64,000 nt of DNA, taken from positions 3,901-67,900 of the forward strand of contig JBJEWA010000010.1 in the NCBI GenBank assembly GCA_051884805.1. Reading direction: 5' to 3'. Source of the DNA: Kiritimatiellia bacterium. Its GTDB lineage: Bacteria > Verrucomicrobiota > Kiritimatiellia > RFP12 > UBA1067. Below, piece by piece: positions 1 to 64,000 of this stretch (positions are counted from its first letter, which is position 1; each line of letters starts with the position of its first letter). Made by a program: the position numbers and the translations under genes. Below the pieces are notes generated by a model that was not told the DNA's origin, did not search any database, and was given only the letters and a program-made list of their open reading frames with translations.

Positions 1-2
1 TG

Positions 3-212
3 GGCGACCTGAACGGCCGTCGCGGCAACGTCCTCGACATGGACATGCGCGGCGACTTCCAGGTGATTCACGCCCGCGTGCCGCTCGCCCAGATGTTCGG
101 CTACGCGACGGCGATCCGTTCGCTGACGAAAGGCCGCGCCTCCTATTCGATGGAGACCGACCAGTTTGAAATCGCCCCGAAGAACGTCCGCGAGGAAATT
201 CTCAGCCGATAG
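3..212 (+). CDS. fusA: Elongation factor G, C-terminal end (gene starts upstream of window)
   Basis: Frame 3 reads GDLNGRRGNVLDMDMRGDFQVIHARVPLAQMFGYATAIRSLTKGRASYSMETDQFEIAPKNVREEILSR, stop TAG 210-212. This is the conserved EF-G C-terminal signature, recognised by eye. Confidence 0.85.
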   Translation, partial: GDLNGRRGNVLDMDMRGDFQVIHARVPLAQMFGYATAIRSLTKGRASYSMETDQFEIAPKNVREEILSR

Positions 213-222
213 GAGTGCGAAG

Positions 223-1422
223 ATGAAACGGCAGACGAAGCAGAAGATGAACATGGTCATCGCCCAGTCGGGCGGTCCGTCGATGGTAATCAACCAGTCG
301 CTGGTCGGCGCGGTGCTGGAAGCCCGCAAGTCGGCGAAGATCGGCCGGATCCTCGGGGCGCGGCACGGCATCCTCGGCATCCTCGGCGACGACTACCTCG
401 ACTTGCGCCAGCCGTCGGCGAAGAAGCTGGCGGCGATTGCGGACACGCCGTCGTCGGCGCTCGGCAGCTGCCGCAGGAAGCCGGATGCGGCCGACTGCAA
501 GGCGATCTTCGAGGCCTTCCGCCGGCGGAACGTCGGCTACTTCTTCTACATCGGCGGCAACGATTCGGCGGATGCCGCGCGCATCGTCGCCGAGGAGGCG
601 GAGCAGGCGGGCTATCCGCTCGTCGTCTATCACATTCCGAAGACGATCGACAACGACCTGCGCTCGTGCGACCACACGCCGGGCTTCGGCAGCGCCGCGC
701 GGTTCGTCGCCAGCGCGATCCGGGGCGACGACCTCGACAACCGGGCGCTCGGCGGCGTGAAGATCGACGTCATCATGGGGCGCGATGCGGGCTTCCTGAC
801 GGCCGCCTCGGCGCTGGCGCGCGTCCGCGAGGACGACGGGCCGCACCTCATCTACCTGCCGGAGGTCCCGTTCTCCGAGGCGAAGTTCGTCCGCGACGTG
901 AAGGCGGCGCTGAAGAAGTTCGGCCGCTGCGTCTGCGCGGTGTCCGAGGGCATCCGCGGCAAGGACGGCGTGCCGATCGGCGCCAAGCTCGGCTCGGGCG
1001 AGAAGGACAGCCACGGCAACGTCCAGATGTCCGGCACCGGTGCGCTCGGCGACGCGCTCGCGCGCGTGCTCAAGGAGCAGGCGGGGGTGAAGCGCGTCCG
1101 GGCCGACACCTTCGGCTACCTGCAGCGTTCCTTCCCCGGCATCGCCTCGAAGGTCGATCAGCAGGAGGCGGCGCTGGCGGGGCGGGCGGCCGTGAAGGCC
1201 GCGCTCCGGGGCGAACTCACGAAGGGCACGATCGCCATCGTGCGCGAGGACGGCCGGCAGTACGGGGTCGCCTTTGCGCCCGTGCCGATCCAGAATGCGG
1301 CGAAGTTCACGCGCTCCGTGCCGAAGGAGTACATCGCCCGCAACGGGCATGACGTGACGGCGGCGTTCCTCGCCTATGCCGCGCCGATCGTCGGGGAGCT
1401 TCCCGCGTGCGAGATTTTCTGA
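223..1422 (+). CDS. pfp: Phosphofructokinase, predicted PPi-dependent type (paralogue 1)
   Basis: Track ORF 166-1422 trimmed to ATG 223 (AGGAG at 211-215; the 166 start would overlap fusA). PFK motifs IGGNDSA and IPKTIDNDL. The Asp after GGx and the Lys in PKTIDND are the positions associated with PPi rather than ATP use. Confidence 0.8.
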   Translation: MKRQTKQKMNMVIAQSGGPSMVINQSLVGAVLEARKSAKIGRILGARHGILGILGDDYLDLRQPSAKKLAAIADTPSSALGSCRRKPDAADCKAIFEAFRRRNVGYFFYIGGNDSADAARIVAEEAEQAGYPLVVYHIPKTIDNDLRSCDHTPGFGSAARFVASAIRGDDLDNRALGGVKIDVIMGRDAGFLTAASALARVREDDGPHLIYLPEVPFSEAKFVRDVKAALKKFGRCVCAVSEGIRGKDGVPIGAKLGSGEKDSHGNVQMSGTGALGDALARVLKEQAGVKRVRADTFGYLQRSFPGIASKVDQQEAALAGRAAVKAALRGELTKGTIAIVREDGRQYGVAFAPVPIQNAAKFTRSVPKEYIARNGHDVTAAFLAYAAPIVGELPACEIF

Positions 1423-1428
1423 TACAAT
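1420..1428 (+). promoter_or_regulatory. Extended -10 promoter element TGaTACAAT
   Basis: TGATACAAT overlaps the pfp stop. Only 6 nt separate the hexamer from ATG 1435, implying a leaderless mRNA. Confidence 0.45.
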
Positions 1429-1434
1429 AGGCGC

Positions 1435-2529
1435 ATGATCGAGTTTTCCGAGAGCCAGCGGCGGACGATTGCGACGGGCGTGACCGTGCTGTGCGTGGCC
1501 ATGGTGGTCGCGTTCGTCGCCTTCGTCGCGTGGCTGGTGCTGAAGGGGCTGGCCCTGGCGGCGCCGGCCGTCGTGCCGGTCGTGGTGGGCTTCTTCCTGG
1601 CGCTGTTCTTCAAGCCGTACTTCACCTGGCTGAAGACGCTGGTGCGGAATCCCTCGCTGGCGCTGGTGCTGATGCTGCTCTCGGTTTTCGTGCCGATCGG
1701 CATGCTCCTGTGGTATGCGGGCGCGATTCTGGTCGATCAGGTGACGAATCTCGCCGCGCAGGCTCCGACCCTGGTCCGGCAGGTCTCGGCGTGGTTTCAG
1801 TCCACGTTCCCGAAGTTCCATGCGCTCCTGTTGCAGATGGGGCTGCCGTCGGACGGCCTGTCTGGCCTGTACGCCCAGTACGGATCGACGGCCCTGAAGG
1901 CCGGGTTCAGCGCGCTGAAGTGCCTGACCGGGGTGCTTTCGGCGGTGCTGACGCTGCTCTTCTTCGTGTTCTTCCTGATGACGAAGGACCGCCGCGGCAG
2001 CGAAATCGTCTCGCAGATGCCGTTCCTGAAGGAGGGGACGCGGGGCTTCGTCGCCGAACAGATTGACGCGTTCGTCGGCATCCTGGTGTCGTTCTTCCAG
2101 CGGCAGATCGTCATCTGCCTGATTGAGGGCGTCTTGTACGGGACGGGGTTCTGGCTGGTCAGCCTGCCGTACGGCTTCCTCATCGGCTTTGTGCTCGGCG
2201 TCCTCAACCTCATTCCGTTCTTCGGCTCCGTCGTCTGTCTGCCGGTCGCCCTGCCGCTCGCGTATTTCGTCCACGGCGGTTCGACGACGCGGCTTTTGCT
2301 GGTGCTGCTCGTGTGGGTGACGGGGCAGTTTCTCGACGGCTACCTGATCACGCCGAAGATTCAGGGCAACAAGACCGGGCTTGGGTATGCCGGCGTCATC
2401 TTCAGCTTCTTCTTCTGGGCGACGCTGCTGGGGCCGCTCCTCGGCATGCTGCTGGCGATTCCGCTGTCGGCGTTCTGCGTCATCCTCTGGCGGGCGGTCA
2501 AGGCCCGCTACATCCGCCCGGTCATCTGA
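1435..2529 (+). CDS. AI-2E family transporter (PerM/UPF0118-like permease)
   Basis: 364-aa polytopic membrane protein. Overall TM layout and the C-terminal GPLLGMLLAIPLSAF segment resemble the AI-2E/PerM family. Confidence 0.7.
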   Translation: MIEFSESQRRTIATGVTVLCVAMVVAFVAFVAWLVLKGLALAAPAVVPVVVGFFLALFFKPYFTWLKTLVRNPSLALVLMLLSVFVPIGMLLWYAGAILVDQVTNLAAQAPTLVRQVSAWFQSTFPKFHALLLQMGLPSDGLSGLYAQYGSTALKAGFSALKCLTGVLSAVLTLLFFVFFLMTKDRRGSEIVSQMPFLKEGTRGFVAEQIDAFVGILVSFFQRQIVICLIEGVLYGTGFWLVSLPYGFLIGFVLGVLNLIPFFGSVVCLPVALPLAYFVHGGSTTRLLLVLLVWVTGQFLDGYLITPKIQGNKTGLGYAGVIFSFFFWATLLGPLLGMLLAIPLSAFCVILWRAVKARYIRPVI

Positions 2530-2556
2530 TTCCGCTTTCGCCGTCGGAGACGTCTG

Positions 2557-3399
2557 GTGCAATCGCGCGCACATTCCGGATGCTGCCTGACGGTGGCGGG
2601 AAGCGACAGCGGCGGCAATGCCGGCATTCAGGCCGACTTGCGCACGTTCCACGCGTACGGCCTGCACGGGTGCACGGCCATTGCCGCGCTGACGGCGCAG
2701 AATCCATTTGGCGTCTCTGCCGTCCAGGCGGTGCCGGCGGACTTCGTCGCCGCGCAGCTGGACGCCGTTCTGGGCGTCTATGACCTTCGGGCGCTCAAGA
2801 CGGGAATGCTGGCCGACGCGGCGGTCGTCGAGGCGGTGGCCGATCGGCTGGCGCGGCATCCCGACATCCTGCGGGTGATCGATCCGGTGATGGTGGCGAC
2901 GAGCGGGGCGAAGCTCGTTCCGGACGCGGTAGTCGCGACGATAGCTGCCCGGCTCTTGCCGCTGGCGACGCTGATCACGCCCAACCTGCCCGAAGCCGAG
3001 GTCCTCTGCGGTCGGCGGCCCGATTCCGCTGGTGCGCGGACGGCCGACGTCGGACACGCCCGCGAACTGGCGCGGGAGCTTTACGGTCGCTTCGGCCGTG
3101 CCGTTCTGGTGAAGGGCGGCCACGGGGCGAATGCCGCCGCAGTCGATGTCCTCTACGACGGTCGGGAGTTCCACGAGTTCTCAATGCCGTGGGTGCCGGA
3201 CCCGGTGTCAACGCACGGCACGGGCTGCTCGCTGGCGGCGGCGCTGGCGGCGGAGCTGGCGCTTGGCCGCGACTTGCCGACGGCCGTCGCCGGCGCCAAG
3301 CGCTATGTCCGCGACGCCATCGCCGGATCCTACTGGGTCGGTCGGAACTGCGGCGTGCTGGGCTTCGTCGGACTCGACCGCCGTCCGTTTGTGGTATAA
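2557..3399 (+). CDS. thiD: Hydroxymethylpyrimidine/phosphomethylpyrimidine kinase
   Basis: GTG start. Motifs CLTVAGSDSGGNAGIQADLRTF and HGTGCSLAAALAAELA are typical of ThiD. Confidence 0.85.
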   Translation: MQSRAHSGCCLTVAGSDSGGNAGIQADLRTFHAYGLHGCTAIAALTAQNPFGVSAVQAVPADFVAAQLDAVLGVYDLRALKTGMLADAAVVEAVADRLARHPDILRVIDPVMVATSGAKLVPDAVVATIAARLLPLATLITPNLPEAEVLCGRRPDSAGARTADVGHARELARELYGRFGRAVLVKGGHGANAAAVDVLYDGREFHEFSMPWVPDPVSTHGTGCSLAAALAAELALGRDLPTAVAGAKRYVRDAIAGSYWVGRNCGVLGFVGLDRRPFVV

Positions 3400-3400
3400 T
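3392..3400 (+). promoter_or_regulatory. Extended -10 promoter element TGgTATAAT
   Basis: TTGTGGTATAAT spans the thiD stop codon. 8 nt to ATG 3409, so near-leaderless. Confidence 0.5.
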
Positions 3401-3408
3401 ACCGCGAA

Positions 3409-5187
3409 ATGGAAAGCGGTGTTGGCATTGTCGAATTGAAGAAAATGCGGTTGCAGCTGCCTGAGGGCGGGCTGCGGCTCGCCTACGGCGGCGTGCTCAA
3501 GGAAGTCGAGGTCGCCTACGAGGAATGCGGCGCACCGCTGGACGGCACCAACGCGGTCTACGTCTGCCATGCCCTCACGGGCGATGCGCACGTCGCCGGC
3601 ATCCGGCCCGGCGAGGACCGGCCGAGCGGCTGGTGGGAGAAGATGGTCGGCCCCGGCCGCGCCATCGACACCAACCGCTATCACGTCATCTGCGCGAACG
3701 TGCTCGGCGGCTGCAGCGGCACGACTGGCCCGATGTCGGTCAACCCCGACACCGGCAGGCCCTACGGATCGTCCTTCCCGCAGTACACGTTCGACGACGC
3801 GGTGGACGTCTTCCGGCTGTTCCTGAAGCAGCTGGGCGTCAAGAAGCTGGCGGCGCTGATCGGCGGCAGCTACGGCGGCCTGCAGGTCGTCAACTGGATC
3901 ACGCGCTATCCCGACGAGATGGAGAAGGCGTGCCTGATCGCGACGAGCGCGACGCTGAACACGCAGGCGATCGCCTTCAGCGTGATGAGCCGCAACTCGA
4001 TTACGGACGATCCGAAGTGGAAGGGCGGCGACTACTACCTTGAGGGCGACGGCAGGGGTCCCGGCGCCGGGCTCGCCTCGGCGCGGCAGCTCGCCCACAT
4101 CACCTATCTCTCGCGCGAGCTGCTGCAGAAGAAGTTCCAGCGCAACCTCCAGCAGAACTTCGTCGACGCCCCTGCGGCGGAGCGGGCGGAGCGCGACCGG
4201 CTCTTCAAGACCTACTTCCAGATCGAGAGCTATCTCGACTACCAGGCGGCGAAGTTCCTGCGGCGCTTCGACGCCAACAGCTACCTGCACATCACGCGCT
4301 CGATGGACCTCTACGATCCCTGCGACCGATACGGGTCGCTCGACGCGGCGTTCGCGCGGGTGCAGGCGAAGGTGCTCGTCGTCTCGTATCGGAACGACAT
4401 CCTCTTCCCGTGGTGGCAGTCGAAGGAGATCGTCGCCGCGCTCCTGCGGGCGAAGCGGTCGGTTTCCTACTGCCATCTCGAAAGCGGCACGGGCCACGAC
4501 TCGTTCCTGACCGACATCGAGGACCTCTCCAAGCTCGTGGGCGGCTTCCTCGGTCGGCGCGAGGCCAAGGTGATGGACTGGCAGGTCCGCCACCACCGGA
4601 ACGTCATCGACATGGTGCGGGAAGGCGCGCGCGTCGTGGACATTGGCTGCGGCGACGGCACGCTCCTCAATGTCCTGCGCGAGAAGAAGCACGTGAAGGG
4701 CGACGGCATCGACATCGACGTGGAGCAGATCGAGGAGGCGCTGGCCGACGGCCACGATATGTTCTGGGACGATGCGGACGACGGCCTCGAGACCTTCCCC
4801 GACCGGTACTACGACACGGCGATCGTCTCGGACACGCTGCAGGAGGTGAAGAATCCGCGCGGGCTTCTGCGCGAGGCGCTGCGGATCGCCGACGAGGCGA
4901 TCGTCACCTTCCCGAACTTCGCGGCGTACCGCATCCGCCTCTTCCTGGCGCTGACCGGGCGGCTTCCCGTCTCGAAGCAGCTGCCGTTCGAGTGGTACGA
5001 CACGCCGAACATCCACTGCGTGACGCTGAAGGACTTCCGCCGGCTCTGCGAGCGGGAGGGCTACGAGATCCGCGAGGTGCGCGCCGAGTCGCGGCATCTC
5101 TTCGGGCGGCTCCTGCTGGCCCTCGGACTCAAGAACCTCGGCGCCTCGAAGATCATCGCCCGCATCGCGCGGAAGCAACGGAGCTGA
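3409..5187 (+). CDS. metX: Homoserine O-acetyltransferase fused to MetW-like domain
   Basis: N-terminal ~380 aa is a MetX alpha/beta hydrolase (nucleophile elbow IGGSYGGLQ). C-terminal ~200 aa is a MetW-like methyltransferase fold (VVDIGCGDGTLLNVL). One uninterrupted 592-aa ORF. Confidence 0.85.
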   Translation: MESGVGIVELKKMRLQLPEGGLRLAYGGVLKEVEVAYEECGAPLDGTNAVYVCHALTGDAHVAGIRPGEDRPSGWWEKMVGPGRAIDTNRYHVICANVLGGCSGTTGPMSVNPDTGRPYGSSFPQYTFDDAVDVFRLFLKQLGVKKLAALIGGSYGGLQVVNWITRYPDEMEKACLIATSATLNTQAIAFSVMSRNSITDDPKWKGGDYYLEGDGRGPGAGLASARQLAHITYLSRELLQKKFQRNLQQNFVDAPAAERAERDRLFKTYFQIESYLDYQAAKFLRRFDANSYLHITRSMDLYDPCDRYGSLDAAFARVQAKVLVVSYRNDILFPWWQSKEIVAALLRAKRSVSYCHLESGTGHDSFLTDIEDLSKLVGGFLGRREAKVMDWQVRHHRNVIDMVREGARVVDIGCGDGTLLNVLREKKHVKGDGIDIDVEQIEEALADGHDMFWDDADDGLETFPDRYYDTAIVSDTLQEVKNPRGLLREALRIADEAIVTFPNFAAYRIRLFLALTGRLPVSKQLPFEWYDTPNIHCVTLKDFRRLCEREGYEIREVRAESRHLFGRLLLALGLKNLGASKIIARIARKQRS

Positions 5188-5195
5188 CGGCGGCC

Positions 5196-5609
5196 ATGGA
5201 CGACGCCACGCTGATCGCGACGGCCCTCGAACGGGTGAAGGCGGCGTATGCGCCGTACTCGCGCTTTCAGGTCGGCGCGGCGGTCCTGGCCGGTTCCGGG
5301 CGAATCTACGGCGGCGCGAACGTCGAGAACGCCTCGTACGGCGCGGCGGTCTGCGCCGAGCGCGCGGCGGTCTGCGCGGCGGTCAACGCCGGCGAGCGTA
5401 CGCTGCGGGCGCTGGCCGTCTGCGGCGGGCGGGACGGGGTCGTGACGGACTACTGCCCGCCATGCGGCATCTGCCGCCAGGTCCTGCGCGAGTTCTGCAA
5501 TCCGGGGGAACTGCGGGTCCTGCTTGCCCGGTCGGTGACGGACTACCGGGTGCTGACCCTGGAACAGCTCCTGCCCGAGAGCTTCGGACCCGAGGCGCTG
5601 CACGGCTGA
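5196..5609 (+). CDS. cdd: Cytidine deaminase
   Basis: Tail of track ORF 4410-5609 from ATG 5196. Zinc motifs VCAERAAV and CPPCGICRQ. Confidence 0.85.
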   Translation: MDDATLIATALERVKAAYAPYSRFQVGAAVLAGSGRIYGGANVENASYGAAVCAERAAVCAAVNAGERTLRALAVCGGRDGVVTDYCPPCGICRQVLREFCNPGELRVLLARSVTDYRVLTLEQLLPESFGPEALHG

Positions 5610-7516
5610 TGGCGAAGGGAATCGCAGCGGCGACGCTTGAGGAGATCAAGGCGCGGATCGACCTGGCGGACCTCGTCGCGTCCTACGGCGTCGCCGTGAA
5701 GACGGCGGGCGCCACGAAGAAGGCCTGCTGTCCGTTCCACCACGAGAAGACGCCGTCGTTCGTCATCAACGAGGCGAAGGGCTTCTATCACTGCTTCGGC
5801 TGCGGCGAGTCGGGGGACGCGATCGGCTTCGTCCGGAAGATGGACGGCCTCACGTTCGTCGAGGCGGTGAAGAAGCTGGCCGAACGGTGCGGCGTGAGGG
5901 TTGAGGAGCAGGAGGACCCGACGGCCGGCCGGCGCAGCCGGCTGCTGGCGCTGCTGGCGGAAATCGCGCAGTTCTACCATCGCTGCCTGCGGCAGGCGAA
6001 GGCGGGCGAGCTTGCGCGCGCGTATCTCGTGGAGCGCGACCTGGGCGAACAGGTTCAGGCGGACTATCTGATCGGCTATGCGCCGGACGGCCTCGACAAC
6101 GTGCTCAAGTGGGCCGGAAAATACGGCTATTCGGCGGAGGAGATGGAGGCCGCGGGCATCGTCAAGGGCCCGACGCGCCCGGGCGGTCTCGGCTATCACC
6201 GGTTCGGCGGGCGGCTGATGTTCTCCATCCGGGACAAACAGGGCCGCGTCGTCGGCTTTTCGGGGCGGCAGCTCGTCGCCTCGAAGCGTTCCGGCAAGTA
6301 CGTGAACTCTCCGGAGACGCTGGTCTTCAGGAAGTCGAACGTGCTCTACGGCTTCGACAAGGCCGCCGGCGCGATCGCCCGGGTGCCGAATCGCGAGGCG
6401 ATCGTCTGCGAGGGCCAGATCGACTGCATCCGCCTGCAGATCAGCGGCTTCCCGAATGCGGTGGCCGGACAGGGCACGGCCTTCACCGAAGAGCACGTGA
6501 AGATGCTCAAGCAGGTCTCCGACCAGGTCGCGCTCGTCTACGATGACGACGAGGCGGGACACAAGGCGACGGTCAAGTCGGCGCGGCTCTGCCTGGCGGC
6601 GGAGCTGCCGGTCCGGGTGGTGTCGCTGCCGGGCGGGGACGATCCCGACTCCTTCCTGCGGACGCATCCGGCGGCGGATTTCCGCGCGTTGCTCGACAAT
6701 GCGGAGTCGATCATGTCCTTTCAGGTCCGGGCGGAACGGGCGAAGGAGCGCGACCCCGACTCCATCGACGCCGTCAACCGCATCGCCCGGGAAGTCCTCC
6801 TGACGGTCGCGCAGTGTCCGAATGCGGTTCTCCGCGCAAGCATGGTCGGCGAGGCGGCGAAGCTGCTCCGGCTGCCGTCCGTCGCGCTGGAGGAGGAACT
6901 GGCGAAAATCCGGGCGGACGGCCGTTCCGCTCCGCCGCCGCGGCCGACGGCCGCCGTTCCCGCTCCGCCGCCGGACGAGCCTACTTCCGCCGTCGGCGAT
7001 CCCGCCGACGAAACGGCACCGCTGGCCGGCGAGTCGGCCGCCTCCGTCCTCCCGCCGCCGCCGCGGGAACTGGCGCTTTGTGCGTTCCTGCTGGCGAACG
7101 AATATGACCAGACGCTGGCCGACACGGTGGCGGAGTTCCTGCCGGCGAAGGTGTTCGCCCACGACTTCACGGCGCGGTTCGTCGAGACGTGGCGGGCGGA
7201 AGCGGCCGGCGGCGGCGACCTGATGCGGGAGTTCGCGGACCGGCTCGGGGCGGACGAGCGCGCCTGGCTGGATGTCGTGCTCCTCGACGGCGGCAAGACG
7301 CAGTCGAGCGGCCTGAGTCCGACTGACATTTTGCAGGATTTCGTCCGCTCGCTCTGGTCCGACGCCCTGAGGCGCGCGCGCGGCAAGCTGCCGGCGCACG
7401 GCGATCCGGAAGCGGACCTGCGGCGCATGAAGCTGTCGACGGACCTCAAGCGCCTGTCGACGGCACGGTGGCATTCGGTCAAGGAGACCATCCGCGACTG
7501 GGCGTCGGATTTATGA
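5609..7516 (+). CDS. dnaG: DNA primase
   Basis: ATG 5609 overlaps the cdd stop (TGATG). Zinc ribbon CCPFHHEKTPSFVINEAKGFYHCFGCGESGD. TOPRIM motifs EGQIDCI and YDDDEAG. Pro/Ala-rich linker before the C-terminal domain. Confidence 0.9.
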   Translation: MAKGIAAATLEEIKARIDLADLVASYGVAVKTAGATKKACCPFHHEKTPSFVINEAKGFYHCFGCGESGDAIGFVRKMDGLTFVEAVKKLAERCGVRVEEQEDPTAGRRSRLLALLAEIAQFYHRCLRQAKAGELARAYLVERDLGEQVQADYLIGYAPDGLDNVLKWAGKYGYSAEEMEAAGIVKGPTRPGGLGYHRFGGRLMFSIRDKQGRVVGFSGRQLVASKRSGKYVNSPETLVFRKSNVLYGFDKAAGAIARVPNREAIVCEGQIDCIRLQISGFPNAVAGQGTAFTEEHVKMLKQVSDQVALVYDDDEAGHKATVKSARLCLAAELPVRVVSLPGGDDPDSFLRTHPAADFRALLDNAESIMSFQVRAERAKERDPDSIDAVNRIAREVLLTVAQCPNAVLRASMVGEAAKLLRLPSVALEEELAKIRADGRSAPPPRPTAAVPAPPPDEPTSAVGDPADETAPLAGESAASVLPPPPRELALCAFLLANEYDQTLADTVAEFLPAKVFAHDFTARFVETWRAEAAGGGDLMREFADRLGADERAWLDVVLLDGGKTQSSGLSPTDILQDFVRSLWSDALRRARGKLPAHGDPEADLRRMKLSTDLKRLSTARWHSVKETIRDWASDL

Positions 7517-7554
7517 CACAAATCCATCAAGTGTCACAACTCCGGCGGTAAAAA

Positions 7555-7563
7555 TGGTATAAT
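7555..7563 (+). promoter_or_regulatory. Extended -10 promoter element TGgTATAAT
   Basis: AT-rich island in the dnaG-fabF gap, 39 nt upstream of ATG 7603. A purine-rich AAGGAAAG follows. Confidence 0.5.
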
Positions 7564-7602
7564 GGCCGCGTTTCTGTCGGTTATGCAAGGAAAGACATCA
7601 AC

Positions 7603-8865
7603 ATGAAAAAAGTGCTGATAACGGGCATTGGTATGCTGACTCCCTGCGGGAACGGCAAGGACGCGTCGTGGGCGGCGGTCAAGGCCGGCAAGAGCGGCAT
7701 CGGAAGAATCACCAAGTTCGATCCCTCGCGGTGCACGGCGCAAGTGGCCGGCGAAATCAAGGGTTTTGACGAGTACGTCGCGGCGACCGGGTTGCTCGAC
7801 CGCAAGGCGGCGCGGCACATGGCGCTTTTCACGCGCTATGCGGTTGCGGCCGCGCGGGAGGCCTGGAAGGACGCCGGGTATTCGGACGAGGTGCATCCCG
7901 ACATGCGGCGCGTCGGCACGCTCATGGGCGTCGGCATCGGCGGCATTGACGTGATGGAAGATGGCTTCCGGACGCTGTTCGAGCGCGGTCCCGACCGGAT
8001 GATGCCGACGATGATTCCCGCCATGATCGCCAACGAAAGCGCCGGCAACATTTCGATTGCCCTGGGTGCGCACGGCCCGTCCCAGGTGGTCGTGACGGCT
8101 TGCGCCAGCTCGACGGATGCGATCGGCTTTGCCCTGGACATGATCCGGACCGGGCGCGCCGACGTCGTCGTGGCGGGCGGTTCGGAGGCGGTTATCCGCG
8201 AGTATTGCGTCGGCGGGTTCATGAAGATGCGTGCGCTGGCGACGGAGTTCAACGACCAGCCGGAGCGCGCGTCGCGTCCGTTCAACGCGGACCGGTGCGG
8301 CTTCGTCATGGGCGAGGGCGCGGCCGTTTTGGTGCTGGAGTCCGAGGAGCACGCGCGTGCGCGCGCCGCGCGGGTCTACTGCGAGCTGGCGGGCTACGGC
8401 GCGACCAGCGACGCCTACCACATCACGGCGCCCGATCCCTCCGGCCGGGGCGCGGTTGACGCCGTGCGCTTCGCGCTGGAGGACGCCGGCATGGCCGACG
8501 GCGCCGAAATCGACTACATCAACGCGCACGGGACCTCGACCCATCTCAACGACGCGATGGAGACGAAGGCGTTCAAGGAGGTGTTCGGCGAGCGGGCCCG
8601 CCAGATCAAGGTCTCGTCGACCAAGTCGATGACCGGGCATCTGCTGGGCGCGGCGGGCGCGGCGGAGGCGGCGTTCTGCGCCTTGGCCCTGCACGAGGGC
8701 TTCGTGCCGCCGACGATCAACTACGAGTCGCCGGATCCCGAGTGCGACCTCGACTATACGCCGAACGTCGGCGTGGCGATGCCCCTGCGCGCGGCGCTTT
8801 CGACCTCGCTGGGCTTCGGCGGCCACAACGGCGCACTGGTGTTCCGGCACTTCGCGGCTTCCTGA
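7603..8865 (+). CDS. fabF: 3-oxoacyl-ACP synthase II
   Basis: Active-site Cys context VVTACASSTDAIG, plus HGTSTHLND and GHLLGAAGA motifs. Confidence 0.9.
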   Translation: MKKVLITGIGMLTPCGNGKDASWAAVKAGKSGIGRITKFDPSRCTAQVAGEIKGFDEYVAATGLLDRKAARHMALFTRYAVAAAREAWKDAGYSDEVHPDMRRVGTLMGVGIGGIDVMEDGFRTLFERGPDRMMPTMIPAMIANESAGNISIALGAHGPSQVVVTACASSTDAIGFALDMIRTGRADVVVAGGSEAVIREYCVGGFMKMRALATEFNDQPERASRPFNADRCGFVMGEGAAVLVLESEEHARARAARVYCELAGYGATSDAYHITAPDPSGRGAVDAVRFALEDAGMADGAEIDYINAHGTSTHLNDAMETKAFKEVFGERARQIKVSSTKSMTGHLLGAAGAAEAAFCALALHEGFVPPTINYESPDPECDLDYTPNVGVAMPLRAALSTSLGFGGHNGALVFRHFAAS

Positions 8866-8871
8866 TTTCCG

Positions 8872-9705
8872 ATGGACTTTTTCGTCGTCGATTCGCAGCA
8901 GTGCGTCCGTTGCGGCGCCTGCGTACGGGATTGCGCGTTCGGGGCGCTCAAGGCGGACGGCCTGGGCGCTCCGCAGATGGCGTCGCCGGAAAAGTGCATG
9001 CGCTGCCAGCATTGCCTGGCGATCTGCCCGACGGGGGCCGTGACGGTTGACGGCAAGACGGCGGCGGACTGTCCGCCGGTCGCCGGCGCCGAGCTGCCGT
9101 CGCCGACGGCGGTCCGGAACTGGCTGTCGCTCCGGCGTTCGGTCCGCCGCTTTGCGGACGCGGACGTCGCGCCGGAGCTGCTGGACGGTCTGCTGCGGAC
9201 GCTGGGCAACACGCCGACGGGCTGCAACGCCCGGCAGCTGACGTTCACGTGCTTTCCGGACCGGGCGTCGATGGACGCGGTCCGGCGGCGTTTTCTCGAA
9301 ACGCTGGCCGCGCCGCACGAGCGCCTTCTGCCGCGCTGGCTGGCCGTGCCGGCGCTGCGCCTGCGCAAGGGCGGGCAGGACCTCTTCTTCCGGGGCGCGT
9401 CGGGGCTGCTGGTCATTTCGTCGGACACCAGCCATCCGGCGGTGACCACGCCTCGTGAGGACGTGACGATTGCCTGTTCGAACTTCGAGCTGCTGGCGAA
9501 CGCCAACGGCATCGGCACTTGCTGGTTCGGCTTTCTCAACCTGATCGAATCCGCGCTGCCCGGCTTCGTCCAGACGCTGACCGGCGTTCCGCGCGGACAC
9601 GCCTTCGCGGCGATTCTCTTCGGCCAGCCGGTCGTCCGCTATCCCCGCGGCGTCGCCCGCGAGGACTACGCCAGCATCGTCTACCGGCGGGCTTCGGCGG
9701 ACTGA
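8872..9705 (+). CDS. Ferredoxin-nitroreductase fusion protein
   Basis: Two 4Fe-4S motifs (CVRCGACVRDC, CMRCQHCLAICP), followed by a nitroreductase-family-like domain (LRRSVRRF ...). Confidence 0.65.
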   Translation: MDFFVVDSQQCVRCGACVRDCAFGALKADGLGAPQMASPEKCMRCQHCLAICPTGAVTVDGKTAADCPPVAGAELPSPTAVRNWLSLRRSVRRFADADVAPELLDGLLRTLGNTPTGCNARQLTFTCFPDRASMDAVRRRFLETLAAPHERLLPRWLAVPALRLRKGGQDLFFRGASGLLVISSDTSHPAVTTPREDVTIACSNFELLANANGIGTCWFGFLNLIESALPGFVQTLTGVPRGHAFAAILFGQPVVRYPRGVAREDYASIVYRRASAD

Positions 9706-9730
9706 CGCGCACCGCTCCGGCGGTTTTATC

Positions 9731-9790
9731 CTGTCAACAGGTTGCGGTTGCCGTTTGGGCTGACTACAACCTGTTGACAACTGTTGACAG
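9731..9790. repeat. 13-bp inverted repeat plus tandem CTGTTGACA direct repeat
   Basis: CTGTCAACAGGTTG (9731-9744) is the reverse complement of CAACCTGTTGACA (9767-9779). CTGTTGACA recurs at 9771-9779 and 9781-9789. Confidence 0.7.
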
Positions 9791-9798
9791 CCTTCCTC

Positions 9799-9828
9799 TT
9801 GCGCCGCCACAATATTTTGTGGTATCAT
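9799..9828 (+). promoter_or_regulatory. nrdDG promoter (TTGCGC-N18-TGgTATCAT)
   Basis: -35-like 9799-9804 and extended -10 9820-9828. About 60-nt leader with GGAGGAG before ATG 9896. Confidence 0.45.
9807..9822. promoter_or_regulatory. NrdR-box-like palindrome
   Basis: CCACAATATTTTGTGG is a 16-bp palindrome resembling the NrdR box consensus (acaCaATATaTtGtgt). It lies in the promoter spacer of a ribonucleotide reductase operon. Confidence 0.55.
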
Positions 9829-9895
9829 ACTCGACGGTCATACAACAGAAGGTAAATTTCGAGTTCTAAACCGGTTCGGGAGGAGAAGGTCAGCG

Positions 9896-12085
9896 ATGAA
9901 GGCGATGAAGATCATCAAGCGTTCGGGCCAGGAGGTCGAGTTCGACATCACGAAGATTGCGAACGCGATTCGCAAGGCGAGCCAGGCGGTTGACTACAAG
10001 AACGCCCTGAGCGAGGGGCGGATTGCGCTGATCGCCGAGGAAGTCGCGGGCGTCTGTGCGGCGCGCGACCGGGCGATGACGGTCGAAGAGGTCCAGGACG
10101 TCGTCGAGAACAAGATCATGGAGATGGGCTCCCATGAGATCGCCAAGAAGTACATCGTCTACCGCTACAAGCGCCAGCTGGCGCGCAAGGCGAACACGAC
10201 CGACGAGCAGATTCTCTCCCTCATCGAGTGCAACAACGAGGACGTCAAGCAGGAGAACTCGAACAAGAACCCGACGATCAACTCGGTGCAGCGCGACTAC
10301 ATGGCCGGCGAGGTGTCGAAGGACGTCGCCTCGCGCCTGCTGCTGCCGCTGGACGTCGTGCAGGCGCACAAGGACGGCCTGATCCACTTCCATGACATGG
10401 ACTACTATGCGCAGCACATGCACAACTGCGATCTCGTCAACCTCGAGGACATGCTGCAGAACGGCACGGTCATCTCGGGAACGATGATCGAGAAGCCGAA
10501 GAGCTTCTCCACCGCGTGCAACATCGCGACGCAGATCATCGCGCAGGTCGCCTCGAACCAGTACGGCGGCCAGTCCATTTCGCTGACGCACCTGGCGCCG
10601 TTCGTCGACGTCTCGCGGCAGGCGATCCGCCGGGAGCTTGCGGACGAATGCGCCGTGGCGGGCGTGACGATGGCGAAGGAGAAGTTCGACGCGATCGTCG
10701 AGAAGCGCGTGCGCAAGGAGATCGAGAAGGGCGTGCAGACGATCCAGTACCAGGTCGTCACGCTCATGACCACGAACGGGCAGGCGCCGTTCGTCACGGT
10801 GTTCATGTACCTCGGCGAGGCGCGCAACGAGCAGGAGAAGCGGGACCTGGCGATCATCGTCGAGGAGGTCCTGAACGAGCGCATCAAGGGCGTGAAGAAC
10901 GAGCAGGGCGTCTACATCACGCCGGCGTTCCCGAAGCTCATCTACGTGCTCGAGGAGCAGAACGTCCGTCCTGGCACGCCATTCTGGCACCTGACCGAGC
11001 TGGCGGCGAAGTGCACGGCGAAGCGCATGGTGCCGGACTACATTTCCGAGAAGAAGATGCTCGAGTACAAGGTCGACAAGAACGGCAACGGCAACTGCTA
11101 CACCTGCATGGGCTGCCGCTCGTTCCTGACGCCGTTCGTCGACGAGCAGGGCAAGCCCAGGTACTACGGCCGCTTCAACCAGGGCGTCGTCACGGTCAAC
11201 CTGGTGGACGCGGCGCTTTCCGCCCACGGCGACCTGGAGAAGTTCTGGCGGATCCTCGGCGAGCGCTGCGAACTCTGCCACAAGGCGCTGCAGTGCCGTC
11301 ACGAGCGCCTGACTGGAACCCTGTCCGACGCGGCGCCGATCCTGTGGCAGTACGGGGCGCTGACGCGGCTGCCGAAGGGGACGCCGATCGACAAGTACCT
11401 GCACGGCGGCTATTCGACGATTTCGCTCGGCTACGCCGGCCTGTGGGAGGCGGTCTTCGCCCTGAACGGGAAGAAGCTGACCGAGCCGGAGGGCGAGGAG
11501 CTCGGGCTGGAGATCATGCGGAAGCTCAACGAGTACACGGCGAAGTGGAAGGCCGCGGAGAGCATCGACTACTCGCTTTACGGCACGCCGCTCGAATCCA
11601 CGACCTACAAGTTCGCGAAGTGCCTGCAGAAGCGCTTCGGCGTCATCAAGGGCGTCACCGACCGCAACTACATCACGAACTCGTACCACGTGCACGTGAC
11701 CGAGCAGATCGACGCGTTCAAGAAGCTCGAGCTCGAGGCGAAGTTCCAGAAGCTCTCGCCTGGCGGCGCGATCAGCTACGTCGAGGTGCCGAACATGCAG
11801 CACAACCTGCCGGCGGTCCTCGCGATCATGCAGTACATCTACGACCACATCATGTACGCCGAGCTGAACACCAAGAGCGACTACTGCCAGGTGTGCGGCT
11901 TCGACGGCGAAATCGAGATCGTGCGGGACGAGAGCGGCAAGCTCGTCTGGAAGTGTCCCAAGTGCGGCAACACGGACGAGGCGAAGCTCAACGTCGCGCG
12001 CCGCACCTGCGGCTACATCGGCTCCCAGTTCTGGAACCAGGGGCGGACGCAGGAGATCAAGGAGCGCGTTCTTCACGTCTCGTGA
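9896..12085 (+). CDS. nrdD: Anaerobic ribonucleoside-triphosphate reductase
   Basis: ATP-cone N-terminus, C-terminal zinc ribbon CQVCGFDG...CPKCG, and glycyl-radical motif RRTCGYIG. Confidence 0.95.
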   Translation: MKAMKIIKRSGQEVEFDITKIANAIRKASQAVDYKNALSEGRIALIAEEVAGVCAARDRAMTVEEVQDVVENKIMEMGSHEIAKKYIVYRYKRQLARKANTTDEQILSLIECNNEDVKQENSNKNPTINSVQRDYMAGEVSKDVASRLLLPLDVVQAHKDGLIHFHDMDYYAQHMHNCDLVNLEDMLQNGTVISGTMIEKPKSFSTACNIATQIIAQVASNQYGGQSISLTHLAPFVDVSRQAIRRELADECAVAGVTMAKEKFDAIVEKRVRKEIEKGVQTIQYQVVTLMTTNGQAPFVTVFMYLGEARNEQEKRDLAIIVEEVLNERIKGVKNEQGVYITPAFPKLIYVLEEQNVRPGTPFWHLTELAAKCTAKRMVPDYISEKKMLEYKVDKNGNGNCYTCMGCRSFLTPFVDEQGKPRYYGRFNQGVVTVNLVDAALSAHGDLEKFWRILGERCELCHKALQCRHERLTGTLSDAAPILWQYGALTRLPKGTPIDKYLHGGYSTISLGYAGLWEAVFALNGKKLTEPEGEELGLEIMRKLNEYTAKWKAAESIDYSLYGTPLESTTYKFAKCLQKRFGVIKGVTDRNYITNSYHVHVTEQIDAFKKLELEAKFQKLSPGGAISYVEVPNMQHNLPAVLAIMQYIYDHIMYAELNTKSDYCQVCGFDGEIEIVRDESGKLVWKCPKCGNTDEAKLNVARRTCGYIGSQFWNQGRTQEIKERVLHVS

Positions 12086-12579
12086 ACTACGCCTCCATCC
12101 GCACCTGCGACATCGCCAACGGAGAGGGAGTGCGAGTCTCCCTCTTCGTTTCTGGCTGTACGCACCGGTGCAAGGGCTGCTTCAATCCCGACCAGTGGGA
12201 CTTCGCCTGCGGCGAGCCGTTCACGCGTGAAGTCGAGGACGGCCTCCTGTCGGCGCTGGCGCCGGATTTCGTCGCCGGGCTGACCATCCTCGGCGGCGAG
12301 CCGATGGAGCCGGACAACCAGCGCGCGCTCGTGCCGTTCCTGCGCCGTTTCCGCGAGCGGTTCGGCGACACGAAGACCCTGTGGGTCTACACCGGCTGCG
12401 TGCTGGAGGAGCTGCGCGCCGGCGCACCGCCCTCCCGCTGGCGCACCGAGGTGACGGACGAGTTCCTGTCGATGGTCGACGTGCTGGTCGACGGTCCCTT
12501 CGTCGAGGAACTGAAGGACATCTCCCTGCCGTTTCGCGGCAGCTCCAACCAGCGCATCCTGCGGTTGCGCCGCCCTTGA
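12082..12579 (+). CDS. nrdG: Anaerobic RNR activating protein (radical SAM)
   Basis: GTG 12082 overlaps the nrdD stop (GTGA). CTHRCKGCFN cluster motif. Tail of track ORF 10516-12579. Confidence 0.9.
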   Translation: MNYASIRTCDIANGEGVRVSLFVSGCTHRCKGCFNPDQWDFACGEPFTREVEDGLLSALAPDFVAGLTILGGEPMEPDNQRALVPFLRRFRERFGDTKTLWVYTGCVLEELRAGAPPSRWRTEVTDEFLSMVDVLVDGPFVEELKDISLPFRGSSNQRILRLRRP

Positions 12580-12604
12580 CATCTTCGGGGAATAAAGCCA
12601 TAAT
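12576..12604 (+). promoter_or_regulatory. rnf promoter TTGACA-N17-CATAAT
   Basis: Consensus -35 overlaps the nrdG stop. The -10 lies at 12599-12604, 11 nt before ATG 12616. Confidence 0.55.
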
Positions 12605-12615
12605 ATCCGCAAACC

Positions 12616-13203
12616 ATGAGTTACTACCTGATGATCCTCGTCGGCGCGGTGCTGGTGAACAACTTCGTTCTGAGCCGCTTTCTCGGGTGCTGTCCGTTCC
12701 TCGGCGTCTCCAAGAAGACGGAGACGGCGCTGGGCATGTCCGGAGCCGTGGTCTTCGTGATGACGATGGCCGCGGCCGTCACCTGGTGCCTTGACCACTG
12801 GCTGCTCCGGCCGAACGGCCTCGGGTACGTCCACACGCTGGCGTTCATTCTCGTCATCGCGGCGCTGGTGCAGTTCATCGACATCGCGATGAAGCGGTTC
12901 CTGCCGCCGCTGCACGCCGCGCTGGGCATCTTCCTGCCGCTGATCACGACGAACTGCGCGGTGCTGGGTGCCGCCGAGATCAACTGCAAGCAGGGAACCG
13001 GCTTCTTCGAGTCGGTCTTCTTCTCGTTTGCGGCGGCGATCGGCTTCGGTTTCGCGCTGGTCGTCTTCTCCGGCATCCGCGAGCGGCTTGCGCATGCGGA
13101 TCCGCCGCGCTGCTTTCAGGGCATCGCCCTGGCGCTGGTGACGGGCGGTCTGCTCTCGCTGGCCTTCATGGGCTTCTCCGGGCTGGTCAAACTTCCCTAT
13201 TGA
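12616..13203 (+). CDS. rnfA: Rnf electron transport complex subunit A
   Basis: VLVNNFVLSRFLGCCPFLGVSKKTETALGM matches the RnfA/RsxA N-terminal signature. Confidence 0.9.
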   Translation: MSYYLMILVGAVLVNNFVLSRFLGCCPFLGVSKKTETALGMSGAVVFVMTMAAAVTWCLDHWLLRPNGLGYVHTLAFILVIAALVQFIDIAMKRFLPPLHAALGIFLPLITTNCAVLGAAEINCKQGTGFFESVFFSFAAAIGFGFALVVFSGIRERLAHADPPRCFQGIALALVTGGLLSLAFMGFSGLVKLPY

Positions 13204-13252
13204 GACGGCGATTCCGTTCTTCAACTTCAACCCAGACTTCAACCTCTCCCTC

Positions 13253-14062
13253 ATGACTACCGCCATTCTCGTCATCGCCGGCATCGGACTGGTCGCCGCC
13301 ATCGTGCTGGCCGTCGCCGACAAGTGTCTTTCGGTCCGGGAGGATCCGCGCATCGGCATGGTGACGGCCGAACTGCCCGGCGCCAACTGCGGCGGCTGCG
13401 GCTTCGCCGGCTGCGACGGCTATGCGCGGGCGCTGGTGGCCGGGACGGCGCCGAACGGCGCCTGCGCGGCGGGCGGCGAGGCGTGCGCGGCGGCGATTGC
13501 GAAGATTCTCGGCATGGCGGCGACGGCGGCCGAGCGGCGCGTGGCGCTGGTCCGGTGCTGCGGCACGCGGTCCGAGGCGATCCGCGTCGGGGACTACAAC
13601 GGCATCTGCGACTGCGGCGTCGCGGCGGCGACGGCGGGCGGCGACAAGGGCTGCAAGTACGGCTGTCTCGGCTACGGGGCGTGTGCGCACGTCTGCCCGA
13701 AGCAGGCGATTTCGGTGCACGACGGGCTCGCCAGGGTTGACAAGCGCCTGTGCATCGGGTGCGGCAAGTGCGTGACGGCGTGTCCGAAGCGCCTGATCGA
13801 GCTCGTGCCCGCCTCGGCGACGATCCACGTCCTCTGCGCGAATCCGGACAAGGGGCCGAACGTGCGCAAGGTCTGCGGCGTCGGGTGCCTCGGGTGCCGT
13901 CTCTGCGAGAAGAACTCCGGCGGCAAGGAGGCCGGCCATTTCGTCTTTGACGGCTTTCTCGCGAAGGTCAACTACGACAATCCTCCGACCGACGAGCAGG
14001 TCGCGAACAAGTGTCCGGCGAAGTGCATGAGCGTCGACCCGCATTTCGAGACGGGGAAGTGA
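13253..14062 (+). CDS. rnfB: Rnf complex subunit B (polyferredoxin)
   Basis: N-terminal TM helix, CGGCGFAGC motif and several CxxCxxCxxxCP clusters. Confidence 0.85.
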   Translation: MTTAILVIAGIGLVAAIVLAVADKCLSVREDPRIGMVTAELPGANCGGCGFAGCDGYARALVAGTAPNGACAAGGEACAAAIAKILGMAATAAERRVALVRCCGTRSEAIRVGDYNGICDCGVAAATAGGDKGCKYGCLGYGACAHVCPKQAISVHDGLARVDKRLCIGCGKCVTACPKRLIELVPASATIHVLCANPDKGPNVRKVCGVGCLGCRLCEKNSGGKEAGHFVFDGFLAKVNYDNPPTDEQVANKCPAKCMSVDPHFETGK

Positions 14063-14091
14063 GGTCGTCGGCAAGGGGGGAACGGGAGCGC

Positions 14092-15480
14092 ATGAAGACG
14101 GTCAGAAGCTCGTTTCGGTTCAGGGGTGGCGTTCATCCCGATTACAGCAAGGAACTCGCGCGCGGCAAGCCGATCGAGCGGATGCCGTGTCCGGCGGAGC
14201 TCGTCGTCTCGATGAGCCAGCATCTCGGCGCGCCGGCGAAGTGCGTCGTGAAGGCCGGCGACCACGTGGTGCGGGGTCAGCTGCTCGGCGAGCGCAACGG
14301 CTTCATTTCCGTTGCCGTCTTTGCGCCGGCGGACGGTCTCGTGAAGGCGGTCGAGCCGCGTCAGGGCGCCGCAGGCGGCCAGGCGACCGCCGTCATTCTC
14401 GACACGACCGCGCCGGCCCCGGCCGATGCCGGCGCTTCGGCGGCGGACTGGCGGCTGGAACCGCTCGACTGGCGTTCCGCCAGCCGGGAAGAGCTGCTCG
14501 CCCGCATCGATGCGGCCGGCATCTGCGGCATGGGCGGCGCGGGCTTTCCGACCAGCGTCAAGCTGAATCCGCCGCCCGGCAAGCGCTGCGAGTACCTGAT
14601 CCTGAACGGCGCGGAATGCGAGCCGTACCTGTGCGCCGACCACCGCGTGATGCTCGAACGGGCGGACCGCATCCGTCTCGGCGTCGAGATCATGCGCAAG
14701 ATTCTCGGCATGCCGGCCGTGCGCATCGCCGTCGAGGCGAACAAGCCCGATGCGGTCGCCGCGCTTGAGCGGGCCTTTGCGGACATCGACGGGAACGTCG
14801 AGATCGTCGTGCTGCCGGTCATGTATCCGCAGGGCAGCGAGAAGCACCAGATCTACGCGACGGTCGGGCGCGTCGTGCCCGAACCGCCCGCGCTGCCGAT
14901 TGACGTTGGCTGCGTCGTAGAGAACGTCGGCACGGTCGTGGCGATCGCCGATGCGGTCGAGCGCGGCGAGCGCCTGCTCTCGCGCGTGACCACCGTCTCG
15001 GGCGACGCCGTCGCCGAGCCGAAGAACATCGAGGCGCCGATTGGGACGAAGTATTCCGATCTCGTCGCCTTCTGCGGCGGCGAACTGGGCGTGCCGGCGA
15101 AGGTAATCTCGGGCGGCACGATGATGGGCTTTTCGGTGCCGTCCCTGTCCGTTGCGACGACGAAGACGACGTCCGGGCTGCTGCTCCTGTCCGGGCGGCG
15201 GGTGTTCTGCTATTCGTCTCAGGCCTGCGTGAACTGCGGGCGTTGCGTCCGCGTCTGTCCGATGCGCCTGAGCGTCGCGGACATCGGCAAGGCCGTCGAG
15301 TCGGACGACGTCCGAAGCGCCGAGGACCTGCACGTGATGAGCTGCATCGAATGCGGCGCCTGTTCGTTCAGCTGTCCGGCGTACCGTCCCCTGACGCAGT
15401 TCTGCCGCCGGGCGAAAGCCTCGATTCGCGCGCGCATGGCCGCTGAGAAGGCGAAAGCCGCCGCCGCCGCGAAGAAATAG
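14092..15480 (+). CDS. rnfC: Rnf complex subunit C
   Basis: Track ORF trimmed to MKTVRSSFRFRGGVHP. Motifs GMGGAGFPT, CVNCGRCVRVCP and CIECGACSFSCP. Confidence 0.9.
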   Translation: MKTVRSSFRFRGGVHPDYSKELARGKPIERMPCPAELVVSMSQHLGAPAKCVVKAGDHVVRGQLLGERNGFISVAVFAPADGLVKAVEPRQGAAGGQATAVILDTTAPAPADAGASAADWRLEPLDWRSASREELLARIDAAGICGMGGAGFPTSVKLNPPPGKRCEYLILNGAECEPYLCADHRVMLERADRIRLGVEIMRKILGMPAVRIAVEANKPDAVAALERAFADIDGNVEIVVLPVMYPQGSEKHQIYATVGRVVPEPPALPIDVGCVVENVGTVVAIADAVERGERLLSRVTTVSGDAVAEPKNIEAPIGTKYSDLVAFCGGELGVPAKVISGGTMMGFSVPSLSVATTKTTSGLLLLSGRRVFCYSSQACVNCGRCVRVCPMRLSVADIGKAVESDDVRSAEDLHVMSCIECGACSFSCPAYRPLTQFCRRAKASIRARMAAEKAKAAAAAKK

Positions 15481-15520
15481 ACCTCGTTTTGCCCACCGTC
15501 CGCCCTCCAGCTTCCACGCC

Positions 15521-16516
15521 ATGAAACCAAAAGACACTTCCGAACACTACATCCTGTCGAGCTCGCCGCACGCGCATGCGGACTGCAGCGTTTCGCGCAT
15601 CATGCTGGACGTCATCATCGCGCTCTTGCCGACCACTGCCGCGGGCATCTGGTTCTTCGGCTGGCCGGCCGTGTGGACGATTGCGGTCTGCGTGGCTACT
15701 TGCCTGACGACGGAGGCGCTCTGCCGCCTGGCGATGCGCCGCGAGAACACGCTCGGCGACCTCTCGGCCGTCGTGACGGGGATGCTGCTGGCGCTCAACC
15801 TGCCGGCCGGGCTGCCGCTCTGGATGGCCGTCCTGGGCTCGGTCTTCGCCATCGGCATCTGCAAGCAGGCCTTCGGCGGACTCGGGATGAATCCGTTCAA
15901 TCCGGCCCTGGCCGCGCGCGCGTTCATGCTCATCAGCTTCACGGGGCCGATGACGACGTGGCTCAAGCCGCTGTGGTGGAAGACGCCCGAGGCGATGACG
16001 ACGGCGACGCCGCTCGCCGCGATGAAGCGGCTCTTCGGCAGCGATGCCGTCGCCCAGGCGACGCCGCACGTCAAGCAGGCGCTGGCGGACCTCCCCGGGA
16101 CCTGGGACCTGCTGATCGGCAATATGCCCGGCTGCATCGGCGAAGTCTCGACCCTGGCGTTGGCGCTTGGCGCCGTCTATCTCCTCTGCCGCCGGGTGAT
16201 CACCTGGCACATTCCCGTCGCCTTCCTCCTGACGGTGTGGCTCTACGGCTATTTTGCCGGCGGGGCCCCGGCGCATCTGCAGGTACTGACCGGCGGGGTG
16301 ATGATCGGCGCCTGCTTTATGGCGACGGACTATGTCACTTCGCCGACGACGGCGTTCGGCAAGGTGGTCTTCGGCTGCGGCTGCGGGCTGCTCTGCATGC
16401 TGATTCGCCAGTTCGGCGCCTATCCGGAAGGCTGCTCGTTCGCGATTCTCATCATGAACGCCGTCTGTCCGCTCATCAACCGCTGGACGCGGCCGAAGCC
16501 CTTCGGGGCGAAGTAG
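15521..16516 (+). CDS. rnfD: Rnf complex subunit D
   Basis: Polytopic RnfD/NqrB-like protein with a TATPL flavinylation-type motif. Confidence 0.9.
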   Translation: MKPKDTSEHYILSSSPHAHADCSVSRIMLDVIIALLPTTAAGIWFFGWPAVWTIAVCVATCLTTEALCRLAMRRENTLGDLSAVVTGMLLALNLPAGLPLWMAVLGSVFAIGICKQAFGGLGMNPFNPALAARAFMLISFTGPMTTWLKPLWWKTPEAMTTATPLAAMKRLFGSDAVAQATPHVKQALADLPGTWDLLIGNMPGCIGEVSTLALALGAVYLLCRRVITWHIPVAFLLTVWLYGYFAGGAPAHLQVLTGGVMIGACFMATDYVTSPTTAFGKVVFGCGCGLLCMLIRQFGAYPEGCSFAILIMNAVCPLINRWTRPKPFGAK

Positions 16517-16541
16517 CGCCGAGATGAAGTAGCGCCGAGAT
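16510..16541. repeat. Perfect 16-bp tandem duplication GAAGTAGCGCCGAGAT x2
   Basis: Copy 1 at 16510-16525 contains the rnfD stop TAG. Copy 2 at 16526-16541 follows directly. Confidence 0.9.
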
Positions 16542-16557
16542 TATGATATAATCTCGG
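16535..16557. promoter_or_regulatory. 10-bp-arm palindrome enclosing a TGaTATAAT -10 element
   Basis: CCGAGATTAT (16535-16544) pairs with ATAATCTCGG (16548-16557). TATAAT lies at 16547-16552, 7 nt before ATG 16560. Confidence 0.5.
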
Positions 16558-16559
16558 GT

Positions 16560-17369
16560 ATGGTTACGTTGATTGTTGCGCTTGCCGTTGCCGGCGGCAG
16601 CTTTGCCGCGGCGTATTTTGCTGCGGACTGGGGAATGGGCTGGAGCGTCTTTGCGGGCGTGGTCGGCTTTGGCGTGTTTCAGGGCGTCGCGGGCTTTTTC
16701 CTGCAGAAGCGGGTGAAGCGCGACATGGAGCAGGTCCAGCAGATCCTGCTGGCCGGCCAGAAGCGTCTGCAGGCGAAGATGCAGGCCTGGCAGTTCCGGC
16801 CGCCGAGCTCGCTTCAGGCCGCGCAGCGGGAGATCGCCGCCGACACGAAGACGTTCGTCCGGGAGGCGCTGGCGCAGACGGAGTCGTTGCGCAAGTATCG
16901 GCTCTGGGTGCCGATGATGTCCCGGCAGATCGCGACCGCCCGGCTCCAGCTCAATTGGATGATCAAGGACTTCAAGGCCGTCGACGCGCTGATGCCGCAG
17001 GCGATCTGCCTCGACCCGACGATGGCGGCGATCAAGATGGCGCGGCTTTACATGCTGGGCCGGCCCGTCGGGGAGATCCGGAAGGTCTACGAGAAGGGCG
17101 TGCGTCGCGTCCGCTACAATGGCAACGTCCTGCTGGCGGCGACGATGAGCTGGATTCAGGTCGAGAAGGGCGATGCCGACGGGGCGTTCAAGACGCTCAC
17201 GGAGGCGCTCAGAAAGAGCGACGACGAGACGCTGAAGCGCAATCACGAACAGCTCATGAACAACCGCGTGGCGCATTTCTCGAACGCCGGGCTCGGCGAC
17301 CAGTGGTACTCGCTGTTCCTGGAGGAGCCGAAGACGCGCGTCCAGCGTCAGCGGAGCGCCTACCGATGA
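16560..17369 (+). CDS. Hypothetical membrane-anchored protein
   Basis: 269-aa ORF with coding-like GC3. Two N-terminal hydrophobic helices, then a helical soluble part. No motif I recognise, and it does not resemble RnfG or RnfE. Confidence 0.6.
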   Translation: MVTLIVALAVAGGSFAAAYFAADWGMGWSVFAGVVGFGVFQGVAGFFLQKRVKRDMEQVQQILLAGQKRLQAKMQAWQFRPPSSLQAAQREIAADTKTFVREALAQTESLRKYRLWVPMMSRQIATARLQLNWMIKDFKAVDALMPQAICLDPTMAAIKMARLYMLGRPVGEIRKVYEKGVRRVRYNGNVLLAATMSWIQVEKGDADGAFKTLTEALRKSDDETLKRNHEQLMNNRVAHFSNAGLGDQWYSLFLEEPKTRVQRQRSAYR

Positions 17370-19018
17370 ACGTGCGCAAGGCGATCGTCCTGGCGGCGGG
17401 ACACGGCACGCGCTTGCGCCCCTTCACGTGCGCGACGCCGAAGCCGCTGCTGCCGGTCTGGGGCGAGCCGATGCTCGGGCGCATCGTCGAGCTGCTGCGC
17501 GGCTGGGGGGTCAGCGACATCGCGTTCAACTCCCACTGCCTGCACGAGCAGGTAAAGTCCTGGGCGGAAGGCTATCGGCGCGGCGCCGCTGCGGCCGGCG
17601 ACCGAGTGAAGGTCAAGGTCAGCTACGAGCCGGAGATCCTTGGCACCGGCGGCGTGCTCAATCCGCTGCGGGAATGGATCGGCGACGAGCCGTTTTACCT
17701 CGTCAACGGCGACGTTGTCGTTGAGAACGCGCCGAATCCCCTTGCGAAGATCCGCAACTTCGACTCGCCGAGCGTCATCGGCTGCGGGCTGGTGGGCGAG
17801 AGCGGTCCGCGGACGATCGAGGTCGAGCCCGAGACGGGGTTCGTGACCTGCTGGCGGAGTCCCGACGCGGGCCTTGACGGGACGTACACCTTCTGCGGCA
17901 TTTCCGTCTTCAAGCCCGAGATCCTGCAGTACGTGGAGCCGTCGGGCTTCTCCTCGATCGTCACGGCGCTCGAGAAGGCGATGATGGCGGGCAAGTTCCT
18001 CAAGGCCGTCAGGAGCCGCGAGATGCTGTGGGCGGATGCGGGGACGATTCCCAGCTACATCGACCTGAACCGGGACGGCGACGACAACGCGTTTTCCGGC
18101 TTTCCGCAGGTGCGGGCGGCCCAGGAGGCGGTCGGTTCCGCAGGCGCCGTGTCGTTTCTCGGGGCGCGCGGCAGCGAGCGCGTCTTCTTCCGCTGCGACA
18201 AGGGCGTCATCGTCCTGTACGACGACGGCAATCGCGACGAGAACGGGCTTTATGCCGGGCATGCGCGCTTCCTGAAGCGCAAGGGCATTCCCGTTCCCGA
18301 CGTCCTGGCCGACCTGACGGCGATCAAGACGCTGGTCCTCGGCGATGCCGGGTCCGAGCGCAAGATGTCCCTTGAAGAGTATGCGGCCGTGGTGAAGGTC
18401 CTGGCGCGGTTCAATGCGCTGGGCGACGATCCCGAGCTGGCGACGCTCGACCTGTTGCCGGAGTTTGACGCGGATACGTGGCGGTGGGAGCGGGAACTCT
18501 TCCGCAAGCACTGCCTGGGCTCGCGTTTCCGGACCGACCTGCCGGACGCCGTCGGGGCGGAGCTGGAGCACGTGGCCGAAGTCCTCGCCGGGGAGCCGAA
18601 GGCGCTGGTGCACCGCGACTTCCAGTCGACGAACGTGCTGTGGAGGGGGAACGAGCTGACGCTGATCGACTTTCAGGGCATGCGGCTCGGGCCGGCGGCC
18701 TACGATCTCGCGTCGCTGGTCTACGACCCCTATGTCACGCTTGCGGACCGGCAGCGCGAGGCTCTCGTCGCCCTCTACGCGAAGGAGTCGGGGCGGGCGG
18801 ACATCGCGCAGGTCCTGCCGTTGGCGGCGGTGCAGCGCCTGGCGCAGTGCCTCGGCGCCTACGGGCGCCTCGCCTCCGTCGGGCAGCCGCAGTTCGGCAA
18901 GTACGTCTTGCCGGCGCTGGAGAACCTGCTGGCCGCGGCGGACCTGGCCGGCCTCGACGCGACGGGGGCGATGGCCGAAGAACTGATTGCCCGCTGTTCC
19001 CACGGACACTGTCACTGA
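17366..19018 (+). CDS. Fusion of sugar-1-phosphate nucleotidyltransferase (MurU-like) and APH-fold sugar kinase (AmgK-like)
   Basis: ATG 17366 overlaps the upstream stop (ATGA). N-terminus AIVLAAGHGTRLRPFTCATPKPLLPV. C-terminus LVHRDFQSTNVLW and LIDFQGMRLGPAAYDLASL, typical of the AmgK/aminoglycoside-phosphotransferase fold. Confidence 0.7.
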   Translation: MNVRKAIVLAAGHGTRLRPFTCATPKPLLPVWGEPMLGRIVELLRGWGVSDIAFNSHCLHEQVKSWAEGYRRGAAAAGDRVKVKVSYEPEILGTGGVLNPLREWIGDEPFYLVNGDVVVENAPNPLAKIRNFDSPSVIGCGLVGESGPRTIEVEPETGFVTCWRSPDAGLDGTYTFCGISVFKPEILQYVEPSGFSSIVTALEKAMMAGKFLKAVRSREMLWADAGTIPSYIDLNRDGDDNAFSGFPQVRAAQEAVGSAGAVSFLGARGSERVFFRCDKGVIVLYDDGNRDENGLYAGHARFLKRKGIPVPDVLADLTAIKTLVLGDAGSERKMSLEEYAAVVKVLARFNALGDDPELATLDLLPEFDADTWRWERELFRKHCLGSRFRTDLPDAVGAELEHVAEVLAGEPKALVHRDFQSTNVLWRGNELTLIDFQGMRLGPAAYDLASLVYDPYVTLADRQREALVALYAKESGRADIAQVLPLAAVQRLAQCLGAYGRLASVGQPQFGKYVLPALENLLAAADLAGLDATGAMAEELIARCSHGHCH

Positions 19019-21090
19019 TGTCCGTCGTCCGCCAGTTCCTCAGCCGCATCCGGACCCAGGGCGTCCGGCGCCGGGAAGTCGTGCGAACGACGTTTCTGGG
19101 GCGCGAACGCTCGTTCGAGGCCTATGACGTGGGGACGGACACGTTCATCTTCGAGAAGGGTGTCGAACGGCATCTGAAGGAGCATCCGAGCGTGCTCCTG
19201 GTCGAGAAGCGGCACCTTCGCCTGCGGGCGAAGGGCCGGGTGATGACGGTGTCGACGGGCAACCATGCGGTGGCGGCCCTCCCGCTGATGGACGGCCGGT
19301 TCTGGAAGCTGTCGTGCCTGCCGTCCGACCGGTGCAGCGCCGTCCTGCTGAAGAACATCCTCTGCGCCAACGTCGTGGGAGACACGCTGGAGCTGTCGCA
19401 GCGCGATGTCGGAACGGCGGATCTCGTTTCCAGCGACGCCTGGCTGACGGAGACCGTCGGCTTCTCGCCACGCGACGTGGTGATGGCCGAGCGGAACGAG
19501 GCGACGCTCGACCACTACCGGCATCGCGGCGAGGAATGGCGCGTGAAGCCGCTGGCCTGGACGGAGGGCGAGATGCGGGCGGCGCTGGCCGCCTCCCGCA
19601 AGCGAATCGACTCGAAGCTCTGCTACTACCATTCGGCCCGCGGCGTCCATTTCCTCACCTGCGCGGAGTTCTTCCGCTTCGCCGCGCTGGCGGAGACCGA
19701 GCCGGAGGCGTTCGTCCGGGGCCTGCGGGAGCTGGTCGGCGTCTACGAGGGCAACGCCAGTTCCTTCGTCCGCATGCCCAAGCACCGCGGCCACCATGAG
19801 ATCGAGTTCTTCGGCTTGCGCCGCGGCGTCGCGCTGCAGCGGCTCGTCCCCGAGGCGGAAAGCATGATGGCGGACATCGAACACGGGCGGACGGGCCAGC
19901 TGGGAATCATCCAGCGGGCGCAGGAGATCGCGTCCCTGTACCGCTCCCTCCTGACGCATCCGGACCTGGCGGACGAGACGTCCAGGCAGTTTGCGGAAAT
20001 GCTCTACATGTGCATCACCGGCGAGGTCTACGCCGTGGTCGGGGAGGGCCAGACGCTGGCTTTCGACGACCGCCGGACGGCGTTGCCGGGGGCCACGTTC
20101 GTCGGCGGGCGGCCGGTCCTCCATCCCGGTGCGGACGACCGGACGGAAGTCCTGCTGTCGAACCTGCGCGGCCTGATGTCGAAGGACGAGCTCATCGAGT
20201 ACGCGAACGTCTACGAGCTCCGCGCCGACGACTCGACCGAGCCGCTGGGCAAGGGACAGACGCGCGAAGTCGTCTACAAGACCAACTTCCGTCCGCTTGA
20301 GAACTCGCTGATCGAGAAGCGGCTGTCCCGCACGCTGCCGGGCTACGGTTCCTACGTGATGGCGCGCATCGGCGCGCTCCGTGCGCTCGGCATTTCCCTG
20401 AGCGACTACTACCTGATGCTGCGGCGGCGGGCGGGAATGGGTCGCCGGCCGGGCGAATACTACATCCGCCGGCGGTGCGAAGGCGAGCCGATGGACGCCA
20501 TCCCCGCGACCTATTTCCGCAGTTCCGAGGACGCCGCCGTCGAGGATGCGGAGGTGGTCCTGGCGCTGGCGGCCCTGATGGGCGACGCGGCGGCGCAGAA
20601 CATGGCGATGAAGAAGTACGATCCCGCGTCGAACACTCCGCTCTACGGCGTCGGCAAGGAGATCTACGAGTTCGAATACGACATCGTCCACGAGCGCGTG
20701 GTGCCGAAGAAGGTGTCCACCTGCTCGATTCGCGGCAGCTTCGGCTGGCCGTCGCGGGAGTATACGGAAGCGAATCTGGACGCCATCGCCCGCTTCTACC
20801 TCGGCCATTACGCGACGGCGCTGAAGGCCTACCAGCGGCAGCATCCGACGGTTCCCCTGACGGATCTCGCCCGGCGGTTCATGGACGGATTCGAGTTTCG
20901 GACGCATGCGCTGGAATGGCAGCTTTCGGTCATGCGCGACCGCTTCGAGCCCTTTTGTCCCGACGTGCCGGCGCGCTACGAGTTCGCCGACACGTGGCGG
21001 TTCGTCATGTGGTCGCTGGAACGGCAGGGCCGTCGGCTGCCGGCCCTGCGCCGCCTGTTCGGGGAAATCCTCCAGCAGGAGTCCTGCTGA
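19018..21090 (+). CDS. Hypothetical 690-aa protein with kinase-like C-terminal motifs
   Basis: ATG 19018 overlaps the upstream stop (TGATG). Coding-like throughout. C-terminal half has LGKGQTREVVYKT, GDAAAQN and IYEFEYD segments. Function unknown. Confidence 0.65.
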   Translation: MSVVRQFLSRIRTQGVRRREVVRTTFLGRERSFEAYDVGTDTFIFEKGVERHLKEHPSVLLVEKRHLRLRAKGRVMTVSTGNHAVAALPLMDGRFWKLSCLPSDRCSAVLLKNILCANVVGDTLELSQRDVGTADLVSSDAWLTETVGFSPRDVVMAERNEATLDHYRHRGEEWRVKPLAWTEGEMRAALAASRKRIDSKLCYYHSARGVHFLTCAEFFRFAALAETEPEAFVRGLRELVGVYEGNASSFVRMPKHRGHHEIEFFGLRRGVALQRLVPEAESMMADIEHGRTGQLGIIQRAQEIASLYRSLLTHPDLADETSRQFAEMLYMCITGEVYAVVGEGQTLAFDDRRTALPGATFVGGRPVLHPGADDRTEVLLSNLRGLMSKDELIEYANVYELRADDSTEPLGKGQTREVVYKTNFRPLENSLIEKRLSRTLPGYGSYVMARIGALRALGISLSDYYLMLRRRAGMGRRPGEYYIRRRCEGEPMDAIPATYFRSSEDAAVEDAEVVLALAALMGDAAAQNMAMKKYDPASNTPLYGVGKEIYEFEYDIVHERVVPKKVSTCSIRGSFGWPSREYTEANLDAIARFYLGHYATALKAYQRQHPTVPLTDLARRFMDGFEFRTHALEWQLSVMRDRFEPFCPDVPARYEFADTWRFVMWSLERQGRRLPALRRLFGEILQQESC

Positions 21091-21126
21091 GGGACAACTC
21101 CCCTCGGGGGCGGACGGAGACGGCGA

Positions 21127-21837
21127 ATGGCGGGCGAGACGGTGCGAACGGAGGCGATTTGCCTGGACATCCGCCCGTGGTCGCGGACCAGCCATGTCGT
21201 CACCTGGCTGGCGCCGGAAGGCAGGATCGCGTCGGTGGCCAAGGGCGCGGTCCGCCCCAAGAGCCCGTTCCTCGGGCAGTACGACCTCAACTACACCTGC
21301 GACATCGTCTACTACGCGCGCGCGAAAGGCGACCTCCATGTCCTGCGCGAGTGTGCGCCGGTCGAGCTGCGCGACGGCCTGCGGTCCGACTACCGGGCGC
21401 TGGCGCTCGCGGGCTATTTCCGCCGGCTCGTCCTCGACCTGGCGCCGTCCGGGCCGGACTGCCAGGCCTGGTACGCGCTGCTGTCGCGGGCGCTCTCGTC
21501 GTCCGACCATGGCGTGCCGGCGCTGCTGCGCTTCGAGCTGGACGTCCTGCGCCTGTCGGGGCTGGCGCCGGACTTCTCCGGCTATGACCGTCAGGCGGAA
21601 TGGTCCGCGTTTTCCGTCGGAACCGGATCCTTCGGCGCCGACGGGGGCCGCTGCATCCGCGTGGCGCGTCCGACGGCGGAATACCTGAACCGGCCGGAGG
21701 CTGCGCCCGGGAATCCTCAGATCCCCCTTGACGCGGCAAGGGTGATTGGTGTATTCTATCAGTTCCACGTGGACTGCGCTTCTGACGTGCGGAGGACGGT
21801 TCTCGGGATGATTTCGAAAACGAAGGGAAAAGGTTGA
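21127..21837 (+). CDS. recO: DNA repair protein RecO
   Basis: The N-terminal OB-fold region (EAICLDIRPWSRTSHVVTWLAPEGRIASVAKGAVRPKSPF) and the length fit RecO. Confidence 0.8.
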   Translation: MAGETVRTEAICLDIRPWSRTSHVVTWLAPEGRIASVAKGAVRPKSPFLGQYDLNYTCDIVYYARAKGDLHVLRECAPVELRDGLRSDYRALALAGYFRRLVLDLAPSGPDCQAWYALLSRALSSSDHGVPALLRFELDVLRLSGLAPDFSGYDRQAEWSAFSVGTGSFGADGGRCIRVARPTAEYLNRPEAAPGNPQIPLDAARVIGVFYQFHVDCASDVRRTVLGMISKTKGKG

Positions 21838-21839
21838 TT

Positions 21840-22952
21840 ATGAACGTCAAGATGCTTGGTGCGGCGGTTCTCGCCGGTGCGATGGTGGCCGGCTGCGGTC
21901 GGGAAAACGGGGGGCAGGAGGCGGACGTGATGGCCGTTTCCGTCAACGGCGAGGCGCTGATGCAGAGCAAGATCGACGCCGACGTCGAGCTGATCGTCAA
22001 GGCGCAGGGAAGCCGGTTCCCGGCGGACAGGCTGGAATACGTGAAGCAGTCGATCGCCAACCAGCTCGTCCAGAGCTTCATCGTCGAGCGCGTTCTCGTC
22101 GCCAAGGCGAAGGCCGACGGCTTCACCGTTACCGACGCCGACCGCAAGGCGCGCAGCGAGGAGTTTCTCAAGGCGACGGCGAAGATGCCCGATGCGCCGA
22201 AGTCCGTCGAGGAATACTTCCGGAAGTTCCCCCTGGGCGAGGAGCGCGCGCGCGCCGAGTTCGAGCACGGCATCCTCATCGACAAGATGATCAAGGCCGA
22301 GCAGGCCAAGGCGCCGGCGAAGGACTATGCGGCCGAGGCGAAGCGCGTCATCGACAACATCGTGTCGAACAACGCGGTGGCGAAGTCCGGCGAGGCCGAC
22401 TGCCTGAAGCGGATCCAGGGCCTGAAGGCCCAGCTCGACAAGGTTCCGGCGGCCGAACTCGCCCAGAAGTTCGCCGAGCTGGCGAAGGCGAATTCCGCCT
22501 GCCCGTCGTCCCAGAAGGGCGGCGATCTCGGCGAGTTCACCCACGGCCAGATGGTGAAGGAGTTCGACGAGGTCGCCTTCAAGCTCCCGGTCAACAAGGT
22601 GTCCGATCCGGTCAGGACGCAGTTCGGCTATCACCTCGTGATGGTGACGAAGAAGGTGCCCGCCGTCGAGGCGAAGGGCGACAAGCCCGCCGAACCCGAG
22701 AAGGTGCAGGCCAGCCATATTCTCCTGAAGGCCGGCAACGTGCAGGAGGTGCCGAAGCAGGAAGACGTGATCCAGCGCCTCCAGAAGCAGAACGAGCGTT
22801 CCTTCATGCAGGAGTTCATCCAGAAGCAGATTAGGGCCGCCAAGCTTGAGGCCAGCGAAGACTACAAGCGGTTCCTGCCGGTCGAGGAGCCGCCGGCTTG
22901 CGCGGACGGTCCGGACTGCCAGCACCCGGTTGAAAAGCCCGCCGGGAAATGA
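21840..22952 (+). CDS. Parvulin-type peptidyl-prolyl isomerase lipoprotein (SurA/PrsA-like)
   Basis: Lipobox LAGAMVAGCG. PPIC domain GGDLGEFTHGQMVKEFDEVAF ... FGYHLV. Confidence 0.8.
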   Translation: MNVKMLGAAVLAGAMVAGCGRENGGQEADVMAVSVNGEALMQSKIDADVELIVKAQGSRFPADRLEYVKQSIANQLVQSFIVERVLVAKAKADGFTVTDADRKARSEEFLKATAKMPDAPKSVEEYFRKFPLGEERARAEFEHGILIDKMIKAEQAKAPAKDYAAEAKRVIDNIVSNNAVAKSGEADCLKRIQGLKAQLDKVPAAELAQKFAELAKANSACPSSQKGGDLGEFTHGQMVKEFDEVAFKLPVNKVSDPVRTQFGYHLVMVTKKVPAVEAKGDKPAEPEKVQASHILLKAGNVQEVPKQEDVIQRLQKQNERSFMQEFIQKQIRAAKLEASEDYKRFLPVEEPPACADGPDCQHPVEKPAGK

Positions 22953-22958
22953 TATAAT
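22930..22958 (+). promoter_or_regulatory. Promoter TTGAAA-N17-TGaTATAAT
   Basis: -35 at 22930-22935, -10 at 22953-22958. About 23-nt leader with AAAGGAAAAAG before ATG 22988. Confidence 0.55.
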
Positions 22959-22987
22959 ACGCGCCCGTTGAAAGGAAAAAGCAGACA

Positions 22988-23143
22988 ATGAGCCAGCATG
23001 CATCTCTTAGGGGTTCCGGTAAGATCACTTCCAGGCGCAACGTCCTGAAGCGCTTCGAGCGCGTGGACCTGCTCCAGAAGCGCGGGGAGTGGAAGGAAGG
23101 CTGCCGCGGCCTCGGTCTCAAGAAGACCAAGCCCGAAGCCTGA
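22988..23143 (+). CDS. PVC-type small basic protein (51 aa)
   Basis: Not in the ORF track because it is under 60 aa. MSQHASLRGSGKITSRRNVLKRFERVDLLQKRGEWKEGCRGLGLKKTKPEA resembles the 'small basic protein' family of Planctomycetes/Verrucomicrobia. It has its own promoter and terminator. Confidence 0.7.
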   Translation: MSQHASLRGSGKITSRRNVLKRFERVDLLQKRGEWKEGCRGLGLKKTKPEA

Positions 23144-23165
23144 CCTGTGGCTCCAGCATCGAAAG

Positions 23166-23191
23166 GAAGCGCCTGGTCGTCCAGGCGCTTC
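23166..23191. terminator. Bidirectional hairpin terminator between convergent genes
   Basis: GAAGCGCCTGG-TCGT-CCAGGCGCTTC is a perfect 11-bp stem, followed by CTTTGC. Confidence 0.6.
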
Positions 23192-23237
23192 TTTGCTATG
23201 TTCCCGGCCGTTGCGGCCGGATTCTCCGCCGGGCGGT

Positions 23238-24440
23238 TCAGTCGCCGCGCCCGGCAATCACCAGCGGACCGGTCAGCAGGCCGTGGTCGGCTTTGGTGAC
23301 CCGGACCCTGACGAGCGCCTTTCGCGACGAGACGCCGATGGCTTCGCAGGGCAGGTATTCAGACGTCCAGCCACGGCACTTCCCGGCGTCTTCGACGACG
23401 ATCTCGACGGTTTTCCCGACAAACGACCGCGCGAACTTCCGTCGCATCCTGCCGACTGTCTGCGAAAGCTCGTGCGCCCGGCGGGAGCGGATTTCCGCCG
23501 GCACCGCGTTGGGGAAGGCGACGGCCAGCGTCCCCTGCCGCTCCGAATAGGGAAAGACGTGCGCGTTGGAGAAGGGATGCCGCTTGAGCAGGCCTTTCGT
23601 CGCCAGGAAGTCGAGATCGCTTTCGTCCGGGAAGCCGGTCATCAGGTCGCAGCCAAGTCCGAGTCCGGGCATCAGGCGCGTCGCCGTCTCGACGGCCTCG
23701 TCGATGTCGCGGATCGTATAGGGCCTGCGCATGGCCTTGAGGACGCGCAGCGAGCCGGACTGGATCGGCAGATGCAGGAAGCGGCAGACGTTTTTCGCGC
23801 CGGCCATCGCATGAATCGTCTCCAGGGCGCAGGGGCCGGGTTCGACGGACCCGAGGCGGATGCGGCAGGCTGCGTCCACCTGCGACAGGGCCTGCACCAG
23901 GTCCGGCAGGCGCTTCCCCTGCGAGGCGTAGAGCGCCAGGTTGCAGCCGGTGACGACGATTTCGCGGTAGCCGGCCTCGACAAAGCGCTTGGCCGTGTCG
24001 AGCGTCTCGGAAAAGTCGACCGACTTGGACGCGCCGCGAAAGCTGGGGACGATGCAGAACGTGCAGTTTCCGCTGCAGCCGTCCTGGACCTTCAGGTAGG
24101 CTCGCGCCGTGCGCGTCGGCAGGGGCGTGGGGCCGACGGCGACGCGCGTCGGCAAAGGCCGGCGTGCGGCGGCGGTGCGCGCTCCGCCGGTCGCCGCCTG
24201 GTCCTTGAGACAGCCGCAGACGAGGACGGGGACGGTCGGATGATGACGCCGCAGGCGGGCGATCAGCTTTTCGCAGTCGTGCTGCGCACGGGCGGTTACG
24301 CTGCAGCCCCGCACGACGAACAGGTCGGCGCGGGAATGGTCCGTCGTCAGCTCCCAGCCTCTGGACAGGTATTCCGCCTCCATCTGCAGGGCCTCGGCCC
24401 TGTTCAGACGACAGCCAAAGGTCTCGAAGCAGACGCGCAT
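23238..24440 (-). CDS. mtaB: MiaB/RimO-family radical SAM methylthiotransferase (MtaB-like)
   Basis: N-terminal Cys triad (FGCRLN, GCSVT, CGCL), radical SAM CSGNCTFC, and a C-terminal TRAM-like segment. Confidence 0.75.
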   Translation of the reverse strand: MRVCFETFGCRLNRAEALQMEAEYLSRGWELTTDHSRADLFVVRGCSVTARAQHDCEKLIARLRRHHPTVPVLVCGCLKDQAATGGARTAAARRPLPTRVAVGPTPLPTRTARAYLKVQDGCSGNCTFCIVPSFRGASKSVDFSETLDTAKRFVEAGYREIVVTGCNLALYASQGKRLPDLVQALSQVDAACRIRLGSVEPGPCALETIHAMAGAKNVCRFLHLPIQSGSLRVLKAMRRPYTIRDIDEAVETATRLMPGLGLGCDLMTGFPDESDLDFLATKGLLKRHPFSNAHVFPYSERQGTLAVAFPNAVPAEIRSRRAHELSQTVGRMRRKFARSFVGKTVEIVVEDAGKCRGWTSEYLPCEAIGVSSRKALVRVRVTKADHGLLTGPLVIAGRGD

Positions 24441-24459
24441 GGACGGGGTCGGAAGCGGT

Positions 24460-25209
24460 TCAGCCCTCGGGGATGACGATGAGCAGCACGAGGTTCGTCA
24501 GGTTGAAGAGGGCATGGTTCAGCATCGGGCACCAAAGCCGTTCGGTCTTCCGATAGAGCCAGCACTGGGCGAGCCCGAAGAAGAAAAGCGCGATGAAAGC
24601 CGCATCCGGCCAGGGCTGTGCGATGTAGTGCGCGGCGGAGAAGAGCGCGGCTGAAAACACGTACAGGATCGTGATTGACAGCTTGCCGATCAATCGACAG
24701 ACAAAGGTTCTCAAGACATATTCGACGACCGCGAAGCCGACGAGGGCCAGGCCGTAGCAGAGCCAGGGGGTGCTGCTGGGGAACGAGGCCAGGACCAAGG
24801 CCCTTACGCCGGGCGCAAACGCCAGAAGCGCACCGCCTGTCAGGAGGGCAGCCGTCGGCAGCAGCATGTAGGCCAGGTTTTGCAGAGAAAGCGGAAGCAG
24901 ATTGCGCCGAAAAATGAAATGCCGGAAGTAGATCTCCTCCAGCACCGGCATGATGACCAGGATCTGAAGCACGAGCAAAAGGGCGGTCAGAAGGTGCTTA
25001 AGCGAGGCAAAGACCTGCGCCAGGCACTGGCGTACGCTCTCAACATTCTGTTGGTCGGGCAATTCGACGCCGAACCATTTCGCGACCGTCTGCGTCAGAA
25101 AGCAAAGGCCGATGGTCGCAAGCGCGATCACCGGCCAGGCCCTGAGCGTGAGCTTGAGCGGCGAAACCGACGTGAGCGGGGCGCCTGCGTCTGCTGTCTC
25201 CCGGCTCAT
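24460..25209 (-). CDS. CPBP family intramembrane glutamic endopeptidase
   Basis: Motifs EEIYFRH, FSAAHY and HALFNL in a polytopic protein. Confidence 0.8.
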   Translation of the reverse strand: MSRETADAGAPLTSVSPLKLTLRAWPVIALATIGLCFLTQTVAKWFGVELPDQQNVESVRQCLAQVFASLKHLLTALLLVLQILVIMPVLEEIYFRHFIFRRNLLPLSLQNLAYMLLPTAALLTGGALLAFAPGVRALVLASFPSSTPWLCYGLALVGFAVVEYVLRTFVCRLIGKLSITILYVFSAALFSAAHYIAQPWPDAAFIALFFFGLAQCWLYRKTERLWCPMLNHALFNLTNLVLLIVIPEG

Positions 25210-25216
25210 GTCCCCT

Positions 25217-27025
25217 TCACCCCTCGGTTGGAGCGGCTTCGCTTCCCGAGCCCCTGATCTTGATGTGGAGTTCGCGGAGCTGCTGTTCGGTCACGCAGTT
25301 CGGCGCGTTCATCATCAGGTCCTGCGCCTTCTGGTTCATCGGGAAGGCGATGACCTCGCGGATGTTGGGCGTGTCGGCAAGCAGCATGACCATGCGGTCG
25401 ACGCCGGGCGCGATGCCGCCGTGCGGCGGCGCGCCAAACCTGAACGCATTGTAGAGGCAGCCGAACTTCTGCCGGACGACCTCCTTCGAATAGCCCGCGA
25501 TCTCGAACGCCTTCTCCATGATGTCGATGCGGTGGTTGCGGATCGCGCCCGAAGAGAGCTCGATGCCGTTGCAGACGACGTCGTACTGGAAGGCCTCGAT
25601 CGAGAGCGGCTCCTTCGTGGTCAGCGCCTCAAGCCCGCCCTGGGGCATCGAGAAGGGGTTGTGCGAGAAGATGATCTTGCCGGTCTCGGGATCCTTCTCG
25701 TAGAACGGGAAGTCCACGATCCAGCAGAAGCGGTAGCAGTTTCCCTCGCAGATCCTGTGCGTGAGATGGCTGGCGATGTCCTGGCGGACGAGGCCCGACA
25801 GCCGGTGGCACTCGTCGACGTCGGCCGCCATGAAGAAGAGCGCGTCGCCCGGCTCCATGCCGGCGAGCTGCTTCATCGCTTCAAGCTGCTCGGGCGAGAG
25901 GAACTTCGCGATCGGCCCCTTGAGCTCGCCTTCCTTCGTCCAGGAGATGTAGCCGAGGCCCTTGCCGCCGTTTTCCTTGACGAACGCCTCGCGCTTGTCG
26001 AACCACGTGCGCGTCTCGACGCCGACGATGCCCTTGACCAGCAGCCCCTTGACGAGGCCGCCGTTCGCCGCCGTGGCCGCGAACGCCTTGAAGTCGGACT
26101 TCGCGAAGAAGTCGCTCATGTCGAACCACTTGAGGGGGTTGCGGAGATCCGGCTTGTCCGACCCGTAGGTCATCAGCGCGTCGCGGTACTTGATGCGCGG
26201 CCACGGTGCGGCGTTGCAGCCCCAGGTCGAGAACTTCGCAAACGTCTTGCCGACGACGTCCTCGACGACGGCGAAGATCTCGTCCTGCGTGACGTAGCTC
26301 ATCTCGATGTCGAGCTGGTAGAACTCGCCCGGCGAACGGTCGGCGCGCGCTGCCTCGTCGCGGAAGCACGGCGCGATCTGGAAGTACTTGTCGAAGCCCG
26401 AGACCTGCAGCAGCTGCTTGAACATCTGCGGCGCCTGCGGCAGGGCGTAGAACATTCCGCGGTGGATGCGGCTCGGCACGAGGTAGTCGCGCGCTCCCTC
26501 GGGCGAGGAGGCCGTCAGGATCGGCGTCTGGAACTCGTTGAAGCCCTTGGCCCACATCTGCTCGCGCAGGAACCTGATGACCTGCGAACGGAGGACGAGG
26601 TTCCGGTGGAGCTTCTCGCGGCGGAGGTCGAGGAAGCGGTACTTGAGGCGCACGTCCTCCGACTCGTCGGCCTTCTCGTCGGGAACGTAGATGGGCGTCA
26701 CCTCGGAGGCGGACTCCATGACGAGCTCGTTGGCCTCGATCTCGATCTCGCCGGTCGGCAGGTCGGGGTTGATCGTGTCGGCCGTGCGGAGCTTCACCTC
26801 GCCCGTCACCGTGATCACGGACTCGAGGTGGGCCTTTTCGACGAGGCCGAAGAAGCTGCGCGACGGATGGACGACGATCTGGGTAAGACCGTAGTGGTCG
26901 CGGAGATCGACGAAGAGGATGCCGCCGTGGTCGCGGAGCCGGAACATCCAGCCGGAAAGCCTGACGGTCTTGCCCGCGTCTGCCGCGCGGAGTTCGTTGC
27001 ACGTATGGGTACGATAGGGATGCAT
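25217..27025 (-). CDS. aspS: Aspartate-tRNA ligase
   Basis: Class II aaRS motifs [29 protein letters not shown] and [12 protein letters not shown]. 602 aa. Confidence 0.95.
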
Positions 27026-27050
27026 TGGTTCTCTCCTGAAAATCTGCGGT

Positions 27051-27059
27051 ATTATATCA
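27051..27059 (-). promoter_or_regulatory. Extended -10 element TGaTATAAT (minus strand) for aspS operon
   Basis: The reverse complement of 27049-27059 reads TGATATAATAC. About 20-nt leader with AGGAGAG before the aspS ATG. Confidence 0.5.
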
Positions 27060-27167
27060 TAAACCGGCAGGCGGAGGCGGGCGACGCCTTCCGGTTGCCG
27101 ATGGCTGCCGGTGGCGCGGTTTCCGTTCCGATTCCGCCGCGCCTGGCGCCTCTGTCCCTGAAAAAGA

Positions 27168-27176
27168 TGTTATAAT
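27168..27176 (+). promoter_or_regulatory. Extended -10 element TGtTATAAT
   Basis: It overlaps the track ORF start 27175, which argues for the downstream ATG 27226 as the true start. Confidence 0.45.
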
Positions 27177-27225
27177 GTCCCCGCTTCCGACGGCGGAGGC
27201 GCAACTGCTATGGCGGACGGTGACT

Positions 27226-28602
27226 ATGAACGGCGAGACAGGCGATTGGCTGAACTCAGGCGATTCGAAGGAATACTTCGAGCTGCTCAGGTTTCCCACG
27301 GTCGGGGCGGATCCGAACCGCCTCAGAGAGTGCGTAGCGTGCGCGACGTGGCTGAAACGGTGGCTGAGGGGGATCGGGGCTGAGGCGGAACTGATTGTCC
27401 CGCGCGCCGGCGACTTCCAGACCTCGGTTCCCGTGGTCTTCGGCGAGCTTAGAGGGCCGGAGGGCGCGACGACCGTCCTCCTCTACGGGCATTACGACGT
27501 GCAGCCGCCGGATCCGCTCGACCAGTGGGCGACGCCGCCGTTCGAGCCGACGTTCCGGGACGGGCGCGTCTGCGGCCGCGGCGCTCAGGACGACAAGGGC
27601 CAGTTCTTCGCCTTTCTCTGCGGGGTGCGCGAGCTCGTCGCCTCGGCCCCGAAGCGCAACTTCAGCCTGAAGATCGTCCTCGACGGCCAGGAGGAATCTG
27701 GCTCCGCCGGGCTTTTCCGGCTGCTGGCGGACGCGGCCTTCCGCAAGCGCCTGCGCGCGGACGTGCTGCTCGTCTCGGATACGTCGGCGGCGGCGGACCT
27801 GCGTCCCGCCATCGTCGCGGGCCTGCGCGGCGTCAATCACTTTACCGTGACGCTTCGGGCGGCGAACCGCGACCTGCACAGCGGCGAGTACGGCGGCATC
27901 GCGTCGAACGCCGCGCAGGGGATGGCGGAGCTGATGGCGTCGTTGCACCATCCGGACGGCTCCATTGCCGTTGCCGGCTTCCGGGACGGCGTCGAGCCGC
28001 CGAGCCGCGAAGAACTCGCGGCGGCGGAGGCCGGCTTTGCCGACGAGGCGGCGTATGCGGCGGACATCGGCACGGAGCCGTGCGGCGGACAGCGCGGCCT
28101 GTCGGTCGTCCAACGCAACTGCTTCGAGCCGACGATCGAGCTGAACGGCATCCACTCCGGCTACGGCGGACCGGGCTCGAAGACGGTGATTCCCTGCGAG
28201 GCGATCGCGAAGCTCTCGACGCGGCTGGTGCCGGGGCAGTGTCCGCGGGCGGCCTACGAGGCGGTCAGGCGGCATCTGGAGGAACGTTGTCCGCGCGGCA
28301 TGCGCGTCGAACTTTCCGAGCTGACGGGCGAAGCCCCGGGCTTTCGCCTGCCGCTGGCCTCGCCGCTGTTCCGCCTGGCGGAGGACGTGCTGCGCGAGCT
28401 CGACCCGCGCGGGGCGGTCTTCCAGTGGGACGGCGCGTCGATCCCGGTCGTCTCCGCCTTGCGCGAGGCCACCGGCGCGGCGCCGCTGCTCGTCGGCTGG
28501 GGCCAGCCGGAGGACCGCATCCATTCGCCGAACGAAAGCTATTCCGTGCGCCAGTTCCGGCTGGCGAAGGAATGGGCGAAACGAATCCTGTCGGCATTCT
28601 GA
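27226..28602 (+). CDS. M20 family dipeptidase/deacylase
   Basis: Motifs LLYGHYDVQP and RGAQDDKGQ, with M20 dimerisation-domain layout. Start chosen downstream of the predicted -10. Confidence 0.75.
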   Translation: MNGETGDWLNSGDSKEYFELLRFPTVGADPNRLRECVACATWLKRWLRGIGAEAELIVPRAGDFQTSVPVVFGELRGPEGATTVLLYGHYDVQPPDPLDQWATPPFEPTFRDGRVCGRGAQDDKGQFFAFLCGVRELVASAPKRNFSLKIVLDGQEESGSAGLFRLLADAAFRKRLRADVLLVSDTSAAADLRPAIVAGLRGVNHFTVTLRAANRDLHSGEYGGIASNAAQGMAELMASLHHPDGSIAVAGFRDGVEPPSREELAAAEAGFADEAAYAADIGTEPCGGQRGLSVVQRNCFEPTIELNGIHSGYGGPGSKTVIPCEAIAKLSTRLVPGQCPRAAYEAVRRHLEERCPRGMRVELSELTGEAPGFRLPLASPLFRLAEDVLRELDPRGAVFQWDGASIPVVSALREATGAAPLLVGWGQPEDRIHSPNESYSVRQFRLAKEWAKRILSAF

Positions 28603-28606
28603 AACC

Positions 28607-29251
28607 ATGGACGAACTGGCGAAGATCCTGATAGTCGAGGACGATTCGACGATTCGCACCATCCTGGAGATGGCGCTGCTCGGCGCGGGCTTCAAGGAAA
28701 TCTCGACGGCCGCCCGCGGGGACGAGGGGCTTGCGGAGGCGCGGCGGCTCAAGCCGGATCTCGTCCTCCTCGACCTGATGCTGCCGGGGCTGGACGGCTT
28801 TGCGGTCGCCCGGCGCATCCGCGAAACGCCGGAGCTGGCTGCGACGCGGATCATCATGCTGACGGCGCGGACGCAGCGCGAGGACATCGTGCGCGGGCTC
28901 GAATGCGGGGCGGACGACTACGTCACCAAGCCGTTCGACCGGCTGATCCTGCTGGCGCGGGTCCGCGCCGTCCTCCGGCGCGGGCCGCCGGCGACCGAAG
29001 GCGTGGAACTCGACGGGCTCAGGATCGACGAGGCGAATCGCATCGCGACCCTGCGCGGCAAGGCGCTCGACCTGACGCCGGGCGAATTCAAGCTGCTGGT
29101 CCGGCTCGTCTCCCATCGCGGGCGCGTCTTCGTGCGGCCGGCCGACGAGCGGACGATTGACGTGCAGGTCGCGAACCTGCGCCGGAAGCTCGGCAAGTGG
29201 AGCGGACACATCGAGACGATCCGGGGCGTGGGCTACCGCGTGCAGGCGTGA
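28607..29251 (+). CDS. OmpR-family response regulator
   Basis: Receiver domain ILIVEDD ... DLVLLDLMLPGLDG, and a winged-helix end IETIRGVGYRV. Confidence 0.9.
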   Translation: MDELAKILIVEDDSTIRTILEMALLGAGFKEISTAARGDEGLAEARRLKPDLVLLDLMLPGLDGFAVARRIRETPELAATRIIMLTARTQREDIVRGLECGADDYVTKPFDRLILLARVRAVLRRGPPATEGVELDGLRIDEANRIATLRGKALDLTPGEFKLLVRLVSHRGRVFVRPADERTIDVQVANLRRKLGKWSGHIETIRGVGYRVQA

Positions 29252-29259
29252 GCGGCGGA

Positions 29260-30453
29260 ATGGGCGAGCGGGAAGGGGAGTGGCTGCCGGTGCTGCTGGC
29301 GGCGGTGGCGTTCGTTGTCTTCCTCGCGGCCTTCGGCTGGGAGCTCTTCGCCTACCAGCGCAAGGTCGTGGAGTGGGCGCGGCGCGACCTGCAGTCGCGG
29401 GTGAACCTGGCGGCCGCGAATCTCGAAGATCCGCTCCGGACCCAGGACTTCCGGAAGATTCACGCCTTCGGCGACCAGTGCCGGGCCGAGGGTGTCCGCC
29501 TGATCGTCTCCGGACGCGGTGGCGGCCGGATCTTCGATTCCCGGCAGGCGTCGCAGAAGGAGCCGCCCGCGTTCAGCGCACAGGCCGAATGCGGCGAATA
29601 CGTCGTCTCGATCGGCATTCCGCCCTCGCGGGTATACGCGCCGTTCCGGCTGGCCGTCATCGGGTTCTGCCTGGCCGCTCTCGTCGGCATCGCGGGCGTG
29701 CTGCTGTTCTTTCTCGTCACCTACCGCCAGCGCGTACGCATCCGCGAGCTGCGGCGGCTGGAGGCGTTCCGCCGCGAGTTCATCGCGGACGTCTCGCACG
29801 AGATCCGGACGCCGCTGACCGGCATCCTCGGGGCCGTCGATCTGCTGGAGGGGGACTCGCCGCTCGTGCCGCTCATCCGCAAGGAGGCCAACCGCCTCAA
29901 CGGACTGGTCCAGTCGATTCTCGACCTGGCCCGCCTCGAACACGAAGGCGAGACCCTGAATCTCATCGAGACCGATGCGGGCGAACTGGTCCGCGAGACG
30001 GTCGAGTCGCTGGCGCCCGTCGCCCGGGCGGCGGGCGTCGAGCTGACGTGTCCGCAGTCCGGCTCCGGCGACGCCCTCCGCGTGCGGCTCGATCCCCGGC
30101 TGACGGCGCAGGCCGTGTCGAACCTGGCGACGAACGCCATCCGGCATTCCGGCGCCAAGGCCGTGGCGCTTTCCGTGACGGCGGACGCGAAGCGCGTGCG
30201 GATCGCCGTCGAAGACCACGGCGTCGGCATCCCGTCCGCCGAGGCGGGGCGAATCTTCGAGCGCTTTCGCCGCGTCGATCCCTCGCGTGCCGCGGAGACC
30301 GGCGGCGCGGGACTGGGCCTGGCGATCGTCCGCCGGATCGCCCGGCTGCACGGCGGCGAGGTGACGCTGGAGCCGGTCGTCCCGCACGGGTGCCGCTTCG
30401 TGCTCGAACTTCCCCGCCGCCGACCGGGCTTGCGCCAATCCTCCGTCCGTTAA
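29260..30453 (+). CDS. Sensor histidine kinase
   Basis: Two TM helices flank a ~110-aa outside loop. H-box SHEIRTPL, N-box NLATNAIRHS, G-boxes EDHGVGIP and GGAGLGLAIV. Confidence 0.85.
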   Translation: MGEREGEWLPVLLAAVAFVVFLAAFGWELFAYQRKVVEWARRDLQSRVNLAAANLEDPLRTQDFRKIHAFGDQCRAEGVRLIVSGRGGGRIFDSRQASQKEPPAFSAQAECGEYVVSIGIPPSRVYAPFRLAVIGFCLAALVGIAGVLLFFLVTYRQRVRIRELRRLEAFRREFIADVSHEIRTPLTGILGAVDLLEGDSPLVPLIRKEANRLNGLVQSILDLARLEHEGETLNLIETDAGELVRETVESLAPVARAAGVELTCPQSGSGDALRVRLDPRLTAQAVSNLATNAIRHSGAKAVALSVTADAKRVRIAVEDHGVGIPSAEAGRIFERFRRVDPSRAAETGGAGLGLAIVRRIARLHGGEVTLEPVVPHGCRFVLELPRRRPGLRQSSVR

Positions 30454-30466
30454 CATCCCGTTAACA
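30447..30466. repeat. Direct repeat CCGTTAACA x2 with 11-bp periodicity
   Basis: Copies at 30447-30455 (contains the kinase stop TAA) and 30458-30466. A TAGAAT -10-like hexamer lies at 30476-30481. Confidence 0.7.
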
Positions 30467-30519
30467 GCCGTCGGATAGAATGTGCGGCGTTCGACAAGAA
30501 CAGAAAGGCAAGGTTAGCA

Positions 30520-31383
30520 ATGAAAAGCAAAAAGCAACTGACGGGAACGATGGCGTTCGCCCTGGTGGCGATGGCGGCAATCGGCTTTGCCGCGGCGACT
30601 AACGGCGAGAAGAAGGACAGCTCGCAGAAGTCGTCGGAAGCGTCGGTCGTGACCAATGACAACGGAACTGTCGCTCGCACCTTCACCGAGTGCACGGTCT
30701 CCACGAACGGCAGCATGGTGACGGAGCGTCGCCGCGAGACGCGCACGACGCTCGACACCGACGGCAACGTGCTCGAGTCGTCGACGAGCGAATACGCCCA
30801 GAGCTATTCGGTCGGCGACGTCGGCATGACCTCCCTGAAGCCGTCGATCTGCGCGAGGGTCGGCGGAGAGGCGCCGGCGGTCAGCGCCGATTCCTTCATG
30901 GGGCTGAAGTTCGGCGAGGAGTTCAAGGGCACGAACTTCGTGAACGACGCGGACGAGCCGACGCTGCTCCGGGCGACGTTCACGCCGAAGAAGGCGCTCG
31001 CCGGATTCGACGACTACTACGTCTACGTGACGCCGAAGACGCACAAGGTCGTGAAGGTCTACGCCTGCGCGAAGAAAGCCGTCGAGCCGGGCGCCCGGTG
31101 GCGTCGCCATTACCTCATCGAGGCCCTGGAGAAGCGGTATCAGACCTGGGCGCGTCCGCGCAGCTCGTTCCGTCCGATCTACAGCTTCGACATCGGCGGC
31201 GGTCGCTACATCACGACCTGCCTCACCGGCGCCTCGCAGAGCTACGAGACGATCATCGTCGCGTGGGACGACGCGCTCCTGACGACGGCGGCGGACGAGA
31301 CCGAGGCGATCCGCGTCGAGGCCCGCAAGGCCGCGGCCGAGAAGCGCAGCGCCCGCGTCAGCGATGCGGCCGACGCCTTCTGA
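30520..31383 (+). CDS. Hypothetical secreted protein
   Basis: Signal-peptide-like N-terminus MKSKKQLTGTMAFALVAMAAIGFAAA. No recognisable domain. Confidence 0.6.
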   Translation: MKSKKQLTGTMAFALVAMAAIGFAAATNGEKKDSSQKSSEASVVTNDNGTVARTFTECTVSTNGSMVTERRRETRTTLDTDGNVLESSTSEYAQSYSVGDVGMTSLKPSICARVGGEAPAVSADSFMGLKFGEEFKGTNFVNDADEPTLLRATFTPKKALAGFDDYYVYVTPKTHKVVKVYACAKKAVEPGARWRRHYLIEALEKRYQTWARPRSSFRPIYSFDIGGGRYITTCLTGASQSYETIIVAWDDALLTTAADETEAIRVEARKAAAEKRSARVSDAADAF

Positions 31384-31409
31384 TCCGTCCTCAGCCAGCC
31401 GGAGCGGAA

Positions 31410-32192
31410 ATGAAGTCGCTGCTTGACCTGATCGAAAGGACGCTGGACGAGGTGCTGCCGTCGGCGGACGAACGTCCGGCGGTGCTGTCGGAGGCGATGC
31501 GGTACGCCGTCGGGACGGGCGGCAAGCGGATCCGTCCGCTGGTCTGCCTGGCTTCGGCCGTGGCGGCCGGCGGCCCGGCCGAAGCGGCGAAGTATCCCGC
31601 GGCGGCAATCGAGATCCTGCACAACTACACGCTTGTCCACGACGACCTGCCGGCGATGGACGACGACCGCGAGCGCCGCGGCCAGCCGACCGTCTGGGCG
31701 AAGTTCGGCGAGGCGAACGCGATCCTGGCGGGCGACGCGCTGTTGGCGCTGGCCTATCGCGTCGCGGCCCGGGCGCCGCAGAATGTCGCGGCGATCGTCG
31801 ACGTGCTGGGCGAGATGGGCGTCGGCGTCGTGCGGGGTCAGGTCGAAGACGTCGGGTCGGACGGCCGCGCCGGCGTGCCGGCGCCGGCCGACGACTTCGT
31901 CTACGAGCACAAGACCGCCGACCTGTTCGTGGCGGCGGCGACAATGGGCGGCCTCGCCGTCGGCGGCTCGGCGGCGGACGTCGCGGCGCTTCGCGACTTC
32001 GCCCTGAACCTCGGGCTGGCCTTCCAATACGAGGACGACCTTCTGGACGGGGACGGCCTTTATCCGCAGGCAGCGACGGAACGCCTGGTCCGGGAGAAGA
32101 CGGCGGCGGCGCTTGCCGCCCTGGACCGTCTTTCCGGCGACGCGTCCCTGCTCCGCGGCCTCTCGCAACGGCTGGCCGTCCGGACGGCCTGA
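31410..32192 (+). CDS. ispA: Polyprenyl (farnesyl/geranylgeranyl) diphosphate synthase
   Basis: First Asp-rich motif LVHDDLPAMDDDRERRG and second FQYEDDLLD. Tail of track ORF 30690-32192. Confidence 0.85.
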   Translation: MKSLLDLIERTLDEVLPSADERPAVLSEAMRYAVGTGGKRIRPLVCLASAVAAGGPAEAAKYPAAAIEILHNYTLVHDDLPAMDDDRERRGQPTVWAKFGEANAILAGDALLALAYRVAARAPQNVAAIVDVLGEMGVGVVRGQVEDVGSDGRAGVPAPADDFVYEHKTADLFVAAATMGGLAVGGSAADVAALRDFALNLGLAFQYEDDLLDGDGLYPQAATERLVREKTAAALAALDRLSGDASLLRGLSQRLAVRTA

Positions 32193-32197
32193 AGGCA

Positions 32198-32240
32198 GGG
32201 CGGGCCTTCCGCCCGCCTCCGGGGCGGCGAATTTTTTTTT
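32198..32240 (+). terminator. Rho-independent terminator after ispA
   Basis: GC-rich alternative hairpins (GGCGGG/CCCGCC and CCGCC/GGCGG), followed by a run of nine T at 32232-32240. Confidence 0.55.
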
Positions 32241-32252
32241 CACGATACCCCC

Positions 32253-32282
32253 TTGCGCTCTGTCGGGGAGTTTTGGTATACT
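32253..32282 (+). promoter_or_regulatory. 16S rRNA promoter TTGCGC-N18-TGgTATACT
   Basis: -35-like 32253-32258 and extended -10 32274-32282. The upstream T-run could act as an UP element. A boxA-like GATCTTTGAAA lies in the leader. Confidence 0.5.
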
Positions 32283-32443
32283 ATGCACTCGTTCGCCCGA
32301 TGGCGGGTCGGCTCGTCCGGCCGCGGGGCGGCGCGATCTTTGAAAGTAGATGCTTGAGACGTGTCTCTGGAAGAGACATGGAACAGCAATGTTTGTGCGA
32401 GGGGAAGGGGTCCCGCGAGGGGTCCCGGAACACTCGAGATTGT

Positions 32444-33981
<1,538 letters not shown>

Positions 33982-34108
33982 CTGAGGAGACGGGGAGGAC
34001 GTCCGGAGCCGACGGCCGCAGGGCCGCGGACTGCGGCGCCCGACCCATGGTGAACTCCTCGCGCCGACATTGCTGCCTTCTCAAGAACCTGCTCGACCGA
34101 TCGGAACG

Positions 34109-34144
34109 ACGCATCTCCATCTCCATGGGGATGCGTTCTGTTTT
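34109..34144 (+). terminator. Hairpin plus T-tract downstream of 16S
   Basis: ACGCATCTCC / GGGGATGCGT stem with an 8-nt loop, followed by TCTGTTTT. Confidence 0.45.
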
Positions 34145-34244
34145 GCGAACTGACAGTGCGGAATACCTCTGCTGGCGCCATCTGCCCTCCGACCTGACCA
34201 CGGCGCCCATCGCGCTGCTCATCAGAAGCGAGACTACAATTTCC

Positions 34245-34272
34245 CGTACAACTTTCCACGTACAACTTTCCA
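34245..34272. repeat. Tandem 14-bp direct repeat CGTACAACTTTCCA x2
   Basis: Perfect copies at 34245-34258 and 34259-34272. A degenerate third copy (ACTACAATTTCC) lies just upstream. The repeat ends 12 bp before the -35 hexamer. Confidence 0.85.
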
Positions 34273-34284
34273 GTGACGGCGCCA

Positions 34285-34314
34285 TTGACTTTGGACGCCG
34301 GGAAACGCTATAAT
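34285..34314 (+). promoter_or_regulatory. Promoter TTGACT-N18-TATAAT for riboswitch-metE unit
   Basis: Near-consensus hexamers at 34285-34290 and 34309-34314. Confidence 0.6.
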
Positions 34315-34317
34315 TCG

Positions 34318-34442
34318 CGGCCAACGGGACGGTAACCGGAAAGACCTGTGGAAACCAGGCGCTGTCGCGCAACCGTAAAAGTCGGAAGACGGGCCGTCCT
34401 CCCATACAGTCAAGTACTCTCGCATGAGGGGGAAAGCTACCG
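34318..34442 (+). promoter_or_regulatory. Cobalamin (B12) riboswitch, short form
   Basis: Core ACGGGACGGTAACCGG...GTGGAAACCAGGCGCTGTCGCGCAACCGTAAA matches the GGGAA / GGTGAAAxTCC / GCxGCCCCCGCAACTGTAA core. AAGTCGGAAGACGGGCC matches the B12 box rAGYCMGgAgaCCkGCc at about 14 of 17 positions. It lies upstream of metE, a classical B12-riboswitch target. Confidence 0.6.
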
Positions 34443-34709
34443 ATGAAAAAACTGCTGTTCGCGGCCTTGGCCGCGGCAATCGCAGGCGTACGGGCCGATG
34501 AGGTCGGCCGCGACGCCCTGGTCACCAACCAGACCGGCCAACTGGCGCCGGTCGTCATCTCCGGGTCGCGCATCGGCGACATGGTGTCGCCCGTGTGCGT
34601 CTTCGCCGCGGCGGCGATGACGCGTTCCGGCGCGTGCAGATGCCGGCTGACGCTGCACCGGAACGCAGCGAAGAGCGTCCGGAGCGTCCCGACCGAAGGA
34701 GGCAGGTGA
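34443..34709 (+). CDS. Possible small ORF (88 aa) with signal-peptide-like N-terminus, or riboswitch expression platform
   Basis: GAGGGGG lies 8-10 nt before ATG 34443. GC3 is high. The stop TGA 34707-34709 abuts the metE ATG 34711. No homology recognised. Confidence 0.3.
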
Positions 34710-34710
34710 C

Positions 34711-36984
34711 ATGCAGACATCGATTGTCGGATATCCGCGCATTGGTGCGCAGCGTGAGCTGAAGTTTGCGGTCGAGCGGTATTTCAAGGGAGAATTGTCC
34801 GGCGAGGCGTTGGAGGAGACGGCTCGCGGATTGCGCGCCCGCCATTGGCGGCAGGTCGCGGCGGCGGGAATCGATTTCATCCCCTCGAACGACTTCTCGC
34901 TCTACGATACCTTTTTGGATGCGGCGATGCTCTTCAATTGCGTCCCGGCGCGCTACCGTGCGTTGGGGCTGGACGAACGGGATACCTGTTTCGCGATGGC
35001 GCGCGGCTATCAGGGACCGGCGGGCGACGTGCACGCGCTGGCCATGAAGAAGTGGTTCAACACCAACTACCATTACCTGGTGCCGGAACTGGAGGATGAC
35101 ACGGATGTCCGTCTGGCGGGCAGCAAACCCTTTGTCCACTACGACGAGGCCAAGGCGTTGGGCTTTGAAACGCGCCCCGTCCTGCCCGGTCCCTACACCT
35201 TCCTGAAGCTGGCGCGTTATCCGGGCCGCAGGCAGGCCGCCGATTTCGCCGGACCGCTGGTGGCGGCCTACGAGCAGTTGTTCGAAAAGCTGGCCGCGCG
35301 GAATGTGGCTTGGATTCAGCTGGACGAGCCTTATCTGGTGCACGACCAAAGCCCGGAAGACGTGGCGTTCTTTACCGCGCTCTACACCCGGTTGCTCGGC
35401 AACAAGCACGGATTGCGCGTGTGGCTGCAAACCTACTTTGGCGATGTGCGCGATTCCTACGCGGCGCTTGCGGCCTTGCCCTTCGATGCCATCGGGCTGG
35501 ACTTTGCGGAGGGACGCAAGACGCTCGAACTGGTGACGACGCAAGGCTTTCCCAAGGACAAGTTGTTGGTGGCGGGGCTTGTCAACGGCAAGAACATCTG
35601 GCGGGCGGACTACGGCAAGATTCTGGATACGCTTGAGGCGATTGCGCCGCAGGCCGGCGAAATCGTGCTGGGGACGTCCTGTTCCCTGCTCCATGTTCCC
35701 TACACGCTCGCCAACGAACCGAAACTCGCCCCGGCGGAGAAAGCCTACTTCGCCTTTGCCGAGGAGAAGCTGTCCGAATTGGCCGAATTGAAGCGCCTCT
35801 GCGCCGCAGCGTGTCCGCGCGAAACGTCCGCCTACCGGGCCAACCGCGCGCTTTGGGAGGCCGCCCGCCCGAACAGCGCCGATGCCGCCGTCGATGCGCG
35901 GCTGGCCCAGTTGACTCCGGACGACTTCACGCGCCGTCCGGCCTTTCCCGAACGCGCCGCCGTCCAGTCCGCCGAACTGAAGCTGCCGAAGTTTCCCACC
36001 ACGACCATCGGCTCCTTCCCGCAGACGGCGGACGTGCGCGCCAATCGCGCGGCATTCCGGAAAGGCGCGAAGAGCGCTACGGAATACGCTGCCTTCAACA
36101 AGGCCGAAACCAAGCGCTGCATCGAATTGCAGGAGCGGATCGGACTGGACGTTCTCGTGCACGGCGAATTCGAGCGCAACGACATGGTGGAGTTCTTCGG
36201 CGAGCACCTCGACGGCTTCCGCTTTACGGCCAACGGCTGGGTGCAGAGCTACGGCACCCGCTGCGTCAAGCCGCCGGTCATCTGGGGCGACGTCTCCCGG
36301 CGCGCGCCCATGACGGTGGACATGGCCGTCTACGCCCAGAGCCTCGCGCAGAAACCCGTCAAGGGCATGCTCACCGGGCCGGTGACCATTCTCAACTGGT
36401 CCTTCCCCCGCGAAGACATTCCCATCCGCCGGAGTGCGGAGCAAATCGCGCTCGCCATTCGTGACGAGGTGCTCGATTTGGAGGCCCACGGCATTCGCAT
36501 CATTCAGATTGACGAAGCCGCCCTGCGCGAAAAACTGCCGCTGCGCAAGAGCGATTGGCATTGCGCCTATCTCGACTGGGCGATTCCCGCTTTCCGCCTT
36601 GTCCACAGCGGCGTCAAGCCCGGCACCCAGATCCATACCCACATGTGCTATTCGGAGTTCAACGACATCATCGCGGAGATCGACGCCATGGACGCCGATG
36701 TCATCTCCTTCGAAGCTTCGCGGGCCGATCTGGCCATTCTCGATGCGCTCGCCGCCGCCAACTTCCGCACGGCCGTTGGCCCTGGCGTCTACGACATCCA
36801 CTCTCCGCGCATTCCCTCCACGGAGGAAATTCTCGGGCAGTTGCGCAAGATCCTGCGCAAGGTCGATCCCGCCAAGCTTTGGGTCAACCCCGATTGCGGC
36901 CTGAAAACCCGCGGTTGGGCGGAAACCGTGCCCTCGCTGGAGAACATGGTGCAGGCGGCCGAGGCCCTGCGTCGCGAAGCCTAG
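34711..36984 (+). CDS. metE: Cobalamin-independent methionine synthase
   Basis: 757 aa. [26 protein letters not shown]-terminus and C-terminal zinc-site region [12 protein letters not shown] ... PDCGLKTR. Confidence 0.95.
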
Positions 36985-37037
36985 GCCACCCGCCCGGAGA
37001 GCCGCAAACGCTACGTGACGCGGGGGCGGGGTGCGCC

Positions 37038-37067
37038 TTGACATACATACCAGGGAGTATGTATAAT
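37038..37067 (+). promoter_or_regulatory. Consensus promoter TTGACA-N18-TATAAT
   Basis: Perfect -35 at 37038-37043 and perfect -10 at 37062-67. 9 nt to ATG 37077, implying a leaderless or near-leaderless mRNA. Confidence 0.65.
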
Positions 37068-37076
37068 ATCGAATCT

Positions 37077-38501
37077 ATGCATCATCCCGGCAAGTTTGCG
37101 GTTCTGGCGTTGGCGCTGCTGGCGGTCTCTGGCTGCCTGACGGTCTTCAACGCGCAGGAGGCGCAGCGGTCCGTTCGCGACAAGGCCTCCGGGGCGGGCG
37201 GGCCGACGGCGGGCGAACGGCTGGACCTGTCCGGGTGTTCGCTCCGCGAGCTGGTGGACTTTGCGCTGACGAACCGTCCGTCGATGGCGTCTGCGGCGCT
37301 GGCCGTCGCCGACGCGCACCTGGCGTTGCGGGAGATCGCCGCCGACGCTCCGCTCGTGAGCGCGACGCCCTGGAACGCGCCGAACCTGTCCGCTTCCGGC
37401 GGCTACAGCGCCTCGTCCGTCGCCGGTCACGCGCTGCGGGCGCGGACGGAGGGCAATGCGAGCGCGGGCCTGTCGCTCAGCGTCCTGGTGTACGACTTCG
37501 GCCGCAACCGGGCGCAGGCGAGCGCCCAGGCCGAGCGGGTGCTGGCCGCCGAACATTCGTTCGTCAGCGCCGGCTACGAGGTCTTCGAGGAGGTGTCGGA
37601 CGCATACTTCGCCCTGCTGACGGCGGACGCGCTGCTGGAGGTGGCGCTGACGAACGAGACGGAATGCGCGTTGCGGCTGCAGCAGGCGCAGGACCGCTTT
37701 GACACGGGCGAGGCGAAGCGGCTGGACGTCACGTCGGCCAAGCTTGAGCTGTCGCAGGCGCGTGAGGAGACGATCGTCGCCTCGAACAACGTGCTGACGG
37801 CCGGCGCCACGATGATGAAGGCGCTGGGCGTCGACGTGTCGCAGGGAACGCGCGAGGAGGTCTTCCCGCCGTTCGGCAACGCGCTTGCCGTCGTCCTGCG
37901 GGGGTTCTCCTCCACCGGCTACGGCGTGCGCGAGGCCTTCGACCTGGCGCGGACGAACGCGCCGGCGATGGCGATTTCCCGGGCGCGGCTGCGGGCGGCG
38001 AGCCATCAGGTCGATCTGGCGATTGCGGAGCTGATGCCGTCGGTCTCGGTGCAGGCGGGGTTGAGCTGGACTGATCCGCTCTGGCTCTGGAACTGGTCCG
38101 CGAGCGCCGTGCAGTCGGTGTTCGAGGGCTTCCGGAAGACGACGGCCGTCGACCGGGCGGTCGTGCAGATGTACAGTGCCGCGGCGGACGTGGACGAGGC
38201 CGAACAGCAGCTTTCGCTGCAGCTGGAGACGGCGATTGCCGTGCGGGACGATTCGGCCAAGGCCCTGGAGACGGCGCGGGCGTCGGTCGCGAACGCGCTG
38301 GAGAACCTGAATACCGTGAAGGCGCAGTATGGCGAGGGCGACTCCAGCCGCGTCGACTACACGATTGCGCTTGCGAAGTACGCGCAGGCGCTGGGCGACC
38401 GCGTGTCGGCCTTCTACGCCGGGCAACGGGCGGAGACGAAGCTGTTTGCGCTGACCGGGCGGCTTCCGGAGTACCGGGAAGAGGAGATAAGGGAGAGGTA
38501 A
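37077..38501 (+). CDS. TolC-family outer membrane efflux lipoprotein
   Basis: Lipobox LLAVSGC. Two OEP-like helical repeats. First gene of an efflux operon. Confidence 0.8.
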   Translation: MHHPGKFAVLALALLAVSGCLTVFNAQEAQRSVRDKASGAGGPTAGERLDLSGCSLRELVDFALTNRPSMASAALAVADAHLALREIAADAPLVSATPWNAPNLSASGGYSASSVAGHALRARTEGNASAGLSLSVLVYDFGRNRAQASAQAERVLAAEHSFVSAGYEVFEEVSDAYFALLTADALLEVALTNETECALRLQQAQDRFDTGEAKRLDVTSAKLELSQAREETIVASNNVLTAGATMMKALGVDVSQGTREEVFPPFGNALAVVLRGFSSTGYGVREAFDLARTNAPAMAISRARLRAASHQVDLAIAELMPSVSVQAGLSWTDPLWLWNWSASAVQSVFEGFRKTTAVDRAVVQMYSAAADVDEAEQQLSLQLETAIAVRDDSAKALETARASVANALENLNTVKAQYGEGDSSRVDYTIALAKYAQALGDRVSAFYAGQRAETKLFALTGRLPEYREEEIRER

Positions 38502-38505
38502 GCTG

Positions 38506-39792
38506 ATGTCGGAATGGTCGAATTGCCGGATGGCGGCGGTGGCGCTGGCCGCCGCGCTGGGGCTTGCCGGATGCTCGGACGGGCAGATGATCGGCAAGGA
38601 CAGGGGGCCCAGGTACCGGTTTGCGACGGTGATGCGCACCGACGTGATCCGGACCGTCGAGGCGACGGGAACCGTCACGCCCCGGAACACGACGGAGGGC
38701 ATTCCCGTCGGCGCGCAGGTGAACGGGCGGATCGTCAAGCTGTTCGTCGACTACAATTCGACCGTCACCAACGGGCAGGTGGTCGCGCTGATCGACCCGC
38801 TCGTGTACGAGGCGACGTACAAGAGCGCCGTCGCGCAGCTGCACGTCAACGAGGCCAACGTCAGCGTCCGGATCGCCGCGGTGAAGTCGTGCGAGGCCGA
38901 ACTCGTCCTCGCGGAGAAGACCTTTGCCCGCAAGCAGGCCCTGGTGGCGAAGTCGATGGCGCCGGTCGCCGAACTGGACAGCGCCGAGGAGACGCTGGCC
39001 AAGTCCAGGGCGGCGCTGGAGAGCGCGAAGGCGTCGCTCCAGAGCGCGAAGGCGTCCGTCGAGCAGAGCGCGGCGGCCGTCAGCAAGGCGAAGGCGGACC
39101 TGGACTACTGCACGCTCCGTTCGCCGGTGGACGGCGTCGTCATCGCCCGCAAGGTGGAGGAGGGGGAGACGGTCGTCTCGTCGTACAACGCGGTTCCGGT
39201 GCTGACGATCGCCGAGGACCTGAAGGTCGTCTGGGTGGAGGCGACCGTGCCCGAGGCCGACGTCGGCAACATCAGGGTCGGCCAGGAGGTGACGTTCACC
39301 GCCGATGCGTACCGGCGGCGCTTCAAGGGCCGGGTGAAGCAGGTCCGCAAGGCCCACACGACGACGAACAACGTCGTCACCTATCCGATCATCATCGAGG
39401 CGGAGAACCCGGGCGAGATGCTGTTCCCCGGCATGACGGCGACGCTGTCGATCGAGACGGCGCGCGCCGAGAACGCGGTCGCCGTCTCCGCTGCGGCGCT
39501 CCGGTTTCGGCCGAAGGAGGAGGACCGTGAGGAGGGCGAAGTGCCGCGCGGGCGCAAGCTCTGGGTGGTCGGCGAGAACGACCGGCTCCGGCCCGTCGTC
39601 ATCACGGAGGGCGTCTCCGACACGACGAACGTCCAGATCGCGGACCATGACGAGCTCGTGGGCACGGAGGTGGTGATCGGCTACGAGACGCCCGCGACGC
39701 TCGCCCTGAAGAAGGACGACACGACCAATCCGTTCAAGCAGAAGTTTCCGCAGCGCAACAAGAACAAGGGCACCGCGCCGGAACCGAAGTAG
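38506..39792 (+). CDS. macA: Efflux periplasmic adaptor (HlyD/MacA family)
   Basis: Lipobox GLAGCS, coiled-coil hairpin region and beta-barrel segments typical of membrane fusion proteins. Confidence 0.85.
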   Translation: MSEWSNCRMAAVALAAALGLAGCSDGQMIGKDRGPRYRFATVMRTDVIRTVEATGTVTPRNTTEGIPVGAQVNGRIVKLFVDYNSTVTNGQVVALIDPLVYEATYKSAVAQLHVNEANVSVRIAAVKSCEAELVLAEKTFARKQALVAKSMAPVAELDSAEETLAKSRAALESAKASLQSAKASVEQSAAAVSKAKADLDYCTLRSPVDGVVIARKVEEGETVVSSYNAVPVLTIAEDLKVVWVEATVPEADVGNIRVGQEVTFTADAYRRRFKGRVKQVRKAHTTTNNVVTYPIIIEAENPGEMLFPGMTATLSIETARAENAVAVSAAALRFRPKEEDREEGEVPRGRKLWVVGENDRLRPVVITEGVSDTTNVQIADHDELVGTEVVIGYETPATLALKKDDTTNPFKQKFPQRNKNKGTAPEPK

Positions 39793-39830
39793 CCGAAGCG
39801 GCCGGCGCGCCGCAGCCGCAGCGAGGCAGG

Positions 39831-40573
<743 letters not shown>

Positions 40574-40577
<4 letters not shown>

Positions 40578-41803
40578 ACTTCCCGATGATCTTCAAGGTC
40601 GCGATTCTCGCGATTCTCCGCAACAAGACGCGGGCGCTGCTCACCTGCCTCGGCATCATCGTCGGCATCGCGGCCGTCATCGCCGTCCTGGCGATCGGCA
40701 AGGGCGCCTCGACCATGATGCTCAACGAGATTTCGTCGATGGGCAACAACCTCGTGATGGTCTTTCCGGACCGGAACCGCCGCGGGCAGGTCCAGTCCGG
40801 CATGGGCGCGGGCCAGACGATGACGGCGGACGACGCCGAGGCGATCCGGCGGGAGCTCGGCCACCTCGTCAGGTACGTCTCGCCGGCCGTGAACGTCAAC
40901 AGCCAGCTGGTCCGCCAGAACAAGAACTGGAACTGCCGCGTCTCCGGCGTTTCGAGCGACATGCCGGAGGTCCGCAACTGGCCGGTCGGCGAGGGGCGCT
41001 TCTTCTCCGAGGAGGAGGAGCGGGGCTACGCGCGCGTCTGCGTCATCGGCACGACCGTCAAAAGCCAGCTTTTCGAGGAGGGCGAGCCGGCCGTCGGGCA
41101 GACGATCCGCATCGGCGCGATGCCGTTCAAGATCGTGGGCGTCCTGGCGTCGAAGGGGGCGAACGGCTGGGGGCAGGACCAGGACGATACGGTCATGGCG
41201 CCGTATACGACGGTCGGCCGCGTGCTGTCCCGCTCGAAGTTCCGTTCGATCAACATGATGAACCTTTCGCTGGTCAGCATGGACGACCTCGATGAGGCGA
41301 CGCGCGAGGTTACCGCGCTCCTGCGCCAGCTGCACAAGCTGCCGGACTATCAGGACGACGACTTCGAGCTGCGCGACACGAAGGAGATCATGTCCACGAT
41401 GGGTTCGGTCTCGTCGCTGATGACGGTGCTGCTGACGGCGGTGGCGGCGATTTCGCTGCTGGTGGGGGGCATTGGCATCATGAACATCATGCTGGTCAGC
41501 GTCACCGAGCGCATCCGGGAGATCGGCCTGCGGATGGCGCTGGGGGCGACGCCGTTCATGATTCTCGCCCAGTTCGTCATCGAGGCGATCGTCCTGTCGA
41601 CCGTCGGCGGGGCCATCGGGGTCGTCTGCGGCGTGCTGACGGCGCATCTGATCGGCGAGATCAACCACTGGCCGATTGTCATCGAGCTGTCGTCGGCGGT
41701 CTGTTCCTTCCTGTTTTCGGCGTTGGTCGGCATGTTTTTCGGCTTTTATCCGGCCTACCGGGCTTCGCGGCTCAATCCGATCGACTGCTTGAGGTACGAA
41801 TAG
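40574..41803 (+). CDS. ABC transporter permease (MacB/FtsX type)
   Basis: GTGA overlap with the ATPase gene. Four TM helices with a large periplasmic loop and a C-terminal FtsX-like region. Confidence 0.9.
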
Positions 41804-41809
41804 GCGATT

Positions 41810-41818
41810 TGATATAAT
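41810..41818 (+). promoter_or_regulatory. Extended -10 element TGaTATAAT
   Basis: TTGATATAATACG, the same 12-mer as at 22950. About 25-nt leader with GGAAGGAAAG before ATG 41850. Confidence 0.5.
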
Positions 41819-41849
41819 ACGGCGCGAATTCGGAAGGAAAGCCAAGACA

Positions 41850-42530
41850 ATGTCCCTTAATATCGTCACAGAAATCGACGGCCGCATCCAGGTCAGGAAC
41901 GTGCTCATGAGCGTGAGCGACAAGACGGGGCTGGAGAGTTTCGTCCCCGCACTGGTCGAGGCCTGCCCCGGCGTGAGGATCTATTCGACGGGCGGCACCT
42001 ACGCCAAGGTGAAGGAGATCCTCGGGGACCGGGCGGGCGAGACGCTCGTCGCCGTCTCCGACTACACGGGCCAGCCGGAGATGCAGGGCGGCCTGGTGAA
42101 GACGCTCGACTTCAAGATCTACCTCGGGCTGCTTTCGGAGCGGTACAACGACGCCCACCAGGCCGACCTGAAGCGTCTGGCCGCGCAGCCGATCGACATG
42201 GTGGTGGTGAACCTCTATCCCTTCCGGCAGACGGTCGCCCGGGAAGGCGTGACGCCGGAGCAGGCCCGCACGAACATCGACATCGGCGGCCCCTGCATGG
42301 TGCGGGCGTCGGCGAAGAACTACCTGCGCGTCGCTTCCGTCACCGACCCGCTCGACTACGGCAGCATCGCCGGCGAACTTGCCAGCCATGCCGGTACGCT
42401 CGGGCTGGACACGCGCTTCAGGCTGATGAAGAAGGCCTTTGCGCACACGGCGGAGTACGATGCGGCCATTGCGCAGTTCTTCACGGCGCGGACCTGGGCC
42501 GAGATCGACGGCACCTACAATCAGCACTAA
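41850..42530 (+). CDS. Stand-alone PurH N-terminal (IMP cyclohydrolase/MGS-like) domain protein
   Basis: Aligns by eye to PurH residues 1-215 (VLMSVSDKTG, STGGT, VVVNLYPF, NIDIGGPCMVRASAKN, HTAEYDAAIAQFF), then stops. No AICAR transformylase domain follows. Confidence 0.7.
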   Translation: MSLNIVTEIDGRIQVRNVLMSVSDKTGLESFVPALVEACPGVRIYSTGGTYAKVKEILGDRAGETLVAVSDYTGQPEMQGGLVKTLDFKIYLGLLSERYNDAHQADLKRLAAQPIDMVVVNLYPFRQTVAREGVTPEQARTNIDIGGPCMVRASAKNYLRVASVTDPLDYGSIAGELASHAGTLGLDTRFRLMKKAFAHTAEYDAAIAQFFTARTWAEIDGTYNQH

Positions 42531-42534
42531 GCTG

Positions 42535-44022
42535 ATGATTTTCGAAGCTTTCAAGAAGATGCGGGAGGATCGGCCGTCTGCGGCCGCCTTTCTGGTGACG
42601 TGCGGTGACCTGGCCTGGCCCATCACCTGGAAACGGTTCACCGACGACATCGACATCGTCGCGCACCTGATCCGCACGTACGCGCCGGGCGCCAAAGTCG
42701 GCATTCTCGGCGAGAATTCCTACGAGTGGATGGTGGCCCACGCCGCCGTCCTCTTCTCCGGCGCGGTGGCGATTCCGGTGGACATCAACCTGACGCCGCA
42801 GGAGATTTCCGAGCGCATGAAGTTTACCGGCGCGGTGGCCCTCGTCCATTCCTCCCTGTACGAGGACAAGGCGAGGGAGGCCGGCAAGCTTACGCCGGGG
42901 CTGATCGTCGCCGGTTTCGGCACCATCAAGACGGAGCGCTTCCTCGACAAGCTGCGCGGCGTCTTCGGGCTGAAGGGCAGCCTGTGGCGGCGCGACAGCC
43001 TTGACCTGGCGGAGGATTCGACGGGCGAGCCCCAGACCTCCATGATCGTCTTTACTTCCGGGACGACTTCGACGCCCCAGGGCGTCGAGCTGACGGTCAG
43101 GTCCCTTGAGACGTTCTGCGAGTGGGCGGTCGCCTGCCTGCCCATGCGGCCCGGGGACCGGTCGCTGATGATCCTGCCGCTCCATCACATCTTCGGCATC
43201 TGCGTGACCTACCTGATGCTGGCGCGCGGCGTCGCGCTGGGCGTCTGCCCCGACTTCCGGCGCATCTACGACGCCTTCGTGCGGTTCCGCGCGAACTTCG
43301 CGTTTCTCGTGCCCGCCCTGGCGGAGATTCTCGCCCAGAAGATCCAGCAGCGGGGCGATTCGGCCGAGGCGGCGATCGGGCAGCCGATCGACTGGATCGT
43401 GACCGGCGGCGCGGCGCTGCCGCGCCGCGCCTACGAGCATCTGACGGCGCTGGGTGTCAAGACGATTACGGCCTATGGCCTGACCGAGACGTGCGCGGCC
43501 TATTCGATCACGCCGCTGGCGGGGGACCCGCACGTCGGGGCGCAGGGCCACGTCTCGCAGGCCCGGGGCGTGAAGACCATGGTGTCGCCCGCCGGCGAGC
43601 TGCTGATCAAGGGGCCTTGCGTGATGAAGGGCTACTACCGGCGGCCCGACAAGACGGCGCAGGCGATCGACGCCTCCGGCTGGTACCATACGGGGGACGT
43701 CGGGCGGATCGACGAGGACGGCTTCGTCTGGATCACCGGCCGGGCCTCGCGGACAATCGTCCTGTCGTCCGGCAAGAAGATCGCCCCCGAAGAGCTGGAG
43801 GAAAAGCTCATGTTCCTCCCGGGCGTGCGCGAGGCGGTCGTCAGCGGCGAGGGGGAATCGCGGGAGATCCGGGCCGAAATCTACGCGCTGATTTCCGAGG
43901 AGCAGGTGCGCAAGTCGGTGGCGGCGCTGAACCTGACGCTGCCCGTCTACAAGCGCATCAAGACCGTAATCGTCCGCAGGGAGCCGTTCCCGCGGACGGC
44001 GTCGGGGAAGATCAAGGTGTGA
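42535..44022 (+). CDS. AMP-dependent synthetase/ligase (acyl-CoA ligase-like)
   Basis: Motifs [19 protein letters not shown] and [14 protein letters not shown], with a terminal GKI. Confidence 0.8.
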
Positions 44023-44023
44023 C

Positions 44024-44587
44024 ATGCGGCGGCCGGACGAGAAGCGGATCGCCGCGCTGGTGCGGCAGCTCCTGCTCGAACTGGGCGAGGATCCCGAGCG
44101 CGAAGGGCTGAAAAAGACGCCGCAGCGGGTCGCCAAGGCCCTGACCTACCTGACGCGCGGAAACCGTCAGAACCTCAGGAAGGTCGTCAACGGCGCGTAC
44201 TTCACCTCGGGCACGAACCACATGGTGATTCTGAAGGGCATCGAGCTGTATTCGCTCTGCGAACACCACCTGATGCCGTTCTTCGGCCAGTGCGCCATCG
44301 GCTACATCTCCAAGGGCAAGGTGCTGGGGGTCTCGAAGCTGGCGCGCATCGTTGACATGTTTGCGCGTCGGCTGCAGATTCAGGAGCGCATGACGGAGGA
44401 GATTGCGAATGCCGTCATGCAGGAGTCCGGCGCCGAGGGCGTCGGCGTCGTCGTCCGGGCGAAGCACCTCTGCATGATGATGCGCGGCGTCGAGAAGCAG
44501 AACAGCGAGATGACGACCTCCGCCGTGCTCGGCTCCTTCCGGACGGACGAGAAGGTCCGTCAGGAATTCCTCTCGCTAATCGGCTGA
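44024..44587 (+). CDS. folE: GTP cyclohydrolase I
   Basis: [11 protein letters not shown] and [11 protein letters not shown] motifs. 187 aa. Confidence 0.9.
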
Positions 44588-44612
44588 CCGGCTTTCCGCC
44601 GACGATTTTCCG

Positions 44613-45179
44613 ATGGCATCCCAGGAATCTAGGCCGGCGCCGAACGACAAGCGGTTTCTTTCGGCGGACGAGTATCTGCGGGACATTTGGCATCTCGCCG
44701 CCGCCGTCCGGGCGTCCGGCTGGCGGCCGGACATCCTCGTCGCGCTCTGGCGCGGCGGTGCGCCCGTCGGGGTGGCGCTGCACGAATTCTTCAAGGTCTC
44801 GGGCTGGGCGGTCCAGCACGTCCCGCTCAAGTGCGCGAGCTACGACGGCATCGGGTCGAATCCGGGCGACGTCGTCTTCTCGCAGGGCGAGGCCGTCTTC
44901 GGGATGCTTCGCAGGGGCGATCGCGTCCTGGTGGTGGACGACGTGTTCGATACGGGCAAGACCGCCGCCGCCGTCAGGGCGCGCGTCGATGCCGCCGGCG
45001 CCGAGATGCGCATGGCCTGCGTCTACTGGAAGCCGCAGAAGAACGTCACGGCGCTCAGGCCCGACTACTTCGCGAAGGACGTCGGCCTCGACTGGATCGT
45101 CTTTCCGCACGAGCTCGAAGGCCTCACCAGGGAGGAAATCGCGGTCAAGGACCCGGTCCTCGCCGGTCTGCTGGGCTGA
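44613..45179 (+). CDS. Phosphoribosyltransferase family protein
   Basis: PRPP-binding motif VLVVDDVFDTGKT. Confidence 0.7.
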   Translation: MASQESRPAPNDKRFLSADEYLRDIWHLAAAVRASGWRPDILVALWRGGAPVGVALHEFFKVSGWAVQHVPLKCASYDGIGSNPGDVVFSQGEAVFGMLRRGDRVLVVDDVFDTGKTAAAVRARVDAAGAEMRMACVYWKPQKNVTALRPDYFAKDVGLDWIVFPHELEGLTREEIAVKDPVLAGLLG

Positions 45180-45196
45180 CCTCGCCGGAGATAGGC

Positions 45197-46018
45197 ATGA
45201 AACGGCTGTTGACGATTCAGGACCTCAGTTGCGTCGGCCAGTGTTCGACGACGGTCGCGCTGCCGCTCATCAGCGCGTGCGGCGTCGAGTGCGCGGTCCT
45301 GCCGCCGGCGCTGCTGTCCAACCATACGGCGCCCGGCTTCAAGGGCTGGAGCTACTGCGACCTGACGGCCGAGCTCGGCAGGGTCGAGGCGAAGTGGATC
45401 GAGCAGGGCATTCGCTTCGACGCCTTCTACACGGGCTACGTGGGCGAATCCCACCTCGACCCCATCCTCTCGATCCTGAAGACCTGCGCCAATCCCGGCG
45501 CAATCCGCATCGTGGATCCGGCGATGGCGGACAACGGGGCGCTTTACCCCGGCTTCGCTGCGGACTTTCCGTCCAAGCTGGCGCGGCTGTGCAGGGAGGC
45601 GGACTATCTGCTGCCGAACTTGACGGAGGCGGCGTTGCTGACGGGCGGCGTACCGAAGTTGTCCGGCTATTCGCGTGAAGAGATCGAAGGCCTGATTGCG
45701 CAGTTGCATCGGCTGGGCGCGAAGAACGTCGTGCTGACCGGCGTGTCGTTTTCGACCGGGGAGCTGGGGTCGGCGGTTTCGGACGGGAAGACGGTCGCCT
45801 ACGACTTCAATCCGCGCTGCCCCGGCCAGTTTCACGGAACGGGGGATGTCTTCGCCTCGGTGTTCGCCGGCGCCGTCCTGCGGGGCAAGTCGGCGCTTGA
45901 GGCGGCGGCGTTGGCGGCGGACATCGTCTGCGTGGCGATTGCGGCGACGGAAAAGGCGCATTGGTATGGCGTCAGCTTCGAGCGCGCGATTCCGCAGCTG
46001 GTTGCGGCGCTCCAGTAG
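45197..46018 (+). CDS. pdxK: Pyridoxal/pyridoxamine kinase
   Basis: Ribokinase-fold PdxK-like protein (TIQDLSCVGQCS ... GTGDVFASVF). Tail of track ORF 44687-46018. Confidence 0.75.
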   Translation: MKRLLTIQDLSCVGQCSTTVALPLISACGVECAVLPPALLSNHTAPGFKGWSYCDLTAELGRVEAKWIEQGIRFDAFYTGYVGESHLDPILSILKTCANPGAIRIVDPAMADNGALYPGFAADFPSKLARLCREADYLLPNLTEAALLTGGVPKLSGYSREEIEGLIAQLHRLGAKNVVLTGVSFSTGELGSAVSDGKTVAYDFNPRCPGQFHGTGDVFASVFAGAVLRGKSALEAAALAADIVCVAIAATEKAHWYGVSFERAIPQLVAALQ

Positions 46019-46044
46019 ACACGAAGACGGATAGTTGATATAAT
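46016..46044 (+). promoter_or_regulatory. Promoter TAGACA-N17-TATAAT (TG-extended)
   Basis: -35-like 46016-46021 and TGATATAAT 46036-46044, upstream of ribH. Confidence 0.5.
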
Positions 46045-46048
46045 TCAG

Positions 46049-46083
46049 ACTTCTTCCTGAAATTCTCGAACTTCTTCCCGAAA
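46049..46083 (+). repeat. Two 14-nt direct repeats ACTTCTTCC(T/C)GAAA in ribH leader
   Basis: Copies at 46049-46062 and 46070-46083, 21 nt apart, inside the predicted 5' UTR. Confidence 0.7.
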
Positions 46084-46096
46084 GAGAGATGTGAGC

Positions 46097-46558
46097 ATGA
46101 AAGAGATTGTCGGAACATTCGAGGCGAGAAAGCTGAAGGTCGGCATCGTCGTGAGCCGCTTCAACAGTTTTCTGACCGAGCAGCTGGTCAAGGGTGCGAC
46201 CGATGCGTTCGTCCGCATGGGCGGTGACGAGCGGAACCTCGTCCTGGTCCGGGTGCCCGGCGCCTACGAGCTGCCCCTGGCGGCGAAGAAGCTGGCGACG
46301 ACCAAGGGGGTGGACGCCGTCGTCGCCCTCGGCGCGGTCGTGCAGGGGGCGACGCCCCATGCCGAGCTCATCAACGAGACGACGGCCCGCGCCTTCAACA
46401 TGATCGCGCTGGAGACCGGCGTGCCCGTGCTGGACGGCGTCGTGGCGGCCGAGAATCTGGAGCAGGCCGTCGAACGCTGCGGCACCAAGCAGGGCAACAA
46501 GGGCTTTTCGGCGATGCAGTCGGCGATTGAGACGGTCAACGTGCTCAAGCAGCTCTGA
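46097..46558 (+). CDS. ribH: 6,7-dimethyl-8-ribityllumazine synthase
   Basis: KVGIVVSRFNSFLTEQLVKGA ... VPGAYELP ... GAVVQGATPH motifs. ATG 46097 is preferred over GTG 46091 because of the GAGAG spacing. Confidence 0.9.
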   Translation: MKEIVGTFEARKLKVGIVVSRFNSFLTEQLVKGATDAFVRMGGDERNLVLVRVPGAYELPLAAKKLATTKGVDAVVALGAVVQGATPHAELINETTARAFNMIALETGVPVLDGVVAAENLEQAVERCGTKQGNKGFSAMQSAIETVNVLKQL

Positions 46559-46603
46559 CGGCGAGGACATTTGTCAAGGTTCAACGAAAGAAAGCAGCAG
46601 AAC

Positions 46604-47836
46604 ATGAAAGAAGTGAAGAAGGTTGCGTTCCTGACCGCCGGCGGGCTGGCGCCGTGCCTGAGTTCGTCCATCGGGTTCCTGATCGACGAGTACAGCAAGC
46701 AGTCGCCGTCGACCGAGATGATCGGCTACGTCAACGGCTACATGGGGCTTCTGCGGGGCGATTCCATCCCCGTCACGGACGCGGTGCGCAAAAACGCGCT
46801 CATCCTGACCAAGCATGGCGGTTCGCCGATCGGCAACAGCCGCGTGAAGCTGACGAACGTCAAGGACTGCGTCAAGCGCGGGCTCGTCAAGGAGGGCGAG
46901 GATCCGCTCAAGGTTGCGGCCGACCAGCTCGTCAAGGACGGCGTGGACGTGCTGCACACCATCGGCGGCGACGACACGAACACGACGGCGGCGGACCTTG
47001 CGGCCTATCTCGCCGAGAACGACTATCCGCTGATCGTCGTCGGACTGCCGAAGACGATCGACAACGACGTCTATCCGATCAAGCAGTCGCTCGGCGCCTG
47101 GACGGCCGCGGAGGAGGGCGCCAAGTTCTTCCTCAACGTCGTCAAGGAGAACAGCGCGAATCCGCGCGCGCTCACGATTCACGAGGTCATGGGCCGCAAC
47201 TGCGGCTGGCTCACCTACAAGACGGCCCAGTACTACCGCAAGCTGCTCAAGCAGAAGGTCAGGTTCCTGCCGGAGTTCAACCTGACGATGGAGCGCCAGG
47301 ACGTGCACGCCGTCTACGTGCCCGAGTCCAAGATCGACTTCAAGGCCGAGGCGAAGCGCCTGATGGCGATCATGGACAAGTGGGATTCCGTGAACATCTT
47401 CGTGTCCGAGGGCGCGGGCGTCAAGGACATCATCGCCGAGATGAAGAAGCGCGGCGAGGAGGTGCCGGTCGATGCGTTCGGCCATCCCCGGCTGGACAAG
47501 GTCAACGTCGGCCAGTACGTCGGCAAGCGCTTCGGCGAGCTGCTCCGGGCCGAGAAGGTCCAGGTGTTCAAGTCGGGCTACTTCGCCCGTGCGGCGGCGC
47601 CGAACAAGAAGGACCTGCGCCTCATCGAGAAGTGCGCGCGCAAGGCGGTCGAGTGTGCGCTCCACGGCGAGTCGGGCGTCGTCGGGCCGGACGAGAACGA
47701 CGCGGCGAAGATCCACGCGTGCGAGTTCTCGCGCATCCGGGGCGGCAAGCCGTTTAACGTCCGCAAGGGTTCCTTCCGCAAGATGCTGACCGAGATCGGC
47801 CAGCCCAATCCGCGCAAGAAACGCACGGTCAAGTGA
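46604..47836 (+). CDS. pfp: Phosphofructokinase, predicted PPi-dependent type (paralogue 2)
   Basis: Motifs TAGGLAPCLSS, IGGDDTNT, LPKTIDNDV and MGRNCGWL. Asp and Lys are at the PPi-diagnostic positions. Confidence 0.85.
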   Translation: MKEVKKVAFLTAGGLAPCLSSSIGFLIDEYSKQSPSTEMIGYVNGYMGLLRGDSIPVTDAVRKNALILTKHGGSPIGNSRVKLTNVKDCVKRGLVKEGEDPLKVAADQLVKDGVDVLHTIGGDDTNTTAADLAAYLAENDYPLIVVGLPKTIDNDVYPIKQSLGAWTAAEEGAKFFLNVVKENSANPRALTIHEVMGRNCGWLTYKTAQYYRKLLKQKVRFLPEFNLTMERQDVHAVYVPESKIDFKAEAKRLMAIMDKWDSVNIFVSEGAGVKDIIAEMKKRGEEVPVDAFGHPRLDKVNVGQYVGKRFGELLRAEKVQVFKSGYFARAAAPNKKDLRLIEKCARKAVECALHGESGVVGPDENDAAKIHACEFSRIRGGKPFNVRKGSFRKMLTEIGQPNPRKKRTVK

Positions 47837-47847
47837 GGAACCGGCGG

Positions 47848-48660
47848 ATGTCGGGAATCGAGAGGCTCCACGAGATCATGACCCGCCTGCGCGATCCGCA
47901 GACGGGTTGTCCTTGGGATCGGGAGCAGACCTTGGCGTCGCTCAAGCCCTGCGTCCTTGAGGAGACGTACGAGCTGCTGGCGGCGATGGACCGTCCCGAA
48001 GACCAGGCGAACTACGTCGAGGAGCTCGGAGACGTCCTGCTGCAGGTCATGTTCCAGTCGGTCATGGCCGAGCAGGAGGGGCGCTTCTCGTTCGACGACG
48101 TCGCCAATGCGGTGGCCGACAAGCTCGTCCACCGCCATCCGCACGTCTTCGGCGACGTCCGGGCCGGCGATGCGGCGACGGTGCTCCGCAACTGGGAGCA
48201 GATCAAGCAGCGGGAGCACCGGAAGGAGGCGCGGCATTCCGCGCTCGACGGCGTGCCGTCGGCCCTGCCCGGCCTGCTCAAGGCCCAGCGGACGCAGGAG
48301 AAGGCCGCGCGCGTCGGCTTCGACTGGAAGGATGCGGCGGGTCCGCTGGCCAAGATCCGGGAGGAGCTGGCCGAACTGGAGGCGGCGGTCGCCGCCCGGG
48401 CGAGCGACCGGCCGGCCGACTCCGGCCGCGTCCGGGAGGAGCTGGGCGACCTGCTGTTTTCCGTCACGAACCTCGCCCGGCACCTGAAGGTCGATTCCGA
48501 GTCGGCGATAGAGGGGGCGACGGCGAAGTTCGCCCGGCGCTTCCGGGCGGTCGAGGCCGCGGCGAAGACGGCCGACCGGCCGCTCGGGGAGCTGACGCTG
48601 GCGGAGCTGGACGCCCTCTGGGAGCGGGCGAAGGCGGCGGGGGCGACGTCCGGGCAGTGA
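47848..48660 (+). CDS. mazG: Nucleoside triphosphate pyrophosphohydrolase MazG
   Basis: Tandem MazG domains (CPWDREQT, EETYELLAA, EELGDLLF). Confidence 0.85.
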   Translation: MSGIERLHEIMTRLRDPQTGCPWDREQTLASLKPCVLEETYELLAAMDRPEDQANYVEELGDVLLQVMFQSVMAEQEGRFSFDDVANAVADKLVHRHPHVFGDVRAGDAATVLRNWEQIKQREHRKEARHSALDGVPSALPGLLKAQRTQEKAARVGFDWKDAAGPLAKIREELAELEAAVAARASDRPADSGRVREELGDLLFSVTNLARHLKVDSESAIEGATAKFARRFRAVEAAAKTADRPLGELTLAELDALWERAKAAGATSGQ

Positions 48661-48694
48661 GTCCGGCGCAGCCCGGCATCCGGGAGAACTTACC

Positions 48695-49939
48695 ATGACG
48701 ACACGCTTTACGGTTGACGGCAAGCAAGTCTCGCTGCTCGGATACGGGGCGATGCGCCTGCCGACGGTCGATGGCGGACACGCCAACAACTGGATGCTGG
48801 ACGCGTCCAAGTCGGCGATCGACCAGGAGCATCTCAACCGGCAGGTGCGGGAGCTGCTTGAACACGGGGTCAACTACTTCGACACCTCGCCGGCCTACTG
48901 CCGCGGCGAGTCCGAGGCCGCCATCGGCAGGGCCTTGCGGGCAAGCGGCTGGAAGCGCGGCGACTACCTCATCGCCACGAAGCTCTCCAACTTCTCGCCG
49001 ACCCAGTATTCGCTCGACGCCTGCAGGAAGATGTTCGAGGCGTCGCTGAAGGCGCTCGGGACGGGCTATGTGGACAACTACCTCCTGCATTCGATCGGCA
49101 ACGGCGGGTTTGCGACGTTCTCCCGGCGCTACGTCGAGAACGGCGCGGCGGACTGGTGTCTCGAACTCCGTGCGCAGAAGCGCATCCGCAACCTGGGCTT
49201 TTCCTTCCACGGCGACAAGAAGGCGTGGGACTGGTGCCTTGAGCGCCACGACAAGTACCGGTGGGACTTCGCGCAGATCCAGCTGAACTACGTCGACTGG
49301 CGCCATGCGAAGCAGGTCAACGAGCGGAACGTCGACGCGAAGGTGCTCTACGACGAGCTGACGGCGCTGAAGATTCCCGTGGTCGTGATGGAGCCGCTGC
49401 TGGGCGGGCGGCTCGCGCGCTACAACTGGGCGCTGGCGAACGCGCTGGCGCCGGTCGATCCCGAGGCGTCGCTGGCGGCCTGGGCGCTCCGTTTCTGCGG
49501 CAGCGCCGAGAACGTGATGACGGTCCTGTCCGGCATGACCTTCGACGAGCACATCCGGGAGAACATCAAGGTCTTCTCGCCGCTCAAGCCCTGCACTGCG
49601 CGCGAGCTTGAGGCGCTTGAGCAGGCGGCCGTGGCGTACCTGTCCTGCAACGCGATTCCCTGCAACTGCTGCAACTACTGCATGCCGTGTCCGTACGGGC
49701 TCGACATTCCCGCGCTGCTCACCTTCCGGAACCAGTTCCTGACGGCGAACGGGCCGCGCGACGCGAAAAAGCTGCTCCGGGCCTACGCGAAGGCGGTGCC
49801 GGAGGAACTCCGCCGCGCCGACCATTGCACGGGCTGCGGGCGCTGCGGTCCGCACTGTCCGCAGCAGATCGACATTCCCAGGGAGATCGCGCTGATCGAT
49901 GCGGTCATTGACGAGCTCAAGGCGGAGACTGCGCGATGA
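48695..49939 (+). CDS. Aldo/keto reductase with C-terminal Fe-S cluster domain
   Basis: AKR core (GVNYFDTSPAYCRGESE) plus CNCCNYCMPCP and CTGCGRCGPHCP. Confidence 0.8.
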   Translation: MTTRFTVDGKQVSLLGYGAMRLPTVDGGHANNWMLDASKSAIDQEHLNRQVRELLEHGVNYFDTSPAYCRGESEAAIGRALRASGWKRGDYLIATKLSNFSPTQYSLDACRKMFEASLKALGTGYVDNYLLHSIGNGGFATFSRRYVENGAADWCLELRAQKRIRNLGFSFHGDKKAWDWCLERHDKYRWDFAQIQLNYVDWRHAKQVNERNVDAKVLYDELTALKIPVVVMEPLLGGRLARYNWALANALAPVDPEASLAAWALRFCGSAENVMTVLSGMTFDEHIRENIKVFSPLKPCTARELEALEQAAVAYLSCNAIPCNCCNYCMPCPYGLDIPALLTFRNQFLTANGPRDAKKLLRAYAKAVPEELRRADHCTGCGRCGPHCPQQIDIPREIALIDAVIDELKAETAR

Positions 49940-51531
49940 AGATCTTGAAATTCCTTGTCCGCCTGTTTTTCGTCGGCGCCGTTGCGGCGGCCTTCTTCGG
50001 CGTGCCGTTCTGCTGGCTGGCGCTCAAGCCGCAGCGTCTCCTGTGGGCGTTGCCGCTGACGTTCCTGCTGGGGCGGTTCTTCTGCGAGGCGATGTGTCCG
50101 CTGGGCGTCCTGCAGGGGTTCGTGAACTGGGTGCTGCATCCGAAGAGGCACGTGCGGCGCGTCTGCACCCGCCTGCCCGAGACGCGGGCGCAGCGCATCG
50201 TCCGCTGGAGCGTCTTCGCGCTGGTCGCGGGCGGTCTTGCCGCCGGCGTCGGCGCGGCGTCGCTGGTGCTGCCGATGTCCGTCTTCGGCAAGGCCGCATC
50301 GCTCTGGTGGCCCGGCGTCGCGCTGTTTGCGCTGGTCATGGCGCTGGCGGCGTTTGGCCAGGGGCGGATCTGGTGCAACTGGATCTGCCCGTACGGGACG
50401 CTCTTCAATCTGGTGTCGCGGTTCGCGCTGCTGAAGCACCAGGTCGGCGCCGGTTGCGGCAACTGTCGGCAGTGCTTCGAGCGCGGCAAGAGAAAAGCGG
50501 CGGCTCCCGCCCCTGCGGCCCCGGACGCCGTCACGCGACGGGAGACGCTGAAGGGCGTGGCCGTCCTGGCCGTGGCCGAGAAGCTGACGGACGGCGGCTT
50601 CGCGGAAGTGTCGCTGCCCGGCGTACCGGCGGGGAGGAAGCCGGTCCTGCCGCCGGGCGCGGGCGACGCCGCGTCCTTCGCGCGCCGGTGCGTCGGCTGC
50701 CAGCTGTGCGTGGCGAGCTGTCCCGGTGGCTGCCTGAGTCCGTCGACGGGGCTGAAGGACTTCGGCCAGCCGAAGCTGGACTTCCGGCGGGGGTACTGCC
50801 TGCTCGACTGCGTGAAGTGCAGCGAGGTCTGTCCCGAAGGGGCGATCCGCTTCCTGCAGCGCGAACAGCGGCCGCATGTGCACCTGGGCCATGCCATCTG
50901 GAAAAAGGACCTGTGCGTGCGGACGACGACGGGCGATGCCTGCACGGCGTGCGTGCGGAAGTGTCCGGTCCGGGCGATTCACCTGGTGCAGGGCTTCCCG
51001 GTCGTGGACCGCGGGACGTGCGTCGGCTGCGGCGCCTGCGAACACGTCTGCCCGGCGCGGCCGATGCCGGCGATTTTCGTGAAAGGATTCGAGATGCAGC
51101 GAGTGGTGAACCCGATTTCGGAAAGCGATCTCCTGGCGGAGATGCGTTCGCGCCTGGCGGCGGGGGCCGCCGTCGTCGTCGCGCGGGACGGCGTCATCGT
51201 CGCGGAGGAGTCCGGGCGCGGCCTCGATCCGCTGCTGCGGCTGTTCGAGGCGGGCAAGCTCCGCCGGGCGACGGTCATGGACAAGGTGGTCGGCCGCGCG
51301 GCGGCGGCGATCTGCGCCCGGGGCGGCGCACGCATGGTCTGCACGGGCCTGGCCGGGAAGGGCGCGGCGGAGCTCCTCGGGCGGTGCGGCATCCGCCTGG
51401 AGGCGGAGCAGACCGTCGAGACGATTTTGAATCAGGAGCGTACCGGGAGCTGTCCGATGGAACGGGCGGTGGCCGGGCTCGAGGATCCGGAGCAGATGGT
51501 CGAGGCGATCAGAAAGGCAAGGCGGAAATGA
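49936..51531 (+). CDS. Membrane polyferredoxin (NapH-like N-terminus) fused to DUF1893/TM1506-like C-terminal domain
   Basis: ATGA overlap with the AKR gene. TM region with CEAMCPLG and WCNWICPYG. Four CxxCxxCxxxCP motifs. The C-terminal ~130 aa resembles the TM1506 family by eye. Confidence 0.65.
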   Translation: MKILKFLVRLFFVGAVAAAFFGVPFCWLALKPQRLLWALPLTFLLGRFFCEAMCPLGVLQGFVNWVLHPKRHVRRVCTRLPETRAQRIVRWSVFALVAGGLAAGVGAASLVLPMSVFGKAASLWWPGVALFALVMALAAFGQGRIWCNWICPYGTLFNLVSRFALLKHQVGAGCGNCRQCFERGKRKAAAPAPAAPDAVTRRETLKGVAVLAVAEKLTDGGFAEVSLPGVPAGRKPVLPPGAGDAASFARRCVGCQLCVASCPGGCLSPSTGLKDFGQPKLDFRRGYCLLDCVKCSEVCPEGAIRFLQREQRPHVHLGHAIWKKDLCVRTTTGDACTACVRKCPVRAIHLVQGFPVVDRGTCVGCGACEHVCPARPMPAIFVKGFEMQRVVNPISESDLLAEMRSRLAAGAAVVVARDGVIVAEESGRGLDPLLRLFEAGKLRRATVMDKVVGRAAAAICARGGARMVCTGLAGKGAAELLGRCGIRLEAEQTVETILNQERTGSCPMERAVAGLEDPEQMVEAIRKARRK

Positions 51532-52004
51532 ACGCGATAACATTCGGACAGGCGTGGAACTACGGCGGCCACCTCATGTGGGTGCTGTCGTTGCTCTCGG
51601 TGATGGCGCTGGCCGTCATGCTCTATCTCTGGTATGCGCATCGGCCCGGCATCTGCGTGCCCGAGGGCGTCTCGCGCGTCCGGGCGGCGAAGGATCCCGC
51701 CGCAGAGGGCGGGCGCATCGCCGATGCGATGATGGCGTCCGTCGACTGGCTGGCGGACATCGCCGCGATTGCGCCACTCGTCGGCCTGCTCGGAACGGTC
51801 CTCGGCATGTTCCAGGCGTTCGGCGGCATCGCCTCCGACGTGGCGGCCGGCGCGAAGCCGGTGGTGCTGGCGCAGGGCGTCTCGCAGGCGATCGTCACGA
51901 CGATCTTCGGCCTCGCGGTTGCGATTCCGTCGCTGGTCGCCTATGCGTTCTTCCGCCGCCGTGCGCAGAAGCGCATCGCCGAAATCGAGGAGCAGGCCGC
52001 ATGA
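51528..52004 (+). CDS. exbB: MotA/TolQ/ExbB proton channel family protein
   Basis: ATGA overlap upstream. Three TM helices. C-terminal APLVGLLGTVLGMFQAF ... AIVTTIFGLAVAIPSLVAY is typical of ExbB/TolQ. Confidence 0.8.
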   Translation: MNAITFGQAWNYGGHLMWVLSLLSVMALAVMLYLWYAHRPGICVPEGVSRVRAAKDPAAEGGRIADAMMASVDWLADIAAIAPLVGLLGTVLGMFQAFGGIASDVAAGAKPVVLAQGVSQAIVTTIFGLAVAIPSLVAYAFFRRRAQKRIAEIEEQAA

Positions 52005-52423
52005 AGTTCGTCCGGCGAAACCGTTCGCGGGCGCCGCAGCTGGCGCTGACGTCGATGCTGGACGTCATCTTCCTGCTGTTGTGCTTCTTCGTGACGGTAA
52101 GCGTCTTCTCCCAGTGGGAGAACGAGATCTCGATCAAGCTGCCGTCCGCGCAGACGGCCGACGAGCCGGACCGGCTGCCGGGCGAAATCGTCCTCAACGT
52201 CGTTCCGGACGGCTCGGTCGTGGTGAACGGCAGGAAGCTGTCGCTTGACGAGCTGAAGGTCCGGCTGGCGAAGGTCGCGCGGTTCTATCCCGGGCATCCC
52301 GTCATCATCCGCGCCGACGGTTCGCTGGCCTACGAGCGGCTCGTGAAGGTCATCGACACCTGCCGTGCCGCCGACGTCTGGAACTTCTCGCTGGCCACCA
52401 GCGGAGAGACGGAGCCAAAATGA
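52001..52423 (+). CDS. exbD: ExbD/TolR family protein
   Basis: ATGA overlap. Single TM with the conserved Asp (LTSMLDVIFLLL) and a periplasmic ExbD-like domain. Confidence 0.8.
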   Translation: MKFVRRNRSRAPQLALTSMLDVIFLLLCFFVTVSVFSQWENEISIKLPSAQTADEPDRLPGEIVLNVVPDGSVVVNGRKLSLDELKVRLAKVARFYPGHPVIIRADGSLAYERLVKVIDTCRAADVWNFSLATSGETEPK

Positions 52424-54321
52424 TCCTGCCGCTGCTTGTCTGCGCTGTGACGGTCCTGCCGTCCGACCGCCTGGCGATGGCCGACCGGCTCTTCAACCAG
52501 GGGAAGTACGCCGATGCGGCGACGGAGTACCGGGCGCTGGTCGGGCAGGAGGGCGTGGCGGCGGACGAACTGGCGTTCCGCCTGGCCGAATGCGACCGGG
52601 CGACGGGCAGGAACGAGGCCGCGCGCCGGGGCTATGCGGAGGTCTTCGGCCGTCATCCCGACTCGCGTCATGCCGCGCGCGCGCGCTTCCTCTACGCGAT
52701 GGGGGCGACGGGGCTGGAGCGGCGCAAGCTTCTGGCGGAGCTGGACAGCGACCGCGTCGACCTGGAGACGCGCACGGCGGCGCTGTACCACCTCGGCGTC
52801 GAGACTTCCGATGCGGACGCCCTGTCCCGGTGCGTGAAGCTCGCGCCCAAGGGACGCTACGCGGCCTATGCGAATCTGAAGTACGCGATGCTGCTGAACG
52901 CGTCGCCGGACGCGGCGGTGCGCCGGAAGGGCGTCGAGGTGCTGCTGGGCATCGCCTTCGGCGGCGGTCCGCTGGCGGACGAGGCCCTGTACCTGGCGGC
53001 CATCCAGAGCTACCGGGACAAGAAGTACGGCGAGGCCGGCAGCCTTTTCCGCCGCTATCGCAAGACGTTTCCGCAGGGCGAGCACACCGACGAGACGCGG
53101 TCGATGTCGGCCTGGTGCGATTTCATGGAAGGGCGCTATGCCGACGCGGCGGCCGCCTGCGGCGAGGGCGATACGGACGACTTGGCGTACATCCGGGCGG
53201 CCTGCGCCTATTCGACCGGCGACAACGAACTGGCGCTCGAACTGTTCCGGAAATACCTGGAGGCCTATCCGCAGGGCCGCTACCGCGCCGACGCGGAGCT
53301 GCCCATGGCCCGCATCGAGTTCGATGCGGCGCAGAAGGCGAACGACGCCTCGCGGACGATCGAGAGCGCCCGGCGCGGGTTTGCCCTGTCGAAGCTCGCC
53401 TCCGACCAGCTGCGGCTGGCCTGGGCCTACGAGAAGGCGGGCAAGCCGGCGGACGCGGCGGCCGAATACGCGGCGCTGGCCGCGAACTTCTCCGGTACGG
53501 CGGAGGCGGCGGAGGCGCTCTACCGCAAGGCGCTGATCGAGGCGCGCGCGGAAAACTGGTCGGCGGCGGAACTCTCCCTGTCGGAGGCCCTGTCGTCCGG
53601 GCGGCTTGGCGTCCGGACGGCGCAGGCCTGCTACTGGCGTGGCGTCGCGGCGATGCGGCTCGGCCACGAGGCGGAGGGCGCGGAGTCGCTGGAGAAGGCG
53701 GTCGCCGCCGGCCTCGGCCTGGACGAGTCGCGCGAGGCGCGGCTGATGATCGCCGACTGGGACTACCGCAACGGACGCCTGGACCGGGCGCGGGCAGCCT
53801 ATCTCAAGCTGGTGCGGGAAGGCGCGTGCGACCGAATGAGCGCCTCGCGCATCCTGGCCGTCGGCAAGTTCCTGGGCGGGGAGGCGGCCGAGACCTGCGC
53901 GAAGGCGCTGACGGCGAGCGAGGCGCCCGAATGGCGGCAGGCCGGCTGGGCGCTGCTCGGCGCCTGCGAAGAGCGGCGGGAGGCGTATTCGGCCGCCGTC
54001 GAGTCGTACCGGAAGTGTCTGGCGGAGCAGGCGCAGACGGAATCCTGCGCCGAGGCGTCGCTGCATCTGGGCAAGCTGGAATTCCGGGCCGGCGAATTCG
54101 CGCGGGCGGAAGCGACGCTGAAGCAGGCGGTTTCGCTCAACTCCGCCAGTGCCCGGGCGCGCGCCGAAGCCTACGTGACGCTGGCGAAGTCCGCCGGCGC
54201 GCGGGGCGACTGGCCGTCGGCGGTCGCGTATGCGACGGTCGTGACTTCGCTGTTCGACGATGCGGAGCTGGTCGCCGAGGCGAAACAGATCATCGAGGCG
54301 CATCCGGAGGCGAGGAAATGA
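52420..54321 (+). CDS. Tetratricopeptide repeat protein
   Basis: ATGA overlap. Signal-like N-terminus, then many TPR-like helical pairs (ADRLFNQGKYADAATEYRAL ...). Confidence 0.75.
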   Translation: MILPLLVCAVTVLPSDRLAMADRLFNQGKYADAATEYRALVGQEGVAADELAFRLAECDRATGRNEAARRGYAEVFGRHPDSRHAARARFLYAMGATGLERRKLLAELDSDRVDLETRTAALYHLGVETSDADALSRCVKLAPKGRYAAYANLKYAMLLNASPDAAVRRKGVEVLLGIAFGGGPLADEALYLAAIQSYRDKKYGEAGSLFRRYRKTFPQGEHTDETRSMSAWCDFMEGRYADAAAACGEGDTDDLAYIRAACAYSTGDNELALELFRKYLEAYPQGRYRADAELPMARIEFDAAQKANDASRTIESARRGFALSKLASDQLRLAWAYEKAGKPADAAAEYAALAANFSGTAEAAEALYRKALIEARAENWSAAELSLSEALSSGRLGVRTAQACYWRGVAAMRLGHEAEGAESLEKAVAAGLGLDESREARLMIADWDYRNGRLDRARAAYLKLVREGACDRMSASRILAVGKFLGGEAAETCAKALTASEAPEWRQAGWALLGACEERREAYSAAVESYRKCLAEQAQTESCAEASLHLGKLEFRAGEFARAEATLKQAVSLNSASARARAEAYVTLAKSAGARGDWPSAVAYATVVTSLFDDAELVAEAKQIIEAHPEARK

Positions 54322-55916
54322 CGGACGAGCGGCGGGAAGAGGTCGTCCTGATCGCGCTGGTCGTCTCGGCCGCGGTGCACGCCGCCCTGATGCTGTTTGC
54401 CCGTCCGCAGGTGATGACGCGCCCGGTGCCGGTCGCCCGGAAGGAGCGGAGCGTGCCGATGCGCGTCGTGCAGAACGCGTCGCAGCCTGATCCGGTGCGC
54501 CTGGAGCAGATTCTTGACCTGGAGGCGGTCAAGGATGCGCCGCCGGTCGCGGGCGACGCATCCGTGCCGCGCGCCGAGGCGCCGGGCGCGACGAAGGCGA
54601 CCGCCCGCGTTCCGGAGCCGGAGACGACCGAGCTGGCGGCGCCGGACCTGACGCCCGCCGTCTTCGAGGCGCGGCTGTCGGACAGGACCGTCGCCGCGCC
54701 GGTGCCGATTGTCCGCATGGAGACGCCGGAGCTGCCCGGCGCGGACCCGTCCGCGCCCGATTTCGCCGTCGCGCTGCCGCGGACGGACGCGCCGCCCGCG
54801 TCCCTGCCGGTGGCCATGCCGTCCGTCCGGGCGCCGGCGCCGGACCTGCCGCCGGTCAAGCTGACGCCGCGCGCCGAGGCGGAGGACGGCAAGCCGGCCT
54901 TCACGCCGGCGCAGGAAATCTACGACCGCGTAGACGAGCAGGTCGTCGCCGAAGAGAAGTCGGCGGTCCGCGAACTCGTCCAGGCCGAGAACGCGGCGGA
55001 CCTCGGCAAGTTCGTGAACATGACGATGACGCAGGCGGTGGCCGGGGAATGGCGCTACTTCCGGGTGCTGCTGACGCCCCGCGCGAACCTGAAGACGGTG
55101 CCGAAGGACGTCGTCCTGCTCATCGACGGGTCCGGCTCGATCGGCAACGACCGGCTCGGCAGCTGCCGGAAGGCGGCCCGGCGGATCCTGCGGACGTGCA
55201 CCAACACGGGCGACCGGTTCAACCTGGTCGTCTTCCGCAACGCATTCTCCTATGCCTTCCGCACCTGGCGGGAGTGCGACGCCCCGAGCTTCGAGGCGGG
55301 CGACAAGTGGCTGGCGCGGCAGACGGCCCATGGCCGCACGGACGTCTTCTCGACGATCAGCTCCGTCCTGACGCTGCCGCGCGACCCGGCGCGTCCGCTG
55401 ATCGCCCTGGTGGTGACCGACGGCATCGCCAATGCCGGCGTCAGCGACACCTCGGAGATCCTCTCGCGGTTTACGGCGCTCAACGACGGGCTGGTCTCCG
55501 TCTACATGTATGGCGTGAAGTCGGCGGCGAACCGTGAGCTGATCGACGTGCTGACGCACGGGAACCGGGGCGAGAGCTTCGTCTTCGAAGGCTGGCGCTG
55601 GAACGCCGGCGATGGGCTGGAGGGACTGTCGGAGCGCTTCCGCGATCCGGTGCTGACGGACCTCCGGGTGATCTTTTCGGCGGACGCGCGGGCGGAGGCC
55701 TATCCCCGGCTGCTGCGGAATCTCTATCGCGGCGGAACGCTCTCGTTCGTCGGCCGCGTGCCGGCGTCGGCGAAGGACGTGGCGTTTTCGCTGCGGGGGC
55801 TCAACGGCTCCGACGCCTACGACGGCTTCTTCCGCCTGCCGTTCGCCGCCGCGCCGGACGACGCTTCGACCGTGACGGAATGGCAGGCGGAAGCGGCGCT
55901 CGACCGCCGTTTCTGA
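54318..55916 (+). CDS. TolA/TonB-like membrane anchor + proline-rich spacer + VWA (MIDAS) domain protein
   Basis: ATGA overlap. TM helix VVLIALVVSAAVHAALMLF with Ser-x3-His. About 200 aa of Pro/Ala-rich sequence. VWA motifs VVLLIDGSGSIG, GRTDV and LVVTDG. No TonB C-terminal motif seen. Confidence 0.7.
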   Translation: MTDERREEVVLIALVVSAAVHAALMLFARPQVMTRPVPVARKERSVPMRVVQNASQPDPVRLEQILDLEAVKDAPPVAGDASVPRAEAPGATKATARVPEPETTELAAPDLTPAVFEARLSDRTVAAPVPIVRMETPELPGADPSAPDFAVALPRTDAPPASLPVAMPSVRAPAPDLPPVKLTPRAEAEDGKPAFTPAQEIYDRVDEQVVAEEKSAVRELVQAENAADLGKFVNMTMTQAVAGEWRYFRVLLTPRANLKTVPKDVVLLIDGSGSIGNDRLGSCRKAARRILRTCTNTGDRFNLVVFRNAFSYAFRTWRECDAPSFEAGDKWLARQTAHGRTDVFSTISSVLTLPRDPARPLIALVVTDGIANAGVSDTSEILSRFTALNDGLVSVYMYGVKSAANRELIDVLTHGNRGESFVFEGWRWNAGDGLEGLSERFRDPVLTDLRVIFSADARAEAYPRLLRNLYRGGTLSFVGRVPASAKDVAFSLRGLNGSDAYDGFFRLPFAAAPDDASTVTEWQAEAALDRRF

Positions 55917-55978
55917 CCACGCCTGCCGCCTGCCGTCGGCGCGTTTTTCCGCGGGGGAAACACCAACGGGACGGCTTG

Positions 55979-55987
55979 TGGTATAAT
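55979..55987 (+). promoter_or_regulatory. Extended -10 element TGgTATAAT
   Basis: CTTGTGGTATAAT. 9 nt to ATG 55997, so near-leaderless. Confidence 0.55.
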
Positions 55988-55996
55988 AGTGCTGCC

Positions 55997-57097
55997 ATGC
56001 GCCTGCTGACGAGATATGTCCTGAGAGAGTTCCTGATTCCGCTGTCATACTGTCTGACGGGCTTCGTCTCCATCTACGTCCTCTTCGACCTCTTCGGCTC
56101 GTTCCCGCGCATGGTGGCGGCGAAGATGACGTTCAGCGACGCCGCCCTCTACTTCTGCGGCTATTTCGCGCCGTACTTCCACTACATCGTGCCGGCGGCC
56201 CTCTTGCTGGCGACGCTGTACACGATGTGGAGCTTCTGCCGCCATTCGGAAATCGTCGCGATGCGGGCGAGCGGCGTGAGCTTTCTCGCGATCGTCAAGC
56301 CGCTGTTCGCCGTGTCGCTGCTGATGGGCGGGATCGTGTTCTACGTCGACGAGGTGTTCGTGCCGGCGCGGGCGCAGTGGGCGGCCCAGCTGAAGACGGT
56401 GAAGTTCGACCGGCAGGAGATGATGCGGGCGGACAACGTCGTCCTGCGCAACGCCGCGGCCGACCGCACGTGGAACGTGAACTCCCTGCTGGACGCGGAG
56501 GGCCGGCAGCTGTCCGGCGTCCGCATCACCGTGGACCGGCCGGGCGGCGGTGTGCGGCTCATGACCGTGACTGCCGACCGCGCCGACTATCTCGACGGCG
56601 AGTGGTGGCTGTCCGGCGCCAGGTTCCAGCACTACAACGCGCGCGGCGAGGAGATCTCGACGCCGACGCCGGAACTGGACGCCCTGCCGCTGCGGTGCTT
56701 CCCCGAGTTCCGCGAGCGGCCGGAGGACTTCATGGCGCAGAACCGTCCGTGGAAGTTCAATTCGGTCCGGCAGCGCTTCCGCTACCTGAAGAGCCATCCC
56801 GAGCTTTCCGCCGAAGCGCACCGCGACGGCATCTACGACACGTGGGCGCAGATCATGGCGCCGTTCGCGTGCGTCATCATCACGCTGTTTGCCATTCCCG
56901 CCGGCATTGCCTCGGGCCGTCAGAGCGTCTTCCGGGGCATCCTCGGCGCGCTGGCGATGTACTTCTCCTTCTACGGGCTGACGATCATCATGATGGTCCT
57001 GGCGAAGAACGGCTGGTGTCCGCCGGTGCTGGCGGCGATGTTGCCGGCCGGCGTGTTTTCCGTTCTGGGCCTGCGGGCCTTCTTCCGGCAGCGATGA
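55997..57097 (+). CDS. LptF/LptG (YjgP/YjgQ) family permease
   Basis: N-terminus MRLLTRYVLREFLIPL, six TM helices with a large periplasmic loop. Confidence 0.8.
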   Translation: MRLLTRYVLREFLIPLSYCLTGFVSIYVLFDLFGSFPRMVAAKMTFSDAALYFCGYFAPYFHYIVPAALLLATLYTMWSFCRHSEIVAMRASGVSFLAIVKPLFAVSLLMGGIVFYVDEVFVPARAQWAAQLKTVKFDRQEMMRADNVVLRNAAADRTWNVNSLLDAEGRQLSGVRITVDRPGGGVRLMTVTADRADYLDGEWWLSGARFQHYNARGEEISTPTPELDALPLRCFPEFRERPEDFMAQNRPWKFNSVRQRFRYLKSHPELSAEAHRDGIYDTWAQIMAPFACVIITLFAIPAGIASGRQSVFRGILGALAMYFSFYGLTIIMMVLAKNGWCPPVLAAMLPAGVFSVLGLRAFFRQR

Positions 57098-57726
57098 CGG
57101 GTGTCGCCCTTTGCCTGCTGGCCGCGCTGACGGCAACCGCGCCCGGGGCGGAGATCCGCAACGTCCGCATTTCGTCGCCGAAGATCCTGCTCTCGCGCGC
57201 GAAGTCCGATTCGCCCGTGCTGGTCACCGGGCAGTTCCGGCTGGAGATGTCCTTTGCCGGGAAAACGGCGCACAAGCCGGTGGTGCGGCTCTGCTGCCTG
57301 AGCGAAGTCGGCGGAACCCTGATGATGAACTGCAAGTTCCTGGACCGTCCGGACACGGTGGAGGGGCTGTCGCTGTCGGAGGTCGCGCAGGGGCTGAAGA
57401 CGGCGGGCGTCAAGTTGGCGCCGCCGCTCCGCGAGATTCAGGCGGCCGATCCGGCGGTCTTCACCCCGTGCCTGCGCCAGGTCGCGCGCGAGACCTACGC
57501 CTCGGCCGTCTACGGCTCGGCCGACGTCCGGAAGGGCTTTTTCCGCCTGGGCCGGGCGGACAAGATGCCGCGGCTGCTGCTCTATCGGCTGGAGGTCTGG
57601 CAAAACGGCGTTCAGGTCGCCAAGTACGAGTCGCCGCATACGGGGCTCGGCGCCTATGGGATTCCCGCCGACTGGCATGTCTGGAAGCGTTATCCCGATC
57701 GGTTCCGCTATTTTGCCGCGCCGTGA
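57094..57726 (+). CDS. Hypothetical secreted protein
   Basis: ATGA overlap with the permease gene. Signal peptide MTGVALCLLAALTATAPGAE. No recognisable domain. Confidence 0.55.
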   Translation: MTGVALCLLAALTATAPGAEIRNVRISSPKILLSRAKSDSPVLVTGQFRLEMSFAGKTAHKPVVRLCCLSEVGGTLMMNCKFLDRPDTVEGLSLSEVAQGLKTAGVKLAPPLREIQAADPAVFTPCLRQVARETYASAVYGSADVRKGFFRLGRADKMPRLLLYRLEVWQNGVQVAKYESPHTGLGAYGIPADWHVWKRYPDRFRYFAAP

Positions 57727-57734
57727 GCCTTTTG

Positions 57735-57743
57735 TGGTATAAT
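57735..57743 (+). promoter_or_regulatory. Extended -10 element TGgTATAAT
   Basis: TTTGTGGTATAAT. Exactly 6 nt to ATG 57750, so the predicted transcription start falls on the start codon. Confidence 0.55.
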
Positions 57744-57749
57744 GGCGGC

Positions 57750-57908
57750 ATGCGACGGCCGATGATGCGGCGGGGGCAGGCGATGACGGAATACGCGGTC
57801 GTGCTGGCCGCGATGCTGGTCGTCGTCGCCGCCGTCTGTGCGCTTGCCTACGTCGCGAGGGCGTATGCGGTGCGGACGGAGAACCTGGTGACGTCGGACT
57901 GTCCATGA
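57750..57908 (+). CDS. Flp/Fap-type prepilin-like protein (52 aa)
   Basis: Not a separate entry in the ORF track. MRRPMMRRGQAMTEYAVVLAAMLVVVAAV has a basic leader, then G/QAMTEY (Glu at +5, Tyr at +6) and a hydrophobic helix, as in Flp pilins. Confidence 0.65.
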   Translation: MRRPMMRRGQAMTEYAVVLAAMLVVVAAVCALAYVARAYAVRTENLVTSDCP

Positions 57909-57931
57909 GCGAACCGGAAAGGAGAAATGCC

Positions 57932-58144
57932 ATGACGAAGAAAATGAAAAAGGGCCAGACCATGGTCGAGTACATCATCATCGTCGCGTTGATTGCGATT
58001 TCGCTGATCGGGATCTTCACCTTCTTCGGCAAGACCGTCCACAAGAAGGTCAAGGGCGCGGCCGAGGAGCTGACGACGGAGCAGTCCAGCGACACCTACG
58101 ACGAGAACAAGATCAAGAATCTCGGCGAGGGCGGGAACAACTGA
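57932..58144 (+). CDS. Flp/Fap-type prepilin-like protein (70 aa)
   Basis: AAAGGAG lies 7 nt upstream of ATG 57932 (alternative coupled ATG at 57905). MTKKMKKGQTMVEYIIIVALIAISLIGIF. Hydrophilic Lys/Glu-rich tail. Confidence 0.7.
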   Translation: MTKKMKKGQTMVEYIIIVALIAISLIGIFTFFGKTVHKKVKGAAEELTTEQSSDTYDENKIKNLGEGGNN

Positions 58145-58145
58145 C

Positions 58146-58613
58146 GTGTTCCGTCGCGGCCAGGCGATGCTCGAGACCGTCCTGGCGGTCTTGGTCGTCA
58201 CGGCGCTGTTTCTCGGCCTGTTCGGTCTTTCCCGGCTGCTGACGGGCAAGATCATGCTTGAACACGCGGCGATGCGCGTGGCGCGGGCGCGGGCGGTCGG
58301 GCTCAACCGGTTCCAGTGCCTCAAGGCCGCTCGGGTGGCGGTCATTCCGTCCGCCGGCGAACGGCTCCACCCCGGCAAGGACGACGCGCGCACGGACGTG
58401 AGCGAAGCGGCGCTGGCGCGTATGTACATGCGCACGCCCGACTCCAGCTACGCCGACGGGCTGCTGCGCTACGACGGCTGGAGCAGCCTGTCGGTCGGCA
58501 ATGCGCACGGCGACGGCCTGACGCAGACGCAGATGCGCGTGGCCGGGTTCGAGGTGCGGGGCGAAGCGGTCGTCGACGACTTTCCGGTCTATCTGACCGA
58601 CGGAGGCCTGTGA
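58146..58613 (+). CDS. TadE-like pseudopilin
   Basis: GTG start. MFRRGQAMLETVLAVLVVTALFLGLF is the TadE-type N-terminus. Confidence 0.65.
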   Translation: MFRRGQAMLETVLAVLVVTALFLGLFGLSRLLTGKIMLEHAAMRVARARAVGLNRFQCLKAARVAVIPSAGERLHPGKDDARTDVSEAALARMYMRTPDSSYADGLLRYDGWSSLSVGNAHGDGLTQTQMRVAGFEVRGEAVVDDFPVYLTDGGL

Positions 58614-60049
58614 AGCCGCGCAGCGGACAGGTGGCGCTCTATCTGGTGATGGTTCTCTTCGCCATCGCCGTGCTGATGCTGGTCAACGTCAACGCCTTCC
58701 TGGCCGTGCGCGCCAAGAACCGGATGATGAATGCCGTCGATCAGGCGGCGATTGCCGCCGCCAAGTGCCAGGGTGCGCTGCTCAACCGGATCGGCGAGCT
58801 GAACGTGCGGCTGCTGCGGGCGGCCGTGCTCGGGCTGGCGCAGCCGGACGACGACGCTTCCGCTGCGGAGCTGGAGGCCGAACTGCGGCGCCTGGCTTTC
58901 CTCGGGCCGGTCCGGGCGCTTGCCCGCGCCAACGCCGCGGCGGCCGACTGGGGATACGCAAGCGGCGACGCGCCGGACGCGGCCGCCGGCTCCCGGGAGC
59001 ACATCAACGAAATCAGGTCCGATTTCGAACTCTATCCGGAAGACCGGGACAACTTCTGGAACGAGGACCTGTGGCGGACGTATGCGACGGAACTGGCGTC
59101 CGCCCTCGACGGCAATCCCGCCGTCCTGCCGGGCTATATGGAGATGGTCAACCCCGGCGCTTCGGGGCTCTTCGCCAACCATGCCTTCTACGACGTCATT
59201 GCGGCCAAGGCCTGGTGCTGGTTCACCGTCGGCAACAACCGGCAGTACCTGGAGCAGGACCCGGCACAGCTCGAACCGTCCGAACTCCAGCCGGCGGCGG
59301 TGCCCGAGAACAGCGAGGTCTTTTCGCTGCACGTCACCTACAAGGGCTGGCTGGACACCGCCTGGGCGGACGAGTACGTGCCGGGCGAGGGCTTCAGCGC
59401 CATGTGGACGAATTTCGTCTGCCAGGTGACCGGGCTTTCGGAAGGGGATTTTGCGCCCGACTCGACGGCGGCCGATCCGTCGCGGTCGTGGGCGTTCTAC
59501 GACGGGAACTGGCGGACCTGGTCGACGACGTTCAATCCCGACAGCTTTCCGATTGCCGGGACGGTTCGTCCGGAATACGACGTCGCCGGGTGCGTCGCCT
59601 CCTGCATGATGATCGGCCGCATTCCGCAAATGCAGTGGAAGGACGGCAACGTCAGCGACCGGACGATGCTGGTGACGGCGGAGGCCAAGCCCCTCGGCAC
59701 GGTCGAGGATCACCTGTACGGCGGCGGCGCGGCGCCCGTGACGGCCTATCACGGCTTCGTCGCCCCGTCGCGTCCCGGCGAGAGGATCTTCACCGAAGCC
59801 CAGCTCGTGCTGATGGGATCGGTGCCCCGTTCGCCGGGCGTGAGCATGGAACCGGCCTGGTACGAGCATATTAAGCACCATTCGCCGCAGGATCCCATGC
59901 CGTCGGGCTGCGGGTACTGCGGCCTGTGGCGGCAGTGGGCGTCGCTGCGGGATTCCGCCCGCGAATGGCTGCGGCAGAACGAGGGCTCGTGCCGGGCCAA
60001 GGGCGGAACGGGCACGGAGCAGAAGGGAGGCTACGAGTATGCGCACTGA
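58610..60049 (+). CDS. TadG-like large pseudopilin (479 aa)
   Basis: GTG 58610 overlaps the upstream stop, with GGAGG 5 nt upstream. VKPRSGQVALYLVMVLFAIAVLMLV N-terminus, then a large soluble domain. No DxSxS VWA motif seen. Confidence 0.6.
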   Translation: MKPRSGQVALYLVMVLFAIAVLMLVNVNAFLAVRAKNRMMNAVDQAAIAAAKCQGALLNRIGELNVRLLRAAVLGLAQPDDDASAAELEAELRRLAFLGPVRALARANAAAADWGYASGDAPDAAAGSREHINEIRSDFELYPEDRDNFWNEDLWRTYATELASALDGNPAVLPGYMEMVNPGASGLFANHAFYDVIAAKAWCWFTVGNNRQYLEQDPAQLEPSELQPAAVPENSEVFSLHVTYKGWLDTAWADEYVPGEGFSAMWTNFVCQVTGLSEGDFAPDSTAADPSRSWAFYDGNWRTWSTTFNPDSFPIAGTVRPEYDVAGCVASCMMIGRIPQMQWKDGNVSDRTMLVTAEAKPLGTVEDHLYGGGAAPVTAYHGFVAPSRPGERIFTEAQLVLMGSVPRSPGVSMEPAWYEHIKHHSPQDPMPSGCGYCGLWRQWASLRDSAREWLRQNEGSCRAKGGTGTEQKGGYEYAH

Positions 60050-60329
60050 GCGGCTCCGGCGCAGTGCGCGGTCCGGTCAGGCGCTGATGGAGCTGGCCGT
60101 CGGAATGTTCACCGTCGCCCTGCTGCTGAGTGCCTGCTGCCATTTCGTCAGCTACATCCGCCGCAGCCTCACGATCCAGAACCATCTGCGGACGCCGGGC
60201 GCCATCAGCGCCTCGCGCATTGCGCTGGACGAGTTCGCGGCCACGGACGTCTTCGGCATGAAGAGCCTGCAGATCAGCGAACCCTACCGGCCGGGAAACG
60301 CGCAGATCACCGCCGCCGACCTGCCATGA
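60039..60329 (+). CDS. TadE-like pseudopilin (96 aa)
   Basis: 11-nt overlap upstream. MRTERLRRSARSGQALMELAVGMFTVALLL. Confidence 0.6.
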   Translation: MRTERLRRSARSGQALMELAVGMFTVALLLSACCHFVSYIRRSLTIQNHLRTPGAISASRIALDEFAATDVFGMKSLQISEPYRPGNAQITAADLP

Positions 60330-61366
60330 GAACAAACGAACTCGTACAGCTTGCCCGCCGCCTCCGGCTGGATACGGTCCTCGTCGCCGATCCGGCGAAC
60401 ATCCGCGCCCTGACGGGCATCGCCTGCGACAGCGCCGTCCTCCAGCTCACCCTCGCCGCAGGGTCCGCCGCCGTCCGGTTCTTCACCGACTTCCGCTACG
60501 TGCCGATGGTCCGTCGCGTGGCGCCGACGCTGGCGTGCCGCGACATCCGCCGGCTGGGGCGCGACCGTTCGCGCCTGCCGGCCCGCACGGTGCGAGTCGG
60601 CTACGAGCCGTCCATTTCCCACGCGCGCTTCCTGGCCTGGCAAAAGCTGTTTCCGCGGGCGAGGTTCGTCGACGTCTCCGGGGAGATCGCGGCGATCCGC
60701 GCCGTGAAGACGGCGGACGAAATCGCCGGACTGCGGGCGGCGGAAAGCCTGAACTGCGCGATCTGGGAGACGGCGCGCATCCGGTTTCGCGCGGGCATGA
60801 CGGAACGCGAGCTGGCGCGCATCATCCGGCAGCTGATGGCCGAACGCGGCGACGGCGAGGCGTTCGACACGATCGTCTGCGTCGGCCGGAACGCGGCGGA
60901 ATGCCATCATGAGCCGGACGACACGGTCTGGAACGGCCGCGAGCCGGTGCTGGTTGACATGGGGGTGAAGCTGAACGGCTTCTGCTCCGACCTGACGCGG
61001 AACGTCGTGCCGCCGCGTCCGCGTCCGCTCTACCGGCAGGTCTACGACCTCGTGCAGGCGGCGAACCGCGCGGCCATCGCCGCCGCGAGGCCAGGCATGA
61101 CGGGCCGGCAGCTCGACCAGGTGGCGCGGGCCGTCATCCGCAAGGGCGGCTTCGGCCGGTGCTTCGGCCATTCGCTCGGCCATGGCGTCGGCTACGAGAT
61201 CCACGAGCCGCCCTACGCCTCGCCGCGCAGCGAGACGGTGCTGCAGCCCGGCATGGTGGTCACGATCGAGCCGGGCGTCTATCTCGAAGGCAATCTCGGC
61301 GTCCGCATCGAGGACCTGGTTCTCATCACGGCAGACGGCTGCGAGGTGCTGTCGGGCCGGTGCTGA
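60326..61366 (+). CDS. pepP: M24 family Xaa-Pro aminopeptidase
   Basis: ATGA overlap with the last pseudopilin gene. Metal-site motifs DMGVKLNGFCSDLTR, HSLGHGVGYEIHEPP and IEPGVY ... RIEDLV. Confidence 0.8.
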   Translation: MRTNELVQLARRLRLDTVLVADPANIRALTGIACDSAVLQLTLAAGSAAVRFFTDFRYVPMVRRVAPTLACRDIRRLGRDRSRLPARTVRVGYEPSISHARFLAWQKLFPRARFVDVSGEIAAIRAVKTADEIAGLRAAESLNCAIWETARIRFRAGMTERELARIIRQLMAERGDGEAFDTIVCVGRNAAECHHEPDDTVWNGREPVLVDMGVKLNGFCSDLTRNVVPPRPRPLYRQVYDLVQAANRAAIAAARPGMTGRQLDQVARAVIRKGGFGRCFGHSLGHGVGYEIHEPPYASPRSETVLQPGMVVTIEPGVYLEGNLGVRIEDLVLITADGCEVLSGRC

Positions 61367-61413
61367 CCGGCTTCGCCGCGCGGTCGAACCGCTGCGCTCT
61401 GCCGAGGCGGAAA

Positions 61414-61422
61414 TGGTATAAT
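61414..61422 (+). promoter_or_regulatory. Extended -10 element TGgTATAAT
   Basis: 6 nt to ATG 61429. The in-frame ATG 61423 directly abuts the hexamer, so it is unlikely to be used. Confidence 0.55.
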
Positions 61423-61428
61423 ATGCCC

Positions 61429-62928
61429 ATGGAGTTTGCGAATACGATCGGGCTGGAGACTCATGTCCAGCTGAAGACGAAGACGAAGATGTTCTGCGGC
61501 TGTCGGCTGAAGACGGGATGCGAGCCGAACACCAACGTGTGCCCCGTCTGCCTCGGCTATCCGGGCGCCCTGCCGGTCATGAACAGGGAGGCCGTCAAGT
61601 TCACGGTGATGAGCGGCCTGCTGCTCGGCTGCGAAATAAACCGGCATGCGACCTTCGACCGGAAGAACTACTTCTATCCCGACATGGCGAAGGACTATCA
61701 GATTTCCGAGAACGGGAATCCGCTTTGTCTCGGCGGCGGCGTCGAGATTACGCGCGCCGACGGCACGAAGAAGCTCATCCGCATCAACCACATCCACCTT
61801 GAGGAAGACGCGGCGAAGATCAACCACTACGCGACGACCTCCGGCGTCGACTTCAACCGCGGCGGCACGCCGCTCATGGAGATCGTCTCCGAGCCCGACA
61901 TGGAGTCGGCGGACGATGCGATCGCCTATCTGACGGCGCTGCGGGAAATGCTGGTCTACGCCGGCGTCTCCGACTGCAACCTCGAAGAGGGCAACATGCG
62001 CTCCGACGTCAACATCTCGATCCGCCCGAAGGACGGGAAGCCGCTGCCGACGAAGCCGGACGGTTCGGTTGACTTCTCGAAGCTCGGCACCAAGGTCGAG
62101 ATCAAGAACATGAACTCGTTCTCCGGCATCCACGCCGCGCTGACCTACGAGGCCAGGCGCCAGCGCGAATGCATGGCCCGCTCGGTCCCGATCGTCCAGG
62201 AAACGCGCCGGTGGGACGCCGAGGCGATGGAGACGGCGTCGATGCGCTCGAAGGAGAACGCCCACGACTACCGCTATTTCCCCGAGCCGGACCTCGTGCC
62301 CGTGGAGCTTTCCGCCGAGCAGATCGAGGAATGGCGCCGGCTCCTGCCCGAGAAGCCGGAACTTCGCCGCGAGCGCATGGTCGAGCAGTACGGCCTCGCC
62401 GAGTACGACGCGGGCGTCCTTTCGCAGCACAAGGAGAACGCCGATTTCTTCGAGCTCGCCGCCGGCCTGCTCGGACGGGGGGCGGACGGCGGGAACGACC
62501 GGAAGCTGAGCAAGCAGCTCTGCAACCTCTTCATGTCCGACGTGATGGCGCTCATGAACGAGACGGGGAAGTCGATCGGCGACAGCGCCATGACGCCGGC
62601 GGCGCTGGCGGCGCTCGTCCGGCTGAACGCGGCGGGAACGATCAACGGCCCGACGCTGAAGGAGCTGCTGCCGGAAATCTTCGCGCGGGGCGGCGATCCC
62701 GAGGCGATCGTGAAGGAGCGCGGGCTGGGCGCCGTGAGCGACCTGGCGGCGCTGGAGGCGTTCGTCGACCAGGCGATTGCGGCGAATCCGGGCCCGGTCG
62801 CCGACTTCAAGGCCGGCAAGAAGGCCGCCGCCGGCTTCTTCGTCGGCCAGGTGATGAAGCTCTCGAAGGGCAAGGCCGATCCGAAGATCGTCGGCGGAAT
62901 CGTCGCGAAGAAACTGGCGTCGGCCTGA
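61429..62928 (+). CDS. gatB: Asp/Glu-tRNA amidotransferase subunit B
   Basis: MEFANTIGLETHVQLKTKTKMFCGC N-terminus and the C-terminal GatB/YqeY domain. Confidence 0.9.
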   Translation: MEFANTIGLETHVQLKTKTKMFCGCRLKTGCEPNTNVCPVCLGYPGALPVMNREAVKFTVMSGLLLGCEINRHATFDRKNYFYPDMAKDYQISENGNPLCLGGGVEITRADGTKKLIRINHIHLEEDAAKINHYATTSGVDFNRGGTPLMEIVSEPDMESADDAIAYLTALREMLVYAGVSDCNLEEGNMRSDVNISIRPKDGKPLPTKPDGSVDFSKLGTKVEIKNMNSFSGIHAALTYEARRQRECMARSVPIVQETRRWDAEAMETASMRSKENAHDYRYFPEPDLVPVELSAEQIEEWRRLLPEKPELRRERMVEQYGLAEYDAGVLSQHKENADFFELAAGLLGRGADGGNDRKLSKQLCNLFMSDVMALMNETGKSIGDSAMTPAALAALVRLNAAGTINGPTLKELLPEIFARGGDPEAIVKERGLGAVSDLAALEAFVDQAIAANPGPVADFKAGKKAAAGFFVGQVMKLSKGKADPKIVGGIVAKKLASA

Positions 62929-62943
62929 GGCCGGGAGGCAGCG

Positions 62944-63459
62944 GTGTTGAGCAGGTCCGTTTCCGTGCTTCGCCTTTCGTCCGGGCTGCTGGCGGCCTGG
63001 CTGCTGGCGGGCTGCCAGTCCTACACGATCGTCCAGCGCAACATCTTCGCCGATGACGACGGCAACGTGGTGGCCGTGGACTACGGGCGGAGCGACCGCG
63101 ACCATGTCAGCACGTTCGTCTCGCCGGTCACGGGCAAGGAACTGGAGTTCAAGTCCAAGCTGATGGTGCGGGCGACGCTCCCCGACGGCGGCACCTTCAA
63201 GGCCTGGCAGTGCATGACCTTCCTTGCGCGCGGGACGATGTACGCGACCGACGACGGCGAATGGAAGCTCCTGGCCAACGGCTTTTCCTGCGTCATCTAC
63301 CGCCGGACTGACGAGACGCCGCCGCGCTATCTCGAAGTCTACCGCGGCGTCATCTGCGACACGCCCGAGACGAAGGTCGAGAAGAACGACAAGTGGCGCG
63401 ACGTGACGCACGTCGGCGGGCGCGAATACAAGAAACCCGTTCCCGCAAGGAAGCCATGA
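62944..63459 (+). CDS. Hypothetical lipoprotein
   Basis: GTG start with GGGAGG 5 nt upstream. Lipobox WLLAGCQS. Confidence 0.6.
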   Translation: MLSRSVSVLRLSSGLLAAWLLAGCQSYTIVQRNIFADDDGNVVAVDYGRSDRDHVSTFVSPVTGKELEFKSKLMVRATLPDGGTFKAWQCMTFLARGTMYATDDGEWKLLANGFSCVIYRRTDETPPRYLEVYRGVICDTPETKVEKNDKWRDVTHVGGREYKKPVPARKP

Positions 63460-64000
63460 ATCCGCTTGAGAACATCCGCGTGGTGCTGGTCGGCACCCTC
63501 TACGCTGGCAACGTCGGCTCGTCCTGCCGGGCGATGGCCAACATGGGCATCCGCCACCTGCGCCTGGCCGCGCCGAACCTGCAGAGTCCGTGGGAGGAGG
63601 GCGAGCGGATGGCCGTCCATGCGACGGACGTCCTGAACGCCCGCGAGGAGTTCGCGACCTTCGAGGAAGCGGTCGCCGATTGCGTCGCGGTCGTCGGGAC
63701 GACGGCGCGCGAGGGCCTCTACCGCCAGCACGCGAGGACGCCGCGGGACTGTGCGGCGGACCTCCTGTCGCTCGCGGAGACGGGTCCTGTGGCGCTCGTC
63801 TTCGGGCGCGAGGACAAGGGCCTGCTCAACGAGGAAGTCGCCCAGTGCACCCATCTCGTCCGCATCCCGGTGGACGAGGGCTACACCTCGATCAACCTCT
63901 CGCAGGCCGTGCTGATCACCTGTTACGAGCTTTTTACGGCGACGGGGCGCTACCAGCCGCCGCGTGAGAAGGCGCCGCCCGCGCCGCAGGCGCAGAAGAT
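63456..64000 (+). CDS. trmJ: SpoU/TrmH-family RNA 2'-O-methyltransferase (TrmJ-like), runs off window
   Basis: ATGA overlap upstream. MNPLENIRVVLVGTLYAGNVGSSCRAMANMG ... ALVFGREDKGL ... IPVDEGYTSINLSQAV. No stop before 64000. Confidence 0.75.
   Translation, partial: MNPLENIRVVLVGTLYAGNVGSSCRAMANMGIRHLRLAAPNLQSPWEEGERMAVHATDVLNAREEFATFEEAVADCVAVVGTTAREGLYRQHARTPRDCAADLLSLAETGPVALVFGREDKGLLNEEVAQCTHLVRIPVDEGYTSINLSQAVLITCYELFTATGRYQPPREKAPPAPQAQK

Follow-up and report, generated by a model that had tools for sequence, protein, structure and literature searches.

A predicted PMF-driven envelope transducer with a VWA head, encoded with ExbB, ExbD and TPR proteins in a Kiritimatiellia bacterium

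Background

Gram-negative bacteria have two classic routes, Ton and Tol, by which energy of the inner membrane is delivered to the outer membrane. The locus described here raises the question whether a motor of this type can serve a transducer that ends in neither a TonB nor a TolA C-terminal domain. It lies in a window (the whole stretch of DNA analysed, 64,000 nucleotides) from a Kiritimatiellia bacterium, contig JBJEWA010000010.1. A sequence-only reading had proposed a PMF-energised transducer carrying a VWA domain across the periplasm. That proposal is supported by our analysis: no TonB_C or TolA domain was found, the Ser-x3-His pair is kept in homologues, and synteny holds in part of the family. 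We give a probability of about 60% that ExbB, ExbD, the TPR protein and the VWA protein would make up a Ton/Tol-type machine of the envelope, driven by PMF but with another kind of working end.

Results and discussion

Operon layout

Five open reading frames are chained by ATGA start/stop overlaps. The four overlap positions reported earlier (51528, 52001, 52420 and 54318) were all confirmed, but the chain had been counted as four frames. The additional member is a NapH-like/DUF1893 gene, the stop of which overlaps the exbB start at 51528. The five genes and their downstream neighbour are as follows.

49936-51531, forward strand: NapH-like membrane polyferredoxin with a C-terminal DUF1893/TM1506 domain (Pfam, NCBIfam)
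51528-52004, forward strand: ExbB/TolQ-family subunit, 158 aa (PF01618)
52001-52423, forward strand: ExbD/TolR-family subunit, 140 aa (PF02472)
52420-54321, forward strand: TPR protein, 633 aa (several TPR Pfam models)
54318-55916, forward strand, stop included: putative TonB/TolA-like transducer with VWA head, 532 aa (translation, Pfam VWA, AF2)
55997-57097, forward strand: LptF/LptG-family LPS-export permease (PF03739, E 2.6e-52), given as context only

The NapH-like product matches Pfam TM1506 (E 4.8e-27) and Fer4 models as well as NapH/NapF-like models of NCBIfam. The position of its gene is shared with loci L001-L003 (71% identity), and it was not found at the distant loci L009, L016 and L017; whether it is a component of the system is uncertain. 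The LptF/LptG gene directly follows the VWA gene, and L001 has the same placement. Other envelope-biogenesis genes were seen near related loci, namely BamD-like and LptE genes at L012 and MlaD at L009. The gene neighbourhoods yielded no ligand candidate for the VWA head. Anti-phage defence (e.g. Zorya-like motors) was rejected, as PADLOC gave no match for any of the five proteins.

Motor subunits

The ExbB-like protein, a minimal form of 158 aa, matches MotA_ExbB (PF01618, E 1.7e-24) and has three predicted TM segments, and its earlier description as ExbB/TolQ-like with three TM segments is borne out by these results. The same applies to the ExbD/TolR-like assignment of the 140-aa protein, which matches ExbD (PF02472, E 4.7e-27). 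Its segment LTSMLDVIF, with Asp21 in the TM helix, matches the Asp-carrying TM segment of ExbD in an alignment to the Serratia and E. coli ExbD chains. The operon holds a single ExbD gene.

Alignment of the ExbB-like protein to positions 129-201 of E. coli ExbB places Thr90 at Thr148 and Thr125 at Thr181, so that the pore Thr pair is present. In the same alignment E. coli Glu176 corresponds to Gln120, which, like the minimal length of this ExbB, counts against the motor reading. The two proteins belong to the ExbB/TolQ and ExbD/TolR families: they have the MotA_ExbB and ExbD domains, and neither the Thr residues of the pore nor the Asp of the TM helix is missing. The equivalog cut-offs of exbB, tolQ, exbD and tolR in NCBIfam were not reached by the motor proteins, which therefore form a separate subfamily.

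Anchor helix and linker

An AF2 model of the 532-aa protein (mean pLDDT 83.4) divides it into the following parts.

54333-54401, forward strand: N-terminal TM helix, residues 6-28 (AF2, pLDDT above 90)
54402-54932, forward strand: disordered Pro/Ala-rich linker, residues 29-205 (AF2, composition)
54456-54470, forward strand: PMRVV, residues 47-51, about 25 residues past the helix (conservation)
54933-55913, forward strand: globular head, residues 206-532 (AF2, pLDDT above 90)

The single TM helix with Ser-x3-His that had been noticed in the sequence agrees with the modelled helix, which contains Ser17 (codon 54366-54368) and His21 (codon 54378-54380), both within VVLIALVVSAAVHAALMLF. It is unusual for a single-pass helix to have a conserved His. 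Loss of the pair in orthologues was looked for: 119 of 120 close homologues of the VWA protein have S-x3-H, as do 125 of 127 full-length representatives of about 25-55% identity, one further full-length representative retaining the His alone. In P0120, a natural close homologue, the His is replaced by Gln. Within the SHLS motif the S and H are conserved; the positions of L and the second S are not. The P0120 variant and the incomplete SHLS motif count against motor coupling. A Ser-x3-His in the anchor helix is the motor-binding signature of TonB and TolA (PMC12204202).

The Pro/Ala-rich spacer following the helix had been put at about 200 aa; it is indeed present, but comprises 177 aa (18% Pro, 17% Ala), with pLDDT 50-63 and no secondary structure in the AF2 model. 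In distant members the linkers carry the short conserved motifs W-x-P-R and P-R-x3-P-x3-R-x3-A-P-D. A motif of the type xM[R/K][V/I/L], in the window PMRVV, is found in 108 of the 119 close homologues having S-x3-H and can be made out in many distant members; V50 is a majority residue in alignment A1. The AF2 monomer model predicts no strand at the PMRV-type motif. By analogy with the motor box of TonB and TolA (PMC12204202), we regard PMRVV as a candidate 'motor box'.

VWA head

The modelled head begins with a helix and two beta strands, after which come the VWA domain, post-VWA beta strands and a terminal helix. The VWA domain covers residues 264-427 (nucleotides 55107-55598; PF00092, E 2.1e-10). 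Its MIDAS motif, D270-x-S272-x-S274 at nucleotides 55125-55139, is completed by T341 and D368, and these five residues are invariant or at least 90% conserved across the family. The post-VWA strands with the terminal helix fold confidently in AF2. A VWA domain with intact MIDAS and a post-VWA module, as read from the letters alone, is what the Pfam match, the conservation and the model all describe.

A search of the family profile against PDB sequences gave ITIH4 (E 6e-35) and ITIH1 (E 3e-33), and Foldseek on a high-confidence model gave ITIH1 (1e-20), followed by ArnB, 4fx5 and the integrin beta3 headpiece. No match to TonB_C (PF03544/PF13103), TolA, VIT or BatA models was obtained at E <= 0.1 in Pfam and NCBIfam, and no TonB structure is among the Foldseek top 50 for this model. 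The claim that a TonB_C or TolA C-terminal domain is missing holds by Pfam, NCBIfam, the profile search against PDB sequences and Foldseek alike.

The head resembles ITIH1/ITIH4 and the integrin beta headpieces, its best matches, in having a MIDAS-bearing VWA domain with beta strands on both sides. ITIH proteins and integrins are eukaryotic secreted or receptor proteins with no coupling to a membrane motor, and the window protein differs from them also in having no VIT match. The VIT-VWA class (ITIH, marine sortase target TIGR03788) was rejected on the missing VIT match in Pfam; the match to TIGR03788 covers model positions 244-504 only, with a score far below cut-off.

TPR protein

The 633-aa protein is matched by several TPR models of Pfam, including YfiO/BamD-type repeats. 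Its N-terminus is a signal-like hydrophobic segment, and the partner TPR proteins of other loci are alike in this. TIGR02795 scores 91.5 against a cut-off of 90.1, a marginal value reached only through the sum of five repeat stretches. The parallel to CpoB/YbgF drawn before stands as a loose resemblance, but a CpoB orthologue is rejected, since NF008068 gives 17 bits against a cut-off of 383. In nine fetched loci (L001, L004, L005, L008, L009, L011, L012, L016 and L017) a homologous TPR gene immediately precedes the VWA gene, and no unit among relatives is more constant than the TPR-VWA pair.

Conservation of gene order

Among the candidates scored, 868 homologues of the 532-aa protein were found at E <= 1e-5; at E <= 1e-30 the family comprises 208 representative clusters. 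Members abound in the metagenome collections that were searched, and the only close relative with an organism label is a yak-gut MAG. Five lineages, at about 30-100% identity, show the order ExbB-ExbD-TPR-VWA, with tight or overlapping junctions in L001 (61%), L009 (32%), and L016 and L017 (about 30%). This observation lies far beyond chance, since hundreds of homologues share the motif and the gene order.

Synteny of the VWA orthologues with exbBD, on which the earlier proposal had been made to depend, is seen in these five lineages but not everywhere: L004 (49% identity) and L012 keep TPR-VWA with the motor not adjacent, and in L006 and L013 the VWA gene is alone. The tonB gene, too, is often unlinked from exbBD (PMC12204202), so such relatives weaken the case for coupling but do not refute it.

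Comparison with Ton, Tol and published vWA transducers

With E. coli TonB the system shares a motor of the ExbB/ExbD family, Ser-x3-His in the N-terminal helix, a Pro-rich linker and, as a candidate, a short strand-like motif. It differs in the VWA head with MIDAS in place of TonB_C and in the co-encoded TPR partner. Partner capture would differ as well, TonB using beta-strand addition to the TonB box whereas a metal-mediated contact is suggested by the sequence of the window protein. The set of two motor genes, transducer and TPR protein is like that of Tol-Pal, as are the TPR repeats of YbgF/BamD type; unlike in Tol-Pal, the transducer has no TolA domain III, and the TPR protein is of 633 aa and not orthologous to CpoB. 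The window ORFs that were scanned include neither tolB nor pal.

No characterised example had been known to the sequence-only reading. This is still correct for experimental work, but the same idea was predicted computationally in 2025 (PMC12204202; Mol Biol Evol). That paper, which is computational prediction only and has Tichowtungia aerotolerans as its seed, describes, for PVC bacteria, motor-coupled vWA 'force transducers' encoded beside tolQ, tolR and TPR genes; in its AF3 models the transducer His occupies the TonB site. Of the features of this class, the helix with SHLS-type conserved His, the vWA C-terminal fold and the adjacency to tolQ-like, tolR-like and TPR genes are found in the window, and PMRVV is a candidate for the 'motor box'. 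The Tichowtungia transducers come from the same phylum and are built like the window protein: a TM helix bearing Ser-x3-His is followed by a disordered or Pro-rich linker, in which a strand-like motif (in the window protein a candidate one) occurs, and TonB_C or TolA-III is replaced by a C-terminal domain of vWA fold. Their loci have ExbB/TolQ-like, ExbD/TolR-like and TPR genes adjoining. We count it in support that this independent work read the mechanism of an analogous PVC family in the same way. At the Tichowtungia vWA-transducer locus an LptF/G gene is 3 kb away.

No sequence relationship to the Tichowtungia seed transducers was detectable outside a part of the vWA core (BLASTP E 0.27; hhalign probability 79% over 74 VWA columns). 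A tblastn search gave no matches, and the homologue sets do not overlap. The Tichowtungia proteins have no DxSxS MIDAS (VFILDANK) and no Pfam VWA match, whereas the MIDAS of the window protein is intact. They are of about 475 aa, and two of them are encoded in tandem behind two ExbD genes, against one 532-aa protein and one ExbD here. Their TPR genes are upstream of the motor rather than between motor and transducer, and the window TPR protein is unrelated to theirs in sequence. The window protein is, by sequence, of another family than the Tichowtungia seed with a shared architecture; the idea itself is not new. The 'TPH-vWA' family of Idiomarina (PMC12204202) likewise puts a vWA head on a TolQ-like motor, but with no ExbD/TolR gene, no Ser/His and an Asp-bearing trans-pore helix, where the window has ExbD and S-x3-H.

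Alternative explanations

The constancy of the TPR-VWA pair, kept with no adjacent motor in L004 and L012, and the solitary VWA genes of L006 and L013 would also fit a motor-free scaffold or adhesion module anchored in the inner membrane and working in the periplasm. The exbBD genes would then serve a conventional TonB or TolA elsewhere, and the Ser/His pair would have another purpose, e.g. helix-helix oligomerisation. We consider this unlikely, though not negligibly so, as the four-gene order recurs with overlapping junctions over the whole range of identities given above, and the near-invariant polar pair is exactly the TonB/TolA signature. The motor genes speak in the same direction, the window ExbD being specifically near that of the distant syntenic locus L009 (44% identity) compared with the Tichowtungia ExbDs (24-28%).

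The positive-inside rule leaves the topology of the 532-aa protein undecided, since K+R counts are equal in the 15-residue flanks of the helix and favour N-in in the 8-residue flanks alone. Together with several Arg/Lys after the helix in the window's subfamily, this leaves room for the opposite topology, N-out/C-in, in which the VWA head would be cytoplasmic like that of MoxR- or chelatase-associated VWA proteins. Such an orientation seems very improbable in view of the shorter flanks, the signal-like N-termini of the partner TPR proteins, the long Pro-rich linker, and ITIH, integrin and pilus-adhesin folds typical of extracytoplasmic proteins, and no locus has an AAA+/MoxR or DUF58 partner. 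Bat systems (Bacteroides aerotolerance, BatA/BatB/BatC) also have membrane-anchored VWA proteins beside TPR proteins. Despite this resemblance, a divergent Bat-type complex hardly comes into consideration, as neither the window nor the related loci have a BatA N-terminal domain, a MoxR ATPase or a DUF58 gene, the N-terminal helix is the sole one, and both ExbBD linkage and S-x3-H are foreign to Bat.

Proposed mechanism

In the preferred PMF-driven machine, a rotary motor would be formed in the inner membrane by ExbB, probably as a pentamer, and ExbD, probably as a dimer in which Asp21 accepts protons. The TM helix of the 532-aa protein, its N-terminus presumably cytoplasmic, would dock outside the motor through the Ser17/His21 face as in TonB and TolA, and PMRVV, just past the membrane, may engage the periplasmic domain of ExbD. 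The 177-residue linker would span the periplasm and bear the C-terminal head, an ITIH/integrin-beta-like VWA domain whose complete metal-ion site would hold an envelope ligand by an acidic side chain. Motor work would thereby be turned into pulling on this ligand, or into its cyclic capture and release. The exported TPR protein would be an obligate partner, acting as adaptor, as chaperone of the head or as the ligand itself. Maintenance of the outer membrane or envelope, over nutrient import, is the most likely role we infer.

A bolder version, which we hold to be rather doubtful, is that the module functionally replaces TolQ-TolR-TolA-CpoB in Kiritimatiellae, Lentisphaerota and relatives as a PMF-powered 'bacterial integrin'. 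A pull on the linker would be transmitted by the VWA-flanking beta strands and switch the MIDAS between low and high affinity, so that a ligand in the outer membrane or associated with peptidoglycan would be captured under the control of force, the TPR protein serving as adaptor. Such a device would act in envelope maintenance or cell division, and the recurring LptF/G, BamD-like, LptE and MlaD neighbours would reflect this envelope role.

Conclusion

The family offers clean determinants for testing, namely Ser17/His21, ExbD Asp21 and the MIDAS triad. Being large, abundant and MIDAS-intact, it is a better experimental entry than the MIDAS-less Tichowtungia proteins. VWA transducers could explain how the envelope is energised in PVC bacteria with no recognisable TolA or TonB, and a third transducer class with an integrin-like, metal-dependent head would widen the known uses of 5:2 proton motors.

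Operon and motor genes

The window has a G+C content of about 67%. Between 49.9 and 57.1 kb its genes follow one another on the same strand, and their third-position GC is high. The sequence-only reading had described start/stop overlaps of the ATGA type at 51528, 52001, 52420 and 54318, and these are all present; the chain that they form takes in five ORFs, as it includes an upstream ferredoxin gene. The genes are, in order and all on the same strand:

49936-51531, NapH-like membrane polyferredoxin with a DUF1893/TM1506 domain, 531 aa, ATGA-coupled to exbB
First motor gene, MotA_ExbB protein, 158 aa (PF01618, 1.7e-24)
Second motor gene, ExbD protein, 140 aa (PF02472, 4.7e-27)
52420-54321, TPR protein, 633 aa, between the ExbD and VWA genes
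54318-55916 (+), VWA protein, 532 aa, last of the chain (PF00092, 2.1e-10, residues 264-427)
55997-57097, LptF/G permease, starting 80 bases after the VWA gene

The Pfam matches agree with the earlier assignment of the two motor genes as ExbB/TolQ-like and ExbD/TolR-like. The transmembrane segment LTSMLDVIF, in which a membrane aspartate had been noticed, aligned to the helix that carries the Asp in ExbD chains of solved structure. The window ExbB aligned to TM2-TM3 of E. coli ExbB and shares its Thr148 and Thr181 (T90 and T125 in the window protein); the position of Glu176 is occupied by Gln120. Both proteins score far below the exbB, tolQ, exbD and tolR equivalog cut-offs, and they form a branch of their own in the motor family.

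Several familiar systems were considered for the operon. Orthology of the 633-aa TPR protein to CpoB was rejected, as the model NF008068 gave only 17 bits, and the scan of the other window genes gave no TonB, TolA, TolB or Pal. A Bat aerotolerance operon was rejected on the absence of BatA_N, MoxR and DUF58 genes, and a defence system on the PADLOC models, which gave no matches.

Architecture of the 532-aa protein

An AlphaFold2 model was built on 138 family members, with a mean pLDDT of 83.4. Residues 6-28 form a confident helix holding S17 and H21, residues ~29-205 are modelled without structure (pLDDT 50-63; 18% Pro and 17% Ala), and residues 206-532 form a compact head with pLDDT above 90. 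The head begins with a helix and two strands, continues with the VWA domain and about five more strands, and ends in a terminal helix. Across the family, the MIDAS (metal-ion site) residues D270, S272, S274, T341 and D368 either do not vary or reach at least 90% conservation. Together with the Pfam match, the model bears out the layout read from the sequence, i.e. a single transmembrane helix with Ser-x3-His, a Pro/Ala-rich spacer, a VWA domain with intact MIDAS and a post-VWA module. The positive-inside rule is ambiguous on the topology of the protein.

When the family profile was compared with the PDB, ITIH4 was found at E 6e-35 and ITIH1 at 3e-33. Foldseek also ranked ITIH1 at the top (1e-20), followed by archaeal ArnB, the bacterial VWA protein 4fx5, integrin beta3 headpieces and pilus-tip adhesins. 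Because of the strand order and of how far the ITIH and integrin alignments extend, the VWA domain may be inserted in one sandwich of flanking strands, as in integrin beta. The TonB_C, TolA, VIT and BatA models gave no matches to the protein at E <= 0.1 and no TonB or TolA structures were among its Foldseek matches, so that the hidden TonB_C or TolA domain which would have spoken against the proposed transducer was not found.

Conservation of the Ser-x3-His motif and the linker

A word-indexed homologue search gave 868 sequences at E <= 1e-5 among the candidates scored. Of the best 120, which share 60% identity or more and include one named as a Kiritimatiellae bacterium, 119 carry Ser-x3-His in the helix. 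A close homologue of 61% identity (P0120) is a natural variant in which Gln replaces the transmembrane His (SIVVQ). An exhaustive search of 50%-identity representatives gave 208 clusters at E <= 1e-30; among the best 150, 127 were full length with an N-terminal transmembrane segment, and the motif is kept in 125 of the 127, with the His alone in one more. We use this count as the unbiased one. That S17 and H21 do not vary in our two family alignments, A1 and A2, is circular, since their sequences were chosen for the motif. Apart from the few exceptions in these counts, loss of the Ser/His pair in orthologues, which had been named as evidence against motor coupling, is not seen in either set.

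About 25-30 residues past the helix, 108 of the 119 Ser-x3-His-bearing close homologues have a PMRV-type motif, which is also recognisable in many distant members; in TonB and TolA this position is occupied by a strand-like 'motor box', according to PMC12204202. Distant members further carry the linker motifs W-x-P-R-x-E-I and L-P-R-R-x-I-P-x3-R-x3-A-P-D (core forms W-x-P-R and P-R-x3-P-x3-R-x3-A-P-D), which in alignment A1 fall at window residues ~95-145 (nt ~54600-54750) and are less pronounced in the subfamily to which the window protein belongs. Judged from sequence, these motifs could serve to dock ExbD or the TPR protein.

Gene neighbourhoods of relatives

Synteny was assessed on 12 exact-protein look-ups, and a single-protein query of genome contigs gave two loci.

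Gene order at loci with relatives of the window VWA protein (locus; identity; arrangement)
L001-L003 (yak-gut Kiritimatiellae MAG); 61%; ferredoxin-ExbB-ExbD-TPR-VWA-LptFG, order exact
L004; 49%; TPR-VWA, with a CT398-like coiled-coil gene, not a motor gene, in the 1.4 kb upstream
L005, L008, L011; 34-44%; short contigs, each with a TPR gene directly upstream
L006/L007; 28%; VWA gene on its own
L009/L010; 32%; ExbB-ExbD-TPR-VWA, junctions tight or overlapping, always one ExbD
L012; 39%; TPR-VWA, no motor within 9 kb, BamD-like gene and LptE 4-6 kb upstream
L013; about 33%; VWA gene on its own, after SecA
L016, L017; about 30%; ExbB-ExbD-TPR-VWA, junctions tight or overlapping, always one ExbD

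From these arrangements it follows that TPR-VWA is the constant core, and that linkage to the motor is frequent but not universal. The expected synteny with exbBD therefore held for L001-L003, L009/L010, L016 and L017, but not for L004, L012, L006/L007 and L013, which have no adjoining motor. Likewise, tonB is described in PMC12204202 as co-occurring only infrequently with exbBD. The TPR proteins of the loci are mutually homologous (25-74% identity along most of the protein), and their N-termini are signal-like hydrophobic segments. Few cluster members carry organism names, and the named taxa are Kiritimatiellae and Lentisphaerota (Ca. Spyradenecus); the L013 protein clusters with a Ca. Spyradenecus protein.

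L004 (CAVGIZ010000107.1) is an 8.6-kb contig whose TPR-VWA pair is 49-50% identical to that of the window; its placement in an 'Anaerovoracaceae bacterium' (Firmicutes) MAG is probably a binning error. The CT398-like gene upstream of its TPR gene encodes a coiled-coil/Zn-ribbon protein, in place of exbBD. The polyferredoxin gene, a possible member of the system, keeps its position at 71% identity in L001-L003. The coupling is seen both in the window and in L001, but the distant ExbB-ExbD-TPR-VWA loci lack the gene.

LptF/G lies directly downstream of the system in the window and in L001 (5513-6613), and also 3 kb from an unrelated vWA-transducer locus of Tichowtungia aerotolerans (L015, 14534-15616). 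Other envelope-biogenesis neighbours are the BamD-like gene and LptE in L012 (2879-4490) and MlaD in L009 (1-734). Such recurring neighbours could reflect an outer-membrane role or coincidence.

Other genes of the window

A cluster of Tad/Flp-type pseudopilin-like genes is found at 57750-60049. The first product, of 52 aa, is TadE-like at its N-terminus; another, of 155 aa, is TadE-like (PF07811, 5.7e-06); and the third, of 479 aa, has an N-terminus resembling TadG (PF13400, just under cut-off) and no other recognisable domains. At 36513-40577 a TolC-like outer-membrane efflux protein (OEP), an HlyD-type membrane-fusion protein and an ABC ATPase follow in a row, a predicted MacAB-TolC-like tripartite exporter. 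Two ORFs of 873 aa (18469-21090) and 209 aa (57097-57726) have coding-like third-position GC and no Pfam matches.

Comparison with published transducers

Motor-coupled vWA transducers have been predicted before, in the one paper of direct relevance that a full-text search gave (PMC12204202, Mol Biol Evol 2025). There the seed organism is T. aerotolerans of the phylum Kiritimatiellota, the transducers have a His at the TonB/TolA site in AF3 models and are without known phenotype, and Foldseek was also used to follow the class through several phyla; window-type loci may therefore already be among those matches.

Two Tichowtungia transducer sequences were taken from the supplement of that paper, one of which was an exact database match. 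No relationship of the window VWA protein to them was detected (BLASTP E 0.27), and homology was rejected; profile comparison gave 79% probability over 74 columns, in the VWA core only. A tblastn search with the transducers gave no matches, either to the window or to the loci that had been fetched. Among their 146 homologues none has a precomputed Pfam VWA match and none overlaps with the window family. Their MIDAS is degenerate (VFILDANK), whereas that of the window protein is intact.

The Tichowtungia locus (L015, CP047593.1) reads TPR, 110-aa gene, 781-aa vWA-like gene, TPR, 262-aa gene, ExbB, ExbD, ExbD, transducer 1 and transducer 2. Its ExbB is 36% and its ExbD proteins are 24-28% identical to those of the window, and the window TPR and VWA proteins have no matches in it. 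The ExbD of the syntenic but distant L009 is 44% identical to the window ExbD. The 781-aa protein (809-3154), upstream between two large TPR genes, is a third paralogue of the Tichowtungia transducers (P0384, 31% identity); the accessible text of PMC12204202 mentions two only.

Proposed mechanism

The sequence observations on the operon and the 532-aa protein are confirmed. The most likely mechanism, to which we give a probability of about 0.6, is that a Ton/Tol-type proton motor would pull on the binding head of the 532-aa protein. The pull would be relayed through the Ser/His-docked helix and the long Pro-rich linker to an integrin/ITIH-like, metal-dependent head, acting together with the exported TPR partner. 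The docking, stoichiometry, topology and ligand in such a scheme are what we infer. The proposal of a PMF-energised transducer stood up to the search for a TonB_C or TolA match and to the count of Ser/His loss, and was only weakened by the loci without exbBD synteny. Compared with the published class, the sequence family described here stands out as a separate and larger one in which the MIDAS is intact and the operon has the fixed order ExbB-ExbD-TPR-VWA.
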